This document shows, piece by piece, positions 1 to 64,000 of a stretch of DNA of 64,000 nucleotides. Position 1 is the first letter of the stretch. Every line of letters starts with the position of its first letter. Both the position numbers and the translations under genes were made by a program. This stretch comes from Candidatus Rariloculaceae bacterium (lineage in GTDB: Bacteria; Pseudomonadota; Gammaproteobacteria; Steroidobacterales; Rariloculaceae): positions 3,163,092 through 3,227,091 of the forward strand of contig OZ245000.1 in assembly GCA_965223375.1 (NCBI GenBank), in the 5' to 3' direction. Under the pieces are notes generated by a model. That model made no database searches, was not told where the DNA came from, and was given only the letters and a program-made list of their open reading frames with translations.

Positions 1-643
1 ACGTAAATTCGCTCGGTTCCTTGAGCCTCGGCATCACCGGTGGCGTTACGTTTGCTGCGGCTGCGGCGACATCGCCGAAAGTTGCCGACAACCCGCCGGG
101 ACCGCTCAGCACGCCCTGCGACACGGAAATCGCCCCCGCGTCGACGTTCCATTTCTCGGCTGCTGCCTGCACCAGCATCGCCCGCGCCGCGGCGCCAGCT
201 TCGCGGTACTGTTCCCACGAGTTCGCGATCGATGTCGAGCCACCGGTGCCCTGCATGCCGAGCGCGAGATTCGCGTAGCGTGCGTTGTCTGCCGGCGCGA
301 ATTCGAAATCGACCTGTGACCACGCGGCGTCCAGCTCGTCGGCGACAATCGTCGAAAGCCCCGTCGTGACGCCCTGGCCCTTGTCGAGGTGCTTGATGAT
401 GACCGTCACGCGATTGTCGGTGCCGACACGCACGAACGGATTCATCTCGGGGGCCGGTGCCGCCGGCATGGCTGACTTGGCCGGCATTTCGGCAGGCGTT
501 ACCTCGCCGATCGCGGCCGGCGCGTCGGTTTCGTTGCTGCAGCCGACTATGAAGCCGGCGCCCGCGAGAGAGCTGACCTTTATGAATGTGCGACGGCTGT
601 GATCCGTCGCGCGGGTAGGCGTATCGATTTTCGAAGTCGTCAT
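1..643 (-). CDS. Molybdopterin hydroxylase large (beta) subunit, IorB/aldehyde-oxidase family; N-terminal part only, gene runs off the left edge
   Basis: Hand translation of the minus strand from ATG (cat at 641-643) gives MTTSKIDTPTRATDHSRRTFIKVSSLAGAGFIVGC..., a Tat-type RR motif. It continues ...RVTVIIKHLDKGQGVTTGLSTIVADELD..., as in IorB-like subunits. It lies 20 nt downstream of its 2Fe-2S partner. It is absent from the ORF track because it has no stop in the window. Confidence 0.8.
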   Translation of the reverse strand, partial: MTTSKIDTPTRATDHSRRTFIKVSSLAGAGFIVGCSNETDAPAAIGEVTPAEMPAKSAMPAAPAPEMNPFVRVGTDNRVTVIIKHLDKGQGVTTGLSTIVADELDAAWSQVDFEFAPADNARYANLALGMQGTGGSTSIANSWEQYREAGAAARAMLVQAAAEKWNVDAGAISVSQGVLSGPGGLSATFGDVAAAAANVTPPVMPRLKEPSEFT

Positions 644-662
644 CAGAACTCCTCGACGCCGC

Positions 663-1124
663 TCAGCCGGCCAGGTTCGCGGCGGCTTCGTGAATCGCCG
701 CGCGAATGCGATGGTAGGTGGCGCAGCGGCAGAGATTGCCCTGCATCGCGGCATCGATGTCCGCGTCGGTTGGTGAGGCGTTTTGCTCGAGCAACGCCGT
801 CGCAGCCATGATCTGGCCGGACTGGCAGTAGCCGCACTGCACGACATCGAGAGTTTGCCAGGCCGTCTGAACCGCCTCGGCCGTCGGGCTTGCGAGACCT
901 TCGATCGTAGTGACTGCCCGCCCCGCAACGGCGCTGACCGGCGTGACGCAGGTGCGAATCGGCTGACCGTCGAGATGCATCGTGCAGGCGCCGCACATCG
1001 CAACGCCGCAGCCGAATTTCGATCCCGTGAGTTTCTGACGTTCGCGCACGAACCAGAGCAACGGCATCGCAGGATCGCCGTCGTGTTCGACCTGCACGCC
1101 GTTGAGCGTAAACGTTACCGCCAT
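663..1124 (-). CDS. (2Fe-2S)-binding small subunit of a molybdenum hydroxylase (IorA/CoxS-like)
   Basis: 153-aa ORF. Cys clusters [19 protein letters not shown] and LCRCATY are typical of this subunit. It lies directly upstream of the IorB-like gene. Confidence 0.9.
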
Positions 1125-1227
1125 GAATCTGACCTCATCCGGTTATCCGCACGGGCGGATGCCCGGTGCTGTCAGTGCGCGGAGTCTATAGCATCGGGGC
1201 TGGGGGTGCAGGTTCGGCCGACAAGAG

Positions 1228-1316
1228 GCGGGTCTGGCGGGTGTGCCCACTTCGCCCATGCGTCCGTCGCACGCTCCAAGTCCTTTGGGCAAAGTGGGCA
1301 CACCCGCCAGACCCGC
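1228..1316. repeat. Perfect 25-bp inverted repeat with a 39-nt loop
   Basis: GCGGGTCTGGCGGGTGTGCCCACTT at 1228-1252 has its exact reverse complement at 1292-1316. The element lies in the gap between the DMT gene end (1523) and the iorA-like start (1124). Confidence 0.9.
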
Positions 1317-1522
1317 ACCTCTTTCTGCTGCCACGAACCTTTCCGCGCCGCGCTTCTCCCGGAGCGGCGGCCGACATGTCTCGCGGTGCTACGGGCCCCT
1401 TTTGCCGGTGTGGCCCGTCGGGCAGTCGGCCCGGGTCGGTCCGGGAGGACTTGGAGCCTGCGACGGACGACCGGACCGACTGCCCGACGAGCGCAGCCTC
1501 CAAAGCAGGCTCCGTTCGCTCG

Positions 1523-2446
1523 CTACGACGCAACAGCCGGCCGGGAGAAACGCCGCCACCCGACATAGCTGAGCCAGGCGAGCGCCAGCACGATCAGCGT
1601 CATGCCGATCGCTTCGGCGGGTGTCGGGATCTCGCCGAGCTGCAGCCAGGCGGCGGCGAGAGCGAATACCGGGGCGCCGAGCGAAGCGAGTCCCGTGACG
1701 CCGGTCGGCAGGTTGTTCAGCGCGTAGAGCCACAGCACCCAGGCGAGTGCGGTCGCAAGAACGACGTTGTAGGCGAGCGCCATCGAGAATGCCGGCGTCC
1801 AGTTGACTGGCTGTGTGTCGAACAGTGCAAGCGCGACGAGACCGGCAGTTCCGGCGAGCGCCTGCCAGGCAGAGACGTTCAGCAGCTCCTCGCCGGTCAG
1901 ATCCATCCGCTTGATTACGATGTTGGCCGCCGCCCAGCACCAGGCGGCGGCGAGCGATAACAGGCTCGCCGTGACCCCGAGCGTACCGCTCCAGGGGCTC
2001 AGGATGCCGATCAGGCCGAGCGCAGCCAGCCCGACGGCGAACCACTGCACGCCGCGCATGTATTCGTTCAGCAGGGGCCCAGCGAGCAGCAAGGTCCAGA
2101 AAGGCATCGTGTAGGCGAGAACGGCGCTCTTCCCGGCCGCGCCGGTTACGAGCGCGAGCGACACCAGGCCGACGAAGCCGGTTGTCTGCAGCACGCCGAG
2201 CGCGATCGTCGAGCCGATACGAGTCGGACGCAGCGGCTTGCGCATCGCGACCAGGACGATGAACAGCGCGACGGTGCTCAGGCCCGAGCGGAGCGCCGCG
2301 AACGTCAGTGCGGGCGCGTCGGCTAGTGCGATCTTGATCACGACCCAGTTGTAGCCCCAGATCGCAGTCAGGAAAGCCAGTGCCAGCGCCGGCCCAAGGG
2401 CCGATTTCGACGGGGTGAGGGCCATCAGGGGGCGGGAGCGTAGCAT
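1523..2446 (-). CDS. DMT superfamily (EamA-like) transporter
   Basis: The C-terminal ~300 aa of the 461-aa track ORF are multi-TM and EamA-like (FLTAIWGYNWVVIK..., two similar halves). The first ~150 aa are Arg-rich GC artefact, so I start at the internal ATG at 2446 (alternative 2425). Confidence 0.8.
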   Translation of the reverse strand: MLRSRPLMALTPSKSALGPALALAFLTAIWGYNWVVIKIALADAPALTFAALRSGLSTVALFIVLVAMRKPLRPTRIGSTIALGVLQTTGFVGLVSLALVTGAAGKSAVLAYTMPFWTLLLAGPLLNEYMRGVQWFAVGLAALGLIGILSPWSGTLGVTASLLSLAAAWCWAAANIVIKRMDLTGEELLNVSAWQALAGTAGLVALALFDTQPVNWTPAFSMALAYNVVLATALAWVLWLYALNNLPTGVTGLASLGAPVFALAAAWLQLGEIPTPAEAIGMTLIVLALAWLSYVGWRRFSRPAVAS

Positions 2447-2475
2447 GCGCCTGCGGCAGGATCCTGCCAGGCCAA

Positions 2476-2556
2476 TCGCGTCCCGGCCGATCGCGTCCCG
2501 GCCGATCTCGCGTCCGGGTCTCGCGTCGAGGTTTCGCGTCCGCGCCTCGCGTCCGG
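2476..2556. repeat. Six phased copies of TCGCGTC (13-17 nt spacing) in a divergent intergenic region
   Basis: TCGCGTC starts at 2476, 2491, 2508, 2521, 2534 and 2547. The first two units are a longer duplicate (ATCGCGTCCCGGCCG twice). Confidence 0.7.
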
Positions 2557-2708
2557 ATCGGTCGTAGCCGTGCTGATTCTGGTTCCGCCGGCCGTAGCGC
2601 TGGTCCGCCCCGTGCCGCGCAGCTCCCGCTGCTATAGTTCGCGCCACGGCCACCGCCACCGCGAGCCACGGCGACAGCCGAACACAACATCGAACAGGGG
2701 AGTCACCA

Positions 2709-3188
2709 ATGAAAGCTCTGACCGGAATTCTTGCCCTGATGCTGCTTGGCAGCATCGCGAACGCTGCCGAGCCCGTCGTCGCTGCTTCGCCCGAGGAACA
2801 GCGAGCGATGCTCGAGAGCGACGATCCGCAGCTCGCGGCCAACAAACGTCTCGTCTGGGATATGTGGCGGGAGTTTCTGCAGGCGGGCGATATCGAGGCC
2901 GCCGACAAGTACCTAGCACCGGAGTATCACCAGCACAACCCGAATGCCGAGACCGGGCTCGAAGGCGTGAAGGCCTACTTCCGGGCCGCCGGGATGGAGA
3001 AGGAGCCGGTCAAGGACTATATCGAGCGGCTCATCTCGATTACGGCCGAGGGAGATCTGGTCACGCTTGCGCTGGTTCGTGCAGAAACGAACAGCGCCGG
3101 TGAGGACTACACGACGACCTGGTTCGACATGTTCCGTGTCCGCGACGGCATGATCGTCGAGCATTGGGACACGGCAATGATGCCCTGA
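2709..3188 (+). CDS. Secreted NTF2/SnoaL-like protein
   Basis: 159 aa. RBS aggggag lies 8 nt upstream. The signal peptide is MKALTGILALMLLGSIANA. The SnoaL-like core reads ...YLAPEYHQHNPNAETGLEGVKAYF...DGMIVEHWD. Confidence 0.8.
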   Translation: MKALTGILALMLLGSIANAAEPVVAASPEEQRAMLESDDPQLAANKRLVWDMWREFLQAGDIEAADKYLAPEYHQHNPNAETGLEGVKAYFRAAGMEKEPVKDYIERLISITAEGDLVTLALVRAETNSAGEDYTTTWFDMFRVRDGMIVEHWDTAMMP

Positions 3189-3210
3189 TCGGCAGCGTCT
3201 CGGCCGGCAG

Positions 3211-3236
3211 CGCCCTCACCCGTAGTGGCGAGGGCG
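3211..3236. terminator. Possible bidirectional hairpin between convergent genes
   Basis: CGCCCTC (3211-3217) pairs with GAGGGCG (3230-3236) around a 12-nt loop, between stop codons at 3188 and 3264. There is no clear U tract. Confidence 0.3.
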
Positions 3237-3263
3237 TTGCTCAAACTGAGATAGGCGATGGCC

Positions 3264-4517
3264 TCAGTCGCCGCCGCGAAATACGACACCCGTCTGCACG
3301 GCGATCTTGCCGTCGCGAACGATGAATGTGTCGGAGCCCGTCAGATCGTCCATCGTCCAGACGACATAGCCGACATTGCCGGAGAAACTGCGCGTCGTGT
3401 AGTTGAGGTCGAGCGGGGTGCGCGCGTAGAGGTCGTCGAATACCTGCTGCACTGCGTCGAGGCCGACCGACGGCACGTCCCCAAATATCACGACGGCATC
3501 CTGCGCGTAGTCACGTGGCACGACGCTCGCGTCGCCGGCCTCGCTGGCGGCGAGATGGCGCATGACGACGCGCTCGGTGTCGACAGTCTGAATCGCGTCT
3601 ACGCTCAGCATCTTCGACTCGGTGTCCCAGGTGTCGTTGGTGCAAAGGGCGCAATGAGGGCCGACGAACTGCCGTGCAGCTTCGCGGTCGGTTTTCAATA
3701 CGAAACGGAGCCAGTTCGCCGCGACGTTCGCGAACTCGCCGCCGCCGGGATGAAACACGGTGGCCGAATGGCCGGCGTTGTGGCGTGCGCCATAGAACAC
3801 CGGGACGTGATCGATTGCGGCAAACGTATCCTGCGATTCGTCCATCATGAAGTCGATCTCGTGGCCATTGATGAGCAGGACCGGGCCATGGAGCGCTGAG
3901 AGCGAGTCCGGAGAAGGGGCTGTCGGCGATCGATCGTCCCGATCCGCGGCCTGCACGCCGGAGTTGAAGACACCGATCGTATCGACGCGCGGGTCGCTGC
4001 CGAGCTCGATCGACATGAATCCGCCGCAGGATGTGCCCATCACGGCGATGCGGTCCGTCGAAATCTTCCCGGCCAGCGGCGAGCCGTCGCGCTCGTTCTC
4101 CGCGATGACCCAGTCGAGGCCGGCCCGCAGATCGTCGACATTTGCGCGGCGCGCGTCCTCGCCTTCGATGACGGCCGTTGCCATCGCGACGAAGCCGTGC
4201 GATGCAACCGTCGTCAGGAAGCCGCGGTAATTGGTGCTGTTCATCGCGCAGCCGCCGTTACCCCAGATGAGCACCGGCAGAGAGTCTTCGGTCGGGAAGG
4301 CGCGGAGGTCCTCGGGTCTGTAGACCACGTGTCGCGGCGAGCCGAAAGCGGCTTCGGCGAGCACGTCGTAGCGGCCATGCAAGGCGCGCGGCGCACCCTC
4401 GAGCGGCAGCGACGTGCGAATCATTTCCATCGTGATGCCCGGAGCCTGAGCATGGGCGGCGCCGGCAACGACAATGGCGAGAAGCGTGAAACCGCAGCGA
4501 AAAGTGGCCTTGTGCAT
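3264..4517 (-). CDS. Secreted alpha/beta hydrolase (dienelactone-hydrolase/cutinase-like) fused to a C-terminal NTF2/SnoaL-like domain
   Basis: Start moved to MHKATFRCGFTLLAIVVAGAAHAQA (signal peptide). The hydrolase core reads PVLIWGNGGCA...SHGFVAMA...IAVMGTSCGG (GxSxG). The last ~120 aa (...VVMRHLAASEAGD...FIVRDGKIAVQTG) look NTF2-like. Confidence 0.8.
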   Translation of the reverse strand: MHKATFRCGFTLLAIVVAGAAHAQAPGITMEMIRTSLPLEGAPRALHGRYDVLAEAAFGSPRHVVYRPEDLRAFPTEDSLPVLIWGNGGCAMNSTNYRGFLTTVASHGFVAMATAVIEGEDARRANVDDLRAGLDWVIAENERDGSPLAGKISTDRIAVMGTSCGGFMSIELGSDPRVDTIGVFNSGVQAADRDDRSPTAPSPDSLSALHGPVLLINGHEIDFMMDESQDTFAAIDHVPVFYGARHNAGHSATVFHPGGGEFANVAANWLRFVLKTDREAARQFVGPHCALCTNDTWDTESKMLSVDAIQTVDTERVVMRHLAASEAGDASVVPRDYAQDAVVIFGDVPSVGLDAVQQVFDDLYARTPLDLNYTTRSFSGNVGYVVWTMDDLTGSDTFIVRDGKIAVQTGVVFRGGD

Positions 4518-4657
4518 CGCATGAATCCCCCGGAAGTTCCGCCGCCATCGTCGCGCGGATCGGGCGTGCACACAACCTGCCTGCGGGCGTTTCCGCGAGC
4601 ACCGCCAACGAGTTCTTCAGGCGCGGCGCGCCGACAGCGGGTCTTTTCGATCCGGGG

Positions 4658-6328
4658 CTAGTCGGCTTCGCGAAAGACAACCTCGCCGCCAACCATCGTC
4701 ATCGTCGGTCTGATGTCTTTGATCTCCGCGGCCGGCACGCGCAGATAGTCGCGATCGAGCACGACCAGGTCCGCCTGTTTGCCGACCTCGAGTGAGCCGA
4801 GATTGTCTTCCTGGAAGAACAGCCACGCATTCGAGCGCGTATGCGCGATCAACGCTTCCTCGCGAGTCAGCGTTTCATCGAGAACGCGATTGCCGGCGAG
4901 ATCGAGGCCGCTGGCAGCCCAGCCGAGCGTCACGAACGGCTGATAGTGAGATACGATCGTTGCATCCGTGCCGAGGCCGAAAACGATGCCGCTGTCCGCG
5001 ATCGTGCGCAGCGGCATCCGCACGCCGCCGTGCATTGCGACGCCATGAACGGCCAGCGTCATGCCGAGTGCTTTGGCGCGCTCGATGTTGTCGGCCGAGA
5101 TGTCGTAAATGTGCGCGAGTGTCCAGCGGAGACTTTCGATCGGAACGCCCTCGTTCAATGACTCGAAGCTGTCGAGCAGGTCTGTCACGCTCGAGTTCAT
5201 CATCGTATGCTCGTGGATGTGCCAGCCGGCACGCGCGGCCGTTGCCGCGAGCTTGAGGTATTCGTTCATGATCTCGTCCGGCCAGGGCCCGGCCCGGTTC
5301 GGCAGATCGAAAAACGGCAGGTAGACGTGCTCGCCGAGACCAAAGACGCCGAAATTTCCGTCGAACTGATTCGGTGGCGTGCGCTCGATCATTCTTACGG
5401 CAGCATCGGCGGAGCCCGGGTCGGTCGCCTCGAACATCAGTGTTTCCCAGATACGCAGCGGCAGCTTGCTTGCCGCGGCTCGGGCGAACAGCAGCTCCGT
5501 TTCCCCTTCCGGGCCGCGGCCGAGGCTGTAGAGGCCGGTCAGGCCGGCGGCATTCAGCGTGAGCATGAAGTCGTCGAGATTTTGCGCGAGCTGATCGGGC
5601 GAGGTAGCAGGTATCGCCTGGATGAAAGCGCCGTATGGCGGCTGGAACGTCGCCAGTCCGGCTGCCGGGCGCTCTGCGCCGTCCGCCGGATCGAGCCCGA
5701 CCGCATCGAGCGCGAGGCTGTTCGCGTAGACGACGCTATAGCCTTGCTGCACGAAGAGCGGATTGTCGGGAGAGACTGCATCGAGTTCGGCCAGCGTGAA
5801 GCCGCCGGGGGCATCGGCGAATTGGCCCTGCGACCAGCCGCCCTGAACCATGACCCATTCACCGGTTGGCATCGCGGCGGCTTTGGCAGCGAGGATGTCG
5901 AGCGCCTCAGCACGCGAGCTGATTCCGTCGAGTCGTGCCTGCCGGTGCCAGCGCTGCACGGCACGGGTGAAGTGGAAGTGATTGTCGATCAGGCCAGGGA
6001 TGACGGTACGCCCGGCCAGGTCGATGACGTTCGTGTCGGGGCCGGCCAGTGCGGCGACGGTAGCGGTGGCGCCACGCTCGACAATCCGGCCGTCCGCTAC
6101 CGCCAGGGCTTCGACGATCGTGAAATCCTCGTCGACCGTCAGGATTCGGCCGTTTGTCAGGATCGTATCGGGCGTCTGGGCGGCTGCGGTCGCTGCGCTC
6201 AGTGCTGCTGCCAGGGGCAACAGGGCGCGAAGCCTGCGGCATCGGGGGAGCCGGAATAGCCGCGCGAGGCGCGAGAGTTGCGGGAGCCGGGTGTTCCGCC
6301 GACGCCGACGATCCTGCCGATGGTTCAT
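4658..6328 (-). CDS. Amidohydrolase family protein (YtcJ-like metal-dependent hydrolase), exported
   Basis: 556 aa. It has IPGLIDNHFHF (HxH metal motif), ...WHIHEHT... and GTDATIV. The leader is long, Arg-rich and ends AATAAAQ. The exact start is uncertain. Confidence 0.85.
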   Translation of the reverse strand: MNHRQDRRRRRNTRLPQLSRLARLFRLPRCRRLRALLPLAAALSAATAAAQTPDTILTNGRILTVDEDFTIVEALAVADGRIVERGATATVAALAGPDTNVIDLAGRTVIPGLIDNHFHFTRAVQRWHRQARLDGISSRAEALDILAAKAAAMPTGEWVMVQGGWSQGQFADAPGGFTLAELDAVSPDNPLFVQQGYSVVYANSLALDAVGLDPADGAERPAAGLATFQPPYGAFIQAIPATSPDQLAQNLDDFMLTLNAAGLTGLYSLGRGPEGETELLFARAAASKLPLRIWETLMFEATDPGSADAAVRMIERTPPNQFDGNFGVFGLGEHVYLPFFDLPNRAGPWPDEIMNEYLKLAATAARAGWHIHEHTMMNSSVTDLLDSFESLNEGVPIESLRWTLAHIYDISADNIERAKALGMTLAVHGVAMHGGVRMPLRTIADSGIVFGLGTDATIVSHYQPFVTLGWAASGLDLAGNRVLDETLTREEALIAHTRSNAWLFFQEDNLGSLEVGKQADLVVLDRDYLRVPAAEIKDIRPTMTMVGGEVVFREAD

Positions 6329-6395
6329 GCGCTGGGTCCGGTCGTGATCAGACCTTCGATTCTAGTCCTACCGGCCGGCGAGTGTGCATCGGCCG

Positions 6396-6656
6396 TTAGC
6401 TGCTGCTGTCGCCCTCGTTGCCGCCGGTCGCATCGTCCTCGGCTCGACCCGGATAGCTGAACACGGCTTCGAGCGGCTCGCCGAAAACACACGCGATTCG
6501 AAACGCAACCTCGAGCGATGGCGAGTACTTGCCGAGCTCGATGGCATTGACTGTCTGCCGCGTAACACCTACACGCTCCGCAAGGTCCTGTTGGGTCATC
6601 TCGTCATGCTCGAAACGCAGCTTGCGAATGCGGTTTTCGATACGGGTCTTACCCAT
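6396..6656 (-). CDS. XRE-family HTH transcriptional regulator (YozG-like small regulator)
   Basis: The internal start [55 protein letters not shown] is a classic HTH_3/HTH_26 sequence. The upstream 54 aa of the track ORF are artefact. Confidence 0.85.
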
Positions 6657-6658
6657 TG

Positions 6659-7084
6659 TCAGAATCCACGCCGGTAGTAGTGGATGCGCATTGCCTGGTT
6701 GACGATCTCGGCGATTACGAAAGCGAGCAGTGTGACGAAACCGATGCCGACCTCGTTGGCGCCGGCGTGGAGCGTCACGAATATGCCGCCGAGACTCAGG
6801 ATGGCAAAGACGTACCACGCGACGGCGCGGCTCTTGAGTTCGATCAGCCGCTCGCGCTCGTCCTTCGGTGTTCTGGCATCGCGGGGCGAGCGAATCCTGA
6901 AGACGATGTGCGTAACGATCTGAATCGTGATGAACGTCGTGATCATCAGCATCAGCACGTGCAGCACCCAGATATCAGGTGCCGGCCGGAGCATCTCGGT
7001 CGGGGCGATGTGCAGCCAGAACAGAACGAGCACGAAGATCAGCGTGATCAGCGTGGCCCAGGCGCGTTTTTCTCGAAAAGACAT
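6659..7084 (-). CDS. Small 4-TM membrane protein paired with the XRE regulator (DUF2178/DUF2975-like arrangement)
   Basis: Trimmed to [26 protein letters not shown].... It has four hydrophobic segments. Its stop lies 2 nt from the regulator start. Confidence 0.7.
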
Positions 7085-7252
7085 CGTGGTCAGGCCTCTG
7101 AGCGGTTCGGTACAGGCGACGATCGGGTGTCGCTGAGTCTGCAATACCAGACGCACAGTAAAGTGAAATAGACGTGATGTCAAAAATAATTGACTTTTCG
7201 GATCGAGACGCCGAAAATCGAGTGACAGACAACAACGGGAACGGTGGGTGTC

Positions 7253-8344
7253 ATGAAGAAACGCAGCAAGCTGATTCTGCTGTCGGTTACCGCGCTCGTC
7301 GCGCTCGCGGCCGGCGCCGTCGTGCTGCACATGCCGGCGACCGGTCGTTTCGCCGCGCACCTGCATGGCGTGCAGCCGCACGGGCCGGCAGCCGTTCTGG
7401 TTGGCGGCTCGGAGGCGGAATCCGGCGCGCTGGTCGCGGCACTGAACGGTATCGCGGCGTTTCGCAATCGGTGGGACGAAGCCGCGTACGCCGAGACCAT
7501 CGCGCTCTACACGGAAGTGCACCGCGTCATCGAATGGCCGGGGCTGTTACCGGGCGAGACGTTTCGGTATGGGCCCGACGAACTTCAGACGCTCGAGCTC
7601 TTCCGGCCGGCGCAGGGGTTTCGCGAGCCCGGTCCCGTGTTTGTCTTCATGCACGGCAACGGCCTCGGTACGGACGATCGCGTCGTGCCCGGCAGCGAGG
7701 GTCTGATCTACGATCACATCGGCAAGCTCGGTGCGACCGCCGGTGGACTCGGCGTGACGATGAGCTATCGGCAGCAGTCAGACGGTCGGCCGGATGCGCC
7801 TCGAGCCGTCGGCGCGGGCGATGCCGGCGGCGCGGGCGATGCAGGCGGCACGGGCAAGGCCGGCGGCACTGCACTCGAACCGGGAGCGGAGGACCTGCGA
7901 CTCGTGCTCGAATGGATCGTTGCGAACATCGGCAGGTATGGCGGCGATCCCGATACGATCGTGCTGATAGCGAACTCGGAAGGGGCTGCTGCCGCCGCGG
8001 CGTATCTGTTCAATTCGAACCGGCAGGTGGCCACCGGCCCGGGTATCGCGGCCGCCGTGTTGAGTTCCGGGCCTTCCGGCGATGCGCTTTTGTCGGTGCA
8101 GGCAGCGCTCGATACCTATGAGGGTGAACCGGTGCCGCTGGCGCTCTGGAGCGGTGAGCTGGATGAAGTCGCCGTCCCCGAGTCGGTCGATGCACTGCAT
8201 GAACGGCTGTGCGCGAAGTACGGCGAGTGTCCGATGCGAGAGCACTTCGCGGGCCACAACCACATCTCGCCCGTGCTGAGCCTCGGCACCAGCGACACGG
8301 AGGCGATGAACGCGTTCATCCGCTTCTATCACACGGTGCGCTAG
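7253..8344 (+). CDS. Alpha/beta hydrolase (esterase/lipase-like) with N-terminal membrane anchor or signal
   Basis: MKKRSKLILLSVTALVALAAGA at the N terminus. Core motifs are PVFVFMHGNGLG and GGDPDTIVLIANSEGAAA (variant nucleophile elbow). It contains an in-frame GAGDAG-type repeat. Confidence 0.75.
   Translation: MKKRSKLILLSVTALVALAAGAVVLHMPATGRFAAHLHGVQPHGPAAVLVGGSEAESGALVAALNGIAAFRNRWDEAAYAETIALYTEVHRVIEWPGLLPGETFRYGPDELQTLELFRPAQGFREPGPVFVFMHGNGLGTDDRVVPGSEGLIYDHIGKLGATAGGLGVTMSYRQQSDGRPDAPRAVGAGDAGGAGDAGGTGKAGGTALEPGAEDLRLVLEWIVANIGRYGGDPDTIVLIANSEGAAAAAAYLFNSNRQVATGPGIAAAVLSSGPSGDALLSVQAALDTYEGEPVPLALWSGELDEVAVPESVDALHERLCAKYGECPMREHFAGHNHISPVLSLGTSDTEAMNAFIRFYHTVR
7811..7864 (+). repeat. 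3 x 18-nt in-frame tandem repeat (GAGDAG GAGDAG GTGKAG)
   Basis: ggcgcgggcgatgccggc / ggcgcgggcgatgcaggc / ggcacgggcaaggccggc, read directly from the sequence. Confidence 0.85.
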
Positions 8345-8448
8345 TCTGCATCCGTCATTGATTCGCGGACAAGGCCGGTTATGCGGGCACGCTCCTGGTC
8401 GGCGCCCGAGAGTCGCGCCCGCGGTTGCCTGTCAGGCGGTGGCGCAGC

Positions 8449-8907
8449 TCAGACGGTGCTGCCGTTCGCCCACGCCAGCATGTCCCAGTCCTGCTCGACG
8501 TGAATGAACAGATTCGTCACCGGGGACATCACGCGCGTGACGTGGCCTTTGCCGGTCAGATCCTCGAGGTAGACGAGGTCGCCCTGTCCGATCCGGTGCC
8601 TCGAACCGTCTGAGATCTCGACCTCGAGCTCGCCGGTCATGTTGATGGCGAACTGTTTCCGGGGTGCCGGATGCCACTCGGCGTCGTTCGAGACGTTGCG
8701 CGCATACGCACGAGCCGTCATCGCCGTGACCGGAATCTCGCCGGCGTCGTTCGAAATCCGGACGACGTCAAAATGGGATTCGCCGTCCGGCGTCGCGTAG
8801 ATATGAAAGAGTTGCGCCTGCAGCTTCTGCGCGTTCTGGGCCTGCGATTCGGCGGCACCGAGCACGGTGGCGACACCGGCCAGCGCCAGCAGTTCTCGTC
8901 GGTCCAT
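8449..8907 (-). CDS. Exported cupin-domain protein
   Basis: 152 aa. The Tat/Sec-like leader is MDRRELLALAGVATVLGAAESQAQ. The small beta-barrel-like remainder includes ...GELEVEISDGSRHRIGQGDLVYLEDLTGKGH. Confidence 0.6.
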   Translation of the reverse strand: MDRRELLALAGVATVLGAAESQAQNAQKLQAQLFHIYATPDGESHFDVVRISNDAGEIPVTAMTARAYARNVSNDAEWHPAPRKQFAINMTGELEVEISDGSRHRIGQGDLVYLEDLTGKGHVTRVMSPVTNLFIHVEQDWDMLAWANGSTV

Positions 8908-9024
8908 TGGTCTCTCCCCCTTCGGATGTTTTGCTATAGCCGAGCGGGTTGCCCGCCTCGACCGATAAAAAGTTTCCGCGGAATCGCTCGTGTCCGCGGA
9001 ATCGCCAGTCGAACCGCCGACCGC

Positions 9025-11442
9025 TCAGGTCTGCGCGGCCAGTGCCTCCCTGACCCGCTCCGGCCGGAACGGCACGCGCCTGAGCCGGACGCCCGTTGCG
9101 TCGTAGACCGCATTCGCCACCGCCGCGATCATCGGCTTGTGACTTGCTTCACCGGCGCCGTAGTGCGGCATGTCGGGCCGGTCCGGATTCGGGTCGCCAT
9201 TGACGATGACGACCTCGATCGACTCCGGTGTGTCGGTGTGGCGCATGCTCGGGTGCGAGGCCCAGTCGACACTCGTTACTTTTTCGGTGTCGAACTGCAC
9301 CTCTTCCCAAAGCGCACGGCTGAGCCCATGCAGCATGCCGCACTCGACCGTGTTCTTCAGTCCCGTCGGGTTGATGACGAGTCCGCAGTCGTGGGCGCAG
9401 ACGAGGCGTCTGACCCAGATGCCGCCGGTCTCGCGGTTGACTTCGACCTCGGCGATGGTCGCGACGACGGTGCCGCTGCGGTACGTGTATGCGATGCCGC
9501 GCCCGGTCGCGATCGGGCCGCCGCCAGCGGCTGCGGAACTGCCTTCGTTTCCGGACGCCTGCCCCATCATTCGCGGGTTTGGCGACGGCCGCGTATCCCA
9601 GCCGAATGTTTCCGCCGCGGCACGCACGGTCGCGAGCGAGCGTGCCTTGCGCCATATGTTGTCCTCGGTGCTCGCCTCGATCATCGCGAGACGGAACTCG
9701 ACCGGGTCTGCATTCGCCGCGGCGGCCATCTCGTCGATGAACGACTCGAACGCGAACGTGACCTGCGGGCCGTTCGGGTCGCGCAGGTTGCCGCAGCGCA
9801 GCGGCGTCTCCCAGATCATCGGCAGGCTCACGACATGGGCCTGCAGACGCTGGTTCGGGATCGCGTATTGAGTCGATGGCGTTGCGGCGCTGCCGGCTGC
9901 CGCTTCTGCCGGGCGTATGCCCATCAACTGCGCGACGAGCACGGTTTCCGGATCGTTGTACCAGACATGGTTGTAGTCGAGCGCGCGGGCATCGTAGTCG
10001 AGGGCGACCGGATTGCCGTCACCGTTCAGAGCGCCGCGCATCCGGAACGTGTACGCCGGGCCTTTCGTGTCCCACGCGGTCTCCTCGTCGCGCATCCATT
10101 GCACGCGGACCGGCCGGTTGAGCTCGCGTGCGAGGTACGCCGCCTCGAAGCCGACATCGTCCGCAGCGGTCCTGCCGTAGACCTGCGGGCCGTCCATATA
10201 GACGACGCGGACCTGCTCGCGCGGCATGTTCAGGAATTGCGCGATGCCGTTGCGCAGGCCATACGACTTCATGTCGTTCGAGTAGATCGTCATCTGCCCG
10301 TCGGACGGGTCGGCCAGCGCGTGTGCCGGACCGATCGCCGTGTGGCCCTGGAACGGGACTTCGTAGTCGGCCTCGATGAAGCGCCCGGCTGTCGCAAGGA
10401 CAGCTTCGGGGTCACCGGTGACATCGGCATCGCCACTGGACGTAGGCGTCTGCGCCCGGATGTAGTCGAAGACATCGTCCGACGCCGGGAACGGTGCCTC
10501 GGCCGGCGGGGTCCAGTTCGCCTCGAGCGCACGGGCGCCGTTGATCGCCTGCTCCTCGCGCTCGAACACGACTGCGACGTAATTACCGCGGTTCACTACC
10601 GCCACGAAACCGGGCATCGACGAGATCGACGACTCATCGATGCTTTCGAGCGTTGCGCCCGCGACCGGCGGCTTGACGTTTCGCGCGTGGACCATGTTCG
10701 GCAGCTTGACGTCGACTGCCCAGGTCAGCGAGCCATCGACTTTCGCGGGAATGTCGTAACGCTGGATCGACTGGCCGATGACCTTGAGGTCCCGAACGGG
10801 CTTCACATCCGCGACGCCGGTTGTCGCGTTGATGTTGTTGCCGGAAAGCGCGACGTCGAAGCGGCGACCGCCGATCAGCTCGGCGTAGGTGACCGACCGG
10901 GACGGATCGGCCGTCACCGAGATTGTGCCGTTGCTCGCCAGGAGCCGATCGACCGGCGCGTCGAGCTGTTCCGACGCGAGCTCGAGCAGCACCCGCCGCG
11001 CTTCGGCGGCCGTGCGGCGCATTGGCCAGCCGTCGCGCTCGACGCCGTCGGAGCCGCCGGAGCCGCCCTGATCCGGCGTACGGTCCGTGCTGCCCATCAC
11101 GAGGCTCGTTGCGTCGTAAGCGATGTCCAGCTCGTCGCACATCATCTGCCGGAACGCGGTGCCGGTGCCCTGGCCGCCGTCCGTCTTGCCGACGAAGAAC
11201 GTGGCCGTGTTGTCCGGATGGATGACGATCCAGGTGTCGAGCTCGAGATAGTCCGGGTCGGGGTAGGGGCCGGCGTTGGCGCCTGCCGCCTGGGCGAGGA
11301 CGCGGGCGCCCGGGACCGTGCTCAGCGATGAGCTGATCACGAGCGCGCCGGAAGTCTTCAGAAAGTTGCGACGTGACGTCGACGGGTTGACGCTGCGGAT
11401 CGCGTCTTCGACGGCTTTCGGCAGTGTGAGTGTGGTGCTCAT
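9025..11442 (-). CDS. Molybdopterin hydroxylase large subunit (IorB/aldehyde-oxidase family) with Tat signal
   Basis: 805 aa. SRRNFLKTSGALV is a twin-arginine motif. FFVGKTDGGQGTGTAFRQMMCDELD and the rest are typical of the family. Its start overlaps the 2Fe-2S gene stop (ATGA at 11439-11442). Confidence 0.9.
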   Translation of the reverse strand: MSTTLTLPKAVEDAIRSVNPSTSRRNFLKTSGALVISSSLSTVPGARVLAQAAGANAGPYPDPDYLELDTWIVIHPDNTATFFVGKTDGGQGTGTAFRQMMCDELDIAYDATSLVMGSTDRTPDQGGSGGSDGVERDGWPMRRTAAEARRVLLELASEQLDAPVDRLLASNGTISVTADPSRSVTYAELIGGRRFDVALSGNNINATTGVADVKPVRDLKVIGQSIQRYDIPAKVDGSLTWAVDVKLPNMVHARNVKPPVAGATLESIDESSISSMPGFVAVVNRGNYVAVVFEREEQAINGARALEANWTPPAEAPFPASDDVFDYIRAQTPTSSGDADVTGDPEAVLATAGRFIEADYEVPFQGHTAIGPAHALADPSDGQMTIYSNDMKSYGLRNGIAQFLNMPREQVRVVYMDGPQVYGRTAADDVGFEAAYLARELNRPVRVQWMRDEETAWDTKGPAYTFRMRGALNGDGNPVALDYDARALDYNHVWYNDPETVLVAQLMGIRPAEAAAGSAATPSTQYAIPNQRLQAHVVSLPMIWETPLRCGNLRDPNGPQVTFAFESFIDEMAAAANADPVEFRLAMIEASTEDNIWRKARSLATVRAAAETFGWDTRPSPNPRMMGQASGNEGSSAAAGGGPIATGRGIAYTYRSGTVVATIAEVEVNRETGGIWVRRLVCAHDCGLVINPTGLKNTVECGMLHGLSRALWEEVQFDTEKVTSVDWASHPSMRHTDTPESIEVVIVNGDPNPDRPDMPHYGAGEASHKPMIAAVANAVYDATGVRLRRVPFRPERVREALAAQT

Positions 11443-12053
11443 GCCTCGTCTCCAGCGTTAGCCGAGACGCCGGGCAGGTTTGACGCGCTGCTAGCAGCGA
11501 GCGCGTCGATCTCTTTGGTGCGTCTAATTCTCTCTGGCGCGTTCGGGGCTTGGGCGACGGAGTGATCGTGGCCGTCGGCGCGGCTCGCGGCGGCTGCCAT
11601 TTCGCGCGCTGCGCGTTTGATCGCCTGGTGGATCCGGTAATAGGTCATACACCGGCAGAGCGCGCCCTGCATACCGTCGCGAATCTCGGCGTCGGTCGGG
11701 TTCGGGTTTGCATCGAGCAGCACCTTGGCCGTCAGAATCTGGCCGTTCTGGCAGTAACCGCATTGCGGCACCTGCTCGTCGATCCAGGCCTGCTGGATCG
11801 GGTGAAGCTCGCCGTTCTGCGCAAGCCCCTCGAGCGTGGTGATCTCGCCGCTGACTGCTGAAACCGGGGTGACGCAGGAGCGGATCGGATCGCCGTCGAC
11901 GAGGATGGTGCAGGCGCCGCACTGGGCGAGGCCGCAGCCAAAGCGCGGGCCCTGCAGGTTCAGGTCGTTGCGGAGAACGTAGAGGAGGGGGGTCGTGGCG
12001 TCGACGTCGACCTCGTGGGAGGCGCCGTTGACATGCAGGGTAACGAGGGCCAT
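11439..12053 (-). CDS. (2Fe-2S)-binding small subunit (IorA-like) with a ~50-aa C-terminal tail
   Basis: 204 aa with GCGLAQCGACT, CGYCQNGQ and LCRCMTY. A low-complexity tail follows residue ~150. Confidence 0.9.
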   Translation of the reverse strand: MALVTLHVNGASHEVDVDATTPLLYVLRNDLNLQGPRFGCGLAQCGACTILVDGDPIRSCVTPVSAVSGEITTLEGLAQNGELHPIQQAWIDEQVPQCGYCQNGQILTAKVLLDANPNPTDAEIRDGMQGALCRCMTYYRIHQAIKRAAREMAAAASRADGHDHSVAQAPNAPERIRRTKEIDALAASSASNLPGVSANAGDEA

Positions 12054-12200
12054 GGATTCCTCTCGAGCGAGCGGTCGTTGATGGCACCGACCCTAGAGCA
12101 AGGCCGGCGCCAATTCAACGGGTCTTCGGGGCGGAACTACGGGCCGGGGTTCAGGACGCCTTTTCAGGCCACGCGTTTTGCCGCGCGCTGCCGTAGTCGA

Positions 12201-12740
12201 TCAGATCCAGCCGAAGCCGCGAGCCATCACCGTCAGCATCATGCCGGCCAGCGTGACGTACATCCCGAATCCCCAAACACGGACGGCGTTGATCTCGTCG
12301 CTCAGGCCATCAAACTTGCCGGTGAGGGTTGCATTCAATTGGTCGATCTTTCCGTTGAGCCGCCCATCCAGCTCATCGACTTTCCCGTTGAGTCGCGCAT
12401 CCATAGCCTCGATCTTCCCGTTGAGCCTCCCATCCATGGCCTCGACCTTCTCGGTGAATCGCGCATCGATGGCCTGGACCTTCTCGGTGAATCGCGCATC
12501 CATGGCCTGGACCTTCTCGGTGACCCGTCTATCCATGCCATCTAGCTTCTCGGTGAACCGCGCGTCCAGCTTATCTATTCTCCCGTTTACCCGAATCTCC
12601 GCGTCGTCGAGCTTGTCGCGCATCGAGCGAAGGTCCGACTTGATGTCTGAAACGTCCGTTCGAATGTGAGAGACGTCAGCTTCGAGGCGCGCGATTCTGG
12701 CTTCCATGGGTTCGTCTACAGGCTTCGAGGGCGATTCCAT
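12201..12740 (-). CDS. Tail-anchored coiled-coil protein built from ~10 hendecad (11-aa) repeats
   Basis: Trimmed to MESPSKPVDEPMEARIARLE..., with RBS GGAGA 5 nt upstream. The repeats read DKLDARFTEKL / DGMDRRVTEKV / QAMDARFTEKV / QAIDARFTEKV / EAMDGRLNGKI / EAMDARLNGKV / DELDGRLNGKI / DQLNATLTGKF. The C-terminal TM segment is VWGFGMYVTLAGMMLTVMA. Confidence 0.7.
   Translation of the reverse strand: MESPSKPVDEPMEARIARLEADVSHIRTDVSDIKSDLRSMRDKLDDAEIRVNGRIDKLDARFTEKLDGMDRRVTEKVQAMDARFTEKVQAIDARFTEKVEAMDGRLNGKIEAMDARLNGKVDELDGRLNGKIDQLNATLTGKFDGLSDEINAVRVWGFGMYVTLAGMMLTVMARGFGWI
12279..12608 (-). repeat. 33-bp coding tandem repeat array (hendecad repeats)
   Basis: The DNA has 33-nt periodicity. 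For example, gcgcgattcaccgagaaggtccaggcc occurs twice, 33 nt apart, on the coding strand. Confidence 0.85.
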
Positions 12741-12948
12741 TCTATTCTCCGATGTCTTCGGTGAAACGCAGATCGTTTCGTAATCGAGGCATCGCGCAGA
12801 GCGCCAGACGAGAAAGGCCACCGTTTGGCGTGAAACATCGCGCGCAGTCGGGTCGAAGCGGCGTCTACGAGCTCGACAAGGGAGTATCTGCTATGCCCGC
12901 CGCCTGTAGTCTGCTCGATCGAACCGAGCAGGGACCGCCTAAGTCAGC

Positions 12949-13485
12949 TCAGCCAGCGCGGCCTTCCAGATACTCCGCGGCGTAGTCCACCAGCCGCCCT
13001 TCTTCCGGCATCCCGAGCTGGGTCGCTTCCTCGCGGGCCCGCTCCTGATCCCAGCCGTCGACGACAACCCGCTTCAGATACCACATCGTTGCAGCACGTC
13101 CGCCACCGGCGCAGTGAACGAATGCGGGCTCCACGCCCGGCTCCTGAATCACTTCGATGAAGCGATCGGCCACGCCCGGGTCGAGATCCTCGCCGCCGAA
13201 AGGCAGATGGAAGAAACGCACGCCGGCTTCCTCCGCGGCTTCTGCCTCGGCCTCGATGTTGGCGCCTTCTTCGCTCGAGCGGCGCAGGTTGATGATCGTC
13301 GTGAAGCCATAGTCCCTGATGCGCCCGACCGAATCCGGGGTGATGGCGCCTGCGCAGGCCACGGTCGTCTCGATGCGTGCGAAGTTCACGATGCCTTCGA
13401 CGTCCTCGCGCACGACCTGGGCCGTTGCACCGGTCGCGTGACTCAGAACGCCTGCAACCAGCACAGTCTTCAAAATCCTCGTCAT
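12949..13485 (-). CDS. Secreted Cys-based phosphatase-like protein (CX5R tyrosine/dual-specificity phosphatase fold)
   Basis: 178 aa. The signal peptide is MTRILKTVLVAGVLSHATGATAQ. The P-loop is VHCAGGGRA (C-x5-R). Confidence 0.7.
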   Translation of the reverse strand: MTRILKTVLVAGVLSHATGATAQVVREDVEGIVNFARIETTVACAGAITPDSVGRIRDYGFTTIINLRRSSEEGANIEAEAEAAEEAGVRFFHLPFGGEDLDPGVADRFIEVIQEPGVEPAFVHCAGGGRAATMWYLKRVVVDGWDQERAREEATQLGMPEEGRLVDYAAEYLEGRAG

Positions 13486-13744
13486 AGCTTCCGCTCCTGG
13501 CAGAGATGGTTATTGTCGATCGGGCGCCGGCCCATAAACCGACTTCCGAACCCGATCCATGTCGGACGGGGACCAGCATAGCATCGCGTGACCGGCATCG
13601 GCTGCCCGCCGATCGGCACGCATTGAGGGCCGCTTTACCTGCCCGGGTCGGTCGTCTCGCCGGGCTCCTGCAGGCGGCAGCAAGAGCCCGGTTTGTTAGA
13701 CTCGTCGCCAGAGACCTAATCCTGTGCCACGGAGGAAAACACCA

Positions 13745-14326
13745 ATGATCATGCGCATGTTCGCGACGGCCTTGTCCCTCCCCACGTTGTCTCTCGCCGC
13801 GATGCTCACGTGGCCCGTGTATTCGGTCGCGCAGGCGCCGATGACGCTGACGGCGCTCGATTACTTCGAAATTCAGCAGCTCATCGCGCGCTATGCTCGC
13901 GCGATCGATACCTGCTCGAACAACGGCTACGACTATGCCGACCTCTACACGCCGGACGGCATCTTCCAGCCGGTCATCAACGGCCGCGAGATCGCCCCGA
14001 TTCAGGGTCGCGAAGCGCTGGCCGAGGTCTCCGGCGGCGGCTCGAATAATTGCGTCAACGTCGGCTGGATCGAGCAGGGCGTGCACCATATCTACACGAA
14101 TCACATCATCGAGCCGTCGCCCGAGGGCGCGACCGGCACGGTCGAAATGCTGATGATCGGCCTCGGCGGTGACCCGAACAAGATCGAGCACGACGGCTAC
14201 TACGAAGACACCTACGTAAAGACCGACGACGGTTGGCGCTTCAAGCAGCGCACGCATCATGCCACCTACGATGCCTCGGTCCGCCCGGAGTCCGCACCGT
14301 ACGAGCAGAACGGCGACGAAGAATAG
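13745..14326 (+). CDS. Secreted SnoaL_4/NTF2-like protein
   Basis: Start moved to ATG 13745, with GGAGGA 8 nt upstream. The sequence MIMRMFATALSLPTLSLAAML...AQA is followed by LDYFEIQQLIARYARAIDT..., typical of SnoaL_4. Confidence 0.75.
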   Translation: MIMRMFATALSLPTLSLAAMLTWPVYSVAQAPMTLTALDYFEIQQLIARYARAIDTCSNNGYDYADLYTPDGIFQPVINGREIAPIQGREALAEVSGGGSNNCVNVGWIEQGVHHIYTNHIIEPSPEGATGTVEMLMIGLGGDPNKIEHDGYYEDTYVKTDDGWRFKQRTHHATYDASVRPESAPYEQNGDEE

Positions 14327-14345
14327 CCACGAGCAGGGAGAACCC

Positions 14346-14627
14346 ATGAAAGCGATCTGGCGCAACGAAATCATCGCCGAGAGCGACGCCACCGTCGTCG
14401 TCGAGAACAACCACTACTTTCCGCCGGCTTCGGTGGACAGGCGTTTTCTGCGCGAGAGCGACAACAGCACGCACTGCCCGTGGAAGGGCGATGCCAGCTA
14501 CTACGACATCGTCGTCGGGGATGAGGTCAACGGCGATGCCGCCTGGTACTACCCGGCACCGAAGGCCGCAGCGGAGCAGATTCGCGATTATGTCGCGTTC
14601 TGGCGGGGGGTCGACGTGACCGAGTGA
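14346..14627 (+). CDS. DUF427 domain protein
   Basis: Trimmed to MKAIWRNEIIAESD... (RBS GGGAGA). THCPWKGDASYYDIVV...AAWYYPAP...YVAFW matches the DUF427 signature as I recall it. Confidence 0.8.
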   Translation: MKAIWRNEIIAESDATVVVENNHYFPPASVDRRFLRESDNSTHCPWKGDASYYDIVVGDEVNGDAAWYYPAPKAAAEQIRDYVAFWRGVDVTE

Positions 14628-14703
14628 ATGGCGCGTGCAATCGGCGACCGTTTCGCTAGGATAGAGGTACGCAGGGAAGCCTCACGATAACAACCAACCG
14701 GGG

Positions 14704-16761
14704 GTGGATATGACGGTATCGGCACGGATTCACGCTGCGGACACCGTCCGCAACATCGCATTTCTGGGCAACGCCGGTTCCGGCAAGACGACGCTGATCG
14801 AGCAGTTGCTCAGCAACACCGGCATGATTCAGGCGGCCGGTACGGTCGAGTCCGGTACCACGGTAGGGGACTTTACCGATCAGGAAAAGGCGGTCGGTCA
14901 CTCACTCGACATTGCCGTCTGTCATTTCGAGCAAGACGGGAAGCTCGTCAATATCATCGATACACCCGGCTATGCCGACTTTATCGGGCGAAGCCTGGCC
15001 GTGCTGCCGGCCGTCGAGACTGCAGCGATCGTCATCGATGCCGCGCAGGGGGTCGAATTCGTTGCGGAGCAGGCGATGGCTGCCGCAGCGGACCGGCGGC
15101 TGTGCCGGCTCGTCATCATCAACAAGATCGACGCGCCCGGTGCCAACCCGGCAGCCGCGCTCGAAGGCGTCCGCGCCGCTTTCGGCGGCCAGTGCCTGCC
15201 GCTGAACCTGCCCGCAAGCGCCGGCCAGGCCGTGGCGGACTGCTTTTTCGAACCCGCCGACGTCGAGCCGGATTGCAGCTCGATAGAAGTCGCGCATGCG
15301 GAAATCACCGATCGAATCATCGAGCTCGACGATGAGCTGATGGAAGCCTACCTGGAGCAGGGCGAAACGATCTCGCTCGAGCAGCTGCACGATCCGTTCG
15401 AGCGCGCCCTCCGGCGCGGTCACCTGATCCCCGTATGCTTCACGTCGGCTGCAACGGGCGCGGGCCTGCGCCAGCTCGCGCGGATATTCACACAGCTGAT
15501 GCCGAATCCGTTCGAAGGCAATCCCGTTGACATGGTTACCACGGCCGGCAAACCGTTCCGCGTGGATCGCGATGGCGGCGATGGCCATTTCGTCGGCCAC
15601 GTGCTGAAGCTCAACATCGATCCGTATGTCGGCAGGCTCGCTACGGTCCGCGTCCATCAGGGCAAGCTCCGGACCGGCGACCAGATCTACGTCGGCGAGA
15701 AGCGTAAGCCGGTGCGCATCGCCCATCTTTATCGCGTCCAGGGCAAGGACACGGGCGAGATCTCGGCCGCATCGGCCGGCGAGCTCTGTGCCATCGGCAA
15801 GATTGATGGCATCGAGTACAACGACGTGCTGCACTCGAGTCACGACGAGGACGGTCTGCGGATGGCCGACTCGCATCTGCCGGAGCCCGTGTACGGCCTC
15901 GCGCTCGAGATGCCTCAGCGCGGTCAGGAGAAAAAGCTGTCTGATGCGCTGCACAAGCTGGTGGCCGAGGATCCGAGCCTGCGCGTCGATCACGACGCGG
16001 ACGCGAACGAGACCGTATTGCGCGGCCTCGGTGACATGCACCTGCGTCTCACGCTCGAGCGGCTCGGCGAAGAGTTCGGCGTCGAAGTCACTACCCGGAT
16101 ACCGAGTGTGCCCTACCGCGAAACGATCACGCGAGCGGCCGACGGCCACTGCCGCCACAAGAAGCAGACCGGCGGCGCCGGACAGTTCGGCGAAGTGTTT
16201 CTGAAAGTGGAGCCGTTGGAGCGTGGCTCCGGGTTCGAATTCGTCAATCAGGTCGTCGGCGGCAGCATCCCCGGCCAGTTCATTCCGGCCGTTGAAAAGG
16301 GCGTTCGGCAGGTTCTGCACGACGGCGCTGTCACCGGCCATCCGATCGAGGACGTGCGGGTCATCGTCTATGACGGCAAGCATCACCCGGTCGACTCCAA
16401 GGAAGTGGCTTTCGTCGCGGCCGGGCGCAAGGCGTTCCTGGATGCCGTGAGTCATGCGAGCCCGGTGGTTCTGGAGCCGATTGCACAGGTCGAGATCACC
16501 GTACCCAACGCATTCGTCGGCGACATCACCGGGCATCTCGCCGGAATTCGCGGTCGCATTGCCGGCACGGAGGCAACCCGCACCGGTAAAGCGCGGATTC
16601 TCGCGCAGGTACCGATCGCCGAGCTCGGCGAGTTTCAGACCTCGCTGAAATCGCTGACCGGCGGCGAAGGGAGCTTCACGCTGAAGCTCGACCATTACGA
16701 ATCGGCACCACCGGCGATCCAGCAATCGCTGGAGGCGGAACATCGCGCGCGTTCGCACTGA
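14704..16761 (+). CDS. Elongation factor G paralogue (EF-G-like translational GTPase)
   Basis: 685 aa. G motifs are GNAGSGKTT, DTPGYADF and NKID. Full five-domain length. It is not in an rpsL-rpsG-fusA-tuf context. Confidence 0.85.
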   Translation: MDMTVSARIHAADTVRNIAFLGNAGSGKTTLIEQLLSNTGMIQAAGTVESGTTVGDFTDQEKAVGHSLDIAVCHFEQDGKLVNIIDTPGYADFIGRSLAVLPAVETAAIVIDAAQGVEFVAEQAMAAAADRRLCRLVIINKIDAPGANPAAALEGVRAAFGGQCLPLNLPASAGQAVADCFFEPADVEPDCSSIEVAHAEITDRIIELDDELMEAYLEQGETISLEQLHDPFERALRRGHLIPVCFTSAATGAGLRQLARIFTQLMPNPFEGNPVDMVTTAGKPFRVDRDGGDGHFVGHVLKLNIDPYVGRLATVRVHQGKLRTGDQIYVGEKRKPVRIAHLYRVQGKDTGEISAASAGELCAIGKIDGIEYNDVLHSSHDEDGLRMADSHLPEPVYGLALEMPQRGQEKKLSDALHKLVAEDPSLRVDHDADANETVLRGLGDMHLRLTLERLGEEFGVEVTTRIPSVPYRETITRAADGHCRHKKQTGGAGQFGEVFLKVEPLERGSGFEFVNQVVGGSIPGQFIPAVEKGVRQVLHDGAVTGHPIEDVRVIVYDGKHHPVDSKEVAFVAAGRKAFLDAVSHASPVVLEPIAQVEITVPNAFVGDITGHLAGIRGRIAGTEATRTGKARILAQVPIAELGEFQTSLKSLTGGEGSFTLKLDHYESAPPAIQQSLEAEHRARSH

Positions 16762-16782
16762 TCACCTGATCCCCGGAGAACC

Positions 16783-18753
16783 ATGAATCATCGCTTACCT
16801 GTCGCGGCCCTCGCCGCAGGCCTGCTGCTGACCGGCCAGTCCCTTCGCGAGGCCCATGCTCAAGCGAGCCCATGGGATTCGTTGACTTCCGACGAGATCG
16901 CCGTCGCTGCCGCCGCCGTTCAGGGCGAGGTCGGCGGGCCCGTCATCTTCAACGAGCTCAAGCTGCAGCGGCCGGACAAGACGGCGGCGCTCGCGTGGCG
17001 CCCCGGCGGGGATATCGGTCCGCGTCGGGCCGATGTCGTCTTTCTGTTCGAGAACGTCGCCTATGAAGGCCTCGTCGACCTCGCAACCGGCGATGTCACG
17101 CTCACAGCGCTGGCCGACGATGTGCAGCCGATGCTGTCGATCGAGGGCGAGTTCGTGCCGACGATGCCGATCATCCGCGAGCATCCGGACGTCATCGCAG
17201 GGCTCGGCCGCCGTGGTCTGGCACCGGAAGACGTCACCTGCGGTCCGCTCTCCGTCGGGCGATTCCCGGGCGACGTGGACGGCACGCGGCGACTGGTCAA
17301 GCTGATGTGCCTGAAGATCAGCGGCAAGTCCCGTAACGCGTTCTCGCAACCGGTCGAAGGGCTCGTGCCGGTGGTCGACCTCGAGGCGCGTGAAGTCGTC
17401 GAGGTCATCGATCTCGCGGCGGGCAGTGAGCCGATACCGGTTCCCGAGCTCACTCACGACTTCGACGCGGCGGCGATTCCCGTTCGTGCCGCTCTGAATC
17501 CGGTGCGGCAGGATCTGCAGGGCGACCCGAACTACGATCGTGACGGCTCGCATGTCAGCTGGCAGAACTGGGATTTTCGCTTCGGCTTCGATCCCCGGCA
17601 GGGCGTGATTCTCCATGACGTAGGCTTCCGCGACGGCGACCGGCGGCGGCGTGTGATCTACGAAATCGCGATGTCCGAGATGTTCGTGCCCTACCAGGAT
17701 CCGACACCGGCCTGGTACTACCGCACCTACTTCGACATGGGCGAATACGGCTTCGGGAACTCGTCCACCGAGCTGCTTGGCGCCGACTGCCCTGACCATG
17801 CCGAGTTCATCGACGTCACGCTCGCGAGCGTCGCCGGCGAGCCTGTCCGGGTGCCGCGCCGCATGTGCCTCTTCGAGCGCGATCCGTCGCGCCCGGTCTG
17901 GCGTCACAGCGAGTTCATCCTGCCGGCCCACGAGTCGCGGCCGGCCACGCAGCTGGTCGTTCGCATGGCAGCAACGATCGGCAACTACGATTACTTTCAG
18001 GATTACGTGCTGAGCCAGGACGGGCGATTTCGGGTCGAGCTGATCGCGACCGGCATCGACGCCGTCAAGGCGGTGAGCGCCGCAACGAAGGCCGACGCCG
18101 CACCGGGGGAGCTCGACTACGGCACGTTGATCGCTCCCTATCTGCTCGGCGTCAATCACGACCACTTCTTCAGCTACCGAGTCGATCTCGATGTCGACGG
18201 CACGGCAAACGACTTCGTGCGGATGCGTCTGGTGCCGCAGGGCACTGCGGGTTCGTCGCCGCGCACCGGGTACTGGCGCGTCGAACCGGAAACCGTCGCG
18301 AGCGAGCTCGCGGCAAGAACCCGTGTCGACGTCGATCGGCCGGCGGCCCTGCTGGTCCGCAACACGTCTTCGACGAACGCGATGGGCGAGCCCGCTGCGT
18401 TCCAGATCATTAATGAGAGTGTCGCGCGGCCGCTGGTCGACCCGGAGGATCCGGCGTACCAGCGCGGCGCGTTCACCCGCTATGACCTATGGGTGACGCC
18501 GTACGCGGCGGGTGAGCTGTTCGCTTCCGGTCGGCATATCAATCAGGGCCGCGGCGGCATGGGCCTGCCGGAGTGGACGTCGGCGGACCGCGCGCTCCGT
18601 GGTGCCGACCTGGTTGCCTGGGTCACGCTCGGTTTTCACCACGTCCCGATGGCCGAGGACTGGCCGGTCATGCCCGCCAAAGTGGATGCATTCGAGCTTA
18701 AGCCGCGCAACTTCTTCGATCGCAACCCGGCTATCGACGTGCCGTCCCGCTAG
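16783..18753 (+). CDS. Copper-containing primary amine oxidase (topaquinone enzyme), exported
   Basis: 656 aa with a signal peptide. TIGNYDY is the TPQ precursor motif (N-Y-D/E). VNHDHFF (HxH) and GFHHVP supply Cu ligands. Confidence 0.9.
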   Translation: MNHRLPVAALAAGLLLTGQSLREAHAQASPWDSLTSDEIAVAAAAVQGEVGGPVIFNELKLQRPDKTAALAWRPGGDIGPRRADVVFLFENVAYEGLVDLATGDVTLTALADDVQPMLSIEGEFVPTMPIIREHPDVIAGLGRRGLAPEDVTCGPLSVGRFPGDVDGTRRLVKLMCLKISGKSRNAFSQPVEGLVPVVDLEAREVVEVIDLAAGSEPIPVPELTHDFDAAAIPVRAALNPVRQDLQGDPNYDRDGSHVSWQNWDFRFGFDPRQGVILHDVGFRDGDRRRRVIYEIAMSEMFVPYQDPTPAWYYRTYFDMGEYGFGNSSTELLGADCPDHAEFIDVTLASVAGEPVRVPRRMCLFERDPSRPVWRHSEFILPAHESRPATQLVVRMAATIGNYDYFQDYVLSQDGRFRVELIATGIDAVKAVSAATKADAAPGELDYGTLIAPYLLGVNHDHFFSYRVDLDVDGTANDFVRMRLVPQGTAGSSPRTGYWRVEPETVASELAARTRVDVDRPAALLVRNTSSTNAMGEPAAFQIINESVARPLVDPEDPAYQRGAFTRYDLWVTPYAAGELFASGRHINQGRGGMGLPEWTSADRALRGADLVAWVTLGFHHVPMAEDWPVMPAKVDAFELKPRNFFDRNPAIDVPSR

Positions 18754-18825
18754 CGGGACGCGGGGGCTGCTGTTGTGCGCGGACGGCTCGACTGATGCAG
18801 GCCTCTGCCCGCTTGAGCTACTCGG

Positions 18826-19854
18826 CTACTTTTCCCGACTGATTCGTGCCATAGCAGTCGCAACGGCGGACTCGGCCATCGCTGTCCGATAGCCCTCATT
18901 GATGAGGCGCTGGATGGCTTCGCTCTTCGAGTATGTCTTGAGCAGCCGCTCGGCCTCCGATTCGGCGGCCGGTAAGCTTTTTAGAATGCTGCCGAGCCTG
19001 CTGTCTGGCTTTCTGCGCCTGACGAAATCGTCGAGTAGACGCGGCCCGCTTTCGCTCATGTTTACGAGACGGGACAGGCGTATCACCTTGGGATGACCCG
19101 CCGGCTGATCCCTGAGTTTCACGTGTGCCTGCGCAAGGCAAAAACCGTTGGCAAGCTCCTTGAGTTCGAATAGCCTTTCAGCCGGCCCCCCTTTCTGGAT
19201 TCGATGCTCTTCCGGGTAGCCCGGAAGGTGGTACTCCACGGAGTCGATTCGGGCCGTGGCGGAGTGATGCCCAAAGACGATGAGATGAATGCGGTACGGC
19301 ATGTTTCCGAACCGCGTATTCCGGTCGACGCGCCAGCAGCTGTGGATCAGGTGCAGGTGGCTGGGTGTCACTGGTTCTCCGTCAGCCACCTTGTCGAGAC
19401 TCCCTTGCATTTCGATGCTGCCGATCCGGGATTCAATGGCCTGTCTGAGCTGATCGAGACCGGTCGTCCCCCGGTCGGCGACCCACTCCTCGATCGACAG
19501 AGCCTGGGCTTCTCGAAACAGCCTCGGCGGTCCCGCATCGTCGATGCATACAGGCAAATACACGTCTCTCTCGAAAGCGGCGGCTGCTTCGCCCTGAACC
19601 CACAAAGACTTCCGCGACGTTCGGGACCACAAGACGAGCACGCAGCGAGCGCTTTCCAGCCGGCGTTGTAATTCGCTGCTCCATGCGGCGCCGGCTTCGA
19701 TCTTCCGATCCCAGAAGATTTCCCAGCCGTCTTCCTCATGCAGCCGTGCGGCGAGGTCGGCTGCGATCTCCCTGTCGTTCCTTGCGTAGCTGATGAAAAT
19801 ATCGGTCACTCTGAGAGTATGTACCTCACGAGCCCTGCGTCGACAAGTTGGCAA
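18826..19854 (-). CDS. TIR-domain protein with a central beta-rich YEATS-like (pYEATS-type) domain and a helical tail
   Basis: DIFISYARNDREIAADLAARL...CVLVLWSRTSRKSLWVQGEAAAAF is a bacterial TIR core with the conserved Glu (E89 of the track ORF). Residues ~165-265 (YRIHLIVFGHH...IDSVEYHLPGYPEE...) resemble the prokaryotic YEATS-like module often fused to TIR. The start is uncertain (ATG 19854 or GTG at VTDIF). Confidence 0.75.
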   Translation of the reverse strand: MPTCRRRAREVHTLRVTDIFISYARNDREIAADLAARLHEEDGWEIFWDRKIEAGAAWSSELQRRLESARCVLVLWSRTSRKSLWVQGEAAAAFERDVYLPVCIDDAGPPRLFREAQALSIEEWVADRGTTGLDQLRQAIESRIGSIEMQGSLDKVADGEPVTPSHLHLIHSCWRVDRNTRFGNMPYRIHLIVFGHHSATARIDSVEYHLPGYPEEHRIQKGGPAERLFELKELANGFCLAQAHVKLRDQPAGHPKVIRLSRLVNMSESGPRLLDDFVRRRKPDSRLGSILKSLPAAESEAERLLKTYSKSEAIQRLINEGYRTAMAESAVATAMARISREK

Positions 19855-19953
19855 CGAAGAGAACGTCGCTTGCCATCTTCCTAAGCCTCTGGAAATCGTA
19901 TAACGTCGGGATCGACGTTGCCCTTTTACACCAGAGCCGCGGGGGAATTAACC

Positions 19954-22875
19954 ATGGCGATCCAAGCGGGGCGTGTCTCATCGCGCAGGTCTTTTGCTTC
20001 CCTGAGCATTCTTTCGGCAGCGGTTGCTGCCGCCCTCTCAGCACCGGGTGTCGCTTTGGCCCAGGCGCAAACCGAGGAAGTCATCGTTACCGGTTCGCGC
20101 GTTTCGCGTAGTGGTTTCGATACCCCTCAACCGGTAACGGCAATCGGCGCCGAGCAGATAGAGAGTCTCGGCCTCGTCAACGTCGGCGATATCGCCCGCA
20201 CGATGCCGCAGAATACGCCGTTCTTCGCTGAGACGAACGTCGGCGTCGGCAACTTCAATGTCGGCGCACAGCTCGCGAATCTTCGCGGCCTGAATCCCTT
20301 CTTTGGCACGCGCACGCTGACGCTGGTCGATACGAAGCGTGTCGTGCCGAACTCCGAGGGCAGTGCGGTCGATCTGACGCTGATTCCGTCGATGCTCGTC
20401 GAGCGAATGGAAGTCGTGACCGGCGGCGCCTCGGCCGCCTACGGGTCGGACGCCATCGCCGGTGTCGTCAACGTCATCCTCGACAAGGACCTCGACGGTT
20501 TCCGTGCCCAGGTCGACATGGGCCAGACTACCGAGAGCGACGGCGACGATCTGCACGCTTCCTTCGGCTTCGGCATGCCCTTCGGCGACGGCGACCGCGG
20601 GCACTTCCTGATCGGCGCCGAGTTTCAGAATCAGGACGCCATCGGACCCTGCGTCTCGAACCGTTCGTGGTGCGCCGAGTCGTGGGCCATTCATACGAAC
20701 GGCGCCTTCGCGACCGGCAACGGCCTGCCGAATTTCGTAGTGGCCCCGGATTCCAAGCTGCCCACGACCGAGACCGGGCTCTTTACGCCTTTCGGTGGCG
20801 CCACCCAGCAGTTCACGGCCGATGGCCAGGACCTGATGCCGTACGATCCCGGGCAGTTCTCCGGCTTCTTCACGCGCCTCGGCGGTGACGGCAGCCTCTC
20901 ATCCTACAGCCTGTCGAACATCCGGCCGGAAATCGAGCGGCACACGGTCATGGCCCGTATCAGCTATGACGTCACGAGTTCGCTCAACTATTTCGCCGAG
21001 CTCTACAGCGCGGCCAGCGATTCGGTCGGCGATCCCGCCAATGGTGCGCTTGGGCCCTTTGTCGGCATCATCGCGCCGGATAACGCGTTCCTTTCGCCGG
21101 CCGTACGGGCGGTCGCGCCGGGCGGCGGCATCTTCAGCCGTAACTACGCGCCGAACCTGTTCTCGGCACGCAATACGACCGAGAACGACACGCTGCGCTT
21201 CGTCACTGGCCTCGAGGGTGATATCGGCGCGAACTGGAGCTGGGACGGCTATTACCAGTACGGCGAGAACGAGAACCACCAGCGGCTGTTTCACAACATG
21301 GTCGGTGCGTTCGTGCCGGTGCCGGTAACGTACAACTTCCTCGGCTGGGCAATCGATTCCGTCGTCGACCCGAACGATCCAAACAATATCGTCTGCCGCG
21401 CGACGATTCCGGGCGACCCGGCATTCAATCCACTCGCCGCGGGGTGTGTGCCGCTGAATCTGTTCGGCGCCGTGCGGCCCGACCAGGCCGCCATCGATTA
21501 CGTCTATCGGACGCTCAAGGAAGACACGGACTACGAGCAGAACGTCATCGGCGCGAATTTTCGCGGTGACCTTGCCGAAGGCTGGGCCGGCCCGATCCGT
21601 GGTGCATTCGGCATCGAGTACCGGCAGGACGAGTATCTCGCGACGCACGATATGGCCAACCAGCCCTGGTACAACGACTATCTGCTTTCCTGGGGTCTCG
21701 ACCGCGGCGGCAAGATCGAAGCGACCGAAGCCTACGGGGAGATCCAGGTACCGATGGCGGAGAACTTCCAGGCGGACTTCGCGGTTCGTTCGACATCGAC
21801 CGATGCGACGAGTGCAACGCAGGCGGGTGTCGGCGCGAGCCGCAGCTTCGAGAGCTGGAAGGCGGCGGGTATATACGATCCGCTCGACTGGTTGCGCTTC
21901 CGCGCCACGCGGTCGCGCGATATCCGCGCGGGCAACTTCCGTGAACTTTTCCTGCCGCGTGATACGGCGCAGGCCGCTCCCGGAGGCTTCCCGGGGCCGA
22001 TCACGAATCCATGGAACAACGGCATCGAGGAGGGTTACACGAGCATCACCGGCGGGAATCCGGGTCTCAAGCCTGAGACTGCCGATACCACGACTTTCGG
22101 CGCCGTCTTGTCGTTCGACCGCCTGCGCCTCTCGCTCGACTGGTTCGAGATTGACATGACTGACGCGATCACGCCGGGCGGTCTCGGCGGCGTCAGCGCC
22201 CAGAACCTGGTCGATGCCTGCTTCCGTGGCGGGGCAAAGGCCTGCGAGTTCGTTCAGGGCTTCGGCACCGACGACATTACCGCGGTCGAGGCGGGCTCCA
22301 TCAACATCGGCCAGTTCCTGACCCGAGGCATCGACATCGAGGCCGTCTACGACGTGGCGATGAGCAACGGTGGCAGCCTCAACCTTCGGGTGATCGGATC
22401 CTATCTCTATGATCTGATCGTCGACACGGGGCTCGGCGACCCGCCGATCAACTATGAAGGGCAGAGCGGACCGGTCGGTTCCTTCGGCGGCTTCAACACC
22501 TCACCGAACTGGCAGGCCACGGCGTGGCTGACATACTCGCGCGACCGTTTTCGCACGACGCTCGAGACTCGCTACATCGGCTCCGGTTCGCTGAACGCCA
22601 CTCGCTTCGACAGCCCGGCCGGCGCATCGACGAACACGCTGCTCAACTCGATGACGACCAATACCGTCGAGGATCGCTACTACCTTGCTTGGTCGGGTTC
22701 GTATGACTTCGAGTTCGGCGGCGGCGGTACCGATATGCAGTTCTTCTGGGCCGTGACGAACCTGCTCGACGAAGATCCCCCGGTCGCACCCGGCGGAAAC
22801 GTGTACCCGACCAATCCCGTGTTCTTCGACACGATCGGGCGCCGGTACAGGGTCGGACTGCGATTTTCGTTCTGA
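19954..22875 (+). CDS. TonB-dependent receptor
   Basis: Start at ATG 19954 (RBS ggggg). The signal peptide ends ALAQAQ and the plug begins TEEVIVTGSR. The beta-barrel ends with the terminal motif RVGLRFSF. Confidence 0.95.
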   Translation: MAIQAGRVSSRRSFASLSILSAAVAAALSAPGVALAQAQTEEVIVTGSRVSRSGFDTPQPVTAIGAEQIESLGLVNVGDIARTMPQNTPFFAETNVGVGNFNVGAQLANLRGLNPFFGTRTLTLVDTKRVVPNSEGSAVDLTLIPSMLVERMEVVTGGASAAYGSDAIAGVVNVILDKDLDGFRAQVDMGQTTESDGDDLHASFGFGMPFGDGDRGHFLIGAEFQNQDAIGPCVSNRSWCAESWAIHTNGAFATGNGLPNFVVAPDSKLPTTETGLFTPFGGATQQFTADGQDLMPYDPGQFSGFFTRLGGDGSLSSYSLSNIRPEIERHTVMARISYDVTSSLNYFAELYSAASDSVGDPANGALGPFVGIIAPDNAFLSPAVRAVAPGGGIFSRNYAPNLFSARNTTENDTLRFVTGLEGDIGANWSWDGYYQYGENENHQRLFHNMVGAFVPVPVTYNFLGWAIDSVVDPNDPNNIVCRATIPGDPAFNPLAAGCVPLNLFGAVRPDQAAIDYVYRTLKEDTDYEQNVIGANFRGDLAEGWAGPIRGAFGIEYRQDEYLATHDMANQPWYNDYLLSWGLDRGGKIEATEAYGEIQVPMAENFQADFAVRSTSTDATSATQAGVGASRSFESWKAAGIYDPLDWLRFRATRSRDIRAGNFRELFLPRDTAQAAPGGFPGPITNPWNNGIEEGYTSITGGNPGLKPETADTTTFGAVLSFDRLRLSLDWFEIDMTDAITPGGLGGVSAQNLVDACFRGGAKACEFVQGFGTDDITAVEAGSINIGQFLTRGIDIEAVYDVAMSNGGSLNLRVIGSYLYDLIVDTGLGDPPINYEGQSGPVGSFGGFNTSPNWQATAWLTYSRDRFRTTLETRYIGSGSLNATRFDSPAGASTNTLLNSMTTNTVEDRYYLAWSGSYDFEFGGGGTDMQFFWAVTNLLDEDPPVAPGGNVYPTNPVFFDTIGRRYRVGLRFSF

Positions 22876-23006
22876 CCGCCTGACGGGCTCGGCCGGCCAG
22901 TCAGCAGAGACGTCCGATCGTCCCTACCGTCTGCCTGGGCGGGTCATTCAGGATCCCCCGGGGCTTCCGGCCCGCAGGCGCCTCCTCAGGCGCTTCCGGG
23001 AGCGAG

Positions 23007-23612
23007 CTATGGCAGAGGGGGCAGACCCAGGTGCCGCCGGATTGCCGGCCGGACCGAGTTGACGTTGTAGACGATCAGGTCCTGCAGGCGATCGATGCCT
23101 TCGTCCTGATCCTGGACTTCGTCGTCGAGCCAGACGGCACCCGCCGAAATCAGCACGGCGCCTTCATCGCTGATCGTGTAGATCGCCATATGGACAACTG
23201 CAAGCAGGTCATCGGCATCCGAGTCACTGACTTCGCGGGCAAACTCACGGATGCGGGCGAACGTGTTCGGTTCGATCGACGCGCGGACGGATTCTATCGA
23301 TGATCCCCGACCGATTGCCGACGGTCGCAGCATCAGCACGGCCTGAACTCCCTGTTCGACGAGCTCGTGACGGAACTCGACGTCGTCGAGATCGCGCACA
23401 TCGGGTTCAATGTCGAAGCTCGTGACCGCGTCGTAGTTGTTTTCGCGCGCCCGGGTGACGAGCCGGGTCTCGAAGTCGGCGCGTAGCACCGGATCGTCGG
23501 TCAGCGCGACGACGGCAGCCTTGTAGCGTACGACCGGCTGGTCAGCCTGTTGCGCGAATACAATCGGCAGGCCGCCGCCTAGCAGAATCAGGGCCAAGCA
23601 AGATTTGCGCAT
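23007..23612 (-). CDS. Hypothetical secreted protein
   Basis: 201 aa. The signal peptide is MRKSCLALILLGGGLPIVFAQQ. I recognise no family. Confidence 0.6.
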   Translation of the reverse strand: MRKSCLALILLGGGLPIVFAQQADQPVVRYKAAVVALTDDPVLRADFETRLVTRARENNYDAVTSFDIEPDVRDLDDVEFRHELVEQGVQAVLMLRPSAIGRGSSIESVRASIEPNTFARIREFAREVSDSDADDLLAVVHMAIYTISDEGAVLISAGAVWLDDEVQDQDEGIDRLQDLIVYNVNSVRPAIRRHLGLPPLP

Positions 23613-23780
23613 TGGTGTTTCCCGGCCGCGGATCTCGATCGATCATACCATCGGGCTCGTAATCTCGTTCCTGCGCCGTTGTTCTGGGACGCACCAGCTG
23701 CGTTGCCAAGGCGGACGATGCACAGTAGTGTCGCGAGTCATCAGGCGGTGAGGTACCGAATCCGGAGGAGGACGAGCTTG

Positions 23781-24590
23781 ATGACTCAGCGAATCTTCAG
23801 GTTCAGTGGGCCGTTGCCGGTGGTCCCGCTGATGCTGCTGCTGATTGCCTGCGGGCCGGCGCCGGATCCGACGACAACATCCGCTACGGAGCCGGCCGAA
23901 CCGCAGCAGGAAGTCCGGTCGATACCCGATTTCTCCGGCGTTTGGATGGCGTTCACCGTCGAGAATCCGGATGGCGACGGCACGGCACCGGTCTATTCCA
24001 CGGAAGGCGAAGCGACGCTCGACGCTTTCGTCGCACAGTTCAACGAGATTCCCGAGCCCGGCGGTAACTGTGTCGGTACGGGGCTGCCCGGCGTCATGCT
24101 CTCGACCGTGTCCTATCCGATCGAAATGGCGCAGACCGAATCCCGGATCCTGATGGTCGCGGAGCTCGAGCATCAGATTCGTCGCATTTTCCTCGACGGA
24201 CGCGATCACCCGAGCGACACGTTTCCATCGAACGTCGGCCACTCGGTCGGTACCTGGGACGGCGATACGCTGGTTGTCGACACGACGCTGCTCGAGCCAT
24301 GGGAACTTCGGCCCTGGCCGCGCGGCGACAATGCCCACGTCGTCGAGCGCATGTATCTGACCACGTTCGACGAGATCGCTGCTCGCCCGACCGGCTTTGT
24401 CGCGGAACTCGACGTCGCGGTCGGAAATTCTGTGCTGGTCATCGATATCACGCTGACCGACGCCGACTACTACGATAGCCCGCAGCGACGTATCGCTTAC
24501 TACCAGCGTGTTCCGGACAGCGCGACTGCCGAATACGGCTGCAGCAACGGACTGTGGCGCGACCTGCTCGACGACGAACGCATCGACTGA
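23781..24590 (+). CDS. Lipoprotein consisting of the stand-alone C-module (GHSxGxW[ED]GDTLVVDT family)
   Basis: Trimmed to MTQRIFRFSGPLPVVPLMLLLIAC (lipobox LIAC, RBS GGAGGAGGA). It carries GHSVGTWDGDTLVVDT, AHVVERMYL and the C-terminal EYGCSNG, shared with seven other genes in the window. Confidence 0.75.
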   Translation: MTQRIFRFSGPLPVVPLMLLLIACGPAPDPTTTSATEPAEPQQEVRSIPDFSGVWMAFTVENPDGDGTAPVYSTEGEATLDAFVAQFNEIPEPGGNCVGTGLPGVMLSTVSYPIEMAQTESRILMVAELEHQIRRIFLDGRDHPSDTFPSNVGHSVGTWDGDTLVVDTTLLEPWELRPWPRGDNAHVVERMYLTTFDEIAARPTGFVAELDVAVGNSVLVIDITLTDADYYDSPQRRIAYYQRVPDSATAEYGCSNGLWRDLLDDERID

Positions 24591-24704
24591 GCCGGCATCA
24601 CGCAGCTGATGGCACGACGGCCCGGCCGTACTCGCCTTGACACGTCCAGGAGCGACATCGATAGTCCCCGGGGTATCCGCTGACGTCCGATCGGGAGAAC
24701 AACG

Positions 24705-25583
24705 ATGAGAACCGGACCCGCTCCTCGCTCGCTACTCGCCGCCGCCGCATTCGCCGCCTTGTCGATTGCCGTGACGCCGGCACGAGCCCAGCTCATGGCG
24801 ACCGGCGCCGTGACGAACGGTCACCATCATCTGAACGTCAGCGATGTCGCCGCACACCAGGCCTTCTGGATCGATACTCTGGGCGGCAGCCCCGGTATGT
24901 TTGCGGGCCGCACGCCGATCGCGATGTTCCCTGATGCGCTCGTGTTTTTGCGCGAGCAGGCACCGACCGGTGGCTCGATCGGCACCATCGTGGATCACGT
25001 CGGATTTTCCGTGCCGAATCTGCGTGAGATGCTCGACCGCGTCATTGCCGCCGGCTACGAAGTGGCCACCGAAGCCGGGTCGCCTCCCGATGCGGAGATC
25101 GTCGATGGCATTCGTGTCGTGCCTGGGAATGGGCCGGTTTCTGGCATCGCCTACATACTCGGCCCGGACGAAGTGAAGGTCGAGCTGCTCGAGATGCGCG
25201 CGCAGGCGGCGCCGATCGTGAGCCACCATATCCACTTCTTCGGCGACGAAGCCGATGAGATGCGGCAGTGGTATGCGGACGTTTTCGGTGCCGAGATGCA
25301 GTCGGGCGGCGGCGCGGGCTTCGTCACCGCGACACTACCGGGTCTGTCGATGAATTACACTCGCACTGAATCCGCGACCGACGCAACGGCCGGGACGGTC
25401 ATCGATCACATCGGTTTCGAGATCGACGGGCTGGAAGCGTTCATTGCCGGGCTCGAAGCCAAAGGCATCACGCTCGACGTGCCATACCGGGAAATTCCGA
25501 ACGCGGGCCTCGCGATCGCGTTCCTGACTGATCCCTGGGGCACCTACATCGAGCTGACCGAGGGACTCGACGAGCTCCGCTGA
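24705..25583 (+). CDS. Exported two-domain VOC (glyoxalase/extradiol dioxygenase-like) protein
   Basis: 292 aa with a signal peptide ending ARAQ. It has two repeats of the VOC pattern (HHHLNVSD..., VDHVGFSVPN..., SHHIHFFG..., IDHIGFEID). Confidence 0.8.
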   Translation: MRTGPAPRSLLAAAAFAALSIAVTPARAQLMATGAVTNGHHHLNVSDVAAHQAFWIDTLGGSPGMFAGRTPIAMFPDALVFLREQAPTGGSIGTIVDHVGFSVPNLREMLDRVIAAGYEVATEAGSPPDAEIVDGIRVVPGNGPVSGIAYILGPDEVKVELLEMRAQAAPIVSHHIHFFGDEADEMRQWYADVFGAEMQSGGGAGFVTATLPGLSMNYTRTESATDATAGTVIDHIGFEIDGLEAFIAGLEAKGITLDVPYREIPNAGLAIAFLTDPWGTYIELTEGLDELR

Positions 25584-25606
25584 GTTAGGGTCACTGTCCC
25601 CTAACT
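25583..25606. repeat. 8-bp-stem hairpin containing the 17-mer TTAGGGTCACTGTCCCC, shared with the 54.8-kb palindrome
   Basis: AGTTAGGG (25583-25590) pairs with CCCTAACT (25599-25606). The hairpin overlaps both convergent stop codons (25581-25583 and 25591-25593). Confidence 0.8.
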
Positions 25607-26709
25607 AGCGTTCGGCCGAAGAAGGGCAGGACCTCGGCCTCGAAGCGCGCCCTGACGCGATTGACGTGGTCGCCTTCGTAGAGCTCGAAGTCGTGGGCGA
25701 CGCCGAGCCGATCCAGTGACGCGCTGAGCCGCTGATTCGTGTCGGCCAGCGCGTCCGCGTCGCCGACGTCGATTGCAATTGCTGCATAGCGCTTCAGGCT
25801 CGGCACGTACTGATCGACCATCACGAGCGGTGAGTTTGCGATCCACTTCGCCTGAACATCCGGCAGAGCCTCGCCGTCTTCCCAAGGCCAGTCGAAATAG
25901 CGCGGCGCTCGTTCGGGATTCGGTGCCCATGCCGCGGCTTGCGCCGACAACACGTTCGCGAAGCCGCCTTCGGGCGCCGGCGCATCCCCGCGCTCGGCAA
26001 TTTGTGCCTCGACCCGCGCCTGCGACGGTGCCTGGTTCATCAGGCAGCACGCGCTCATCGAGTAGAGCGAGCCGAAAACGTCCGGCGACTTCATGCCGAT
26101 TCGGATCGTGCCATAGCCGCCCATCGAGTGTCCTGCCAGGCCGCGGCTCTCGCGTGCCGGAATCGTCCGATAGTTCGCGTCAATGTAGTCGACGAGATCC
26201 GCCGCGACGAACCCCTCCCAGTTGCCGGTCGTCGGCGAGTTTGAATACATGCTGCCGCTGTAGATTGTGTCGGCATCCGGTAGCACGACGATCATCTCGG
26301 GCGTGCCATTCGCAATGGCCGTGTCCGCCGCATCCTGCAGCTCGAGAAACTCTTTCATCCGCTCCGCCGTAAGCGAATAGCCGTGCAGGAAGTAGACGAC
26401 CGGGAAACGTCGCGACTCATCGGCCGCATAACCGGGCGGCAGATAGACGATGACCTCGCGATTCGGATCGTCGCCTTCGAGATTGCCCGCCAACGATGCG
26501 CCGTGGACGCTGATGTGATCGAGTGTGCCTTCCGGCATGGTGTCCGACGACTGGGCGGCCGCACTGCCGGCCATCGTGAGCCCGAGCCACAGCACGAGCG
26601 TTCGCAGCGGAGTGAGCGTTGCCCGAAATGTGTGCGCAGCGGGACGCGTTGAAGTGTTCGGCGACAAGAACGCCGATGACGGCCGCCACACGTTCCTTTT
26701 GCTCTTCAT
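25591..26709 (-). CDS. Secreted esterase (putative esterase / esterase D family alpha/beta hydrolase)
   Basis: Start moved to MKSKRNVW... (RBS GAGG). It carries VIVYLPPGYAADESRRFPVVYFLHGY and GLAGHSMGGYGT (GxSxG). Confidence 0.85.
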   Translation of the reverse strand: MKSKRNVWRPSSAFLSPNTSTRPAAHTFRATLTPLRTLVLWLGLTMAGSAAAQSSDTMPEGTLDHISVHGASLAGNLEGDDPNREVIVYLPPGYAADESRRFPVVYFLHGYSLTAERMKEFLELQDAADTAIANGTPEMIVVLPDADTIYSGSMYSNSPTTGNWEGFVAADLVDYIDANYRTIPARESRGLAGHSMGGYGTIRIGMKSPDVFGSLYSMSACCLMNQAPSQARVEAQIAERGDAPAPEGGFANVLSAQAAAWAPNPERAPRYFDWPWEDGEALPDVQAKWIANSPLVMVDQYVPSLKRYAAIAIDVGDADALADTNQRLSASLDRLGVAHDFELYEGDHVNRVRARFEAEVLPFFGRTLVRGQ

Positions 26710-26830
26710 GCCTCGCTTCCCCTGGTTGCCAGTGTCGAGTGACAATATCGCGAACATCCGAGTGAGGAGCAACGCCGCCGGACAGCGCTCCCCACCCGCG
26801 AATCGAGCAACGAATCAGCCGGACAGGACA

Positions 26831-28213
26831 CTAGACCGCGATTGGGCCCGTGCTGTCGCCGAAGCTCTCCTGCTCGATGCCGAGCTTGTGAAGCAGCGCC
26901 AGCAGGAGATTCGACATCGTCGTGTCCGGTTGATGGCGCAAGTGCCGGCCGCCTTCGAGCGCCCCGCCGGCATGGCCTGCCAGCAGTATCGGCAACGGGT
27001 TGTGGTTGTGCTCGTTCCCGTCGCTCATGCCGCTGCCGTAGACGAGCACCGAGTGATCCAGCAGGCTGCCGTCGCCGTCCGGTATCTCGTCCAGTCGGCC
27101 GAGAAGATGCGCGAGCAGGCCTACGTGATAGCGGTTCAGCACGGCGAAACGCGCCTTGTTTTCCTCGACATGCGAATGGTGCGACAGGATGTGGAAGGAG
27201 TCGCGAATGCCGCTTGCCGGGTACACGGTGTTGCTGAGCTCCGACGCAAGCTGGAACGTAGTTACGCGAGTGATATCGGCCTGCCAGGCGAGCACCTGCA
27301 GATCCATCATCAGCTTGATGTGCTCCTCGATATCGCCCGGAACGCCGGCGGGCCGGTCCGGGACCTCCAGGTCGTCGGACGATCGGGAGCCGGCTTTCTC
27401 GATGCGTCGCTCGATCTCACGCAGGTCGGTCAGAAACTCGTCGAGGCGCGCCCTGTCGGGCTGCGGCAGCGTTCGTTCGAGTGATGCAATCTGCTCGCTG
27501 ACGGCATCGAGCAGACTCAGCGCCTGAGCACGCCGTGCTGCGCGTTCCTCGTTCGTGCTGCCATCGCCGAAGAGGCGCTCGAAAACGACCTGCGGATTGC
27601 GTTCCATCGGCAGCGGCGATGTCGGACTCTGCCACGAGATCGTATTGCGGTAGGCGCAACTGAGGCCGTCACCGCAGCTGAGACTGCCTTCGTTGATGCT
27701 GAGCTCGAGCGACGGCAGCGGCGTGTCCTGGCCGATCGCCTGGGCAATGACCTGGTCAACTGTCGTGCCGAGCCGCGCCTCGGTGCCGGCCTGCGCCATG
27801 GCGCCGCTCAGAAAAACCGCCGACGAGCGATTGTGATGAGCCGTTGCACCGCCCGGGCCGTATGCCTGCGGATGCGACAAATCGCTGATTACATTTATCT
27901 TCGATTTAAAGGCTTCGAGCGGCGTCAGGATTTCCGACAGCTCGAAGTCGCTGCCGGTACCGGCCGGCGTCCAGCGCGACATCGTCGCGCCATGCGGGAA
28001 GTAAATGAAGCCCGCGCGTACCGGTGTGCCCGCTGCCCCGCTGCTCGATGCCGCTCCCGCCTGCGGTGTCCCCGCTGTGCCCGTCGAGGTCGTGGCCTGC
28101 CCGAACGCACGGCCGGCCGGCAGCATCGCGTCGAGCAGCGGCAGCGCAATGGCGGCGCCGCTGCCGCGCAACAGCGTACGGCGTGAAAGATGCTTACCGC
28201 TGACAACTCGCAT
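26831..28213 (-). CDS. DUF1552 domain protein (Tat-exported)
   Basis: 460 aa. LSRRTLLRGSGAAIALPLLDAM is the canonical DUF1552 N terminus. Its start shares one nucleotide with the upstream gene stop (TAATG). Confidence 0.85.
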   Translation of the reverse strand: MRVVSGKHLSRRTLLRGSGAAIALPLLDAMLPAGRAFGQATTSTGTAGTPQAGAASSSGAAGTPVRAGFIYFPHGATMSRWTPAGTGSDFELSEILTPLEAFKSKINVISDLSHPQAYGPGGATAHHNRSSAVFLSGAMAQAGTEARLGTTVDQVIAQAIGQDTPLPSLELSINEGSLSCGDGLSCAYRNTISWQSPTSPLPMERNPQVVFERLFGDGSTNEERAARRAQALSLLDAVSEQIASLERTLPQPDRARLDEFLTDLREIERRIEKAGSRSSDDLEVPDRPAGVPGDIEEHIKLMMDLQVLAWQADITRVTTFQLASELSNTVYPASGIRDSFHILSHHSHVEENKARFAVLNRYHVGLLAHLLGRLDEIPDGDGSLLDHSVLVYGSGMSDGNEHNHNPLPILLAGHAGGALEGGRHLRHQPDTTMSNLLLALLHKLGIEQESFGDSTGPIAV

Positions 28214-30519
28214 TATTCGTTACCTCCCACGACCGGTGCGCCGCCATTGGCGCGCGTGCGGAACGGGACGCTCCGGACGATTCCGCCGACCAGCGCCGAG
28301 AATCGGTAGTCGTCCTCCGCCGCCTCCCGAACGATAGCGCGAATCGTTGGCATGTCGTAGTGCTCGATTCGCCGCCCGAGCGCGTATGTCATCAGTTTCT
28401 CCGTTGCGGCGCTGACGAACGCCTCGCTGCGATCGAGCAGCGCCCGCCGCAACGCCGCGGGCCCGTCGATCGCGGTGCCGTCGGCCAGCGTGGCCTGCGT
28501 GTCGATCGGCCGGCCGGCATCGGCGTCGCGCCAGGCGCCGACCAGATCGAAGTTCTCGAGTGTGAGCCCGAACGGGTCCATGATCGCGTGGCACGACGCG
28601 CAGGTCGGGTTCGCGCGGTGGGCCTCGAGGCGCTCGCGAACCGTCAGAGCGATCTGCTCGCCGTCGTCGCCCTCGAGCGTCGTTTCGACATCGGGTGGCG
28701 GTACCGGTGCCGGCGAGCCGAGCAGCGTCTCGAGTATCCAGCTTCCCCGAATCACCGGCGAGGTGCGGTTGGTCACCGACGTGACGGTCAGGATGCTCGC
28801 GTGGCCAAGCAGCCCGCGGCGGGGGCTCTCGGGCGGAATCCCGATCCGGCGGAAATGGCTGCCGCGCACGCCGTCGTAACCGTAGTGCTCGGCCAGACGA
28901 TCGTTGACGAAGGTGAAGTCGGCGTCGAGCAAGCGCAGGATACTCAGATCCTCGTGCATGATCGCAGCGAACAGGCGCTGGCTTTCATTCGCCATCGCCC
29001 GCCGCAGGTTGTCGTCGAACGACTCGGCATCCGGCGTGACCGATTCGAGCTCGCGCAGGAACAGCCATTGGGCGGCAAAGTTCTCGATCAGCGCATCGGC
29101 CTTCGGGTCGGCGAGCATTCGTGCGACTTCGCCTTCCAGCATCTCCGGCTCGTGCAGTCGGCCGCTCGCGGCGACGTCGAACAGCGTGTCGTCCGGGATG
29201 CTGCTCCAAAGGAAGAACGACAGCCGCGTCGCGAGCTCGTAATCGCCAATTTCATATGCGCTTCCCGCAGCGAGGCCGGGGCGGTCCGTCTCGATGCGGT
29301 AAAGGAAGCGCGGATCCACGAGGATGCGGGCGACCGCATTCTGAATCCCGTCTTCGAAGCTGCCGTCGATCCGTCCCTGCTCGAAAAAGTGCAGCAATGC
29401 CGGCAGCTCGTCCGGCGCGAGCGGGCGGCGGAACGCCCGGGCAGCCAGCGCGTTGATGATTTCGGCGGCACAAGCCGATTCCTCGGCCGGCACGGTCGGT
29501 GCGCAGGCCAGAATGCGTCTGCGACTGGGCGTTTCGCCGACGCCCCGCGCATCGAAAGGCCCGTCGATCTCGATACTCTGAATGCCTGCGGACGGCGCCG
29601 GCGCCGAGTAGATGTCATCCACGCCCGACGCGCGGCGCGTGTCGACCAGTGCTGCGGACAGCGCGCGCGGGCCGGCCGCTACCGTGAGGCGAGCCCGCCC
29701 GCGCTCGTCGACTTCGACCGGTCTGCCGTCGATCGTCAGGTCGACCGCGCCGCCCGACCGGAAGGAGCGGCGCACGGCAATCTCGTATTCGGCGTCGAGC
29801 GGAAACAGGTGGTCGACGCGGAAGCCGCCGCGCGTGCCCAGGGGCAGGCCGTCCAGGTGGCGGTCCTGGCGCAGGTCCGGCGGCACGGTGTAGATGGCCT
29901 GCGTGCGCGGCGCGGTTCGATCGCCGATCGCCCAGCGGCTGATCTTCATCGCTGCCGCCACATACGACTCAATCAGTGACGGCGACGTGCCGAGCGCGGC
30001 CGCAATGTTGTCGAAGCCCTCACTGGAGTCATCGAGCGGGAGCAGCGTGGCCGCATCGATTTCAAGCGCAAGCAGGTCGCGAATGGCATTCGCGTATTCG
30101 GCGCGATTCAGTCGGCGAATGAGCGCCGGTCCGGGTGTGGGCGCTGTCGCCGCATCGAGTGTGTTTTCGAGTGTCGCGATCAGGGCATCGGCCCGTTCGC
30201 GCGACGGCCGAGGTTCGCCCGCCGGCGGCATCATGCCGGTCTTGAGCTTCCGGACGACTTTTTCCCAGACGTCTGCGTCATCCCGAATCGCGGCAAGGTC
30301 GCGATCGTCGAGTCTCAGCGAACCGGCGTAGTCGATGCCGTTGTGGCACTCCACGCAATACCGGTCCACGAGTTCGGGGACAGTGACCTTATCTCCGACG
30401 TCCGCGGATCCCTGCACCGCGTAGAACCACCAGATACCGCCGGCGACGGCGCCGATGCCGGCCAGAGCCGGCCAGCTCGTCGCGAGGATTCGGCGGCGGT
30501 TTCGGTTCGACTCTGCCAT
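28213..30519 (-). CDS. DUF1592/DUF1588/DUF1585-type multidomain protein with an N-terminal heme-binding CxxCH motif
   Basis: 768 aa. An N-terminal TM segment is followed by VDRYCVECHN. Its length and its pairing with DUF1552 are as in the planctomycete-type PSD gene pairs. Confidence 0.8.
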   Translation of the reverse strand: MAESNRNRRRILATSWPALAGIGAVAGGIWWFYAVQGSADVGDKVTVPELVDRYCVECHNGIDYAGSLRLDDRDLAAIRDDADVWEKVVRKLKTGMMPPAGEPRPSRERADALIATLENTLDAATAPTPGPALIRRLNRAEYANAIRDLLALEIDAATLLPLDDSSEGFDNIAAALGTSPSLIESYVAAAMKISRWAIGDRTAPRTQAIYTVPPDLRQDRHLDGLPLGTRGGFRVDHLFPLDAEYEIAVRRSFRSGGAVDLTIDGRPVEVDERGRARLTVAAGPRALSAALVDTRRASGVDDIYSAPAPSAGIQSIEIDGPFDARGVGETPSRRRILACAPTVPAEESACAAEIINALAARAFRRPLAPDELPALLHFFEQGRIDGSFEDGIQNAVARILVDPRFLYRIETDRPGLAAGSAYEIGDYELATRLSFFLWSSIPDDTLFDVAASGRLHEPEMLEGEVARMLADPKADALIENFAAQWLFLRELESVTPDAESFDDNLRRAMANESQRLFAAIMHEDLSILRLLDADFTFVNDRLAEHYGYDGVRGSHFRRIGIPPESPRRGLLGHASILTVTSVTNRTSPVIRGSWILETLLGSPAPVPPPDVETTLEGDDGEQIALTVRERLEAHRANPTCASCHAIMDPFGLTLENFDLVGAWRDADAGRPIDTQATLADGTAIDGPAALRRALLDRSEAFVSAATEKLMTYALGRRIEHYDMPTIRAIVREAAEDDYRFSALVGGIVRSVPFRTRANGGAPVVGGNE

Positions 30520-30523
30520 CGGC

Positions 30524-32143
30524 TCACTGCCCGCCTGCGGCCGGCCGCGATGGCGTGCCCTGGTTATCGCTTCCGGCGCCGGTCCCTGCTGCGCCGCCGG
30601 TCTCGGCTGCGTCGCCGGTCTCGGCTGCGCCGCCGATCCCTGCGCCTGCCGTGCGTGTGCCGTTGGCCGACGTCTCGTCCAGCAGCCTCTCGATCAGCGC
30701 TATCGAGCTCGGCTTCGGCTCGGCCGGGTGCGTTGCGAGAAAGACGCCGCGCGCCCAATCGAGCGGCGTTCGTCCCTCGTTGTCGGCAACGTCGAGTCTC
30801 GCGCCGTTGGCGACGAGAAACTCGATGATGTCGTCGGAGCCACGGTTCGCCGCTCCCATGACCGCCGTGATCCCCATCGAGTTCACGGCGTTGACGTCCA
30901 TGCCGAGTCCGGCGCACAGCTTCACGGCTTCGAGCAGCGCGGCCGGCCCCTCCGTGTAGGACTGCGAGACTACCCAGTTGACGCCGGCCGCTGCCATCAG
31001 CGCCGTCGTGCCGTGAAACGTCGCAATATGCGGGTCGGCACCGTGCTCGAGCAGTAGCTGCATCGTGTCGAGATCGCCGGCAAGCGCGGCCGCCAGGAAT
31101 GGCGTCTGGCCCGTGAAGTCGACCCACTCGAGCGTGCCGGTGATCGACAACAGTGTCTCCCGCACCGGCGGCGACTCGGTCGTGCGGGGATTCGGGTCGG
31201 CGCCCCGGTCGAGCAGCAGCGCTATCGTCTCGAACGCCGCGTCGCGATCGACATTGTGCTCGAACGTGTCGTTGTGCACGTAGAGATTCCTGACGTTGAC
31301 GGCAGACCAAAGCGGACTGCGGCCGTACCAGTCCTGGTGGTCGATCGACGCGCCTCTCGCAACCAGCATCGCGGCTGTCTCGAAACGCTGATTCGATACC
31401 GCCATCAGCAGTGGCGTGATGCCGTTCGCCTCCACGCGGTCGATGTCGGCTCCCGCATCGAGCAGGCTTTCGGCAATGACTGTGTGACCCTCGCGCGCGG
31501 CGTAGAGCAGCGGCGTCATGTCGCCGGGTCTGAACGGTCGCATGCCGCGGTCTTCCGGAAGCCCGCCGCGCACGATGCCGACCCCGAAACTGAACCCGGG
31601 GCGCGAGTTGGGCAGAATCCACTCGGGCTCCGGACCGGTACGGGTACTGGCATCGATGCGGGCGCCGGCGGCCAGCAGCCGTTCGGCGATTCCCGCATGA
31701 CCTGCGCGGGCAGCGATCATCAGCGCGGTCTGCTCATAAGCCGTATCGCGTGCATTCACGTCGACGCCATGCGCGAGCAGTGCCTCGACTGCGTGGATAT
31801 CCCCGCTTCCGACGGCGGCCATCAGCATCGTTTCGCCGACGCTGTCCCGGGCGCTCGGGTCGGCGCCGGCTGCGACGAGCAGATCGATCTGCTCGGCGTT
31901 ACCGTTTGCTGCCGCGAGATAGAGCGGCGTAACGCCGAGGCGGTTCGGGCGATTCGGGTCGGCGCCCTCGTCGAGCAGGCGCGCGGCACGGGTCGTGTCG
32001 CCGTGGCGGATCAGATCGAGCAGGTCCTCGGGCGCCGGCTGCGCCCCGACGGGTGCCGTCACGAAGAGCGTGATCATCTGCAGCGCCACCGCCGCGCCCG
32101 TCGAGACTCGGGGGTTGGGAAGTTTGGTATGCCGCATAGCCAC
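30524..32143 (-). CDS. Secreted ankyrin-repeat protein
   Basis: 539 aa with a signal peptide. It has many ANK units (GADPNRPNRLGVTPLYLAAANGN..., GVDVNARDTAYEQTALMIAAR...). The low-complexity tail reads GAAETGDAAETGGAAGTGA. It ends 4 nt before the DUF1592 start. Confidence 0.9.
   Translation of the reverse strand: MAMRHTKLPNPRVSTGAAVALQMITLFVTAPVGAQPAPEDLLDLIRHGDTTRAARLLDEGADPNRPNRLGVTPLYLAAANGNAEQIDLLVAAGADPSARDSVGETMLMAAVGSGDIHAVEALLAHGVDVNARDTAYEQTALMIAARAGHAGIAERLLAAGARIDASTRTGPEPEWILPNSRPGFSFGVGIVRGGLPEDRGMRPFRPGDMTPLLYAAREGHTVIAESLLDAGADIDRVEANGITPLLMAVSNQRFETAAMLVARGASIDHQDWYGRSPLWSAVNVRNLYVHNDTFEHNVDRDAAFETIALLLDRGADPNPRTTESPPVRETLLSITGTLEWVDFTGQTPFLAAALAGDLDTMQLLLEHGADPHIATFHGTTALMAAAGVNWVVSQSYTEGPAALLEAVKLCAGLGMDVNAVNSMGITAVMGAANRGSDDIIEFLVANGARLDVADNEGRTPLDWARGVFLATHPAEPKPSSIALIERLLDETSANGTRTAGAGIGGAAETGDAAETGGAAGTGAGSDNQGTPSRPAAGGQ
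30576..30645 (-). repeat. Imperfect 18-nt coding tandem repeat (AAETG-type tail of the ankyrin protein)
   Basis: gcgccgccggtctcggct / gcgtcgccggtctcggct, plus degenerate flanking units. Confidence 0.7.
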
Positions 32144-32189
32144 ACGTTAATCTGTCCGAAGCGACCGATGAATTCAAGGTGATTGGCAA

Positions 32190-33272
32190 GTGGCCGGAGA
32201 TTGCGGAACGAAGGGGCGCCAGACACTGTCACGCCGGGCTTTGCTTGCGGCAGTGCCACCGACTCTTTTCGCACCTGCTGCCTTGCCGCTGCTGTCGTCA
32301 CGCGCCGCAGCGCAGTCGACGCCGGACGAGGCGAGTTTCCCCTCGAGCGGCATCCGCCTGCTGCGCCTGAACAGCTTCGAGATTCGCGTCCCGGATGTCG
32401 GCGCCAGTCGCGACTTCTATCAGAATCTGTTCGGCATGCCCGTGCAAACGCGCAGCGGGAACGGCATTGGCCTGCGCATTGGCGACGGCCCGCAGTTCAT
32501 GGCGATCCGCGCCCTCGGTGAAGGCGAAGCGCCGGGCATTACGCGGATCGGCTACGCCGTCGAGGACTTCGATGCCGAACGAACGCAGGCCAGGCTCGCC
32601 GCGATCGGTTTCGAGCCGGTCGCTTCGCCGCCGCCGGCCGACGCCGGTGTGCTGCATCGGATGCAGACCTGGATCCGAGAGCCCGGCGAGGGGCGGGAGC
32701 TCTACTTCTCCGACGACAACGGATTGATCGTCCAGTTGAGCGCTGCCGGCTACTGCGGCGGCGGCGGTGTCGACGGCACGGCCTGCGGACCGGCCGAGAC
32801 GGCACCAGCGGGCCTGATCGAGCTTACGGACATCAATCACTTCACGGTGTTTCTCGGCAATGGCGCGGCCGCCAATCGCTTCTACCAGCAGACTTTCGGT
32901 CTCGAGATTCAGGCGTATCAGGGGCCGCAGTCGCCCGTGACCGGCATCGGTGACGGCCGGCAGTTCGTCATGTACGCGGGCCGGGGCGACGCGGGCGCCG
33001 TGCCGGCGAATATCCACCACGGTTCGTTCAACATGCGCGACTTCGACGTCGAGCAAGTGCTCGACACGCTGACGAGCTTCGGGCTGAGCGCGCGTGGTGA
33101 ACGGGACGTCGGGCCGTTGATGCACTACGTGAGCCGGCGAATGCCTGAGCGCGGCGGCGCCGAGGGCGGAACGCCCGAGGTGTACTTCACCGATCCGGAC
33201 GGCATTCTGCTGCAGCTGCAGGACCGAACTTACTGCGGCGGCGGCGGTTATCTCGGTAACGAGTGCTTCTAG
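32190..33272 (+). CDS. Tat-exported two-domain VOC family protein
   Basis: 360 aa with a GTG start. LSRRALLAAV is an RR motif. VOC-type segments include LNSFEIRVPDVGASRDFYQNLFGMPV and INHFTVFLGN. Confidence 0.8.
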   Translation: MAGDCGTKGRQTLSRRALLAAVPPTLFAPAALPLLSSRAAAQSTPDEASFPSSGIRLLRLNSFEIRVPDVGASRDFYQNLFGMPVQTRSGNGIGLRIGDGPQFMAIRALGEGEAPGITRIGYAVEDFDAERTQARLAAIGFEPVASPPPADAGVLHRMQTWIREPGEGRELYFSDDNGLIVQLSAAGYCGGGGVDGTACGPAETAPAGLIELTDINHFTVFLGNGAAANRFYQQTFGLEIQAYQGPQSPVTGIGDGRQFVMYAGRGDAGAVPANIHHGSFNMRDFDVEQVLDTLTSFGLSARGERDVGPLMHYVSRRMPERGGAEGGTPEVYFTDPDGILLQLQDRTYCGGGGYLGNECF

Positions 33273-33443
33273 TCACTGTCCGGCAGCACAACAGGGCGCC
33301 GGCCGAATTGGTGCTTGCGGTGGCGCGGGCGCCGAAAGAAAGATGCCCGGCAGGACTGCAGGTTGTGTGCGCCGGCGCCAGTTACAATCGAGTACGCCAC
33401 GGTATTCCACTGTGCCGTCCACATCGTCCCGGGGGAACTCACA

Positions 33444-35096
33444 ATGAGGCAGATGACTGACAGGTATGGCACCGCGCTGCGAGCGGTTGCGGCCGCCGTC
33501 GCGCTTGCATGCGGGGCGGCCTGCACACAGGAGGAAGCGCCGGGTGCCGACGATGCCGGCGATTCCAGCGGCGACAATCCGGCTGCCCTGGCCAGCAGCG
33601 CGCCCGGAGAAGGCACACCGGGTGCTGGCTGCGCTGCGCTGGCCGGCACCACATTCCCGAATACCGAGATCGAGTCTGCGACGGTTGTCGCAGCCGGCGA
33701 GTTCGAGGCCCCGGCACCGGCTTTCGGCGGCCCCCCGCCCGATTACTCGAACCTCCCGGCGTTCTGTCGCGTCGCAGGCTCCATTCATCCGACCGACGAC
33801 TCCGACATCCGCTTCGAGCTCTGGCTGCCTACCGACGACAACTGGAACGGCCGCTTCATGCAGACCGGCAACGGCGGCGCAGCCGGCAGCATCGTCGTCT
33901 CATCGTTGCCGGATCCGCTCGCCCGCGGCTACGCGGTTGCCAATACCGATACCGGCCATCAGGGCGGTGGCGGGTCCTTCGAGTGGGCGGTCGGCCATCC
34001 GGAGAAGCTGATCGACTATCAGTATCGCGCCGTTCACGAGCTGACGGTCGTCGGTAAGGCGATCACCGCGGCGCGCTACGGCCGCGCTCCGGAGGAATCC
34101 TTCTGGCTCGGCTGCTCGACCGGCGGGCGTCAGGGACTCAAGGAAGCGCAGCGCTACCCGGACGATTACGACGCCATTGTCGCTGGCGCCCCGGCCGCCA
34201 ACTGGTCGCCGTTGATGTCGCAGGCGACGCAGATCCAGTCGAATATCGGTGCAGGCGGACTCGGCGCGGACAAGCTCGCGTCGCTCAAGGAAGCTGCTAT
34301 TGCTGCCTGCGATGCCAGCGATGGTCTGGAAGACCGCATCATTTCCGACCCGGCGCAGTGTGCCTTCGATCCGGCGAGCCTGGCGTGTAGTGTCGAAACG
34401 TCCGACGGTTGCCTTGCCCCGGCCGAGGTTGCGGCCGCGCGCAATATCTATGCCGGCCTCGTTACGAGCGACGGCGATGTGCTGATGCCGGGCACGGGTC
34501 CCGGCAGCGAGCCACTGTGGGCTGCGTACGCGGGCGGACCGTTCACCATAGGCACGAACTGGTTTCGCCAGGTCGTGCTGAACGATCCCGACTGGGACCC
34601 TGCCGAGTTCGATGCCGATACTCACGTAGCGCTGGCCGAGCAGCAGGATCAGGGCGCGGCGGACGCGATGGATCCGGACCTGTCGGCATTTCTCGGGAAC
34701 GGCGGCCGGCTGCTGCTCTATCACGGCACCACCGACGGATTGATTCCGTATGGCAACACGGTTCGCTATTACGAGAGCGTCGTCGATACGCTCGGCGAGG
34801 ACGCGGTCGATGACGGCGTCCGGCTGTTTCTCGTACCGGGCATGGATCATTGTGCCGGCGGTGAGGGGGCGTTCGCGATAGATTGGCTGACTGCGCTCGA
34901 GGCCTGGGCCGAAGCCGGCGATGCGCCGGATGTCCTGCCGGCCGCGCGGCCGGCGGTCGGCGGCCCGCCCGGCGCGCCATCAAACGGTGAACAGCGCGTG
35001 TTTACCCGCCCGGCCTGTGCCTGGCCCGCGGTCGCGACGTATGACGGCTCCGGCGATCCCGACGACGCGTCGAGCTTCGAGTGTCGGGTGCGTTAG
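33444..35096 (+). CDS. Tannase/feruloyl esterase family protein, exported
   Basis: Start moved to MRQMTDRYGTALRAVAAAVALACGAAC (RBS ggggg). It carries FWLGCSTGGRQGLKEAQRYPDDYDAIVAGAPA, the family nucleophile motif. Confidence 0.9.
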   Translation: MRQMTDRYGTALRAVAAAVALACGAACTQEEAPGADDAGDSSGDNPAALASSAPGEGTPGAGCAALAGTTFPNTEIESATVVAAGEFEAPAPAFGGPPPDYSNLPAFCRVAGSIHPTDDSDIRFELWLPTDDNWNGRFMQTGNGGAAGSIVVSSLPDPLARGYAVANTDTGHQGGGGSFEWAVGHPEKLIDYQYRAVHELTVVGKAITAARYGRAPEESFWLGCSTGGRQGLKEAQRYPDDYDAIVAGAPAANWSPLMSQATQIQSNIGAGGLGADKLASLKEAAIAACDASDGLEDRIISDPAQCAFDPASLACSVETSDGCLAPAEVAAARNIYAGLVTSDGDVLMPGTGPGSEPLWAAYAGGPFTIGTNWFRQVVLNDPDWDPAEFDADTHVALAEQQDQGAADAMDPDLSAFLGNGGRLLLYHGTTDGLIPYGNTVRYYESVVDTLGEDAVDDGVRLFLVPGMDHCAGGEGAFAIDWLTALEAWAEAGDAPDVLPAARPAVGGPPGAPSNGEQRVFTRPACAWPAVATYDGSGDPDDASSFECRVR

Positions 35097-35260
35097 TCAA
35101 CCCGCGAAAATCGCCGTTCCCGGATTTCGGCCGCCGCGCAAGACGATTGGATTGCGGCAGCGACTTCGGACGCGATTTCGGCCGCGGACTCACGAGGCGG
35201 CGGCCCGGCGATCGGTCACGCCGGGCGCACCGCTTTAGAGCGAAGGTCGGCGCAGACGGC

Positions 35261-35824
35261 TCAAGGCACATGCACGGTCGCCTGCTCGAACTGAGCGGGC
35301 GGTACGGGGGTACGGAATTCGTCAGGCAACACGGTGGACGGTTCCAGCTCTCCATGCTGGCCGATTACGGCATGCACTTCGGCAGCACGGGCATCGATCA
35401 GGCCGGCCGGACAATTACCTCCACCCACAACACGAGACGTATCGCCGACGCTCAGGTGTGAGCTGAACGCGGCATTGCCCGATTCCCCGATCAGGTGCCC
35501 GGCTCCGAAAATGACACAATCCATCGTGCCCGGTGTGCAGAAGTCACCGCCGTTGGCGGGCGGACAATCCGCGTCGTTCGCCGGATCGTTCCAGACGAGT
35601 AGCCAAACCGTGTAGATCTGGTGCTGGAGGCTATTGGTGACGATGTTCAGGCGAAAGCCCGCATCGTTTCGCTGTATGGAAGATCTGGCTCCCTCAACGG
35701 GCACGACTGCCGGCAGGAAGTTGACCGGCGCATAGCTTGGAGGATCGGCGATCGCCGCGGATGAAGCCAGACATGCCGTGACGACGCTCACTGCGGCGAG
35801 AATCGGGATTTTTCTGATGAACAT
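35261..35824 (-). CDS. Hypothetical secreted protein
   Basis: 187 aa. The signal peptide is MFIRKIPILAAVSVVTACLASSAAIA and the RBS is GAGGAGG. It is Cys-containing with no recognised family. It is divergent from the CadC-like regulator. Confidence 0.65.
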   Translation of the reverse strand: MFIRKIPILAAVSVVTACLASSAAIADPPSYAPVNFLPAVVPVEGARSSIQRNDAGFRLNIVTNSLQHQIYTVWLLVWNDPANDADCPPANGGDFCTPGTMDCVIFGAGHLIGESGNAAFSSHLSVGDTSRVVGGGNCPAGLIDARAAEVHAVIGQHGELEPSTVLPDEFRTPVPPAQFEQATVHVP

Positions 35825-36016
35825 GGGATAGTTGCCTCCTCATATAACGATTCATTATCTGAGCGTCTTTTTTCCAAAACGCTATCGCACTATTTGTTGC
35901 GAGGCGGCAGATTTCCATGATAAAAACATGACAACAAAATGATCCGAAAAAAAACAGTATTTCATATACTTACGCATCGAGCGGTTTGGCACTACAGGCA
36001 GGGCGAAGCGCCATGA
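35825..36016. promoter_or_regulatory. AT-rich divergent promoter region
   Basis: This is the lowest-GC stretch of the window (for example aaaaacatgacaacaaaatgatccgaaaaaaaacagtatttcatatactta). It lies between divergent starts at 35824 and 36017. Confidence 0.5.
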
Positions 36017-37903
36017 TTGTCGCTGCCGACAACCCGAGGGGACCTGGAGATAGACGCCGCAGATAATCCGCGATATCGATTCGGAGATTTCGATTTCGAT
36101 CCGAAATCTCGCGAGCTGCTCAAGAGCGGTCGCCAGATCAGACTGCAGAAGCAACCCTGCGTCGTCCTCACTCATCTGCTTGAGAAAGCGCCATCCATCG
36201 TTCAGCGGGAAGATCTCGCAAGGGCGCTCTGGGTGGGCCATTCGTTCGTCGATTTCGAGGATCGGCTGAATCACGTCATCAGCCGGCTGCGGGCGATCCT
36301 TGGCGACACGACGCAGTCGCCGAAGTTCATCGAAACGCATCACGGCATCGGCTATCGCCTCGCAGTTCCCGTGGAGTTGATTCGGCCGGCCGTGAAGCCG
36401 TCGTCATCCGAAGCCGAATCACCGACGGAGGCACGCCTGAATCCTGCGCGGCGGCGATCGTTCCGTGTCGCTGCAGCAGCGGTGCTTGCCGCGGTGGCTG
36501 CGCTGCTTATCGGCATCTGGGCGCCCTCCGGCGATGGCCGCGACTCGCCGGCAGCTGCAGCAGCACGCCTGTCGGTCCCGGCCTTCGTGAATCTGACCGG
36601 TCGCGACGAGCGGCAGGTTGCTGCCGATGCGTTGACCGAAACCGTCATCAATGTGCTCGGAAGGTCGGGGGCTTTCGAAATCAGCAGTGCGGAAACAGAT
36701 GCACCGACGAGTGACGCACAGTTTCGGCTGATCGGGTCCATTCTCTCGCAGCCGGCCGGGCAAGGAGTCCGGCTCATCGTTCGCTTGACCTCGACGGACT
36801 CGGCGGGGCTGGTTTGGGCAGGCGAATTCGCGCAGGACGATGAGACGATCGATATGTTTCAGACGCGCGTTGGCGCGGGTGTCCTCGCCGCGGTGCAGGG
36901 GGAACTGCTGCCGCCGGAATCCGAGCGGCTTGCTGCCGCGCGACCGTTATCGGCCGAAGCCGAAAGGCTTATTCTGACAGGGCGGGCCGCGCTCGACGCC
37001 GGACGCGTCGAATTCGCCATCGGGCAATTCGAGCGTGCCGTAGATGAAGATCCGGAGAGTGCGGTTGCGCACGCGGATCTCGCGCGCGCTTATCTCTATC
37101 AGGGCTGGTATACGGCGACGGAGTCGTCAGACGTGATGCCGCTGGCCAGAATTGCTGCACTGAAAGCCATTGCGCTCGACGACGCGCTGGCTGAGCCTCG
37201 GGTCGTGCTCGCTAATATCACGGCGTTTTACGACTGGAACTGGGCCGAAGCGGAACAACTCTATCGCGAGGCTCTGATCAGAAACGCAAACTACGCACCG
37301 GCCTATCTGGATTTCGCAGGATACCTGTTGGTGAACGGTCGCAACGCGGAATCGGTCGCGATGATTCGGAAGGCCAATGAAATAGACGGGCTTGGTCCCG
37401 CCACCAACGGCAATTCCGCGATTCTCTATCACTATCTGAGGGAGTGGCCGGCCGCGCAACGACACTTCCAAACGGCCATCGGCATTCAGCCCGGCAACAT
37501 TCTCTGGCGCGTGAATCTCGCATGCGCGCACATCTTCGAGGGCGATCTGGATGCGGGCGCGGATGTGATTCACGAACTGCGGGAAGACTGGCCGGCAAGT
37601 CCCGTGCCGGTGATCATCGATGCCTACCATGCGGCGATCAGCAGAGGCCCCGGTGCATCCGATGCCGCATTGTCCGAGATCCCTTTCGATCGCCTTCCGC
37701 CGATGTCAGAATTGATGAGCGCGTCGATATTTGTCGCTACGAATAAGCTCGACCGCGCGATCGACATGCTCGAGAGGGCCGCCGAAAGAAGGATGATCGC
37801 ATTACCGTTCACGCTCGTTCATCCTGCCCACGCCCCCCTTCACGAGCATCCGCGCTACCTTGCCCTGATAGAGCGCATGGGATTGACCGGGCCTGCCGGA
37901 TAA
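36017..37903 (+). CDS. Membrane-anchored winged-helix (OmpR/CadC-type) transcriptional regulator with a periplasmic TPR domain
   Basis: 628 aa with a TTG start. YRFGDFDFDPKSRELLKSGRQIRLQKQP...IETHHGIGYRL is a trans_reg_C domain. One TM segment (VAAAAVLAAVAALLIGIWA) is followed by TPR-like repeats. Confidence 0.85.
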   Translation: MSLPTTRGDLEIDAADNPRYRFGDFDFDPKSRELLKSGRQIRLQKQPCVVLTHLLEKAPSIVQREDLARALWVGHSFVDFEDRLNHVISRLRAILGDTTQSPKFIETHHGIGYRLAVPVELIRPAVKPSSSEAESPTEARLNPARRRSFRVAAAAVLAAVAALLIGIWAPSGDGRDSPAAAAARLSVPAFVNLTGRDERQVAADALTETVINVLGRSGAFEISSAETDAPTSDAQFRLIGSILSQPAGQGVRLIVRLTSTDSAGLVWAGEFAQDDETIDMFQTRVGAGVLAAVQGELLPPESERLAAARPLSAEAERLILTGRAALDAGRVEFAIGQFERAVDEDPESAVAHADLARAYLYQGWYTATESSDVMPLARIAALKAIALDDALAEPRVVLANITAFYDWNWAEAEQLYREALIRNANYAPAYLDFAGYLLVNGRNAESVAMIRKANEIDGLGPATNGNSAILYHYLREWPAAQRHFQTAIGIQPGNILWRVNLACAHIFEGDLDAGADVIHELREDWPASPVPVIIDAYHAAISRGPGASDAALSEIPFDRLPPMSELMSASIFVATNKLDRAIDMLERAAERRMIALPFTLVHPAHAPLHEHPRYLALIERMGLTGPAG

Positions 37904-37942
37904 GCGTCCGAATCCCGTCCCGCACCAACCCTATGTGATCCA

Positions 37943-38560
37943 GTGAATTTCAATCTTCCTCCAGTAACCCAGGCGCTGATCCTGGTCAACGTCGTCGTCT
38001 ATCTCGTGCAGATGCTGATGTGGACGACGATGCTTGCCTGGTTCGCGCTCTGGCCCTACGGCACCGAATTCATCGATGCCCCCGGATTCGGTGTATGGCA
38101 GATCGTCACCTACGGATTTCTCCATGGCGGCCTGGCACATCTGTTCTTCAACATGCTGGCGCTTTTCATGTTCGGGAGCGAGATCGAGCGACTTTTCGGT
38201 GCTCGCTGGTTCCTGAAGTTCTACTTCGTTTGCATCGTGACGGCGGCGCTTGCGCAGCTCGCGGTCGCGGCATGGACGAGCGCATCGCCCTATCCGACCA
38301 TCGGCGCTTCGGGCGGAGTGTTTGGCATCCTGCTCGCTTTCGGCATGTATTTCCCGCGGCGAACGATAATGCTGGTTATACCGCCGATTCCGATGCCTGC
38401 CTGGTTATTCGTTACGCTCTACGGTGCGCTGGAGCTCTATCTCGGCGTCACGGGCATGGCGCCGGGCATTGCGCACTTCGCGCACCTGGGCGGCATGGTC
38501 GGCGGCTATGTCATGATCGTGCTGCGCCGCGGCGTGCGGCGCGGCGGCTGGCGTCGCTGA
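37943..38560 (+). CDS. Rhomboid family intramembrane serine protease
   Basis: 205 aa with a GTG start. It has six TM segments, the catalytic GASGGVFG and the catalytic His in HFAHLGGMVGG. Confidence 0.9.
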   Translation: MNFNLPPVTQALILVNVVVYLVQMLMWTTMLAWFALWPYGTEFIDAPGFGVWQIVTYGFLHGGLAHLFFNMLALFMFGSEIERLFGARWFLKFYFVCIVTAALAQLAVAAWTSASPYPTIGASGGVFGILLAFGMYFPRRTIMLVIPPIPMPAWLFVTLYGALELYLGVTGMAPGIAHFAHLGGMVGGYVMIVLRRGVRRGGWRR

Positions 38561-38658
38561 TCGGCGCGGCCGGCACGAACGATACGGCCGCACAGCCGGT
38601 CCGCGAACCGCCGCGTATCAGGGTACCAGGAGACAGTCTGGTCATTGGAGGACTTTCG

Positions 38659-40215
38659 ATGACTTCTCAACGATTTCACGGACGACGATCCGGGCGGCCG
38701 GCAGTCCTGTTTGCCTTATGGATTGCGATGTCCGCGGCTGGGGCCCAGTCCGGGCCCGAAGCCTGCGCCGAGCTCGCAACCTGGGCCGGCAATGCGGAGC
38801 TGAGGATCGACACGGCACAGTTCCATGACGGTCGCGCGGTCGATGGCCAGGGCGGCGCCCGCATCACGTTGCCCTCGCACTGCCACGTTGCCGGCAGTTT
38901 CGAGCATCGCACCGGGGTCGGTGGTCGCGATTACGCCATCGGCTTCGCAATCAACCTACCGGCTGAGTGGAATGGCCGATTGCTGTTTCAGGGCGGCGGT
39001 GGACTGAACGGGACCGTCCGCGAGCCCGTTGGCGCGGTCGCAGCCGGAGACACGCCGGCGCTCAGCCGCGGTTTCGCCGTCGTCAGCACGGACAGCGGTC
39101 ATGAAGGGGCAGTCTTCGACGGCAGCTTCATGGCGGATCAGCAGGCGCTGCTGAACTTTCAGTTCCTGGCGAATGCCAAGACCCTCGGTGTAGTGAGGCC
39201 AATCGTCGAGCGCTACTACGCGAGCGCGCCGCACCACAGCTATTTCGTCGGCTGTTCGACCGGTGGGCGTGAAGGCATGATCATGGCGCAGCGTTATCCG
39301 AACCTGTTCGACGGGATCGTCTCCGGGGCGCCCGCGATGCGAACGACGGTCAGCAATCTGGCGCTTCGCTGGATCAGCCACCAGTACGCGGACGTCGAGG
39401 AGGCGAATCCGCGCGATCCGTTCTCGGAGCAGGAAGAGAGGCTGATCATGGGCGCGCTGATGAATGCCTGCGATGCCCTCGACGGCAACGCGGACGGGCT
39501 GATCTTCAACCGCCAGGCCTGCACCTTCGATCCGCGCGATCTGTCCTGCTCGGCTGCCCCGGGATCCGCGTGTCTCGCGGACGACAAGGCCGAGGCGCTT
39601 GCCAGGGCGATGGCCGGCCCGGTCAGCGCGGCCGGCAAGCACGTTTATGCGTCGTATCCCTACGATTCCGGCATTGACGATGAGGTCGGGTTGCCGGGCC
39701 TGCTGATCGCCGGCGGCACTCCGCCGATCGGCCCGAACGGCGGCGACCTCGATGTGCTGGACGTCGACGCCGAGTACATCGACGCGCTCTCGGCCACCGA
39801 AGCGCTGGGCAGCACGGCGACCAATTACAACGTCAGCACATTCATCGGCAACGGCGGCAAGCACATCTTCTATCACGGCGAAGCCGACCCGTGGTTTTCA
39901 GCGAATGACACGCTGCGTTATTTTGAGCGCCTCGGCGAGGCCAATGCGGATCTGCTCCCCATCGAGGATTTCGGTCGAATGTATCTCGTCCCCGGGATGG
40001 GGCATTGTTCCGGCGGCGAGCAGACCGTCGATCGCTTCGACCTGCTGACGCCGCTGGTCGAGTGGGTCGAGGAGGGCGTCGCGCCGGCGGCAGTACCGGC
40101 AACCGGCGCATCGATGCCCGGGCAAGGCCGGCCGTTGTGTGCCTGGCCCGCCTATGCACACTTCGATGGCGGTGACGCCGCGAGCGCCGACAGCTATCGA
40201 TGCGCGATGCCCTGA
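38659..40215 (+). CDS. Tannase/feruloyl esterase family protein, exported (second paralogue)
   Basis: The track ORF 38020-40215 is over-extended. The real start is MTSQRFHGRRSGRPAVLFALWIAMSAAGAQS (RBS GGAGG). It carries YFVGCSTGGREGMIMAQRYPNLFDGIVSGAPA. Confidence 0.9.
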   Translation: MTSQRFHGRRSGRPAVLFALWIAMSAAGAQSGPEACAELATWAGNAELRIDTAQFHDGRAVDGQGGARITLPSHCHVAGSFEHRTGVGGRDYAIGFAINLPAEWNGRLLFQGGGGLNGTVREPVGAVAAGDTPALSRGFAVVSTDSGHEGAVFDGSFMADQQALLNFQFLANAKTLGVVRPIVERYYASAPHHSYFVGCSTGGREGMIMAQRYPNLFDGIVSGAPAMRTTVSNLALRWISHQYADVEEANPRDPFSEQEERLIMGALMNACDALDGNADGLIFNRQACTFDPRDLSCSAAPGSACLADDKAEALARAMAGPVSAAGKHVYASYPYDSGIDDEVGLPGLLIAGGTPPIGPNGGDLDVLDVDAEYIDALSATEALGSTATNYNVSTFIGNGGKHIFYHGEADPWFSANDTLRYFERLGEANADLLPIEDFGRMYLVPGMGHCSGGEQTVDRFDLLTPLVEWVEEGVAPAAVPATGASMPGQGRPLCAWPAYAHFDGGDAASADSYRCAMP

Positions 40216-40324
40216 CGCCCATCCGTTATGTCACCACGGTTGCCTGAGAACCCGTTCACACAGTTCTCCCCCCGCCGCCTGCGATGATGGTTGCCGCCTG
40301 AAGAAGCCCGGGGGGGCAGGCGCT

Positions 40325-40987
40325 ATGAACGAGGATGGCACGGCGGCCTGGTCGCTGCCGGCGCTCGACGCGGACGGTAGCGGCGCGATCACGATCAGTG
40401 ACGTGCGCGAATGGCTGCTCGACGTACTGTTTCTGCCGGGTGACGCGGCGCTGGGCGCCATCATGGTCTATCTGCCGGGCGTCGCCGACTTTTTCGAGTT
40501 GAGTCCCGACGACTACGGCCATCTGTATTCGAAGATTGTGTCCGTGATCTTCTGGCTGCTCGCGCTGCTCGTGGCCGGTCTGATCGTCAACGCGATTCGC
40601 AATCTGGACAGGACACTGACTGCCTGGATTGCCCATCTCTGGCAGGATTCGCTGCGCCAGCTACGCGTCGTGCGCCGCAGGCTGGTCAGCTGGGTGGGAC
40701 TGATGCGGTCTAGGCAGCAGGCCAGACGTTCCAGAGTGGCGGTCGGCACGGTATCGCTACCGAGTCCGGCGGCGGCGGTTCTTCGTCGCTACGGTCAGGT
40801 CGGGGAAGCGCAGGTCGTCACGGCCGGCGATGTCGCGGCGGACCTGCGCCTGCCGTCGCGCCAGATCGACGCGGCGCACCGGATGTTGCTGGAGCTAAAG
40901 CTGATTCGGCGCGGCTTCGGTACCGACGAGGGGCGCGAAGGTTATCAGATCACGCAGGCCGGGCAAATCTATCTGCTCGAACGCTGA
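40325..40987 (+). CDS. Membrane protein with an EF-hand-like loop and a C-terminal winged-helix-like domain
   Basis: Trimmed to MNEDGTAAW.... DADGSGAITISD fits a 12-residue Ca-binding loop. A TM segment (IVSVIFWLLALLVAGLIVNAI) follows. The C terminus (...VTAGDVAADLRLPSRQIDAAHRMLLELKLIRR...YQITQAG) is MarR-like. Confidence 0.6.
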   Translation: MNEDGTAAWSLPALDADGSGAITISDVREWLLDVLFLPGDAALGAIMVYLPGVADFFELSPDDYGHLYSKIVSVIFWLLALLVAGLIVNAIRNLDRTLTAWIAHLWQDSLRQLRVVRRRLVSWVGLMRSRQQARRSRVAVGTVSLPSPAAAVLRRYGQVGEAQVVTAGDVAADLRLPSRQIDAAHRMLLELKLIRRGFGTDEGREGYQITQAGQIYLLER

Positions 40988-41187
40988 CCGGCATATCGAA
41001 CGGCTTGCCGCTCGGCGCCGCATGCGGGCGCCGCCCCCGCGCGCTTAGTCGCCCGCTCACCGCCGGCATCCAGTCTCGACTGACGTGGGCAGAACCCGCC
41101 GGCGCCCGAGATTTCCGAACCCGGTTCCAGCCCGGACGATATACTGCCAAAGGTTCGTTGTCGCTCACCTTGCGCCAGGAGTCCAGC

Positions 41188-42390
41188 ATGTCCAGATACC
41201 TGCGCGGCAGGCTTGCCGCCGTGGCGATCGCCACCGCCGTCGCCTCGATCACAGCTCAGGCCCATCATGGTTTCGGCCGCTTCGATATGCAGGGCGAGAT
41301 CAACTACTCCGGTACGCTGGTGAGCGTTGATCTCGTCAATCCGCATTCGTACATGAATTTCGTTATCGACGGCCCGGATGGCGAGCCGTTCGAGGTGCGG
41401 TGCGAGATGCGCGCCGCGATGCTGCTGCGACGCTCGGGCTGGAGCGAAGATCTCTTCGTGCCGGGCCTTCCGGTCGAGATCTTCGCCCGGCCGCATCGCG
41501 ACGACCCGCACTCCTGCTATCTCGAGACATTTACGCTCGGTGACAGGGCGACGGTAGATCGCAACGACCAGTTCTCGAGCGGCCAGACCGTCGATACGTC
41601 CGGCCGACCGCTGCGGCTCGCCAACGGCGACCCGAATATCTCCGGCGACTGGGCCGTCGAGCAACTCGTGCTGACGATTCCACCGGAGGGTGGGACCGGG
41701 GCACTGGTGCCGAAGAGCTTTCGTGATGCTTACGCCGCCGGCGATATCACGCTCGATGAGATCCGGGCGCGCAATCCGCGCCCTGCGCCGCCGGTCTATA
41801 CCGCCCGCGGGCAACAGGAAGCAGACGCATTCCAGATGTGGTCGCCGGAAGACAATCCGCGGCTGTCCTGCCAGGCGACGAGCATCATTTTCGACTGGAC
41901 GTTCGACTGGCCGATCAACCGCATCACGCAGGCCACGACGCAAAACGGCGATCGCGTCATCGATATCGATTACGGTCTTTACAGCTTCGCGCGGCGGATC
42001 CACGTCGGCATGTCCGAGCATCCGGACGACATCGAGCCGAGCAATGCCGGTCATTCGATCGGTCAATGGGAAGGCAACACCTTGACCGTCGATACCGTTG
42101 GTTTCACGGCAGGCGTGCTGGTGCCGCCGACGCGCAACAGCGAAGAGCTCCGTATCGTCGAGGAGTTCGAGTTCGATCCCGAAGCGCTGTCGATAACGCG
42201 CCGGTACACGGTGACTGATCCGGTTTATCTGGCGGCCCCGTATACCGGTCGGGACATCGTTTACCTGTCAGCGACGCCGTTTGAGCGGCACCCGTGCGAG
42301 GAGCTGACCTACGAGTTCATCGAGGGTAACGAAAGGCAGGAGGTTTCGCCGCAGGAACAGCGCGCGACGAGCGAGGCTTCGGGGAACTAG
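41188..42390 (+). CDS. Periplasmic fusion protein: N-module (AHH...NPHS, DUF6152-like) + C-module (GHSxGxWEGxTLxVDT)
   Basis: Start at MSRYLRGRLAAVAIATAVASITAQA|HHGFGRFD (RBS AGGAG). It carries VNPHSYMNF, RRSGW, GHSIGQWEGNTLTVDT and HPCEEL. Confidence 0.8.
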   Translation: MSRYLRGRLAAVAIATAVASITAQAHHGFGRFDMQGEINYSGTLVSVDLVNPHSYMNFVIDGPDGEPFEVRCEMRAAMLLRRSGWSEDLFVPGLPVEIFARPHRDDPHSCYLETFTLGDRATVDRNDQFSSGQTVDTSGRPLRLANGDPNISGDWAVEQLVLTIPPEGGTGALVPKSFRDAYAAGDITLDEIRARNPRPAPPVYTARGQQEADAFQMWSPEDNPRLSCQATSIIFDWTFDWPINRITQATTQNGDRVIDIDYGLYSFARRIHVGMSEHPDDIEPSNAGHSIGQWEGNTLTVDTVGFTAGVLVPPTRNSEELRIVEEFEFDPEALSITRRYTVTDPVYLAAPYTGRDIVYLSATPFERHPCEELTYEFIEGNERQEVSPQEQRATSEASGN

Positions 42391-42479
42391 CCCGGCAATT
42401 TCACTGATTCGCGGGTGAGATCGGTTAACAGGACCAGCGCGCATGCGCCGCAGCGGGTCCGGGGCACGCGCTACGTGAG

Positions 42480-43319
42480 TCAGTGTGTCAGCGCGTAGAC
42501 CACGACGTTGACGCCGAAACGCAGCGCCAGGTTCGCCTTATCGGCCGGGTAGCGCGGGTCGTCAGCCCATTGCCATGCGTCGGCAACGTCGTTGTTGTGC
42601 GCTATCAGGACCATCAGCCGGCCATCGTCGTCAAAGACGCCCTTCCAATGGGGCACTGCACTATCCGGACCCATGAAGCCGGAGCCGCCCCGCATGATCG
42701 AGTTTGCATTCGGAATCTGTGTGTCAATCATCTGCGGGAGGTCGAACACGATGTTGAACACGGCTTCCTCGCCGGTCAGGTCGACGATTGGTCGGTCGGG
42801 GAATACGCGCTTCAGGCTTTCCTGAAAGACGATCCAGTTGCGAGTGCCGAAGAAGCTGTCGCAAAAAATGAAGCCGCCGCGTAAGAGATAGTTGCGCAGC
42901 TTGACGGCCATCTCGTCGGTCAGCTGCCACGCTGATGCGAGGCCGACGACCATGAATGGCCAGTAGAACACGTCGTCGTCGTCTTCGAGATTGATCGGCT
43001 GCTCGACGCCGCGTACGTTCGTACGGGTAAACCGGCGAATCATTTCGACCAGCTTGCGGTCGCCGCGCGGATAATCGTCGGTCCAGCTCGCATAACCCTG
43101 GCGCCAGTCGGCGCCGAAGCCGAAGTTGCCGCCGGGATACATCAGCCTGCCGATGACGAGCTCGCCCGGAGTGTCCCAGTCGGCTGGCAGCGGCGCTTCG
43201 GCCGAGGCTCCCTCGAAGCTCGGGTAGACTCGGAACTCTCGCTGCGCGTTGGCCGCCGATCCTGCGGCGAACGCCGCAGCCAGCAATGCCGCCAGCAGGA
43301 AGGGTCGCCAGTAACACAT
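42480..43319 (-). CDS. DUF4159 domain protein, exported
   Basis: Trimmed to MCYWRPFLLAALLAAAFAAGSAANA (alternative start 43367). WTDDYPRGDRKLVEMI, YLLRGGFIFCDSF and GVNVVVYALTH resemble DUF4159. Confidence 0.7.
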   Translation of the reverse strand: MCYWRPFLLAALLAAAFAAGSAANAQREFRVYPSFEGASAEAPLPADWDTPGELVIGRLMYPGGNFGFGADWRQGYASWTDDYPRGDRKLVEMIRRFTRTNVRGVEQPINLEDDDDVFYWPFMVVGLASAWQLTDEMAVKLRNYLLRGGFIFCDSFFGTRNWIVFQESLKRVFPDRPIVDLTGEEAVFNIVFDLPQMIDTQIPNANSIMRGGSGFMGPDSAVPHWKGVFDDDGRLMVLIAHNNDVADAWQWADDPRYPADKANLALRFGVNVVVYALTH

Positions 43320-43465
43320 CGTGGCAGTCGGCGATGCGGGCGCGGCGATCGATTGCCTCGAGCTCATGGGTCCGCACTCTGCCATCATTCGCCACGATTC
43401 TGCCAGTCGCAGGCCAGATCCCGGGCGCAGGCTGTATCCCGTCACTCGGAGTCGGGAGTCGCAGC

Positions 43466-43681
43466 ATGAGAATTTTCTTGACCTCGGTCGAAGTGAAGTT
43501 CGCCGGGCAGATCGCAACGGCCGTCTGGCTCAGCAAGCTGACGGACGCATCGGCGCGCGAGGCCCTGCTGTCGTACGCGATCGCCCGTCATCCGTGCCGG
43601 CGAGAGCTGTCACGCCTGCTCGAGGTCGCGCTGACGTCGGAGTATCTGCACTGGAGGGAGCGCCAGGACATCGCGAGCTGA
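43466..43681 (+). CDS. Possible small ORF (71 aa), hypothetical
   Basis: ATG at 43466 with GGGAG 7 nt upstream, inside a 425-nt gap. MRIFLTSVEVKFAGQIATAVWLSKL... has no recognised family. Confidence 0.3.
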   Translation: MRIFLTSVEVKFAGQIATAVWLSKLTDASAREALLSYAIARHPCRRELSRLLEVALTSEYLHWRERQDIAS

Positions 43682-43744
43682 TCGAAAGGCCCGGCAGCTC
43701 ATCGCAGGCAGAGGGCGAGCAACACATGCTATCTTCGACGCGCG

Positions 43745-44224
43745 ATGACCGTAACCGGCGCTCACCTCTTAAGGCTCTGGCGGCGTCTGTCCGCCGTGCC
43801 GGGCGGCGCCTGGTTGTTCTCCAGGTTGCTCGGTTTCATGATTCCGTACTCGGGCTCGGTCGGCCCGAGGATTCGTGTGCTCGAGCCCGGACACGCCGAG
43901 GTCGAGATTCCCGATCGGCGCTCGAATCGCCAGCACCTGGGGTCCGTGCATGCCATTGCGCTGATGAATCTGGCCGAGATCACCGGCGGTCTTGCGATGA
44001 TGGCGGGTCTCCCGCCGACGGTACGCGGCATCGTCACGGACCTGTCGATGACCTATCACAAGAAGGCGCGTGGCACGATTCGGGCCATCGCGCGCGTGAC
44101 CGTGCCGAGCGTCGACCGGGATCTCGATTTCGATGTCACTGCCGAGTGTTTCGATCGGCAGGGCGCGCTCGTTGCTACGGGGCATGCACGCTGGCGACTC
44201 GGCATCGCCAGGTCCGGAGCCTGA
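43745..44224 (+). CDS. Hotdog-fold protein (DUF4442 / YiiD C-terminal-like thioesterase fold)
   Basis: 159 aa. PGGAWLFSRLLGFMIPYSGSVGPRI...HLGSVHAIALMNLAEITGGLAM...LSMTYHKKARG matches the family pattern as I recall it. Confidence 0.75.
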   Translation: MTVTGAHLLRLWRRLSAVPGGAWLFSRLLGFMIPYSGSVGPRIRVLEPGHAEVEIPDRRSNRQHLGSVHAIALMNLAEITGGLAMMAGLPPTVRGIVTDLSMTYHKKARGTIRAIARVTVPSVDRDLDFDVTAECFDRQGALVATGHARWRLGIARSGA

Positions 44225-44227
44225 CCG

Positions 44228-45196
44228 ATGGAGACGCCGTTCACGCGGCAGGCGGGCGTCTCCGTGCCGTTGATCGGCGGGCCGATGTACCCCTGCTCGA
44301 ACCCCGAGCTGGTTGCCGCCGTCAGCGAGGCCGGCGGGCTCGGCGTCGTGCAGCCGTTGTCGCTGACCTACGTGCACGGTCACGACTTTCGCGCCGGATT
44401 GCGTCTCATTCGCTCATTGACCAGCAGACCGATCGGCTTCAATGCCCTGATCGAGGGCAACAACAAGACTTACCTCGACCGCATGCGCCACTGGATCGAC
44501 ATCGCGCTCGAGGAGGGCGTCAGGTTCTTCATCACGTCACTCGGCAACCCGACATGGGTTTGTGCACGGGTCCACGCGGCGGGCGGTGTCGTCTATCACG
44601 ACGTGACCGAACGCAAGTGGGCGCAGAAGGGCGTCGACGGCGGTGTCGACGGCCTCATAGGCGTGAACGACCGTGCCGGCGGCCACGCCGGTTCGAGGTC
44701 GCCCGAAGTGCTACTCGAGGAGCTGCTGCCGTTCGAGAAGCCGATCGTCAGCGCCGGGGGCGTCGGTTCGCCGGAGGAATTCAGGCGGCGATTGCGTCTC
44801 GGCTACACTGCAGTGCAACTGGGCACACGCTTCATTGCTACACCCGAGTGCACGGCCAGCGCTGCGTACAAGCAGGCGATCGTCGACGCGGACCAGGACG
44901 ACATCGTTCTCACCGAACGCCTCACCGGCGTTCCGGTCGCCGTCATCAACAACGAATACGTTGAGCGGCTCGGCACGAAGGCCGGTCCGTTCGCCCGCTG
45001 GCTGCTCAAGGGCCGCAGGACGAAGCACTGGGTCCGCACTTGGTACGCGCTCAACTCGCTGCGTCGGCTCAGGAAGTCACTGATGGCTGAGGACATCCGT
45101 ACCGACTATTGGCAGGCCGGCAAATCGGTCGCCGGAATCAGCGAGATCAAGCCGGCCGGGCGCATCGTGCGAGAGTTCGCAGCAGCGCTCGATTGA
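44228..45196 (+). CDS. Nitronate monooxygenase / FabK-like FMN oxidoreductase (NMO family)
   Basis: 322 aa. It carries PLIGGPMYPCSNPELVAAVSEAGGLGVV and a TIM-barrel length. It starts 3 nt after the hotdog gene stop. Confidence 0.85.
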   Translation: METPFTRQAGVSVPLIGGPMYPCSNPELVAAVSEAGGLGVVQPLSLTYVHGHDFRAGLRLIRSLTSRPIGFNALIEGNNKTYLDRMRHWIDIALEEGVRFFITSLGNPTWVCARVHAAGGVVYHDVTERKWAQKGVDGGVDGLIGVNDRAGGHAGSRSPEVLLEELLPFEKPIVSAGGVGSPEEFRRRLRLGYTAVQLGTRFIATPECTASAAYKQAIVDADQDDIVLTERLTGVPVAVINNEYVERLGTKAGPFARWLLKGRRTKHWVRTWYALNSLRRLRKSLMAEDIRTDYWQAGKSVAGISEIKPAGRIVREFAAALD

Positions 45197-45331
45197 TCCG
45201 TGGTGCTGGATGAAGCGGCGGCTCACATGGGATACTACCGGTGCGTCTCGCAGGAATGTTGGTACCCGGCATCGAGCCCGCTGACCGGCCTCGCGGCCGA
45301 TCCGGAGCGCCGACTGTCGCATGGAGTTGCC

Positions 45332-46111
45332 GTGAGCTACAACCCGTTTTCCGGTCTGCCGTGTCGGCCCTTGCTGTCGGTAACCACGCTGGCAGTGCTG
45401 TCGGTTGTGGCGACGCCGGCCCGGGCTCAGTCAGGGGGCGCCGTGCCCGATATCGCCGGTGTCTGGCAGTGGGGACAGTGCACCGGGGAAAACGGTTTCG
45501 GCTGCATGCTGCTCGAGGAAGACGATGATCTGCTGACCCGCCGGGCGCGCGCATATCGGGATGCCATCGACGAGGTTGCGCAGCCGAAGTACGACTGCGC
45601 GCCGATGCCGATTCCTCACATGTGGACGGATCCGTATTCGCACCGGATCGAACAATTCGATGACCGCGTGGTTTTCACCTACGGCAAGGACGACGTCGTG
45701 CGAACCGCATGGCTCGAGGGCAGCGATCACGATGAGCCGGCGGTCGGCGACTTCTACTACTTCGGCCATTCGCACGGACGCTACGTGGATGACGCGCTCA
45801 TCGTCGAGACCGCGAAGTTTACGTTCGACCCCCAGGGGCTCAACGCGGACTTCAAGATTCCATCGTCCACGCAGAAGAAGGTCACCGAAAGATACTCCCG
45901 GAACGGCGACGACCTCGTTCTCGAAGTGACGACGATCGACACGTTTTTTCTGCGCGAGCCATGGGTATTCGAGATCCGGTCGGCGCCGGATCCCGCACCG
46001 CTGGCGCTACCGTGGAATTGCGATCTCGAGGGCGCCAGGCATACGCTGCAGCTGCTGCCGAGCAGCTATCCGGACGACCCCCCGATCGAGCGGATCGAGT
46101 ACGAACAATGA
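45332..46111 (+). CDS. Exported stand-alone C-module protein (divergent GHSxG...VxT family member)
   Basis: GTG start at 45332 (GGAG upstream). The signal peptide reads ...LLSVTTLAVLSVVATPARAQ. It carries DIAGVWQW, KYDCAP, FGHSHGRYVDDALIVETAKF, KKVTERYS and WNCDLE. Its stop overlaps the next start (ATGA). Confidence 0.7.
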   Translation: MSYNPFSGLPCRPLLSVTTLAVLSVVATPARAQSGGAVPDIAGVWQWGQCTGENGFGCMLLEEDDDLLTRRARAYRDAIDEVAQPKYDCAPMPIPHMWTDPYSHRIEQFDDRVVFTYGKDDVVRTAWLEGSDHDEPAVGDFYYFGHSHGRYVDDALIVETAKFTFDPQGLNADFKIPSSTQKKVTERYSRNGDDLVLEVTTIDTFFLREPWVFEIRSAPDPAPLALPWNCDLEGARHTLQLLPSSYPDDPPIERIEYEQ

Positions 46112-46515
46112 GCATTGGACCGATGAAAAATCTCAAACTTCCGGCCGGCATGGTTTGTGCAGCCATCCTTCTTGCGGGGTCTTCCGCAACGGCGCATCAC
46201 AGCACGAACGGTATCTACAACGAAGATGAGCTCATCGAGCTGACCGGCACGGTCCGTGAGTGGCGCTTCGTAAATCCGCACCCGAGTCTGTTGATCGAAG
46301 TGACGACGACTGCCGGCGAGACGCAGGTCTGGGATGTCAGCTACGGCGGGCGCGCGGTACCGCATATGACGAGCGCCGGCTACACGGCCGATACGTTTCA
46401 GCCAGGCGACGTCATCGTCGTGAGCGGTTACGCGGCGAAAGTTGAGACGGCTTTCGGTCTGTTGATTCGCGGCAATCCGGTCAGGGAAGACGGGTCGCCC
46501 ATCCCGGACGAGTAA
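46108..46515 (+). CDS. Exported stand-alone N-module protein (DUF6152-like, AHH...NPH)
   Basis: MSIGPMKNLKLPAGMVCAAILLAGSSATA|HHSTNGIY...FVNPHPSLLIEV.... 135 aa, translationally coupled to the preceding gene. Confidence 0.75.
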   Translation: MSIGPMKNLKLPAGMVCAAILLAGSSATAHHSTNGIYNEDELIELTGTVREWRFVNPHPSLLIEVTTTAGETQVWDVSYGGRAVPHMTSAGYTADTFQPGDVIVVSGYAAKVETAFGLLIRGNPVREDGSPIPDE

Positions 46516-46544
46516 CACCCGGGCCTGCCGGGCCCCTCCCACGC

Positions 46545-48716
46545 CTACGGGCCGCTGCTGAACGCGTCCAGCACCCAGGCGCTTACGTCGGTAATCTGCT
46601 GCGCGCTCAGGGCGGCGCCAAAGGCCGGCATATCGTTGCGGCCTTCGCGGACGATGCCTGCGACCTGTGCGATGTCGCCGAGTGCATCCAGCGGCATGCC
46701 GCCGCCATGCCCGCCGCGGCCGTCGTCGCCATGGCACGGCAGGCAGGTCTGGCGGTAGAGCTCGGCGCCACGCGTCAGGTCAGGCTCACCGGTTGCCGGT
46801 GCTGCCATCGACACCGCCGGCAGCAGCGACGTGTCGCCGGGCGCCGCTTCATCGAGCGTGCCGTTCAGTCCGAAGAGCCACACGCTGTCGCCGCGCGGCG
46901 AGCCGATCAGCGCGTTGCCGGCCGACAGGATCACGACATACTGCTCGCCGTCGTGCTCGAAAACGCTTGCCGGGGTGTTTAGCCCGGCACCGGTCTGAAA
47001 CTCCCAGAGCAGGCTGCCGTCGTCGGCATCGAGTGCCATCAGGCGGCCGTCGTTGCGGCCGGTGAAGATCAACCCGCCAGCCGTAGCCACCGACCCGCTA
47101 TAGCACTGGTCCGGCCATTGCACGCGCCAGGCGGCGGTATTCGTCTTCACGTCCATCGCGACGAACTGGCCCATCCGCGGCAGCCGCGGGTTGCCGGCGC
47201 GCCCGCCGGTCCACGACTGGTTGAAATCCGGTGGTACGTCCATGGTTAGATGTCCGCCCGTGAACGTGCCCGCGAAATCGGATGCGCAAACGAACAGCAA
47301 TTCGCGCTCGGGATCGTACGAATTCGGCGGCCAGCTCGCGCCTCCCCAGATGCTGGGTCGGGCGATGACGGGATCCGGGCCGAAGAACGGTGTGAAAATC
47401 CGACCCTGATTGACGAGCTCGAAGCCGAGCGGGGCGACGTCGACGTGCTGCGGTACGACCGGGTCACCGATCGGATACGGCTGCGTAGCGGCAGTTGCCT
47501 GGCGGGGCTCCTGTGGCACCGGCCGTTCCTCGATCCCGATCAGCGGCTCGCCGGTCTCGCGGTCGAGGATGTACGCGAAGCCGGTCTTGCCGACTTCGAC
47601 GATGCCGCGGCGCAGCCGGCCCTCGAGCTCGACGTCGAACAACAGCACCGGGTTGCTCGCGTCGTAGTCCCAGATGTCGTGATGCACCTGCTGGAAGTGC
47701 CAGCGGTATTCGCCGGTGTGCAGATCGACTGCGACGATGGACGACGAGTACAGATTGTCGCCCGGCCGAATCGCTCCGGAATAGTCGGGGCCTGGATTCG
47801 CCGTCGAAAAGTAGACCATGCCGAGCGCAGGATCGATCGCCGGTGTCTGCCAGACGGCGGCACCGCCGTGCTGCCAGACGTCGCTGTCGGCAGGCCAGGT
47901 GTCGTGACCCGGCTCGCCGGGGCCGGGAATCGTGTAGAACGTCCAGACCAGCGAGCCATCCGAATCGTCATAGGCCTTCACGCGACCGCGGGTGCCGCGG
48001 TCGGCGCCCGCGAAGCCGGTGATCACGAGCCCCTCGTACCAGACCGGCGCGCTGGTAATTGTGAAGCCTTCCTGCCAGCGCTCGGCCTGGATCGACCAGA
48101 CCGGTCTGCCGGTGAGTTGATCGAGCGCGACGAGTCGGCCGTCGAGCTGGCCAATGAAAACCTTGCCGTCGCCGATTGCAACGCCACGATTCGTCCAGCC
48201 GCAGCAGACAGTCGTGATGCCGGGATCGAGGTTCGCCGTGTATTCCCAGAGAATGTCACCGGTCGCGACGCTCAGTGCGAACACGTCATTGGCGCCGGTC
48301 GAGACGTAGATGACGCCATCGTGAACGATTGGCGTTGCCTCGCCCGAAAATTTCGGGTCGAGGCCCGAGCCGTTCAGATGCGTTCGCCACACGCCTTTCA
48401 GTCCGCTGACGTTGCTTCGGTCGATACGTATGAGTGTGGAGTAGCGCTGATTGAACAGGTTGCCGCCATTGGTAAGCCAGTCCCGGGCTGGCGGTGCAAC
48501 GAGTGCTGCTGTGGAAAACGCCGGGGCCGCCGGAATCCGGTTCGAGTCTGTCGCGTGTTCCTCCGTGCGCGAGTCCGTCGTTACGGATTGAGCCGGAACG
48601 CCGCCGGCGATGACCGCGACGACGATGCCCGACAGACAGGGCGTAGCCCGGTGCGGCGCGCTCCGGCGACGCGCGGTGGCGCGACGGGTTTCCTCAGTCA
48701 GCGGCGCGAATGCCAC
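46545..48716 (-). CDS. Quinohemoprotein PQQ-dependent dehydrogenase (alcohol dehydrogenase type with C-terminal cytochrome c)
   Basis: 723 aa. It has a vicinal CC (TTVCCGW), a propeller with W-repeats and a C-terminal CLPCHG...DMPAF heme c domain. Its GTG start overlaps the upstream gene by 23 nt. Confidence 0.9.
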   Translation of the reverse strand: MAFAPLTEETRRATARRRSAPHRATPCLSGIVVAVIAGGVPAQSVTTDSRTEEHATDSNRIPAAPAFSTAALVAPPARDWLTNGGNLFNQRYSTLIRIDRSNVSGLKGVWRTHLNGSGLDPKFSGEATPIVHDGVIYVSTGANDVFALSVATGDILWEYTANLDPGITTVCCGWTNRGVAIGDGKVFIGQLDGRLVALDQLTGRPVWSIQAERWQEGFTITSAPVWYEGLVITGFAGADRGTRGRVKAYDDSDGSLVWTFYTIPGPGEPGHDTWPADSDVWQHGGAAVWQTPAIDPALGMVYFSTANPGPDYSGAIRPGDNLYSSSIVAVDLHTGEYRWHFQQVHHDIWDYDASNPVLLFDVELEGRLRRGIVEVGKTGFAYILDRETGEPLIGIEERPVPQEPRQATAATQPYPIGDPVVPQHVDVAPLGFELVNQGRIFTPFFGPDPVIARPSIWGGASWPPNSYDPERELLFVCASDFAGTFTGGHLTMDVPPDFNQSWTGGRAGNPRLPRMGQFVAMDVKTNTAAWRVQWPDQCYSGSVATAGGLIFTGRNDGRLMALDADDGSLLWEFQTGAGLNTPASVFEHDGEQYVVILSAGNALIGSPRGDSVWLFGLNGTLDEAAPGDTSLLPAVSMAAPATGEPDLTRGAELYRQTCLPCHGDDGRGGHGGGMPLDALGDIAQVAGIVREGRNDMPAFGAALSAQQITDVSAWVLDAFSSGP

Positions 48717-49446
48717 GGCTTTCCTCGTGCTCGATCCACATGCCCTCGGTGCACTCGTATTCGAGCATGCGTATGCCCGGTGGCGCTGCCCGGTAGTATT
48801 GCCGCACGACGACCGGCTCCGAATACATCACCGGGTCGGTAATCGTCAGCTCGTTGACCAGCGCGGCCCCGCCGTCGATCGCGCGAATCCGTTCCGTAAC
48901 GTGTACCTGGTCGCTATGCGGCACCGAGCCGAAAGTAATCGCTTTGATGGCCGTCGTGTCGACCACCAGCGTGTCGCCTTCCCAGCGACCGATCGAATGT
49001 CCGTTGCGCTGCGGGAACGGGCGCTCCGGGTGCGCCGAACGATCGAGGTAGATGCGTCTTACCTGCTGATGCAGCTCCATCAGGAAGGTGACCTGGCGTG
49101 GTGTGACGATGATCTCTACCGGGTAGTCTGCCCCGCCAAGAGCGAGTGACGGCATGCCGGGCGACTGACAGAAGCGGCCCGGGTCGTCTTCTATCGGGTC
49201 GTGGCTCGCTCGCCATGCGGTCACGATCTCCCGGCCTGCCGGTGTATACGGCGGATCCGCTGGGAAGCGCTCGCTGCGGCTCGCGTCGGGCTGCCAGATA
49301 CCGGCAATCGTCGGATCATTCGTCGCCTGCTGCCCGGCCACGGGCAGAGCGATTGCGACAGCCAGCAGCGCGAGCAGTGCCCGGCCGGTCTTCGCTGCGC
49401 TGACTTTGGTGCCGGCAGCGGCAATGCTCAGGCGCCTGCCGGTCAC
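48694..49446 (-). CDS. Exported stand-alone C-module protein
   Basis: 250 aa. It carries IAGIWQPD, FCQSPGMP, GHSIGRWEGDTLVVDT, VHVTERI and YECTEG. Its GTG start overlaps the upstream stop (GTGA). Confidence 0.8.
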   Translation of the reverse strand: MTGRRLSIAAAGTKVSAAKTGRALLALLAVAIALPVAGQQATNDPTIAGIWQPDASRSERFPADPPYTPAGREIVTAWRASHDPIEDDPGRFCQSPGMPSLALGGADYPVEIIVTPRQVTFLMELHQQVRRIYLDRSAHPERPFPQRNGHSIGRWEGDTLVVDTTAIKAITFGSVPHSDQVHVTERIRAIDGGAALVNELTITDPVMYSEPVVVRQYYRAAPPGIRMLEYECTEGMWIEHEESRGIRAAD

Positions 49447-49931
49447 CGGCCAAATGCCGTGCCGTCATCGAGGACGATCGACCACATGTACATCTCGTTC
49501 ATGCCCCGGGCGCTCGGGTTGCCGACACAGGTGACCCGCAGGCCGCTTTTGAGGCGGTCGATGTCCCAGCCGCGACGGAGCAGCAGGTTGACGCTGCTGA
49601 ATTCGATCTGCCACACCGTGCCATCGCCATCGCCATCGCCATCGCCATCGCCATCGCCATCGCCATCGCCATTGCCATCGCCATCGGCGTCGCCATCGGC
49701 GTCGCTAGCAGTGACGCGCAGTGCCATGACCGAGTGCGGATTACGCACATCGACGCTCGCGATCGTGCCGGTCAGCGTGAAGTCGGTGACATCGAGGTCG
49801 TAGGCAACCGGCGAGTGATGCGCGAGCGCCGGCATGACGATCGATGCTGCGCCGATCGACGCCGTGCCGGTCACGATGGCGAGCGCCGCGACGGCCGGTG
49901 CGTGCAGATGGGCTTTCCCGCGACTGATCAT
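49443..49931 (-). CDS. Exported stand-alone N-module protein (DUF6152-like) carrying a (Gly-Asp)n insertion
   Basis: Trimmed to MISRGKAHLHAPAVAALAIVTGTASIGAASIVMPALA|HHSPVAYD (RBS AGGAGA). It carries VRNPHSV and LLRRGW, plus the run DADGDADGDGNGDGDGDGDGDGDGDGDG. Confidence 0.75.
   Translation of the reverse strand: MISRGKAHLHAPAVAALAIVTGTASIGAASIVMPALAHHSPVAYDLDVTDFTLTGTIASVDVRNPHSVMALRVTASDADGDADGDGNGDGDGDGDGDGDGDGDGTVWQIEFSSVNLLLRRGWDIDRLKSGLRVTCVGNPSARGMNEMYMWSIVLDDGTAFGR
49621..49704 (-). repeat. Hexanucleotide microsatellite (CCATCG/GCCATC)n, 8 perfect + 6 imperfect units, in frame
   Basis: ccatcg occurs 8 times consecutively at 49621-49668. The following units are ccattg, ccatcg, ccatcg, gcgtcg, ccatcg, gcgtcg. 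Confidence 0.95.
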
Positions 49932-50191
49932 GCGGTCTCCTGATTCCGAACCTGTTTTACCGTCAGTCGGCGCGGCTGCGCAAGCCGGGTTGCGTTGGGG
50001 GCACGGCGTCAAACTGAGGCAGCGCCTGCGTTGGCGCAGGATTGCGGTTTCACAGGCTGCCGCCTATCGTTGTCGGCTCCGATCGACGGCGCACGGAGCC
50101 ACGCGGTGCTCAGGCAGGGAGCGCGGCGAAGGTGCCCGACGACGGGCCACGCGATGCACGGCGCGACGGGCGTTCCGGGGAGGGCAAGTCC

Positions 50192-51250
50192 ATGACCGCG
50201 ACGAGAATGACCGCGACGAGACGAGACCTGCTGACCGGCGTTGCCGGGACGGCAATGACTGCGCTGATGCCACGGAGGTCGCCGGCGCAGAGCGACATCT
50301 CGCCGGTAGCGGTCGAACGCGACTGGTCGGGCGAGCGGCCGCTTCCGTATCCGGACCCGGACATCATCGCGCTCGACGATCGGTTTCGCCGCTACATCCT
50401 GTTCAATACGCCGATCGTCCGGCTGCACACCGGCACGCTCTGGGCCGAAGGTCCGGCCTGGAACGGTGTCGGTCGCTACCTCGTCTGGAGCGATATCCCG
50501 AACAACGTCCAGATGCGGATGATCGCTGACGACTCCCGGGTGACCCGGTTCCGGGCGCCATCCGGCCACAGTAACGGCAACACGTTCGATTTCGGCGGTC
50601 GGCAGTTGTCGTGTGAGCATGGTGGCCGGCGGGTCGTTCGCTACGAGCGCGACGGCACGCAGACCGTGATCGCCGAGCGCTATCAGGGCCGTCGACTCAA
50701 CTCGCCGAATGATGTCGTCGTGCACCCCGACGGCAGCGTCTGGTTCACCGACCCGATCTACGGTATCCGGGGCAACTACGAAGGCTTCGCCGCGGAGTCG
50801 GAAACCAGGGAGGCGGTGTACAGGGTCGACGGGGCGAACGGCCGCATCGAGCTCGTCACCGATGAGGTCGTACAGCCGAACGGGCTGTGCTTTTCTCCGG
50901 ATTACTCCGTGCTATACGTGGCCGACACGGGCAGCGGCGAGACGAAAGCCTGGGACGTCGACGGCACGAGACTCCGCAACGGCCGGCGCTTCACGCAGCT
51001 CGAGCAGCCCGGCGGCGCGCCGTCCGCTGCTGACGGTATTCGCTGCGATGCGGACGGCAACGTCTGGGCCGGTGCGCGGCCTGGCGTCCAGATCGTCGCC
51101 CCGGACGGCGACGCGATCGGGCTGATCCGGTTGCCGGAGGTTTGTGCCAACGTCGCGTTCGGTGGTGCGCGTCGGAATCGACTCTTCATGACGGCGAGCC
51201 AGTCGCTCTATGCGGTTTACGTGGGCGTCGCCGGCGCCCACATTTGCTGA
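50192..51250 (+). CDS. SMP-30/gluconolactonase/LRE family protein, Tat-exported
   Basis: Trimmed to MTATRMTATRRDLLTGVAGTAMTAL. It carries LWAEGPAWNGVGRYLVWSDIPNN, NSPNDVVVHPDGSVWFTDP, PNGLCFSPD and DGIRCDADGNVW. Confidence 0.85.
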   Translation: MTATRMTATRRDLLTGVAGTAMTALMPRRSPAQSDISPVAVERDWSGERPLPYPDPDIIALDDRFRRYILFNTPIVRLHTGTLWAEGPAWNGVGRYLVWSDIPNNVQMRMIADDSRVTRFRAPSGHSNGNTFDFGGRQLSCEHGGRRVVRYERDGTQTVIAERYQGRRLNSPNDVVVHPDGSVWFTDPIYGIRGNYEGFAAESETREAVYRVDGANGRIELVTDEVVQPNGLCFSPDYSVLYVADTGSGETKAWDVDGTRLRNGRRFTQLEQPGGAPSAADGIRCDADGNVWAGARPGVQIVAPDGDAIGLIRLPEVCANVAFGGARRNRLFMTASQSLYAVYVGVAGAHIC

Positions 51251-51302
51251 CCCGAAACTCTCACTGACCCGAGACTGCGCCGCCGGCATCGCGTCGCGCG
51301 GC

Positions 51303-52442
51303 TCAGTCGGGTGCGGCCGTAGGCGTCAGGTCCTCGCACGGTTCCGACGCGTACGGCACGTTCGAGACGATCATCGTGCCGGAACCGGCATGAATCGTAT
51401 TGAAGAAGGCCGGGTCGTCCGCCTCGTAGTCCCGCGTCAGAGTCATCGCGTCGGTGTCGATCGAAAACCGCTCGACGACGTGCAGCCGATCGCTGTGCGG
51501 TGTCGTGCCGAGCAGCACGCCTGGCTCGAACGCCACTGTGTCGACGACCAGCACATCGCCTTCCCACCAGCCGATCGAATGTCCGGCCCAGGACGGGCGC
51601 AGACGGGCCGGATGCGTCGTTCGCGTCAGATCCACGACACGCTCGCGGCCATGCGCGCCATAAGCGATCGTGATCTGTTCGTCGCTCTGACTGATGCGGT
51701 TCACCGGTTCGCCGCCCCAGTCGGAGACGATGCTGCCGGCAACGCAGGACCTTTCGAGCCGCGGTATCGACAACAGGCGCTCTCGCTCCGCCTGTCCGGC
51801 CGCGGTCAGCTCGACGACACTCGGAAAACTGCGTGGCGCATTCGGATCGCGCACGATTTCCGCCTCTGGAGTGCCGCGCGCACCCGGAATCTCCTGCTGG
51901 CCTTCCGGCACACCGCCTACACCGAAGTCCGTTGCCCGCGACAGCGCCACCAGCGTGCCGTCCCGGCCTTTCGGGTCGGTCATTATCCGCTGCTCGACGG
52001 CCCAGTCGCCCGCCAGATTCGGCTTGCCGTTGGCGAGGCGCGCCGGCCGGTCGACCTCGACCTCCGCGTCGATCAGCTGTGAATAGCGGTCGAGGCTCGT
52101 CTCGCCATCAATGGTGATTGTGCTGACGTAACAGGCGCGCGGATCTATCCGGTCCGGTGAGCCCTGGATCGACACGCGTGTTCCGGGTGGAAACATTTCA
52201 GGGCGCCAGCCGGATCGGCGGAGTGTCGTCGCAGACCGCATCTCGCAGCGAAACTCGACCACGGAGCCGTCGTCCTGCGTGACCTCGAAGTTGAGCCATG
52301 AATGTGGATTGACGAAGTCGAGACCGGTAACGACCCCCGACAATTCGATGTCCTCATTCATCGCGAACGTTCCGAAGCCATGGTGGGCGGTCGCATTTCC
52401 GCCGATCGCCACGGCAAGAACGGCGAGCAGTTTCTTCGGCAT
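51303..52442 (-). CDS. Periplasmic fusion protein: N-module + C-module (second fused paralogue)
   Basis: MPKKLLAVLAVAIGGNATA|HHGFGTFA. It carries VNPHSWLNF, RRSGW, GHSIGWWEGDVLVVDT, LHVVERF and EPCEDL. Confidence 0.8.
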   Translation of the reverse strand: MPKKLLAVLAVAIGGNATAHHGFGTFAMNEDIELSGVVTGLDFVNPHSWLNFEVTQDDGSVVEFRCEMRSATTLRRSGWRPEMFPPGTRVSIQGSPDRIDPRACYVSTITIDGETSLDRYSQLIDAEVEVDRPARLANGKPNLAGDWAVEQRIMTDPKGRDGTLVALSRATDFGVGGVPEGQQEIPGARGTPEAEIVRDPNAPRSFPSVVELTAAGQAERERLLSIPRLERSCVAGSIVSDWGGEPVNRISQSDEQITIAYGAHGRERVVDLTRTTHPARLRPSWAGHSIGWWEGDVLVVDTVAFEPGVLLGTTPHSDRLHVVERFSIDTDAMTLTRDYEADDPAFFNTIHAGSGTMIVSNVPYASEPCEDLTPTAAPD

Positions 52443-52626
52443 CCTGTTCCCCCTGAAGCGCTGCGCACGTCGACGCTGTTATCGAGCCGCAGACATCGAT
52501 GCTGGCGGCAGATCGTCGGCCGGTCAAGCTTGCGTTCGCGGCCGGGATCGCTTCTGATTGACGCGCACAGGCGCGGACCGTCACGTCGGCGGGCAGACTG
52601 GCGGTCGAGCGTAGTCGGGGGAGCGA

Positions 52627-54141
52627 ATGACGGCGAAAACAACGGCGGTGGCAGCGGTTGCTGTCCTCGCGCTCGTCGCGTGCGTCGACGAGGGACCGGT
52701 CCGTGGCTCGTCATCGGGCGTCACGGAAGACACCGGGTCGGCAGCAGAGCAGGCGGCCGCGGCCGATTCGGGCGGCGCCACGCCGCCGGCAGACGCCGGC
52801 GACAGCCGGAGCGCCGGTCGGGGTGCGCCGCTGACGCCCGCCCTGCCGTTCCCGCGTGAGGACAACGCGAGCCTGAATCGTTTCCTCGCGGAGTATCCGG
52901 TGGTTGGCCCGTTTCGCGTCGAGATCCCGGCGACGGCAGATTCACCGGCCCGAACGGTCGATGTCGGCTCGGCATTCGATGGCGCAGTCCCCGCGGGTAT
53001 CGAGCCGCTACCGGTCGACATCTTCACGACGGCCGATTTCTATCAGGATCGGGAGTACTGGAGCGATCCACGCTACTTCCGCTGCAACAGCAGCCTGGCA
53101 CTCGAGCAGCAGCGCGGCGCGAGCCGATTCAGCGCGCCGACGATAGGCGACGATCCCGCCGCTGCGGCCTGGGGTTACTGTGACCGCGATTTTCCCCGCG
53201 AATCCATCGTGAGCCCGTATGCGTTCGGGACGGCAGAAGCGCACTACGACGCGCTGCGCCGAGAGGCGGTGGCGCGTGGCGGACCGACTGCGCACACGTA
53301 TGCGACCGTGCCCGCTGACTGGAACGGCCGCTACGGCAGGGTCAATCTGCAGACGGCTTTCGGCTCGTGGTACGGAATGCTCGTCAATCAGATTCCGACG
53401 ATCCTGTCGCTGCTGACCGAGGAGTATCAGCTGCGGATGGTGCAGCAGAACTACCACGAGGGCACGACGAACACGCCGCAGTGGCCCGGGCAGTACTGCT
53501 GGCCGGAAGGCTTCATGCGGCGGTTCCATTTCGCCGGCACGACGCAACGCTACATCATGGTGACGCCGAAGCTCGTGCAGGTTCTGAGCTCGTCGGCCGG
53601 CAACTTTCTCGTCAACATTCATATCGGCCGCGATTTCGACATGAGCGGGGCCGTTCCGCGACTCGGCGCCGATGTGCCGCGCTGGTTCGGCGAGACGATC
53701 GGTTTCTGGGACGAGGATGCGCTGATCACCTGGACATCGAACATCCAGGGGTGGGCCTCGCACGGCGTGTTCGAATTCTCGAGCCGAATGCAGACGATCG
53801 AGATCTATACGCCGCTGCGCGACACGAACGGTACGCTGACCGGGCTGCGCCACGAATCCGTGTTATATGACGATGAGGCGTTCGTGGAGCCGGTCAGGAT
53901 CGTTCGCGATCTCGAAAAGCTGAACGAGTTGGGCGAGGGCGAGACCTTCCAGTACGTCGAGTGCATCCGGCAGATCTTTCCGGTCGGTGGCCGGGCGCAG
54001 GCCGTGGCACCGGGGACCGTCATCGAAGACTATGTGGTTCCGGACATGTACGGCCGACCCTGGGCCGAAATCTGGCGGCGCTACTGGGAGCCCGGGATGG
54101 TGCCGCCGGACGGCGGCGACGATATATTCAGTTTCGACTAG
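52627..54141 (+). CDS. Lipoprotein, enlarged divergent member of the C-module family
   Basis: 504 aa with lipobox [38 protein letters not shown] and YVECI are collinear with the C-module landmarks. Confidence 0.65.
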
Positions 54142-54155
54142 ATTGGCACAGGCGA

Positions 54156-54773
54156 ATGAATCTGATCAGGCTCAAGGAGGCAGAGGCCGCGTTTCTCGCC
54201 CGCTATCCCGGCGGGTTTGACGACCCGGACCTCGAGCACGTACGAAAGCGGCACAATGTCGGGAAGCTCTCGGCGTATGCGCGCGAGAACCTGACACCGG
54301 CCGTGTTCGGCCAGCCGCAGAAGTTTGCCGACGCGCTGTGGACGATCGTCAGCCGTTCTTCGATGGTGTCGCGCTTCGAGAAGCCGCCGTTTCGTGAGAT
54401 GCTCGACTCACTGACGTCACGTGACAAGAGCCGCCTGGCAGCGGCCTACGAGATGCGGCTGACCGGGCGCAGGAAACGGCAGGGCTTCGACGAGATCGTC
54501 GATTTCCTTGCCCATTACAAGCTGGCGCGCTGGTCGCTGGTCTCGGCCGTCCCCTACTACTTCGCTCCGACCAGGGAAGCGTTCGTCAAGCCGACCACGG
54601 CAAAGAAGATCGTCGCGGGCCTCGAGGTCGACGATCTGCACTATCGCCCGCGGCCGGACTGGGCCTTCTACGACGGGTACCGCAGGCTGCTGCTGGCGAT
54701 AAAGCGCGAGATCGACCCGAGCCTCGGTGGCAACAATGCCGGCATCGCCGGATTCCTGATGACGACCCTCTAG
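54156..54773 (+). CDS. Hypothetical cytoplasmic protein
   Basis: Trimmed to MNLIRLKEAEAAFLARYPGGFDDPD.... 205 aa, no recognised family. Confidence 0.55.
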   Translation: MNLIRLKEAEAAFLARYPGGFDDPDLEHVRKRHNVGKLSAYARENLTPAVFGQPQKFADALWTIVSRSSMVSRFEKPPFREMLDSLTSRDKSRLAAAYEMRLTGRRKRQGFDEIVDFLAHYKLARWSLVSAVPYYFAPTREAFVKPTTAKKIVAGLEVDDLHYRPRPDWAFYDGYRRLLLAIKREIDPSLGGNNAGIAGFLMTTL

Positions 54774-54779
54774 CTCGGA

Positions 54780-54869
54780 AGTTTGGGGACAGGGCGGAGT
54801 TTGGGGACAGTGACCCTAATTTTCTGGAATTAGGGTCACTGTCCCCAAACTCCGCCCTGTCCCCAAACT
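54780..54869. repeat. Perfect palindrome with 42-bp arms and a 6-nt loop; each arm holds two direct copies of AGTTTGGGGACAG
   Basis: The left arm at 54780-54821 is agtttggggacagggcggagtttggggacagtgaccctaatt. The loop is ttctgg. The right arm at 54828-54869 is its exact reverse complement. Confidence 0.95.
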
Positions 54870-54946
54870 CCGCGTGTATGATCCGGTGCCTGCTGCGCGC
54901 CGTCCGCGCGCGGTTCGGGACCCAATAGCTCGGATTTGCGAGGATC

Positions 54947-56416
54947 ATGCGCTTTCACCGGACGTCCGCCGACGCGACGAGAGACTTCGGCATCGGCATA
55001 GACTTCGGAACGACGAACAGCGTCGCCGCCGTATATGACGGCCGTGACGTTACCGTCGTCGAGCTCGAACCCGGGTCGCGCGTCATGCCATCGGCGAGCT
55101 ACATCGACACGCATTTCGCGGTAGCGACCGGCAACGAGGCAATTCGCACCTATATCGACAGCAATCGTGGCCGACGTGTCGAGCTCAGGGCCGAGGTCCT
55201 CGGTGAAGGCAGGCTGTCGACCGGGCAGATCGACCCGGATACCGGTATTCCTGGTGCGGCTGAGACCCAGAAGATCTACGGCCGCGAAATTGACGACGCC
55301 GGGTTGCCCGGCCGGCTCTTTCATGGCACCAAGCGACTGCTGGGCAGCCCGGATGCGGAACGTATCGTCGTGTTCAATCGGCCGTTCAGGCTCGTTGCAC
55401 TGATCACGCCGATTCTGCTGCACATTCAGCGTGCGATCGAACGCTCACTGCAAGAGCGCGAGGGGGCGGGTCGTGCGGCCGACCACGCCTGCATCGGATT
55501 TCCGGTGCGTTTCGAGGGCGCAGACCGGGATGACGACCAATTGGCGTTGTCACGACTGAGCGAGGCGAATCGGCATGCCGGTATCGCCCGGCAGCAGTTC
55601 TGCCCCGAGCCGATCGCTGCGGCCATCAGCCACTTCCACAGCGATCCGCCGCAAGGCGAATCGCATGCGCTCGCCGTCGATTTCGGCGGCGGCACGCTGG
55701 ATCTGTGTGTCATTCGTTATGCGGATGGCGATCTGGAGGTCAAGGCCGTGCACGGCATCGGGCTCGGCGGCAATCGGATAGACCAGGCGATATTCCGGCG
55801 GCTGCTCTTCCCGATGCTCGGCGACGGCGAAACGTGGCGCCGGGATGTCGATGGGCGTGTCCTCGAAGCGCCGTTCCCGTTCTGGATGTACGAGGATCGC
55901 CTGTTGAACTGGCAGCTGACCTACACGCTGAATCAGAACAAATACACGACACCTCTGCTGGACCAGATGCGGAGCGGCAGGCCGGGAACGAAGCCGTTCG
56001 AGCGGCTCTATCATCTGATCGCCCAGAATTACGGCTACGAAACGTTTCGGGCCGTTCGCCGTCTGAAAGAGCACCTGTCTTCCGAGGCAGCCGGCGTCCT
56101 CGACGTGCCGGAGATCGACATCTACGCGCGCATGGACAGACGCGAACTGAACGGCATGATCGGCGAGTTGCTGCAACAGTTCGAGACGACGGTGGACGAG
56201 ACGCTCGACAAAGCCGGGCTCGCGGCAGCGGATGTCGATCTCGTGCTCAGGACCGGCGGTTCTGCGCTGATTCCGGCCGTTGCGGACATTCTCGAAGACC
56301 GCTTTCCCGGCAGGATCGTCGCCCAGAACCCGTTCACCAGCGTTGCGGCGGGGCTCGCGATCGCCGATTACTACGACCTCGGTCAGAGCCTGACTGATAT
56401 CGGTGGTGAGCGATGA
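54947..56416 (+). CDS. Hsp70-family ATPase, nucleotide-binding domain only (YegD-like)
   Basis: 489 aa. Actin-fold motifs are GIDFGTTNS, AVDFGGGTLD and LRTGGSALIP. There is no substrate-binding domain. Confidence 0.85.
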   Translation: MRFHRTSADATRDFGIGIDFGTTNSVAAVYDGRDVTVVELEPGSRVMPSASYIDTHFAVATGNEAIRTYIDSNRGRRVELRAEVLGEGRLSTGQIDPDTGIPGAAETQKIYGREIDDAGLPGRLFHGTKRLLGSPDAERIVVFNRPFRLVALITPILLHIQRAIERSLQEREGAGRAADHACIGFPVRFEGADRDDDQLALSRLSEANRHAGIARQQFCPEPIAAAISHFHSDPPQGESHALAVDFGGGTLDLCVIRYADGDLEVKAVHGIGLGGNRIDQAIFRRLLFPMLGDGETWRRDVDGRVLEAPFPFWMYEDRLLNWQLTYTLNQNKYTTPLLDQMRSGRPGTKPFERLYHLIAQNYGYETFRAVRRLKEHLSSEAAGVLDVPEIDIYARMDRRELNGMIGELLQQFETTVDETLDKAGLAAADVDLVLRTGGSALIPAVADILEDRFPGRIVAQNPFTSVAAGLAIADYYDLGQSLTDIGGER

Positions 56417-57321
56417 GCCGGGGCCCGAAGTCAGCCCGTTTGTCGGTAAGGCCGGGCGTGGCTTACCTGCTTGCCGCAGTGTCGATGATCATCTACTCGA
56501 GCCCGCCGGTGGTCACGCGTGCCGTCAACACGGACGTACCGGCGCTCGCCCTGTCACTTTCGCGCTGGGCCATCGCCGCGGTCATTCTGCTGCCATTCGT
56601 ATGGCGGCAATTGCCCGGCGAGTGGCCCAGGCTCAGGGCCAGCTGGTTCGCGCTGATGCTGCTGGTGTTGCCGATGATCATCGGTAGCACGATGTCGGTG
56701 CTCGCCGTCTATTACACGACGGCGACGAATGCCGTCCTCGTCAATGCAAGTCAACCGGCGATTACGGCGATGCTCGCCTGGCTGATCGTCGGCACGGCGC
56801 TGCTCGGTCGCCAGAAACTCGGTATCGCCTGCGCGTTCCTCGGTATCGTCATCATGATCGTGCGCGCCGATCCGGCTGTCCTGATGACGCTGGAACTCAA
56901 CGTCGGCGACTTCATCATGCTGCTCGCCGTGATTGGCTGGTCGCTATATGCAGTGTTGCTCGGGCGGTCGACCGATGCGCCCCACGGCGCGATGCTGATG
57001 TTCGTGATTGCGGTTGTCGGGTGTGTGGTGCTCGCTCCTGCGGCTCTGATAGAGCGTAGCGTTACCGGACCGTTCGATTTCGGACCGAACGTCGTCGCCG
57101 CAATGTTGTATTTGGCTGTCTTTCCCACGCTCCTCGCTACCGTGGCATGGAACACGGCAATTCGCGCGATCGGCGCGAACAAGACCGCGATCTTCGTGAA
57201 TCTGATTCCGGTATCCGGCGCCGCCCTGGCGGTTGTCTTCCTCGGCGAGCGGCTCTTCGCGTATCACGTGATCGGAGCGATCTTCGTGATTACCGGCATC
57301 TATCTGGCCGTCCGTCGTTGA
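56413..57321 (+). CDS. DMT superfamily (EamA-like) transporter
   Basis: 302 aa with ten TM segments. ATGA overlap with the Hsp70-like gene. Confidence 0.85.
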   Translation: MSRGPKSARLSVRPGVAYLLAAVSMIIYSSPPVVTRAVNTDVPALALSLSRWAIAAVILLPFVWRQLPGEWPRLRASWFALMLLVLPMIIGSTMSVLAVYYTTATNAVLVNASQPAITAMLAWLIVGTALLGRQKLGIACAFLGIVIMIVRADPAVLMTLELNVGDFIMLLAVIGWSLYAVLLGRSTDAPHGAMLMFVIAVVGCVVLAPAALIERSVTGPFDFGPNVVAAMLYLAVFPTLLATVAWNTAIRAIGANKTAIFVNLIPVSGAALAVVFLGERLFAYHVIGAIFVITGIYLAVRR

Positions 57322-57342
57322 TGTCGGCGTGACTCCGGCCGG

Positions 57343-58059
57343 TCAATGCGTGTGCGGCGAGTCGGGCGCCACCGACACATAGCGAAATTCGTGCTTCCCG
57401 CCCAGCGTGACGATATCGCCGTCCCGAAGCACCGTGCGGTCGATTCGCCGCGAGTTGACCATCGTGCCGTTCTTGCTCCCGGTATCCTCGACGATCAGCC
57501 CGTTCTCGGCGACCCGCAGCCGCACATGGGTCCGGCTTATGAGCTCATCGCGGATCGTGATGTCGTTCGACCGGGCCCGGCCGATCGTAATCACCGGCTT
57601 TGAGATCGGAAATTCCCTGCCGGCCTGCTCGCCATCGCTCTGCGTCACGAGCAAATGGCACCGGGCCGGGGCCGCCTCGTCTTCGAGGCGGAGATCCATC
57701 ATGATGCTGTCGTCGACGCATCCGGCAGGCTGGCACTCGCCATCCGTGGCGTCTTCCCATGATCGTACCGTGGTCTCGACGTGTTCCTCGTCGTCGAGGA
57801 ATACGCACCACTGCAGCTTGTCCGATTGTGGCCCGGCGGCCGATGGCTCGGTGCCGCCCCGGCGCAGGTCGTCCTCGAGACTCGCGATATGAGCCTTCTG
57901 AATTGCGCTCCGCTCCGCAAGCTCCGCGCACGCCTGTTCCGCGACCAGTAGCTTCGCATCGAGCGAACGCATTCTCTGCTGCGCCGCGCCGAGCTCGTCG
58001 GCCAGCTTTCTTCGTTCGGCTTTGAGCTTCGAAAGCTCGTCGGGCGACTCGCCATCCAT
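57343..58059 (-). CDS. FHA-domain protein with an N-terminal coiled coil
   Basis: 238 aa. The C-terminal ITIGRARSNDITIRDELISRTHVRL...GSKNGTMVNSRRI is an FHA domain. The N-terminal ~70 aa are heptad-like. Confidence 0.85.
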   Translation of the reverse strand: MDGESPDELSKLKAERRKLADELGAAQQRMRSLDAKLLVAEQACAELAERSAIQKAHIASLEDDLRRGGTEPSAAGPQSDKLQWCVFLDDEEHVETTVRSWEDATDGECQPAGCVDDSIMMDLRLEDEAAPARCHLLVTQSDGEQAGREFPISKPVITIGRARSNDITIRDELISRTHVRLRVAENGLIVEDTGSKNGTMVNSRRIDRTVLRDGDIVTLGGKHEFRYVSVAPDSPHTH

Positions 58060-58210
58060 GTCTGACTCCCTGTCGTGCTTTTCGGCGGGCGGGGCGGTCG
58101 GTGCCCGTTCCAGGTCGATCGATCCGCGGTTGATCGGCGATGCCTTACACGTTCTGGTTATTCGTAGCCGGCATCAGATCACAAAACACGATTTGCTTCC
58201 GTGATCGGTG

Positions 58211-58807
58211 TCACACACGGAGCGTTTCGAGTTCCCATGGAATTGCAGGAGAGCGGGGACTCAAGAACAACCCGCCGCCCAGATTCGTCAGGTGCCGGCT
58301 GAGTCTGCGCCGGTACCAGTCGGCCGGCCTTATGTAAACGTCCGCGTCCGTCCGGTCGCGATCGCAGTTGGCTTCCCAGTCCTCCCGTGTCAGCAGACTG
58401 AAATACAGCACGCCACGCGTGATCGACGCGAGATTCTCAATTGCGGCATTTGCCTGGCGCGGCGGGAGGTACTGCAGCGCATCCTTGCATATGACCAGAT
58501 CGAACGGATACCGCGCGCGAAAGTCGACCGCCGAGCCGCGCACCCAGCCAAACTCGCGGCACAGGTACTCGCTGACCTCGACACCGGTGTAGCGCGCCTT
58601 CGGATAGTGCTTTGCCAGCAGCTCGCGCCACGGCCCGAAGCCGCAGCCGATGTCGGCGATCGTGCGTACCGGTTGTTCCAGGTACTTCAGATATGCGCAG
58701 ACGAAGTTGCAGTGTGCCTGCTCCTCGCGTGCCGATGCGATCCGACGGCGGCTGCGGCCGTAGAAGCGGTCGTAGTAGGCCTTGTCGAACGTCGTACGCT
58801 TGCTCAT
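58211..58807 (-). CDS. Class I SAM-dependent methyltransferase
   Basis: 198 aa. IADIGCGFGPW is motif I. Confidence 0.8.
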   Translation of the reverse strand: MSKRTTFDKAYYDRFYGRSRRRIASAREEQAHCNFVCAYLKYLEQPVRTIADIGCGFGPWRELLAKHYPKARYTGVEVSEYLCREFGWVRGSAVDFRARYPFDLVICKDALQYLPPRQANAAIENLASITRGVLYFSLLTREDWEANCDRDRTDADVYIRPADWYRRRLSRHLTNLGGGLFLSPRSPAIPWELETLRV

Positions 58808-58864
58808 CGATGCCGCGCGACCTGGCTGCAGAGGCGCCGGCGCCGTCGAAGGCCGGCAACAGGA

Positions 58865-59521
58865 TCAGGACGGACCGATCGGCCCCGGATAGTCCACCTC
58901 GTCGAGTTTCCCGGTATCGACGTCATAGACGAAACCCCGGACAGTGACAGCATCCGCGCCCGTTGTGGGGATCCATGGATGATTGACAATCGACGAGATG
59001 CCGCGCCGCACGTTCCAGGCCAGGCGTTCCATCTGACCCTCGGTGCGGGCCGCGTCGAGCGGCTCCAGCTCGCCGCGAAACGCGTGGAAGGCAGCCGGGC
59101 TGGAACTCGACTTTCGGCGGCTCCTGAATTGCCGACCGGTCGCCTGGCCGAGCAGTTTTGCCGCTGCCTTGTCGCCCTCGAGACCGGATTTCAGCAGGTC
59201 GTCGGTGAATGCAAGCATCCCGCAGCGCGTGTGATGAATCAGGATGATCTCGTTCGTGTCGAGGAGGTGGTGGGAGATGATCAGACAGCGAATCGCATCT
59301 TCGGTGACTACGCCACCGGCGTTGCGAATGATGTGCGCTTCACCCGTCTGCAGCCCGAGAAGATCCTCGACATCGATTCGGGCATCCATACAGGCAACGA
59401 CGGCAAGCCGGCGCGCCGGTTGTATCGGTTGCTTCCCGGGGTGAGCGGACTTGTGAAGTGCCTTGCCCCGGACGTAGCCGGCGTTGTTGCGTAGCAGCTT
59501 GTCGGTGATCTTGTCGGCCAT
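58865..59521 (-). CDS. Beta-class carbonic anhydrase
   Basis: Trimmed to [10 protein letters not shown]... (RBS AGGAGA). It carries [30 protein letters not shown] and IHHTRCGM (Zn ligands C, H, C). Confidence 0.9.
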
Positions 59522-59580
59522 GTTGTTCTCCTTGTGGGCGACGCATGCTAACCCATTCGGGACACGTGCGAATGTGATAT

Positions 59581-59847
59581 ATGATGGCAGAGATGCCCAT
59601 CTACGATTATCGCTGCAGGAGCTGTGACCGGGTTTTCGACGAGCTGGTGAAGCTCGGCGAAACGCCGGATTGCCCGTCCTGCGGCGGCAACGATCTCGAG
59701 AGACTGAGATCGCTGCCGGCAATCAGCACGTCCGGGACGCGGGCCCGTTCGCACGGCATCGCACGGGCGAAGGCCGACGCCACGCGCAAGGAAAAGCAGC
59801 ACGCGCAGGCCGAGTACGAGCGTAACTACATCAAGGATCACAGCTAG
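59581..59847 (+). CDS. FmdB-family zinc-ribbon protein
   Basis: [19 protein letters not shown]...CPSCGG fits the CxxC...CxxC pattern. The start is ATG 59581 or 59593. Confidence 0.85.
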
Positions 59848-59927
59848 CAGGTTGTTGAACAAATCTCTGGCGGATGCGATTCAACGGCGCAGCGCGCCGC
59901 CAGAGACTTGTTCAACAGGCTGCTAGC
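59843..59927. repeat. Imperfect 31-bp inverted repeat (3 mismatches, 23-nt loop) between convergent genes
   Basis: GCTAGCAGGTTGTTGAACAAATCTCTGGCGG at 59843-59873 pairs with CCGCCAGAGACTTGTTCAACAGGCTGCTAGC at 59897-59927. The left arm includes the fmdB stop codon. Confidence 0.85.
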
Positions 59928-59968
59928 GGCTGCGGCACAAAATCACGAGCCCTGTCCGGCTGCGAACT

Positions 59969-61216
59969 CTATTCCGCCCCGATGCCGGTCGTGTACTCGT
60001 ACGCGAGCTCACGGCACTCGTCCTCGGCGAACGGCGCGTCGGCCGGCAGAACGATGTCGGAGCCCGCATAGTCCTCGCGGAAGAAGAGCGGATCTCTCGC
60101 GACATAGTCGCGGGTAAGCGCCGCGGTCGACGGGTCTAGCGTGAAGCGCTCGACCACATGCAGCTCGCCGCTGTGCGGCACGAGCCCCGCAATGATCCCG
60201 GGCTCGAAACCGATCGTATCGACGACCAGCGTGTCGCCTTCCCAGTGACCAATCGAATGCCCGCCGCGGCTCGGCACGATGTCGGCGGGATGGGCCGACT
60301 GATCGAGCCGTACCGTCCGGGTCAGGCCACGCCCGTACTCGATCGTAATCGCGTCGGCAGTCTGGCTGACCCGGTTGATCGGGCCGTCGAATACCCAGTC
60401 GAACAGGATGCTGGTGATCTCGCACTGAATGCGCGGATGCTGCTCGGGCGGTGCATTGCGCAGCACTTCGGCCGCAGCCTCACCGGCGGCCGTCAGCGTA
60501 ACGGGGCGGGCGCCCCAGCCCGCGTTCGGCACGTCTGCGGCGGCGATCTCGCCGGCCTCGACGGCGGCAACCATGCTCTTCGGCACCAGCCCGCCGCGGC
60601 CGTCCGGTGACGAGGCGAGCAGATACTGCTCCTGCGCCCAGTCCCCGGCCAGATTGATCTCGCCGGTCTCCGTCCGGTACGGGCGGGTGCCGGGATCGGC
60701 CGGCGCGCTGTCGGTCAGTTGCTCCGTTAGCTGCTGATAGCGCTCGAGCGCGTTGCCATCGATCTCAAGCGTTTCGGCATAGCACGACGACGGGTCGTCG
60801 CGGTGCGGTCGGCCACTGATGACGATCGGGGCGCCCTCGACGAACAGCTCCGGCGACCAGCCCGATCGCCGCAGGACGGTGGCAGCGCGCATCTCGCAGC
60901 CCATCGAAAGCACGCTGCCGTCGGGCTGCATCACGTCGAAGTAGACATAGGAATGCGGGTTGACGAAATCGAGGCCCGTCAGAATGCCCTCGACCTCGAT
61001 CTCGGCATTGCGGTCGAAGCGACCGAAGCCGTGATGCGCGAGTGCCGGTGTCGCCGTGACGAGCAGCGCCAGAAAGGCGGCTCGACGGACGCCGGCCGAA
61101 GGCGCAGACGCGCGCTGCCCGGAGCGCTCGCCGCGGCAATGCCTCCGCGCGCTGGTCGGTTCGGTTTCACCTGCCGCCATGCGCGTCGCGTCGATCGAGT
61201 CGTCGTGGGTAGTCAT
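59969..61216 (-). CDS. Periplasmic fusion protein: N-module + C-module (third fused paralogue)
   Basis: ...RRAAFLALLVTATPALA|HHGFGRFD. It carries VNPHSYVYF, RRSGW, GHSIGHWEGDTLVVDT, LHVVERF and DECREL. The start is uncertain (61216 or 61180 rather than 61315). Confidence 0.8.
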   Translation of the reverse strand: MTTHDDSIDATRMAAGETEPTSARRHCRGERSGQRASAPSAGVRRAAFLALLVTATPALAHHGFGRFDRNAEIEVEGILTGLDFVNPHSYVYFDVMQPDGSVLSMGCEMRAATVLRRSGWSPELFVEGAPIVISGRPHRDDPSSCYAETLEIDGNALERYQQLTEQLTDSAPADPGTRPYRTETGEINLAGDWAQEQYLLASSPDGRGGLVPKSMVAAVEAGEIAAADVPNAGWGARPVTLTAAGEAAAEVLRNAPPEQHPRIQCEITSILFDWVFDGPINRVSQTADAITIEYGRGLTRTVRLDQSAHPADIVPSRGGHSIGHWEGDTLVVDTIGFEPGIIAGLVPHSGELHVVERFTLDPSTAALTRDYVARDPLFFREDYAGSDIVLPADAPFAEDECRELAYEYTTGIGAE

Positions 61217-61405
61217 TCTTCTTGTCCTCGCGCGCAGTCGTAATGGCCCGATGATACTGGCGAACTGCCGTTCGCAGCGAGGCGCGGCGGGCTCGCCCGG
61301 CTGCTGCGGCGGCATTGCGTCCCGCCCATGGCCCCGGATGTATCGATGGGTGTCCGGGGGCAGCTAGAATGGTCGAATTATTGCAACGACTCAGGGGAGA
61401 AGCTT

Positions 61406-62119
61406 GTGACTGGACTCACCAGAATTCTGCTGGCAGGGATCTGCTCGATCGGCCTCGCGACGAGCGCCATGGCCGTGGCGCCTGATTTCATCGAGAAGCT
61501 GACCGGCGACTCGCGCCCGGCAGAAGACCAGGTCCGGGACGGCGCGCGGCGACCCGCGCAGGTCATGGATCTGCTCGGCGTCGAGGCCGGTATGACGGCG
61601 ATCGACGTCGGCGCCGGTGGCGGCTGGTATACGCGCGTGCTGTCGGCGGCGGTCGGTGGCGACGGCCACGTCATCGGGCAGTTCGGCCCGCGCGCGCTAC
61701 AGCGCGAGAACGGTGCCGGGCCGCGGGCGCTCGCCGAGGGCCTCGGCAACACGGAAGCGTCGTTCGAGGATCTCGGCGATCTCGACGAAGGCATCGCGGA
61801 CGTAGCCATTACGGCGCTCAACATGCATCACGGCAACGCCGACAGGAACGTGCCTTATTTGCAGAGCATTCTGCGCGTGCTGAAGCCTGGCGGTCGTGCC
61901 GCGATCATCGATCACATCGGGTCGCCGGGGATGAACAACGGCGATCTCCATCGAATGCTGATCGACGATGCACGGGAATGGATTCAGGCGGCAGGCTTCG
62001 AGATCGTCGTCGAGTCGGACATCCTCCGAACCACCGCCGACGATCACAGCAAGGCGCCGTTCGACCCAACGCTCGGCCGGAACACGGACCGCTTTCTGTT
62101 CATCGTGCGCAAGCCGTAA
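61406..62119 (+). CDS. Exported class I SAM-dependent methyltransferase-like protein
   Basis: GTG start with RBS AGGGGAGA. The signal peptide is VTGLTRILLAGICSIGLATSAMA. It carries AIDVGAGGGWYT and LKPGGRAAIIDH. Confidence 0.75.
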   Translation: MTGLTRILLAGICSIGLATSAMAVAPDFIEKLTGDSRPAEDQVRDGARRPAQVMDLLGVEAGMTAIDVGAGGGWYTRVLSAAVGGDGHVIGQFGPRALQRENGAGPRALAEGLGNTEASFEDLGDLDEGIADVAITALNMHHGNADRNVPYLQSILRVLKPGGRAAIIDHIGSPGMNNGDLHRMLIDDAREWIQAAGFEIVVESDILRTTADDHSKAPFDPTLGRNTDRFLFIVRKP

Positions 62120-62183
62120 CGACCAGCCGAATACGCTTCACGCGAGCGCCGGCCCCGCTGCGTGGGCCGGCCTTATCCGCACG

Positions 62184-63590
62184 TCAGCGCGTCTGCCTCT
62201 CGGCGATCGCCTCGAGCCTGTCTGCGATGAAGTCAGCCGGCAGCCAGCGGCCGTCGATCATCACGCCCGCGTTTCGCGCAACGGCGCCAATGTCCTCGAG
62301 CGGGTTCGCGTCGAGCAGCAGAAGGTCGGCGTTCTTGCCGACCGCAATCGTGCCAGCCGTTGCGTCGGTGCCGAGATGCCGTGCCACGTTTACTGTGCCG
62401 GTCCGCAGGACTTCGTACGGCGTAAGTCCGGCCTCGACCATCAGCGGCAGTTCCCGGTGCAGCGAGAATCCGGGGACGCTGAAGATCTGCGGCGCATCGG
62501 TCCCCATCAGAATGACGACGCCTTCATCGTGCATTGCCTTCAGTAGCTCCTGACGCAGCTCGGCCTCGCGCGCCGCCGCAAGTCGGCTCGCATTGTTGAA
62601 GGCAGCGCTGGCATTGCGCTGCCAGCCACGCACGGTCGCAGCCGCGACGTAACGATTCTCGGGATGCGTCACCAGCAGGCTCGGGTCATGGGCGCCGCTC
62701 AGCACCTGCCACAGCATCTGCGTCGGAACGACCGCGACGCCTGCATCGAACGTCGCCTCGGCAAGGTCTTCGATCGTGTCCGGGTCGGCGTGAACGGCCA
62801 GCAGGCGACGTCGTTCAGCTCCGCTTGCTGCCAGGGCCGGCGACCGCGGCGGCTGCATCGCATCGATGTAGTTGTCGAGATGGTCGATCGTCGACTGGCG
62901 GGCCGCCAGCGCGCCCGCAACGCCTATCGCATCCGGGACGTGGCCACCGAAAGGCAGGCCGAGCTCGTTGGCCGTGGCGACGATCGTTGCGTAGACGCTC
63001 TCGCTGAGCCCCTCGTGAATCTTCAGCAGGTCGTAGCCGTCGGCATGCGCCTGGCGCACGAGCCTCTGCGCGGTTGCCGCATCCGGAACGTTTCGGCCGA
63101 GCAGCGCTGGTGCCGCGAGCCACATCCGCGGCCCGAGCAGCTCGCCGGCCGCGACGCGCTCCCGGATCTCGAGCTGCGCCGGGTGACCCTGCATGCCGCG
63201 CACCGTCGTCGCACCGCCCGCGAGGTACAAGAACAGAATGTCGGCCGCATCGCTCCCCGCAGGCAGATGGCCATGCATTTCCGCGAGGCCAGGCAGCAGG
63301 AATCTCTCGCGACCGTCGATGCGTACTGCCTCGGCAGGCACCCCGGTCGAGGCCGCCGGTCCGACCGCGGTAATGCGGCCCGTATCGACGACGACCGTGT
63401 GATCCGGAAGCACGCGCTCCTCGTCCATCGGAATCACGGTGACGTTCGTGATTGCGTAGCTGCCACGAGCCGGTGGCTGCGCGTGGCCGTTGCCGGTGGC
63501 AAGCAGCAGGCAGGTCGCGAGGCCCGCGGCGAGTGCTCGGGTTGCGGCAACAGTCAGCCGGCCTCCGGCTGCCTCGAACGGTGCTGTCAT
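62184..63590 (-). CDS. Amidohydrolase family protein, exported
   Basis: Trimmed to MTAPFEAAGGRLTVAATRALAAGLATCLLLATGNGHAQ. It carries LLPGLAEMHGHLP and GTDAPQI. Confidence 0.85.
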   Translation of the reverse strand: MTAPFEAAGGRLTVAATRALAAGLATCLLLATGNGHAQPPARGSYAITNVTVIPMDEERVLPDHTVVVDTGRITAVGPAASTGVPAEAVRIDGRERFLLPGLAEMHGHLPAGSDAADILFLYLAGGATTVRGMQGHPAQLEIRERVAAGELLGPRMWLAAPALLGRNVPDAATAQRLVRQAHADGYDLLKIHEGLSESVYATIVATANELGLPFGGHVPDAIGVAGALAARQSTIDHLDNYIDAMQPPRSPALAASGAERRRLLAVHADPDTIEDLAEATFDAGVAVVPTQMLWQVLSGAHDPSLLVTHPENRYVAAATVRGWQRNASAAFNNASRLAAAREAELRQELLKAMHDEGVVILMGTDAPQIFSVPGFSLHRELPLMVEAGLTPYEVLRTGTVNVARHLGTDATAGTIAVGKNADLLLLDANPLEDIGAVARNAGVMIDGRWLPADFIADRLEAIAERQTR

Positions 63591-63734
63591 GGCGGCGGAC
63601 TCCCGGCGACAAATGGAGCGACGATGGTAGCAGGCCGGCAGCGCCCCGCCGCCGGCCGCCAGGGCTGTTAGCAGTATGAAATAATTATGATATCGTGATA
63701 ATATCATGCCAAGGACCCGCTTGGAGGCCTGAAG

Positions 63735-64000
63735 ATGAAAAACAAATCCCAATCCACTCATGAGCGCACCGTCGGCGCTCCGAACGGCTGGCTGATGCTG
63801 CTGGTCGGCATCGTCTGTGTCGTACTCGTCGTTGTGTCGTTCGTGCTGATGATCCTGGCCGCGAACAGCGGTGCGGACGGGATCCCGCTCAGGTTGCTGC
63901 TGATCCTGCTGCTCGGAATCGCCGCGGGGCTCAGCTTCGCCGGGCTCTTCACGCTGCAGCCGAACGAGGCGCGTGTGCTGGTGCTGTTCGGCGCTTATCG
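63735..64000 (+). CDS. SPFH/band-7 family membrane protein, N-terminal part (runs off the right edge)
   Basis: Hand translation gives MKNKSQSTHERTVGAPNGWLMLLVGIVCVVLVVVSFVLMILAA...GLFTLQPNEARVLVLFGAY. RBS GGAGG lies 8 nt upstream. Two TM segments precede the typical SPFH entry motif. Confidence 0.7.
   Translation, partial: MKNKSQSTHERTVGAPNGWLMLLVGIVCVVLVVVSFVLMILAANSGADGIPLRLLLILLLGIAAGLSFAGLFTLQPNEARVLVLFGAY

Follow-up and report, generated by a model that had tools for sequence, protein, structure and literature searches.

A TIR-pYEATS protein with a three-helix tail from a Rariloculaceae bacterium, a candidate self-contained sensor-effector

The locus and its gene

The DNA analysed here (the window, 64,000 nucleotides in all) carries on its minus strand, at positions 18,826-19,809, a gene for a 327-residue protein (P0001) in which a TIR domain is followed by a prokaryotic YEATS-like (pYEATS) domain and a helical tail. 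The reading frame was checked and runs from a GTG start at 19,809 to a TAG stop at 18,826-18,828. A longer frame, 18,826-19,854 on the minus strand, is present in the window's list of open reading frames and had been taken as the gene in the initial annotation; it adds, at 19,810-19,854 on the same strand, an in-frame 5' extension of 45 nt (15 codons) that reaches up to a TTG and is absent from P0001 and from the N-termini of the homologues. Given that the database gene call for the window's gene is the 327-residue protein, and that nearly all homologues open with the N-terminus M-T-D-I-F-I-S-Y, the GTG at 19,809 is most likely the true start, and not the TTG at 19,854. The 45 nt between the two codons are probably a non-coding, 5' untranslated stretch. 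The gene first described is real, and it is its start that moves from the TTG to the GTG.

Genes for an EF-G paralogue and a copper amine oxidase lie on one side on the plus strand (14,704-18,753), and a TonB-dependent receptor is encoded on the other side of the TIR-pYEATS gene, also on the plus strand (19,918-22,875). As had been noted, and as can be seen in the list of open reading frames, the gene is the sole minus-strand gene between the amine oxidase and the receptor. The genes around it in the window serve metabolism and transport and do not form a defence island. The gene has a GC content of 0.599 and a GC3 of 0.707, both about 2 SD under the means of the 45 likely genes in the window (GC 0.646, sd 0.024; GC3 0.781, sd 0.037), while the flanking amine oxidase and TonB receptor genes have GC contents of 0.664 and 0.633. 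The dip to about 60% GC that had been counted by hand is therefore present, although modest, and GC3 likewise falls under the native level of the window. Similar GC3 values are found in three other window genes (0.687, 0.692 and 0.708).

Three structural units in one polypeptide

The TIR domain covers residues 1-130 (19,420-19,809, minus strand) and was delimited from Pfam, an AlphaFold2 model, Foldseek and profile matches. Pfam TIR_2 (PF13676) matches residues 4-112 of the protein over model positions 1-112 of 122, with E values of 6.4e-22 to 7.1e-22 and scores of 78.6-78.8 bits against a cutoff of 28. The AlphaFold2 model of the whole protein, computed with 41 relatives as input, has a mean pLDDT of 84.6; over residues 1-130 it shows alternating strands and helices with pLDDT mostly above 85 (85-93). 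When the N-terminal part was compared with known structures by Foldseek, the TIR domains of MAL, AbTir, MyD88 and BtpA were retrieved with TM scores of 0.61-0.72 on the target, and a family profile run against the PDB matched the TIRs of AbTir, RPP1, RUN1 and SARM1 at E values of 1e-5 to 1e-4. Identity to TIRs of the SARM1/AbTir type is 12-21%. A phmmer search of the PDB with the TIR region alone gave no match at E 0.01, and a broader profile (A1) was needed to reach the TIR structures.

The predicted catalytic glutamate, Glu74, was read directly from its GAA codon at 19,588-19,590 (minus strand) and sits in a W70-x-x-x-E74 motif; it is the residue numbered E89 in the initial annotation. Both W70 and E74 are kept in every one of the 40 aligned relatives with a TIR domain, and in the profile alignments E74 falls on the glutamate of 'WCLDEL' in RPP1 and of 'NWTEYEL' in the bacterial TIR 7uxr. 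The earlier claim of an N-terminal bacterial TIR domain with a glutamate at the NADase catalytic position thus holds as far as the sequence can tell, and with the catalytic glutamate intact the domain is expected to cleave NAD+ upon self-association. TIR domains may alternatively generate signals or serve merely as scaffolds. SARM1 and AbTir share the fold and the W-x-x-x-E context and differ in their regulators, which are ARM/SAM domains in SARM1 and a coiled coil in AbTir. The top Foldseek match, to SPARTA (TIR-APAZ with a short pAgo), was long, with an rmsd of 28-31 Å at which only the TIR superposes, and no Argonaute gene lies in the window; this candidate was rejected.

The middle domain, residues 140-262 (19,024-19,392, minus strand), is a prokaryotic YEATS-like beta-sandwich, assigned from the Pfam matches of relatives, a profile and the predicted fold. 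Membership in pYEATS rests on the relatives because the window protein itself falls under the Pfam cutoff (PF20305, E 0.011, 16.0 bits against 26.9, model positions 1-62 of 73). The family is matched individually by 15 of the 41 close relatives, with a best E value of 3.2e-9. When 1.84 billion representative proteins were searched with a profile built from the domain, 192 clusters (50% identity) were retrieved at E <=0.001. Among the 97 longer matches, 90 are pYEATS proteins (best E 1.5e-34); PF03366, the YEATS family of eukaryote type, is also matched by 25 (best E 2.1e-18). Against the PDB, a broadened YEATS profile that includes the window protein (A7) found YEATS2 (6.8e-6), AF9 (5.3e-5), Yaf9 (9.4e-5), ENL (1e-3) and GAS41 (5e-3), and its top 38 matches were all YEATS proteins. 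No YEATS structure was matched by the narrower profile A2, which comprises the middle domain and the tail. The model is confident here (pLDDT about 88-95 over residues 141-250), and Foldseek aligns it to the YEATS domains of AF9 and ENL with E values of 4.7e-5 to 3e-4, a TM score of ~0.52 on the target and an rmsd of ~3.3 Å over ~102 columns. Judged from sequence and model, the domain is a divergent prokaryotic YEATS with an Ig-like beta-sandwich, in agreement with the YEATS-like, beta-rich middle part proposed at the outset. Taken together, the HMM and structure searches for TIR_2 and pYEATS placed TIR_2 above its cutoff and found the YEATS fold. The subfamily is marked by the motifs HLHLxHSCW and ELANGF, the former being a His-rich first strand that is nearly invariant among its members.

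The same fold occurs in AF9, ENL, YEATS2, GAS41, Yaf9 and Taf14, which read acetyl- and crotonyl-lysine on histones and have a homologous Ig-like beta-sandwich. In the eukaryotic domains the ligand is held by an aromatic cage, whose AF9 residues we take to be F59, Y78 and F81; the HESFP and SGYAGF contexts of these residues were seen in our alignment. Two loops of the bacterial domain were mapped onto this pocket with hmmalign. The first, L195-P-G-Y198-P199 (19,213-19,227, minus strand), corresponds to the AF9 reader loop H56-E-S-F59-P60, and the second, L219-A-N221-G-F-C224 (19,138-19,155, minus strand), corresponds by mapping and column counts to S-G77-Y78-A-G-F81. In the alignment made via the profile with YEATS2 and AF9, F59 is replaced by Y198, present in 41 of 41 sequences and followed by an invariant proline, so that the F59 loop is kept as Y198-P199. 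The cage aromatic Y78 is replaced by N221 (Asn in 35 of 41), F81 by C224 at a column that holds Ser, Cys or Thr in the family, and S58 by G197. Only half of the acyl-lysine aromatic sandwich (F59, Y78 and F81 with the reader-loop Ser/His) is therefore kept. In the wider pYEATS family, Trp or Tyr is frequent at the Y78 position.

The two loops that match the eukaryotic reader pocket are nonetheless the best-conserved part of the bacterial domain, with Y198, P199, L219, A220 and G222 invariant, and a ligand-binding site is likely at the position of the eukaryotic pocket. As the cage aromatics Y78 and F81 have been replaced, acetyl- or crotonyl-lysine should not be assumed to be the ligand. The bacterial protein differs from the eukaryotic readers not only in these substitutions (Asn, and Cys or Ser) but also in its setting, since it comes from a host without chromatin and has its YEATS domain fused to an enzyme instead of to the modules of transcription complexes.

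The C-terminal tail, residues 266-327 (18,829-19,014, minus strand), is found in a subclade only. The separate helical unit that had been proposed here was recovered by AlphaFold2, which models the 62 residues as three helices (tail positions 14-25, 30-39 and 44-61) with a pLDDT of 85.8. The tail is carried by 18 of the 41 aligned relatives, and the close family divides into a form of ~270 residues without it and a form of ~325 residues with it. The short form is genuine and no truncation artefact, since one short-form gene sits on a 6.2-Mb chromosome. Proteins of the wider pYEATS family have no tail, their C-terminus coinciding exactly with the end of the domain. A Pfam scan of the tail at E values up to 10 returned only noise, and the best Foldseek match in the PDB had an E value of 2.1 (a ribosomal protein and PEX14 helices); no named identity was therefore retained for what is a generic three-helix bundle. 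The tail is a subclade-specific add-on.

Gene neighbourhood, distribution and origin

Partner genes were looked for both in the window and across the family. When 44 window genes were scanned with Pfam and PADLOC models, no ThsA, SIR2, SLOG, Macro, STING or CBASS component came to light, and there are no secretion genes near the TIR-pYEATS gene. For a comparison of neighbourhoods, all open reading frames within 6 kb of the gene at 10 independent family loci were compared all-against-all. No neighbour family was common to any two of the 10 loci, even at E 1e-3, while the TIR genes of the same loci, which served as a positive control, matched one another at ~1e-100. With no neighbour shared among 10 independent loci, the TIR-pYEATS gene is a true singleton that acts alone or with unlinked partners, and the earlier statement that no ThsA, STING or CBASS partner is adjacent now extends beyond this window. 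At one of the loci three TIR genes with differing C-terminal parts stand in tandem, the homologue being the third, and at another it adjoins a gene for a 1312-residue KAP NTPase; both loci have the flavour of conflict systems, which is circumstantial.

The family is rare and patchily spread across phyla (Bacteroidota, Acidobacteriota and Planctomycetota). Full-length relatives, 50-64% identical, were found in only 6 cases among 185,579 species genomes, each species being represented by one genome. They come from Saprospiraceae, Chitinophagales, Chitinophagaceae, Acidobacteriota, Bryobacterales and Planctomycetota, and their hosts belong to free-living soil and aquatic lineages.

Conservation of the site was assessed through the neighbouring amine oxidase, which shares 72% identity with that of a Pseudomonadales MAG, so that the window appears gammaproteobacterial. 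Four contigs carry an orthologous amine oxidase (70-72% identity), and none has a TIR gene beside it; in the nearest relatives, with 70-77% identity in the amine oxidase, the neighbourhood is rearranged. Because the whole downstream neighbourhood differs, the four contigs document non-conservation and not a clean insertion. No relatives were found in a phage collection or in viral contigs, and plasmids gave one weak match, to the TIR only. There is no tRNA near the gene, flanking repeats are at chance level, and neither a clean insertion site nor a mobile-element scar was found; an origin from a mobile element was set aside on these grounds. The later acquisition suggested in the initial annotation keeps the support of the dip of about 2 SD in GC and GC3 and of the patchy spread, and it lacks an insertion site or scar. 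Horizontal acquisition is plausible, its basis being the patchy distribution and the modest shift in composition.

A possible single-gene sensor-effector and its alternatives

Across the 192 clusters, a small number among 1.84 billion proteins, the pYEATS module is almost always C-terminal. Its N-terminal partners in the 97 longer matches are TIR domains (32), KAP NTPases (8), DUF4062 (3) and STAND-type ATPases (3-4), and such interchangeable N-terminal modules are typical of bacterial conflict systems. A 2026 preprint reports DUF4062 to be the TIR-like NADase of a single-protein defence system activated by a phage portal, and it notes that TIR proteins need accessory domains in order to sense and to be activated (10.64898/2026.05.01.722283). 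On these grounds we consider it about evenly balanced whether the protein is a cytoplasmic, self-contained sensor-effector of the anti-phage type, with a TIR effector and a C-terminal YEATS sensor. The reading draws chiefly on modularity, that is, on the place of pYEATS behind swappable modules of the conflict type, and a single-gene system is in keeping with the lack of a neighbour common to the 10 loci.

In such a protein the N-terminal TIR domain would be the effector and would cleave NAD+ once TIR domains self-associate, and the pYEATS domain would be the sensor or regulator that keeps the TIR inactive until a trigger is bound. The trigger would most likely be a peptide or a modified-residue feature of an invader protein, held between the two invariant loops, whose pocket is the counterpart of the one used by eukaryotic YEATS readers. 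Its binding would lead to oligomerisation and from there to NAD+ depletion, which amounts to abortive infection, and the three-helix tail may supply a surface for oligomerisation or docking. We infer from the domain content and from the usual partners of the domain that the protein acts as an NADase, what kind of trigger it senses, that it oligomerises and that it serves in immunity. The narrower proposal that pYEATS genuinely reads a peptide made distinctive by post-translational modification or in some other way, such as one from a phage or from a host protein altered by infection, and that it directly switches on the TIR NADase, appears unlikely to us.

Three other explanations of the same architecture have to be weighed. 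The TIR domain could act as a signal generator in the manner of Thoeris, so that sensing by pYEATS is followed by synthesis of a messenger derived from NAD, of the cyclic-ADPR type or another, with the effector encoded at an unlinked site. ThsB of Thoeris, likewise a bacterial TIR with a catalytic glutamate, is thought to sense infection itself, and the window protein does give weak matches of the ThsB type (PF08937, E 1.7e-4; PADLOC ThsB1, 2.4e-5; NCBIfam Thoeris type III ThcB4, 5e-8). Two reports describe ThsB proteins as infection sensors and the phage capsid as the trigger of staphylococcal Thoeris (PMC11204291, PMC12578639). The ThcB4 match, however, reaches 32 bits, far under its cutoff of 220, and the PADLOC ThsB models match at E 2.4e-5 or weaker and cover the generic TIR core only, the PADLOC matches being confined to the TIR part of the protein. 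Unlike in Thoeris, no ThsA-type, SIR2-SLOG, Macro or other effector is found near the gene in the window, and none recurs in the 10 homologous loci. Partners in defence signalling are almost always encoded together, which counts against an unlinked effector. A survey of TIR signalling, moreover, set standalone TIRs aside together with TIRs judged to be NAD-depleting effectors (10.64898/2025.12.03.692087). We therefore hold a messenger-producing role to be improbable.

A role outside immunity, either as a housekeeping or stress regulator that couples NAD+ turnover to, for example, protein acylation or the metabolic state, or as a non-catalytic scaffold, is suggested by the metabolic and transport neighbours, by the lack of mobile-element marks and by the strong conservation of the family (50-80% identity across distant phyla). 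Eukaryotic YEATS domains read acyl-lysine, and lysine acylation is widespread in bacteria, which speaks for such a regulator. We nevertheless find this role doubtful, because the family is very rare and patchy, with its 6 full-length matches, relatives lack the gene in the orthologous neighbourhood, its own neighbours are never conserved, the fusion partners of pYEATS are of the conflict type and not metabolic, and the acyl-lysine cage is incomplete. Finally, the protein could be aimed at eukaryotic grazers or hosts, with the YEATS domain targeting acylated histones or other proteins and the TIR domain depleting NAD+ or blocking TLR signalling. Its TIR fold resembles that of the secreted BtpA/TcpB TIRs, and its YEATS domain shares homology with the chromatin readers of eukaryotes; yet the N-terminus, read directly, has no evident signal peptide or secretion-system signal, no secretion genes lie nearby, the hosts are free-living soil and aquatic bacteria, and the acyl-lysine cage is incomplete. 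We regard a weapon of this kind as highly improbable. The sensor-effector reading is the one we prefer.

A TIR domain fused to a putative sensor is not surprising in itself. PF20305 proteins with an N-terminal TIR_2 domain have the same order, TIR then pYEATS, and the architecture is thus already catalogued in Pfam; the window protein differs from that family in falling under its cutoff (16 against 26.9 bits), in belonging to a divergent subfamily and in its extra tail of ~60 residues, and the tail-bearing subclade is a minor variant. Our full-text literature search found no paper on prokaryotic YEATS domains and none that describes or tests a TIR-pYEATS protein. To an architecture listed by domain databases, the present work contributes a well-documented new member and a subclade that has the tail. 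As the family is rare, strongly conserved and without partner genes, cloning and direct testing call for a single gene only, and if the sensor-effector reading is true, a protein of 327 residues would offer a tractable system for the gating of a TIR NADase by a small sensor domain, as well as a window on YEATS function before the reading of histone acylation in eukaryotes. Should the domain prove to be a true peptide reader, the protein would be the first prokaryotic immune effector gated by a reader domain, it would point to a conflict-system origin for the YEATS fold of eukaryotic chromatin readers, and the three-helix tail of the subclade would represent a novel module for docking or oligomerisation.

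The nearest functional parallels to the proposed scheme are single polypeptides in which an N-terminal NAD+-destroying domain is joined to a C-terminal sensor and no partner is needed. DSR2, which combines SIR2 with a sensor of the phage tail tube, follows this logic. The protein described here differs from both DSR2 and Swarozyc in its YEATS sensor fold and in an effector of the canonical TIR family, and its trigger and phenotype are putative. Swarozyc, reported as a DUF4062 TIR-like NADase activated by a phage portal, shares the one-polypeptide logic (10.64898/2026.05.01.722283), and its DUF4062 module is itself fused to pYEATS in 3 of the 97 longer matches.

A histidine-rich strand in the pYEATS-like domain

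The subfamily of prokaryotic YEATS (pYEATS) domains to which the window protein belongs is marked specifically by a near-invariant H-L-H-L-x-H-S-C-W strand, together with an invariant G180-H181 pair. In the protein itself, the His-rich strand covers residues 151-156 (window 19342-19359, minus strand), and the conserved run extends to W159 (19333-19335). The strand and G180-H181 might constitute a metal or ligand site.

Fusions and neighbouring genes in the wider family

Fusions of a KAP-family NTPase to pYEATS account for 8 of the 97 longer proteins matched by the pYEATS-domain profile, a hint that the NTPase and pYEATS modules may be functionally connected. Separately from these fusions, P0040, a homologue of the window TIR-pYEATS protein, is encoded convergently with a KAP-family NTPase of 1312 aa (L082/L083, 8001-12971). 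The locus of another homologue, P0010, carries three TIR genes in tandem on the plus strand (L085, 5952-8978), encoding a CAP12-PCTIR_TIR protein, a TIR_2 protein and P0010. The C-terminal regions of the three are unrelated to one another, so that the trio resembles a short TIR array in which the sensors have diversified.

Other genes of the window

The lowest GC content among the genes of the window (0.576) belongs to a 206-aa ORF at 12201-12821 on the minus strand. It weakly matched the coiled-coil portions of the PADLOC models for LeoA, LeoBC, LmuB, ZorA and JetC (E 1e-6 to 1e-3), and the product is probably just a coiled-coil protein. Two other genes, both outside 12201-25583 and neither among the ten closest to the TIR gene, gave PADLOC matches, one a strong match to the candidate model PDC-M72A (E 6.2e-46) and the other, encoding an ankyrin-repeat protein, a match to Ankyrin (E 3.8e-29).

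The copper amine oxidase gene neighbouring the TIR gene is immediately preceded by an EF-G paralogue (14704-16761, plus strand) with all five EF-G domains, and no ribosomal-protein operon lies nearby. Paralogous families are also unusually clustered in the window, with DUF6152 represented by four genes and tannase/feruloyl esterase by two, alongside a DUF1552/DUF1588/DUF1592 set.

Follow-up and report, generated by a model that had tools for sequence, protein, structure and literature searches.

The analysed window, a 64-kb stretch of DNA, contained exactly five genuine open reading frames (ORFs) in which an A-x-A-H-H string was followed by NPH[SP] (copies a–e, Table 1). A six-frame scan of the whole window confirmed all five A-x-A↓HH strings as they had been listed in the initial annotation (the arrow marks the predicted cleavage). 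Two other A.AHH matches, found in a 27-aa ORF and within an HXXSHH/DUF1552 protein, were irrelevant. The gap between His-His and N-P-H was 27–28 residues in all five copies, and each copy carried a charged n-region, a hydrophobic core and a small −3/−1 pair upstream of HH. Signal-peptide cleavage was predicted with the −3/−1 rule and hydrophobicity, both for the window copies and for the family sample described below. Copies a, d and e continued past this N-terminal module (N-module) into a region of approximately 250 residues, here termed the C-module.

Copy b, the subject of this study, had an ambiguous start. Its precursor comprised 135 aa (start at 46108, overlapping the upstream stop) or 130 aa (start at 46123); homologues use the second Met, and the predicted mature end is unaffected by the choice. 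Depending on the start used, the upstream C-module gene overlapped the copy b gene by 4 bp or stopped 11 bp short of it. The start of copy e was also uncertain, and its export route is less certain because the protein has a 48-residue leader with Arg-Arg. Copy c carried a (Gly-Asp)n insertion in the loop between β2 and β3, encoded by a 6-bp repeat (Table 1), which was absent from the orthologues in three related loci (L065–L067). A weak TrAA12 Pfam match of copy c was produced by this repeat and was dismissed.

Table 1. Coordinates (window numbering) of the DUF6152 and C-module genes, of features within copies b and c, and of selected neighbours.
Feature	Position	Strand	Remarks
Copper amine oxidase	16762–18753		
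TonB-dependent receptor	19918–22875		
Sixth C-module, without N-module partner	23679–24590	+	phmmer against copy-c C-module E 4e-32; no Pfam match
Copy a, fused N-module and C-module	41188–42390	+	AQA↓HHGFG, NPHS
C-module partner of copy b	45200–46111	+	Own export signal; no Pfam or NCBIfam match
Copy b, stand-alone N-module (this study)	46108–46515	+	ATA↓HHSTN, NPHP
Copy b, predicted signal peptide	Ends at 46194	+	Cleavage inferred
Copy b, predicted mature protein	46195–46512	+	106 aa
Copy b, His-His codons (predicted mature N terminus)	46195–46200	+	From sequence; invariant in homologue alignments
Copy b, N-P-H (mature N27-P28-H29)	46273–46281	+	In the β1–β2 loop of the modelled OB-fold
PQQ quinohemoprotein dehydrogenase	46545–48716		Between the two split N/C pairs
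C-module partner of copy c	48694–49446	−	Downstream of the N gene, 4-bp GTGA overlap
Copy c, stand-alone N-module	49443–49931	−	ALA↓HHSPV, NPHS; PF19649 E 6e-17
Copy c, 6-bp repeat	49620–49698		13 repeats
Copy d, fused N-module and C-module	51303–52442	−	ATA↓HHGFG, NPHS; basis of the full-length model
Copy e, fused N-module and C-module	59969–61180	−	ALA↓HHGFG, NPHS

The window as a whole was a catabolic region. It encoded two tannase/feruloyl esterases, amidohydrolases, a PETase-like hydrolase and a carboxylesterase, together with glyoxalase/dioxygenase-type proteins, a molybdenum hydroxylase, a gluconolactonase-like protein, a nitronate monooxygenase and a TonB-dependent receptor. The gene of a sixth C-module, whose product is probably a lipoprotein as judged from its sequence (LLIAC), was located downstream of the receptor gene.

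Family-wide conservation of the predicted N-terminal histidines

All five N-modules matched the Pfam family DUF6152 (PF19649) with 52.8–74.3 bits (E 4e-14 to 9e-21), membership being defined by the gathering score of 27 bits. Copy b matched with an E value of 1.9e-16. The match of copy a was restricted to residues 18–106, and this protein aligned over its full length with the fused family. When the mature N-modules alone were compared with Pfam, His1 aligned to profile position 12 in each full-length match, and nothing meaningful besides DUF6152 was found at E values up to 10. A search of NCBIfam with the five N-modules returned no matching model. The PDB, searched by sequence and profile with the fused protein and the N-module profile, gave no match and thus no solved relative. 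A literature search on DUF6152 (PF19649) found no paper, and nothing was found for the histidine brace or an N-terminal histidine in combination with the OB-fold.

Copy b had 134 homologues, every one a DUF6152 protein and all unnamed. In 39 copy b homologues, H30, H31, S32, N56-P57-H58 and H86 were invariant (precursor numbering). The comparison was extended to an alignment of 65 sequences covering all subtypes, including the five window copies, of which the other four shared just 21–31% identity with copy b. Only H1, H2, N27, P28, H29 and four Gly, among them G18, were invariant in this alignment. That these His, Asn and Pro positions were kept despite such low identity argues for conservation and not chance. 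The only chemically functional invariant side chains were those of His1, His2 and the Asn and His of NPH; since nothing else was invariant but N27, P28 and the four Gly, the three His are the sole conserved potential ligands.

The same features were found in more distant relatives. The fused form had more than 3,397 homologues. Among 64 aligned fused relatives, His-His was missing from a single, N-terminally truncated one and was present in all 63 complete ones, with Ala as residue −1 in 61/63 and as residue −3 in 57/63. A profile search of 1.84 billion cluster representatives (50% identity) retrieved 13,157 sequences at E ≤1e-3 and 5,247 at E ≤1e-10. In the best 150 of the 13,157 representatives, each from a separate 50%-identity cluster, His-His was kept in 146 (approximately 97%), and the remaining four had apparently mis-called or truncated N termini or, in one case, a Ser-His variant. 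NPH was found in 144/150 and SPH in the other six, and the spacing from His1 to the NPH His was 27–29 in 142. Residue −1 was Ala in 134/145 (92%), residue −3 was A, V, L, S, T or G, and a hydrophobic core lay directly upstream in 144/145. The published background for His at position +1 of cleaved proteins is 2.6% (PMC12537917).

His-His after the predicted cleavage site was thereby confirmed as a sequence signature of DUF6152. The initial annotation had proposed a second invariant His in NPH[SP], which corresponds to H29 and held in the 65-sequence alignment, and a strict His at +1 of a predicted cleaved, exported protein, which proved stronger than claimed in that it extends across the family, always as His-His and at a fixed distance from NPH. 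The tail of the N-module followed the pattern H-H-[SG]-x4-[FY]-D with a fixed length. Both this length and the distance between His1 and the NPH His are fixed, which makes the tail a structured element and not a floppy end.

Modelled fold of the N-module and pairing with the C-module

The mature N-module of copy b was modelled by AlphaFold2 (AF2) with a mean pLDDT of 91.7 and the topology β1-β2-β3-helix-β4-β5. The full-length model of copy d (pLDDT 91.0, pTM 0.85) had the same order of elements in its N part. The best fold matches of the N-module in the PDB were the OB domains of lysyl-tRNA synthetase (anticodon-binding), SSB and RPA, with E values of approximately 2e-4 and TM scores of approximately 0.5. 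Five strands, a helix between strands 3 and 4 and exclusively OB domains among the top Foldseek matches identify the modelled N-module as an OB-fold and not a β-sandwich. The invariant Gly18 corresponds to the classical bend in strand 1 of the OB-fold. For the first ten residues the mean pLDDT fell to 67 in the N-only model (two residues below 50) and to 77 in the fused model, and because of these low values the apo model does not fix the positions of His1 and His2. In the fused model, mature residues 7 and 26 each formed an isolated β-bridge; they might pair with each other, and the observation was given no weight.

Coevolution was analysed as mutual information with average-product correction (MI-APC) in 383 mature N-modules (Neff 191) and in an HHS-only subset (Neff 119). 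The analysis recovered real contacts, namely the ladder between strands 2 and 3 (35-43, 35-45, 37-43, 38-44) and the pair Cys48-Cys89. The top pair was 30-49, in which position 30 directly follows the NPH His and position 49 lies at the end of strand 3; in that strand, the alignments showed a conserved Asp or Glu. Tail positions 3, 4, 7 and 8 coupled best with 30/31, beside the NPH His, and with 47–51 at the end of β3. The coupling pattern of tail positions 4–8 persisted in the HHS-only subset with z scores of 3–5. These couplings weakly suggest a single cluster composed of the N-terminal tail, the loop with NPH and the end of strand 3; the signal was rated weak because residual subfamily structure could contribute to it.

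The C-module had no match in Pfam, NCBIfam or a PDB profile search. Foldseek with the full-length copy d model returned OB-fold matches only, leaving the C-module without a detectable solved analogue. A GxW motif and one Cys pair were conserved in it, as were one Arg, one Glu and one Asp. The fused form also has His residues (GHS, HP), which were considered as universal ligands and dropped, since they were not conserved in the C-modules of the copy b type. The C-module of the copy c type had more than 3,377 homologues at 70–89% identity, all hypothetical and none with a Pfam domain.

Pairing of the two modules was obligatory and took three forms. A genome scan returned 60 loci, mostly from uncultured Gammaproteobacteria (Steroidobacteraceae, Pseudohongiellaceae and others), with a few from Alphaproteobacteria and Acidobacteriota and one attributed to Pirellulaceae. 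In 53 of the 57 non-redundant loci having upstream DNA, the gene directly preceding the N gene of the copy b type was that of the C-module. In pairs of the copy c type the order was N then C, with a 4-bp ATGA overlap on all three long contigs (L065–L067), and in fused proteins the N-module always came first. The occurrence of fused N-C, split C-then-N and split N-then-C arrangements indicates that the two modules work as one unit. Among the family representatives every HH, even in over-long ORF calls, was preceded by its own signal peptide; together with the N-first order of the fusions, this fits a requirement for a free α-amino group. Paralogue expansion was typical of the DUF6152/C-module family, with five N-modules and six C-modules in the 64-kb window and nine family ORFs within 20 kb in a related locus (L040).

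Candidate metal site and alternative readings

We infer, with a probability of about 0.5, that DUF6152 and the C-module constitute a two-module periplasmic metalloprotein whose site is built from the N-terminal His together with His2 and/or the NPH His. Signal peptidase I would cut at A-x-A, so that the chain would start with His1-His2. His1 would then chelate a divalent transition-metal ion through its free α-amino group and its imidazole, and a site of three or four nitrogens would be completed by His2, by the invariant NPH-loop His or by both. Such a site would be histidine-brace-like or tri-histidine, on a fold not previously used for one; with His2 as the third N-donor it would be a tri-histidine site and not a two-His brace. 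As deduced from the alignments, the ligands would all be nitrogens, with no Met or Cys among them, which would suit Cu(II), Ni(II), Zn(II), Co(II) or Fe(II) better than Cu(I). The N-module would act with the exported or fused, β-rich C-module (GxW motif, one conserved disulfide), which would probably supply a ligand or substrate pocket differing between paralogues. A point against binding of a metal is that the modelled fold is unlike that of every characterised N-terminal-His metal site.

Precedent for the two-module metalloprotein comes from a 2025 survey of proteins with His right after the signal peptide, in which DUF6152 is not mentioned (PMC12537917). Four families found by that same criterion were characterised, namely DUF4198, DUF6702, Ang-1 and Ang-2, and each bound Ni, Co or Cu (PMC12537917). 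DUF4198 binds Ni through His1 and His18, and DUF6702 binds Ni, Co and Cu with the ligands His1, His28 and His32 (PMC12537917). Both are β-sandwiches, and the anglerases are described as sharing that architecture (PMC12537917). DUF6152 resembles DUF6702 and DUF4198 as an exported bacterial protein of previously unassigned function with a conserved His right after the signal peptide, likewise without a clear enzymatic context. Both families have a further conserved His approximately 17–31 residues on, corresponding to the arrangement His1, His2 and His28/29 in DUF6152. DUF6152 differs from them in its modelled OB-fold, the lack of any sequence relation, a second residue that is also His and its need for a partner module, fused or adjacent. 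Its His1 was conserved in approximately 97%, compared with 65–79% in DUF6702 and DUF4198. A conserved His at +1 after predicted cleavage, which defines the functional class, was thus found in DUF6152, and it was kept more strictly than in the four bacterial metalloprotein classes of 2025.

Judged by sequence and model, DUF6152 is likely a candidate new class of metal-binding protein. What is most likely new is a predicted N-terminal-histidine site on an OB-fold, in a very large family that is uncharacterised and whose fold has never been linked to such chemistry. If the site binds metal, the histidine-brace principle would be extended to the OB-fold, and the N-module and its unnamed C-module partner, each a large family of hypothetical proteins, would gain a function. 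Both families abound in uncultured bacteria of the environment and have expanded in catabolic regions. A small periplasmic OB-fold that holds metal is known in CusF, which binds Cu(I)/Ag(I) via internal His, Met and Trp and not via its N terminus. DUF6152 would share the small size, the periplasmic location and the OB-fold, and it could likewise hold a metal. Unlike in CusF, Met or Cys ligands are not conserved in DUF6152, and no CusF-type Pfam match was found at E values up to 10.

LPMOs were discovered through conserved N-terminal histidines, and the reading proposed in the initial annotation was a true copper brace of the LPMO/CopC/PmoB type. Three nitrogens, from the His1 amine, the His1 imidazole (Nδ) and the NPH His (Nε), would bind Cu(II) in a T-shape, and DUF6152 would then be a redox enzyme (oxidase or peroxygenase) or a copper carrier. 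We consider this unlikely. The likeness lies in an N-terminal His exposed by predicted cleavage and conserved at +1, a second His that is invariant and an extracytoplasmic location; in addition, a conserved aromatic residue at +8 could sit near the axial position. However, LPMOs (AA9/AA10 and relatives), CopC and PmoB have immunoglobulin- or cupredoxin-like sandwiches, whereas the DUF6152 model is an OB-fold, and the extra invariant His2 would add a fourth nitrogen, unlike in the classical brace. No relation to LPMO_10, CopC or YcnI was found in Pfam at E values up to 10, and no PDB profile match was found. A flat polysaccharide-binding surface or a carbohydrate-binding module, as in LPMOs, was not evident, and the copper-resistance operon context of CopC was absent around DUF6152 genes. 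On fold and homology, DUF6152 therefore falls outside these families. This lowers the probability that DUF6152 is one of them, not that it works like them.

The gene neighbourhood had been the other argument for copper. The regions in which the genes lie are indeed rich in periplasmic oxidative and hydrolytic enzymes (the PQQ dehydrogenase, the copper amine oxidase, the tannases and the dioxygenase-type proteins), which would suit a copper brace, as would the paralogue expansion, which resembles that of an enzyme family more than that of a chaperone. The copper amine oxidase named in the initial annotation is real, but it lies 27 kb from copy b, and no copper gene recurred in the 58 related loci, from which 503 neighbouring ORFs were clustered. 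The recurrent neighbours in these loci were histidine kinases, an ABC ATPase, GST, OmpA, QueF, MATE and SRAP, which are uninformative because they reflect the synteny of one clade. Genes for transporters, regulators or chaperones of copper, nickel or zinc did not recur nearby, either in the 58 loci or in L065–L067. Since no homeostasis gene recurred, the context neither identifies the metal nor supports copper specifically. A PQQ quinohemoprotein dehydrogenase was also located beside the family in one related locus (L001); with a presence in only 8 of 59 loci, it was rejected as an obligate partner.

DUF6152 might also be a non-catalytic protein for metal sequestration or trafficking, a 'sequesterase' that would handle Ni, Co, Zn or Cu and have the C-module as its docking partner. 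The four characterised families bind metal tightly and have little or no oxidase or peroxidase activity, and the tri-histidine site of DUF6702 has nearly the same spacing (PMC12537917). A coordination sphere filled by three His and the amine would also suggest tight binding and not an open catalytic site. This role is nonetheless improbable in our view. No conserved association with a transporter, a TonB receptor or a NikR-type regulator was found, TonB receptors being present in only approximately 6 of the 58 loci. Five to six paralogues per 64 kb are unusual for a metal chaperone, and the many paralogues per genome had divergent C-modules. For the C-module of copy c, the identity of 70–89% in more than 100 clusters points to a specific activity of this module itself.

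There is a similarly small chance that His-His and NPH are not metal ligands at all and form an acid-base site, a contact surface for the C-module or, together with the conserved Arg-Arg after β3, a site for an anionic organic ligand or cofactor. The ligand face of OB-folds binds oligonucleotides, sugars and small ligands, and the best fold matches of the N-module were such domains. A conserved L-x-R-R-x-G-[WY] segment and the acidic residue of β3 lie near the NPH loop, and the N-terminal residues were poorly placed in the apo models. Against this, three invariant imidazoles and a free amine form a textbook chelate, and no family is known to us where a mature N-terminal His under strict conservation has a non-metal role. 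Copy b itself has lost the Arg-Arg pair and retained all His.

The least probable of the readings, which we regard as speculative, is that DUF6152 and the C-module represent an unrecognised class of periplasmic oxidative enzymes using copper or another metal. The brace-like site on the OB-fold would activate O2 or H2O2, the C-module, which could be barrel-like, would hold small organic molecules, and the paralogues would provide the substrate range. Substrates could be aromatic, lignin-derived or hydrocarbon compounds, a range that would serve uncultured Gammaproteobacteria and Acidobacteriota of soil and water.

Sequence variation among the N-module copies

Of the five N-module copies (a–e), copies b and c showed local differences from their homologues. 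In copy b, a lone N-module of the DUF6152 family, Ser-Ala occupied the position of an Arg-Arg pair that was nearly invariant in 38 homologues (consensus H-L-x-R-R-G-Y). Despite this replacement, all three invariant histidines (His1, His2 and the His of the NPH motif) were retained. Copy c, also a lone N-module, carried a Gly-Asp run of approximately 26 residues in the β2–β3 loop, encoded by a hexanucleotide repeat. Since the orthologues of copy c in three related loci (L065–L067) had a short loop, NDDGS, in place of this run, the repeat represents a recent in-frame microsatellite expansion.

The leader of copy e, in which the N-module is fused to a C-module, was 48 or 60 residues long, depending on which of the only in-frame starts (ATG, GTG or TTG) was used. 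It contained the sequence VRRAAFLALL. This leader faintly resembles a twin-arginine signal, and those of copies a–d look like ordinary Sec signals.

Selected features of the window
Feature	Position	Strand	Remarks
TonB-dependent receptor	19918-22875		
Sixth C-module homologue	23679-24590	+	E 4e-32 against copy-c C-module
HXXSHH/DUF1552, multi-domain PSD/PSCyt (DUF1585-1595) cytochrome-c-like and ankyrin-repeat proteins	26831-32146	-	
Tannase/feruloyl-esterase paralogue 1	33273-35096	+	
Tannase/feruloyl-esterase paralogue 2	38020-40215	+	
HMTSAGY segment, copy b	46357-46380		
PQQ quinohemoprotein dehydrogenase	46545-48716	-	PQQ propeller, C-terminal cytochrome c domain
6-bp repeat, 13 copies	49620-49698		Inside copy c (minus-strand gene); GCCATC on + strand
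Leader of copy e	61037-61180	-	

C-modules and neighbouring genes

The sixth C-module homologue, preceded by a TonB-dependent receptor gene, had no adjoining N-module gene. Its signal was lipoprotein-like (LLIAC). Several related loci also encoded C-modules lacking an N partner, and the C-module family therefore extends beyond DUF6152.

The HXXSHH/DUF1552, PSD/PSCyt and ankyrin trio was found again near DUF6152 genes in related locus L004, and ankyrin proteins recurred in six related loci. DUF6152 genes lay close to both tannase/feruloyl-esterase paralogues; other parts of the window contained PETase-like, carboxylesterase and amidohydrolase genes. The region has the appearance of an aromatic-ester catabolic island. 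Lanthanide-dependent enzymes are marked by an Asp two residues past the catalytic Asp; the PQQ quinohemoprotein dehydrogenase contained the sequence WDYD.
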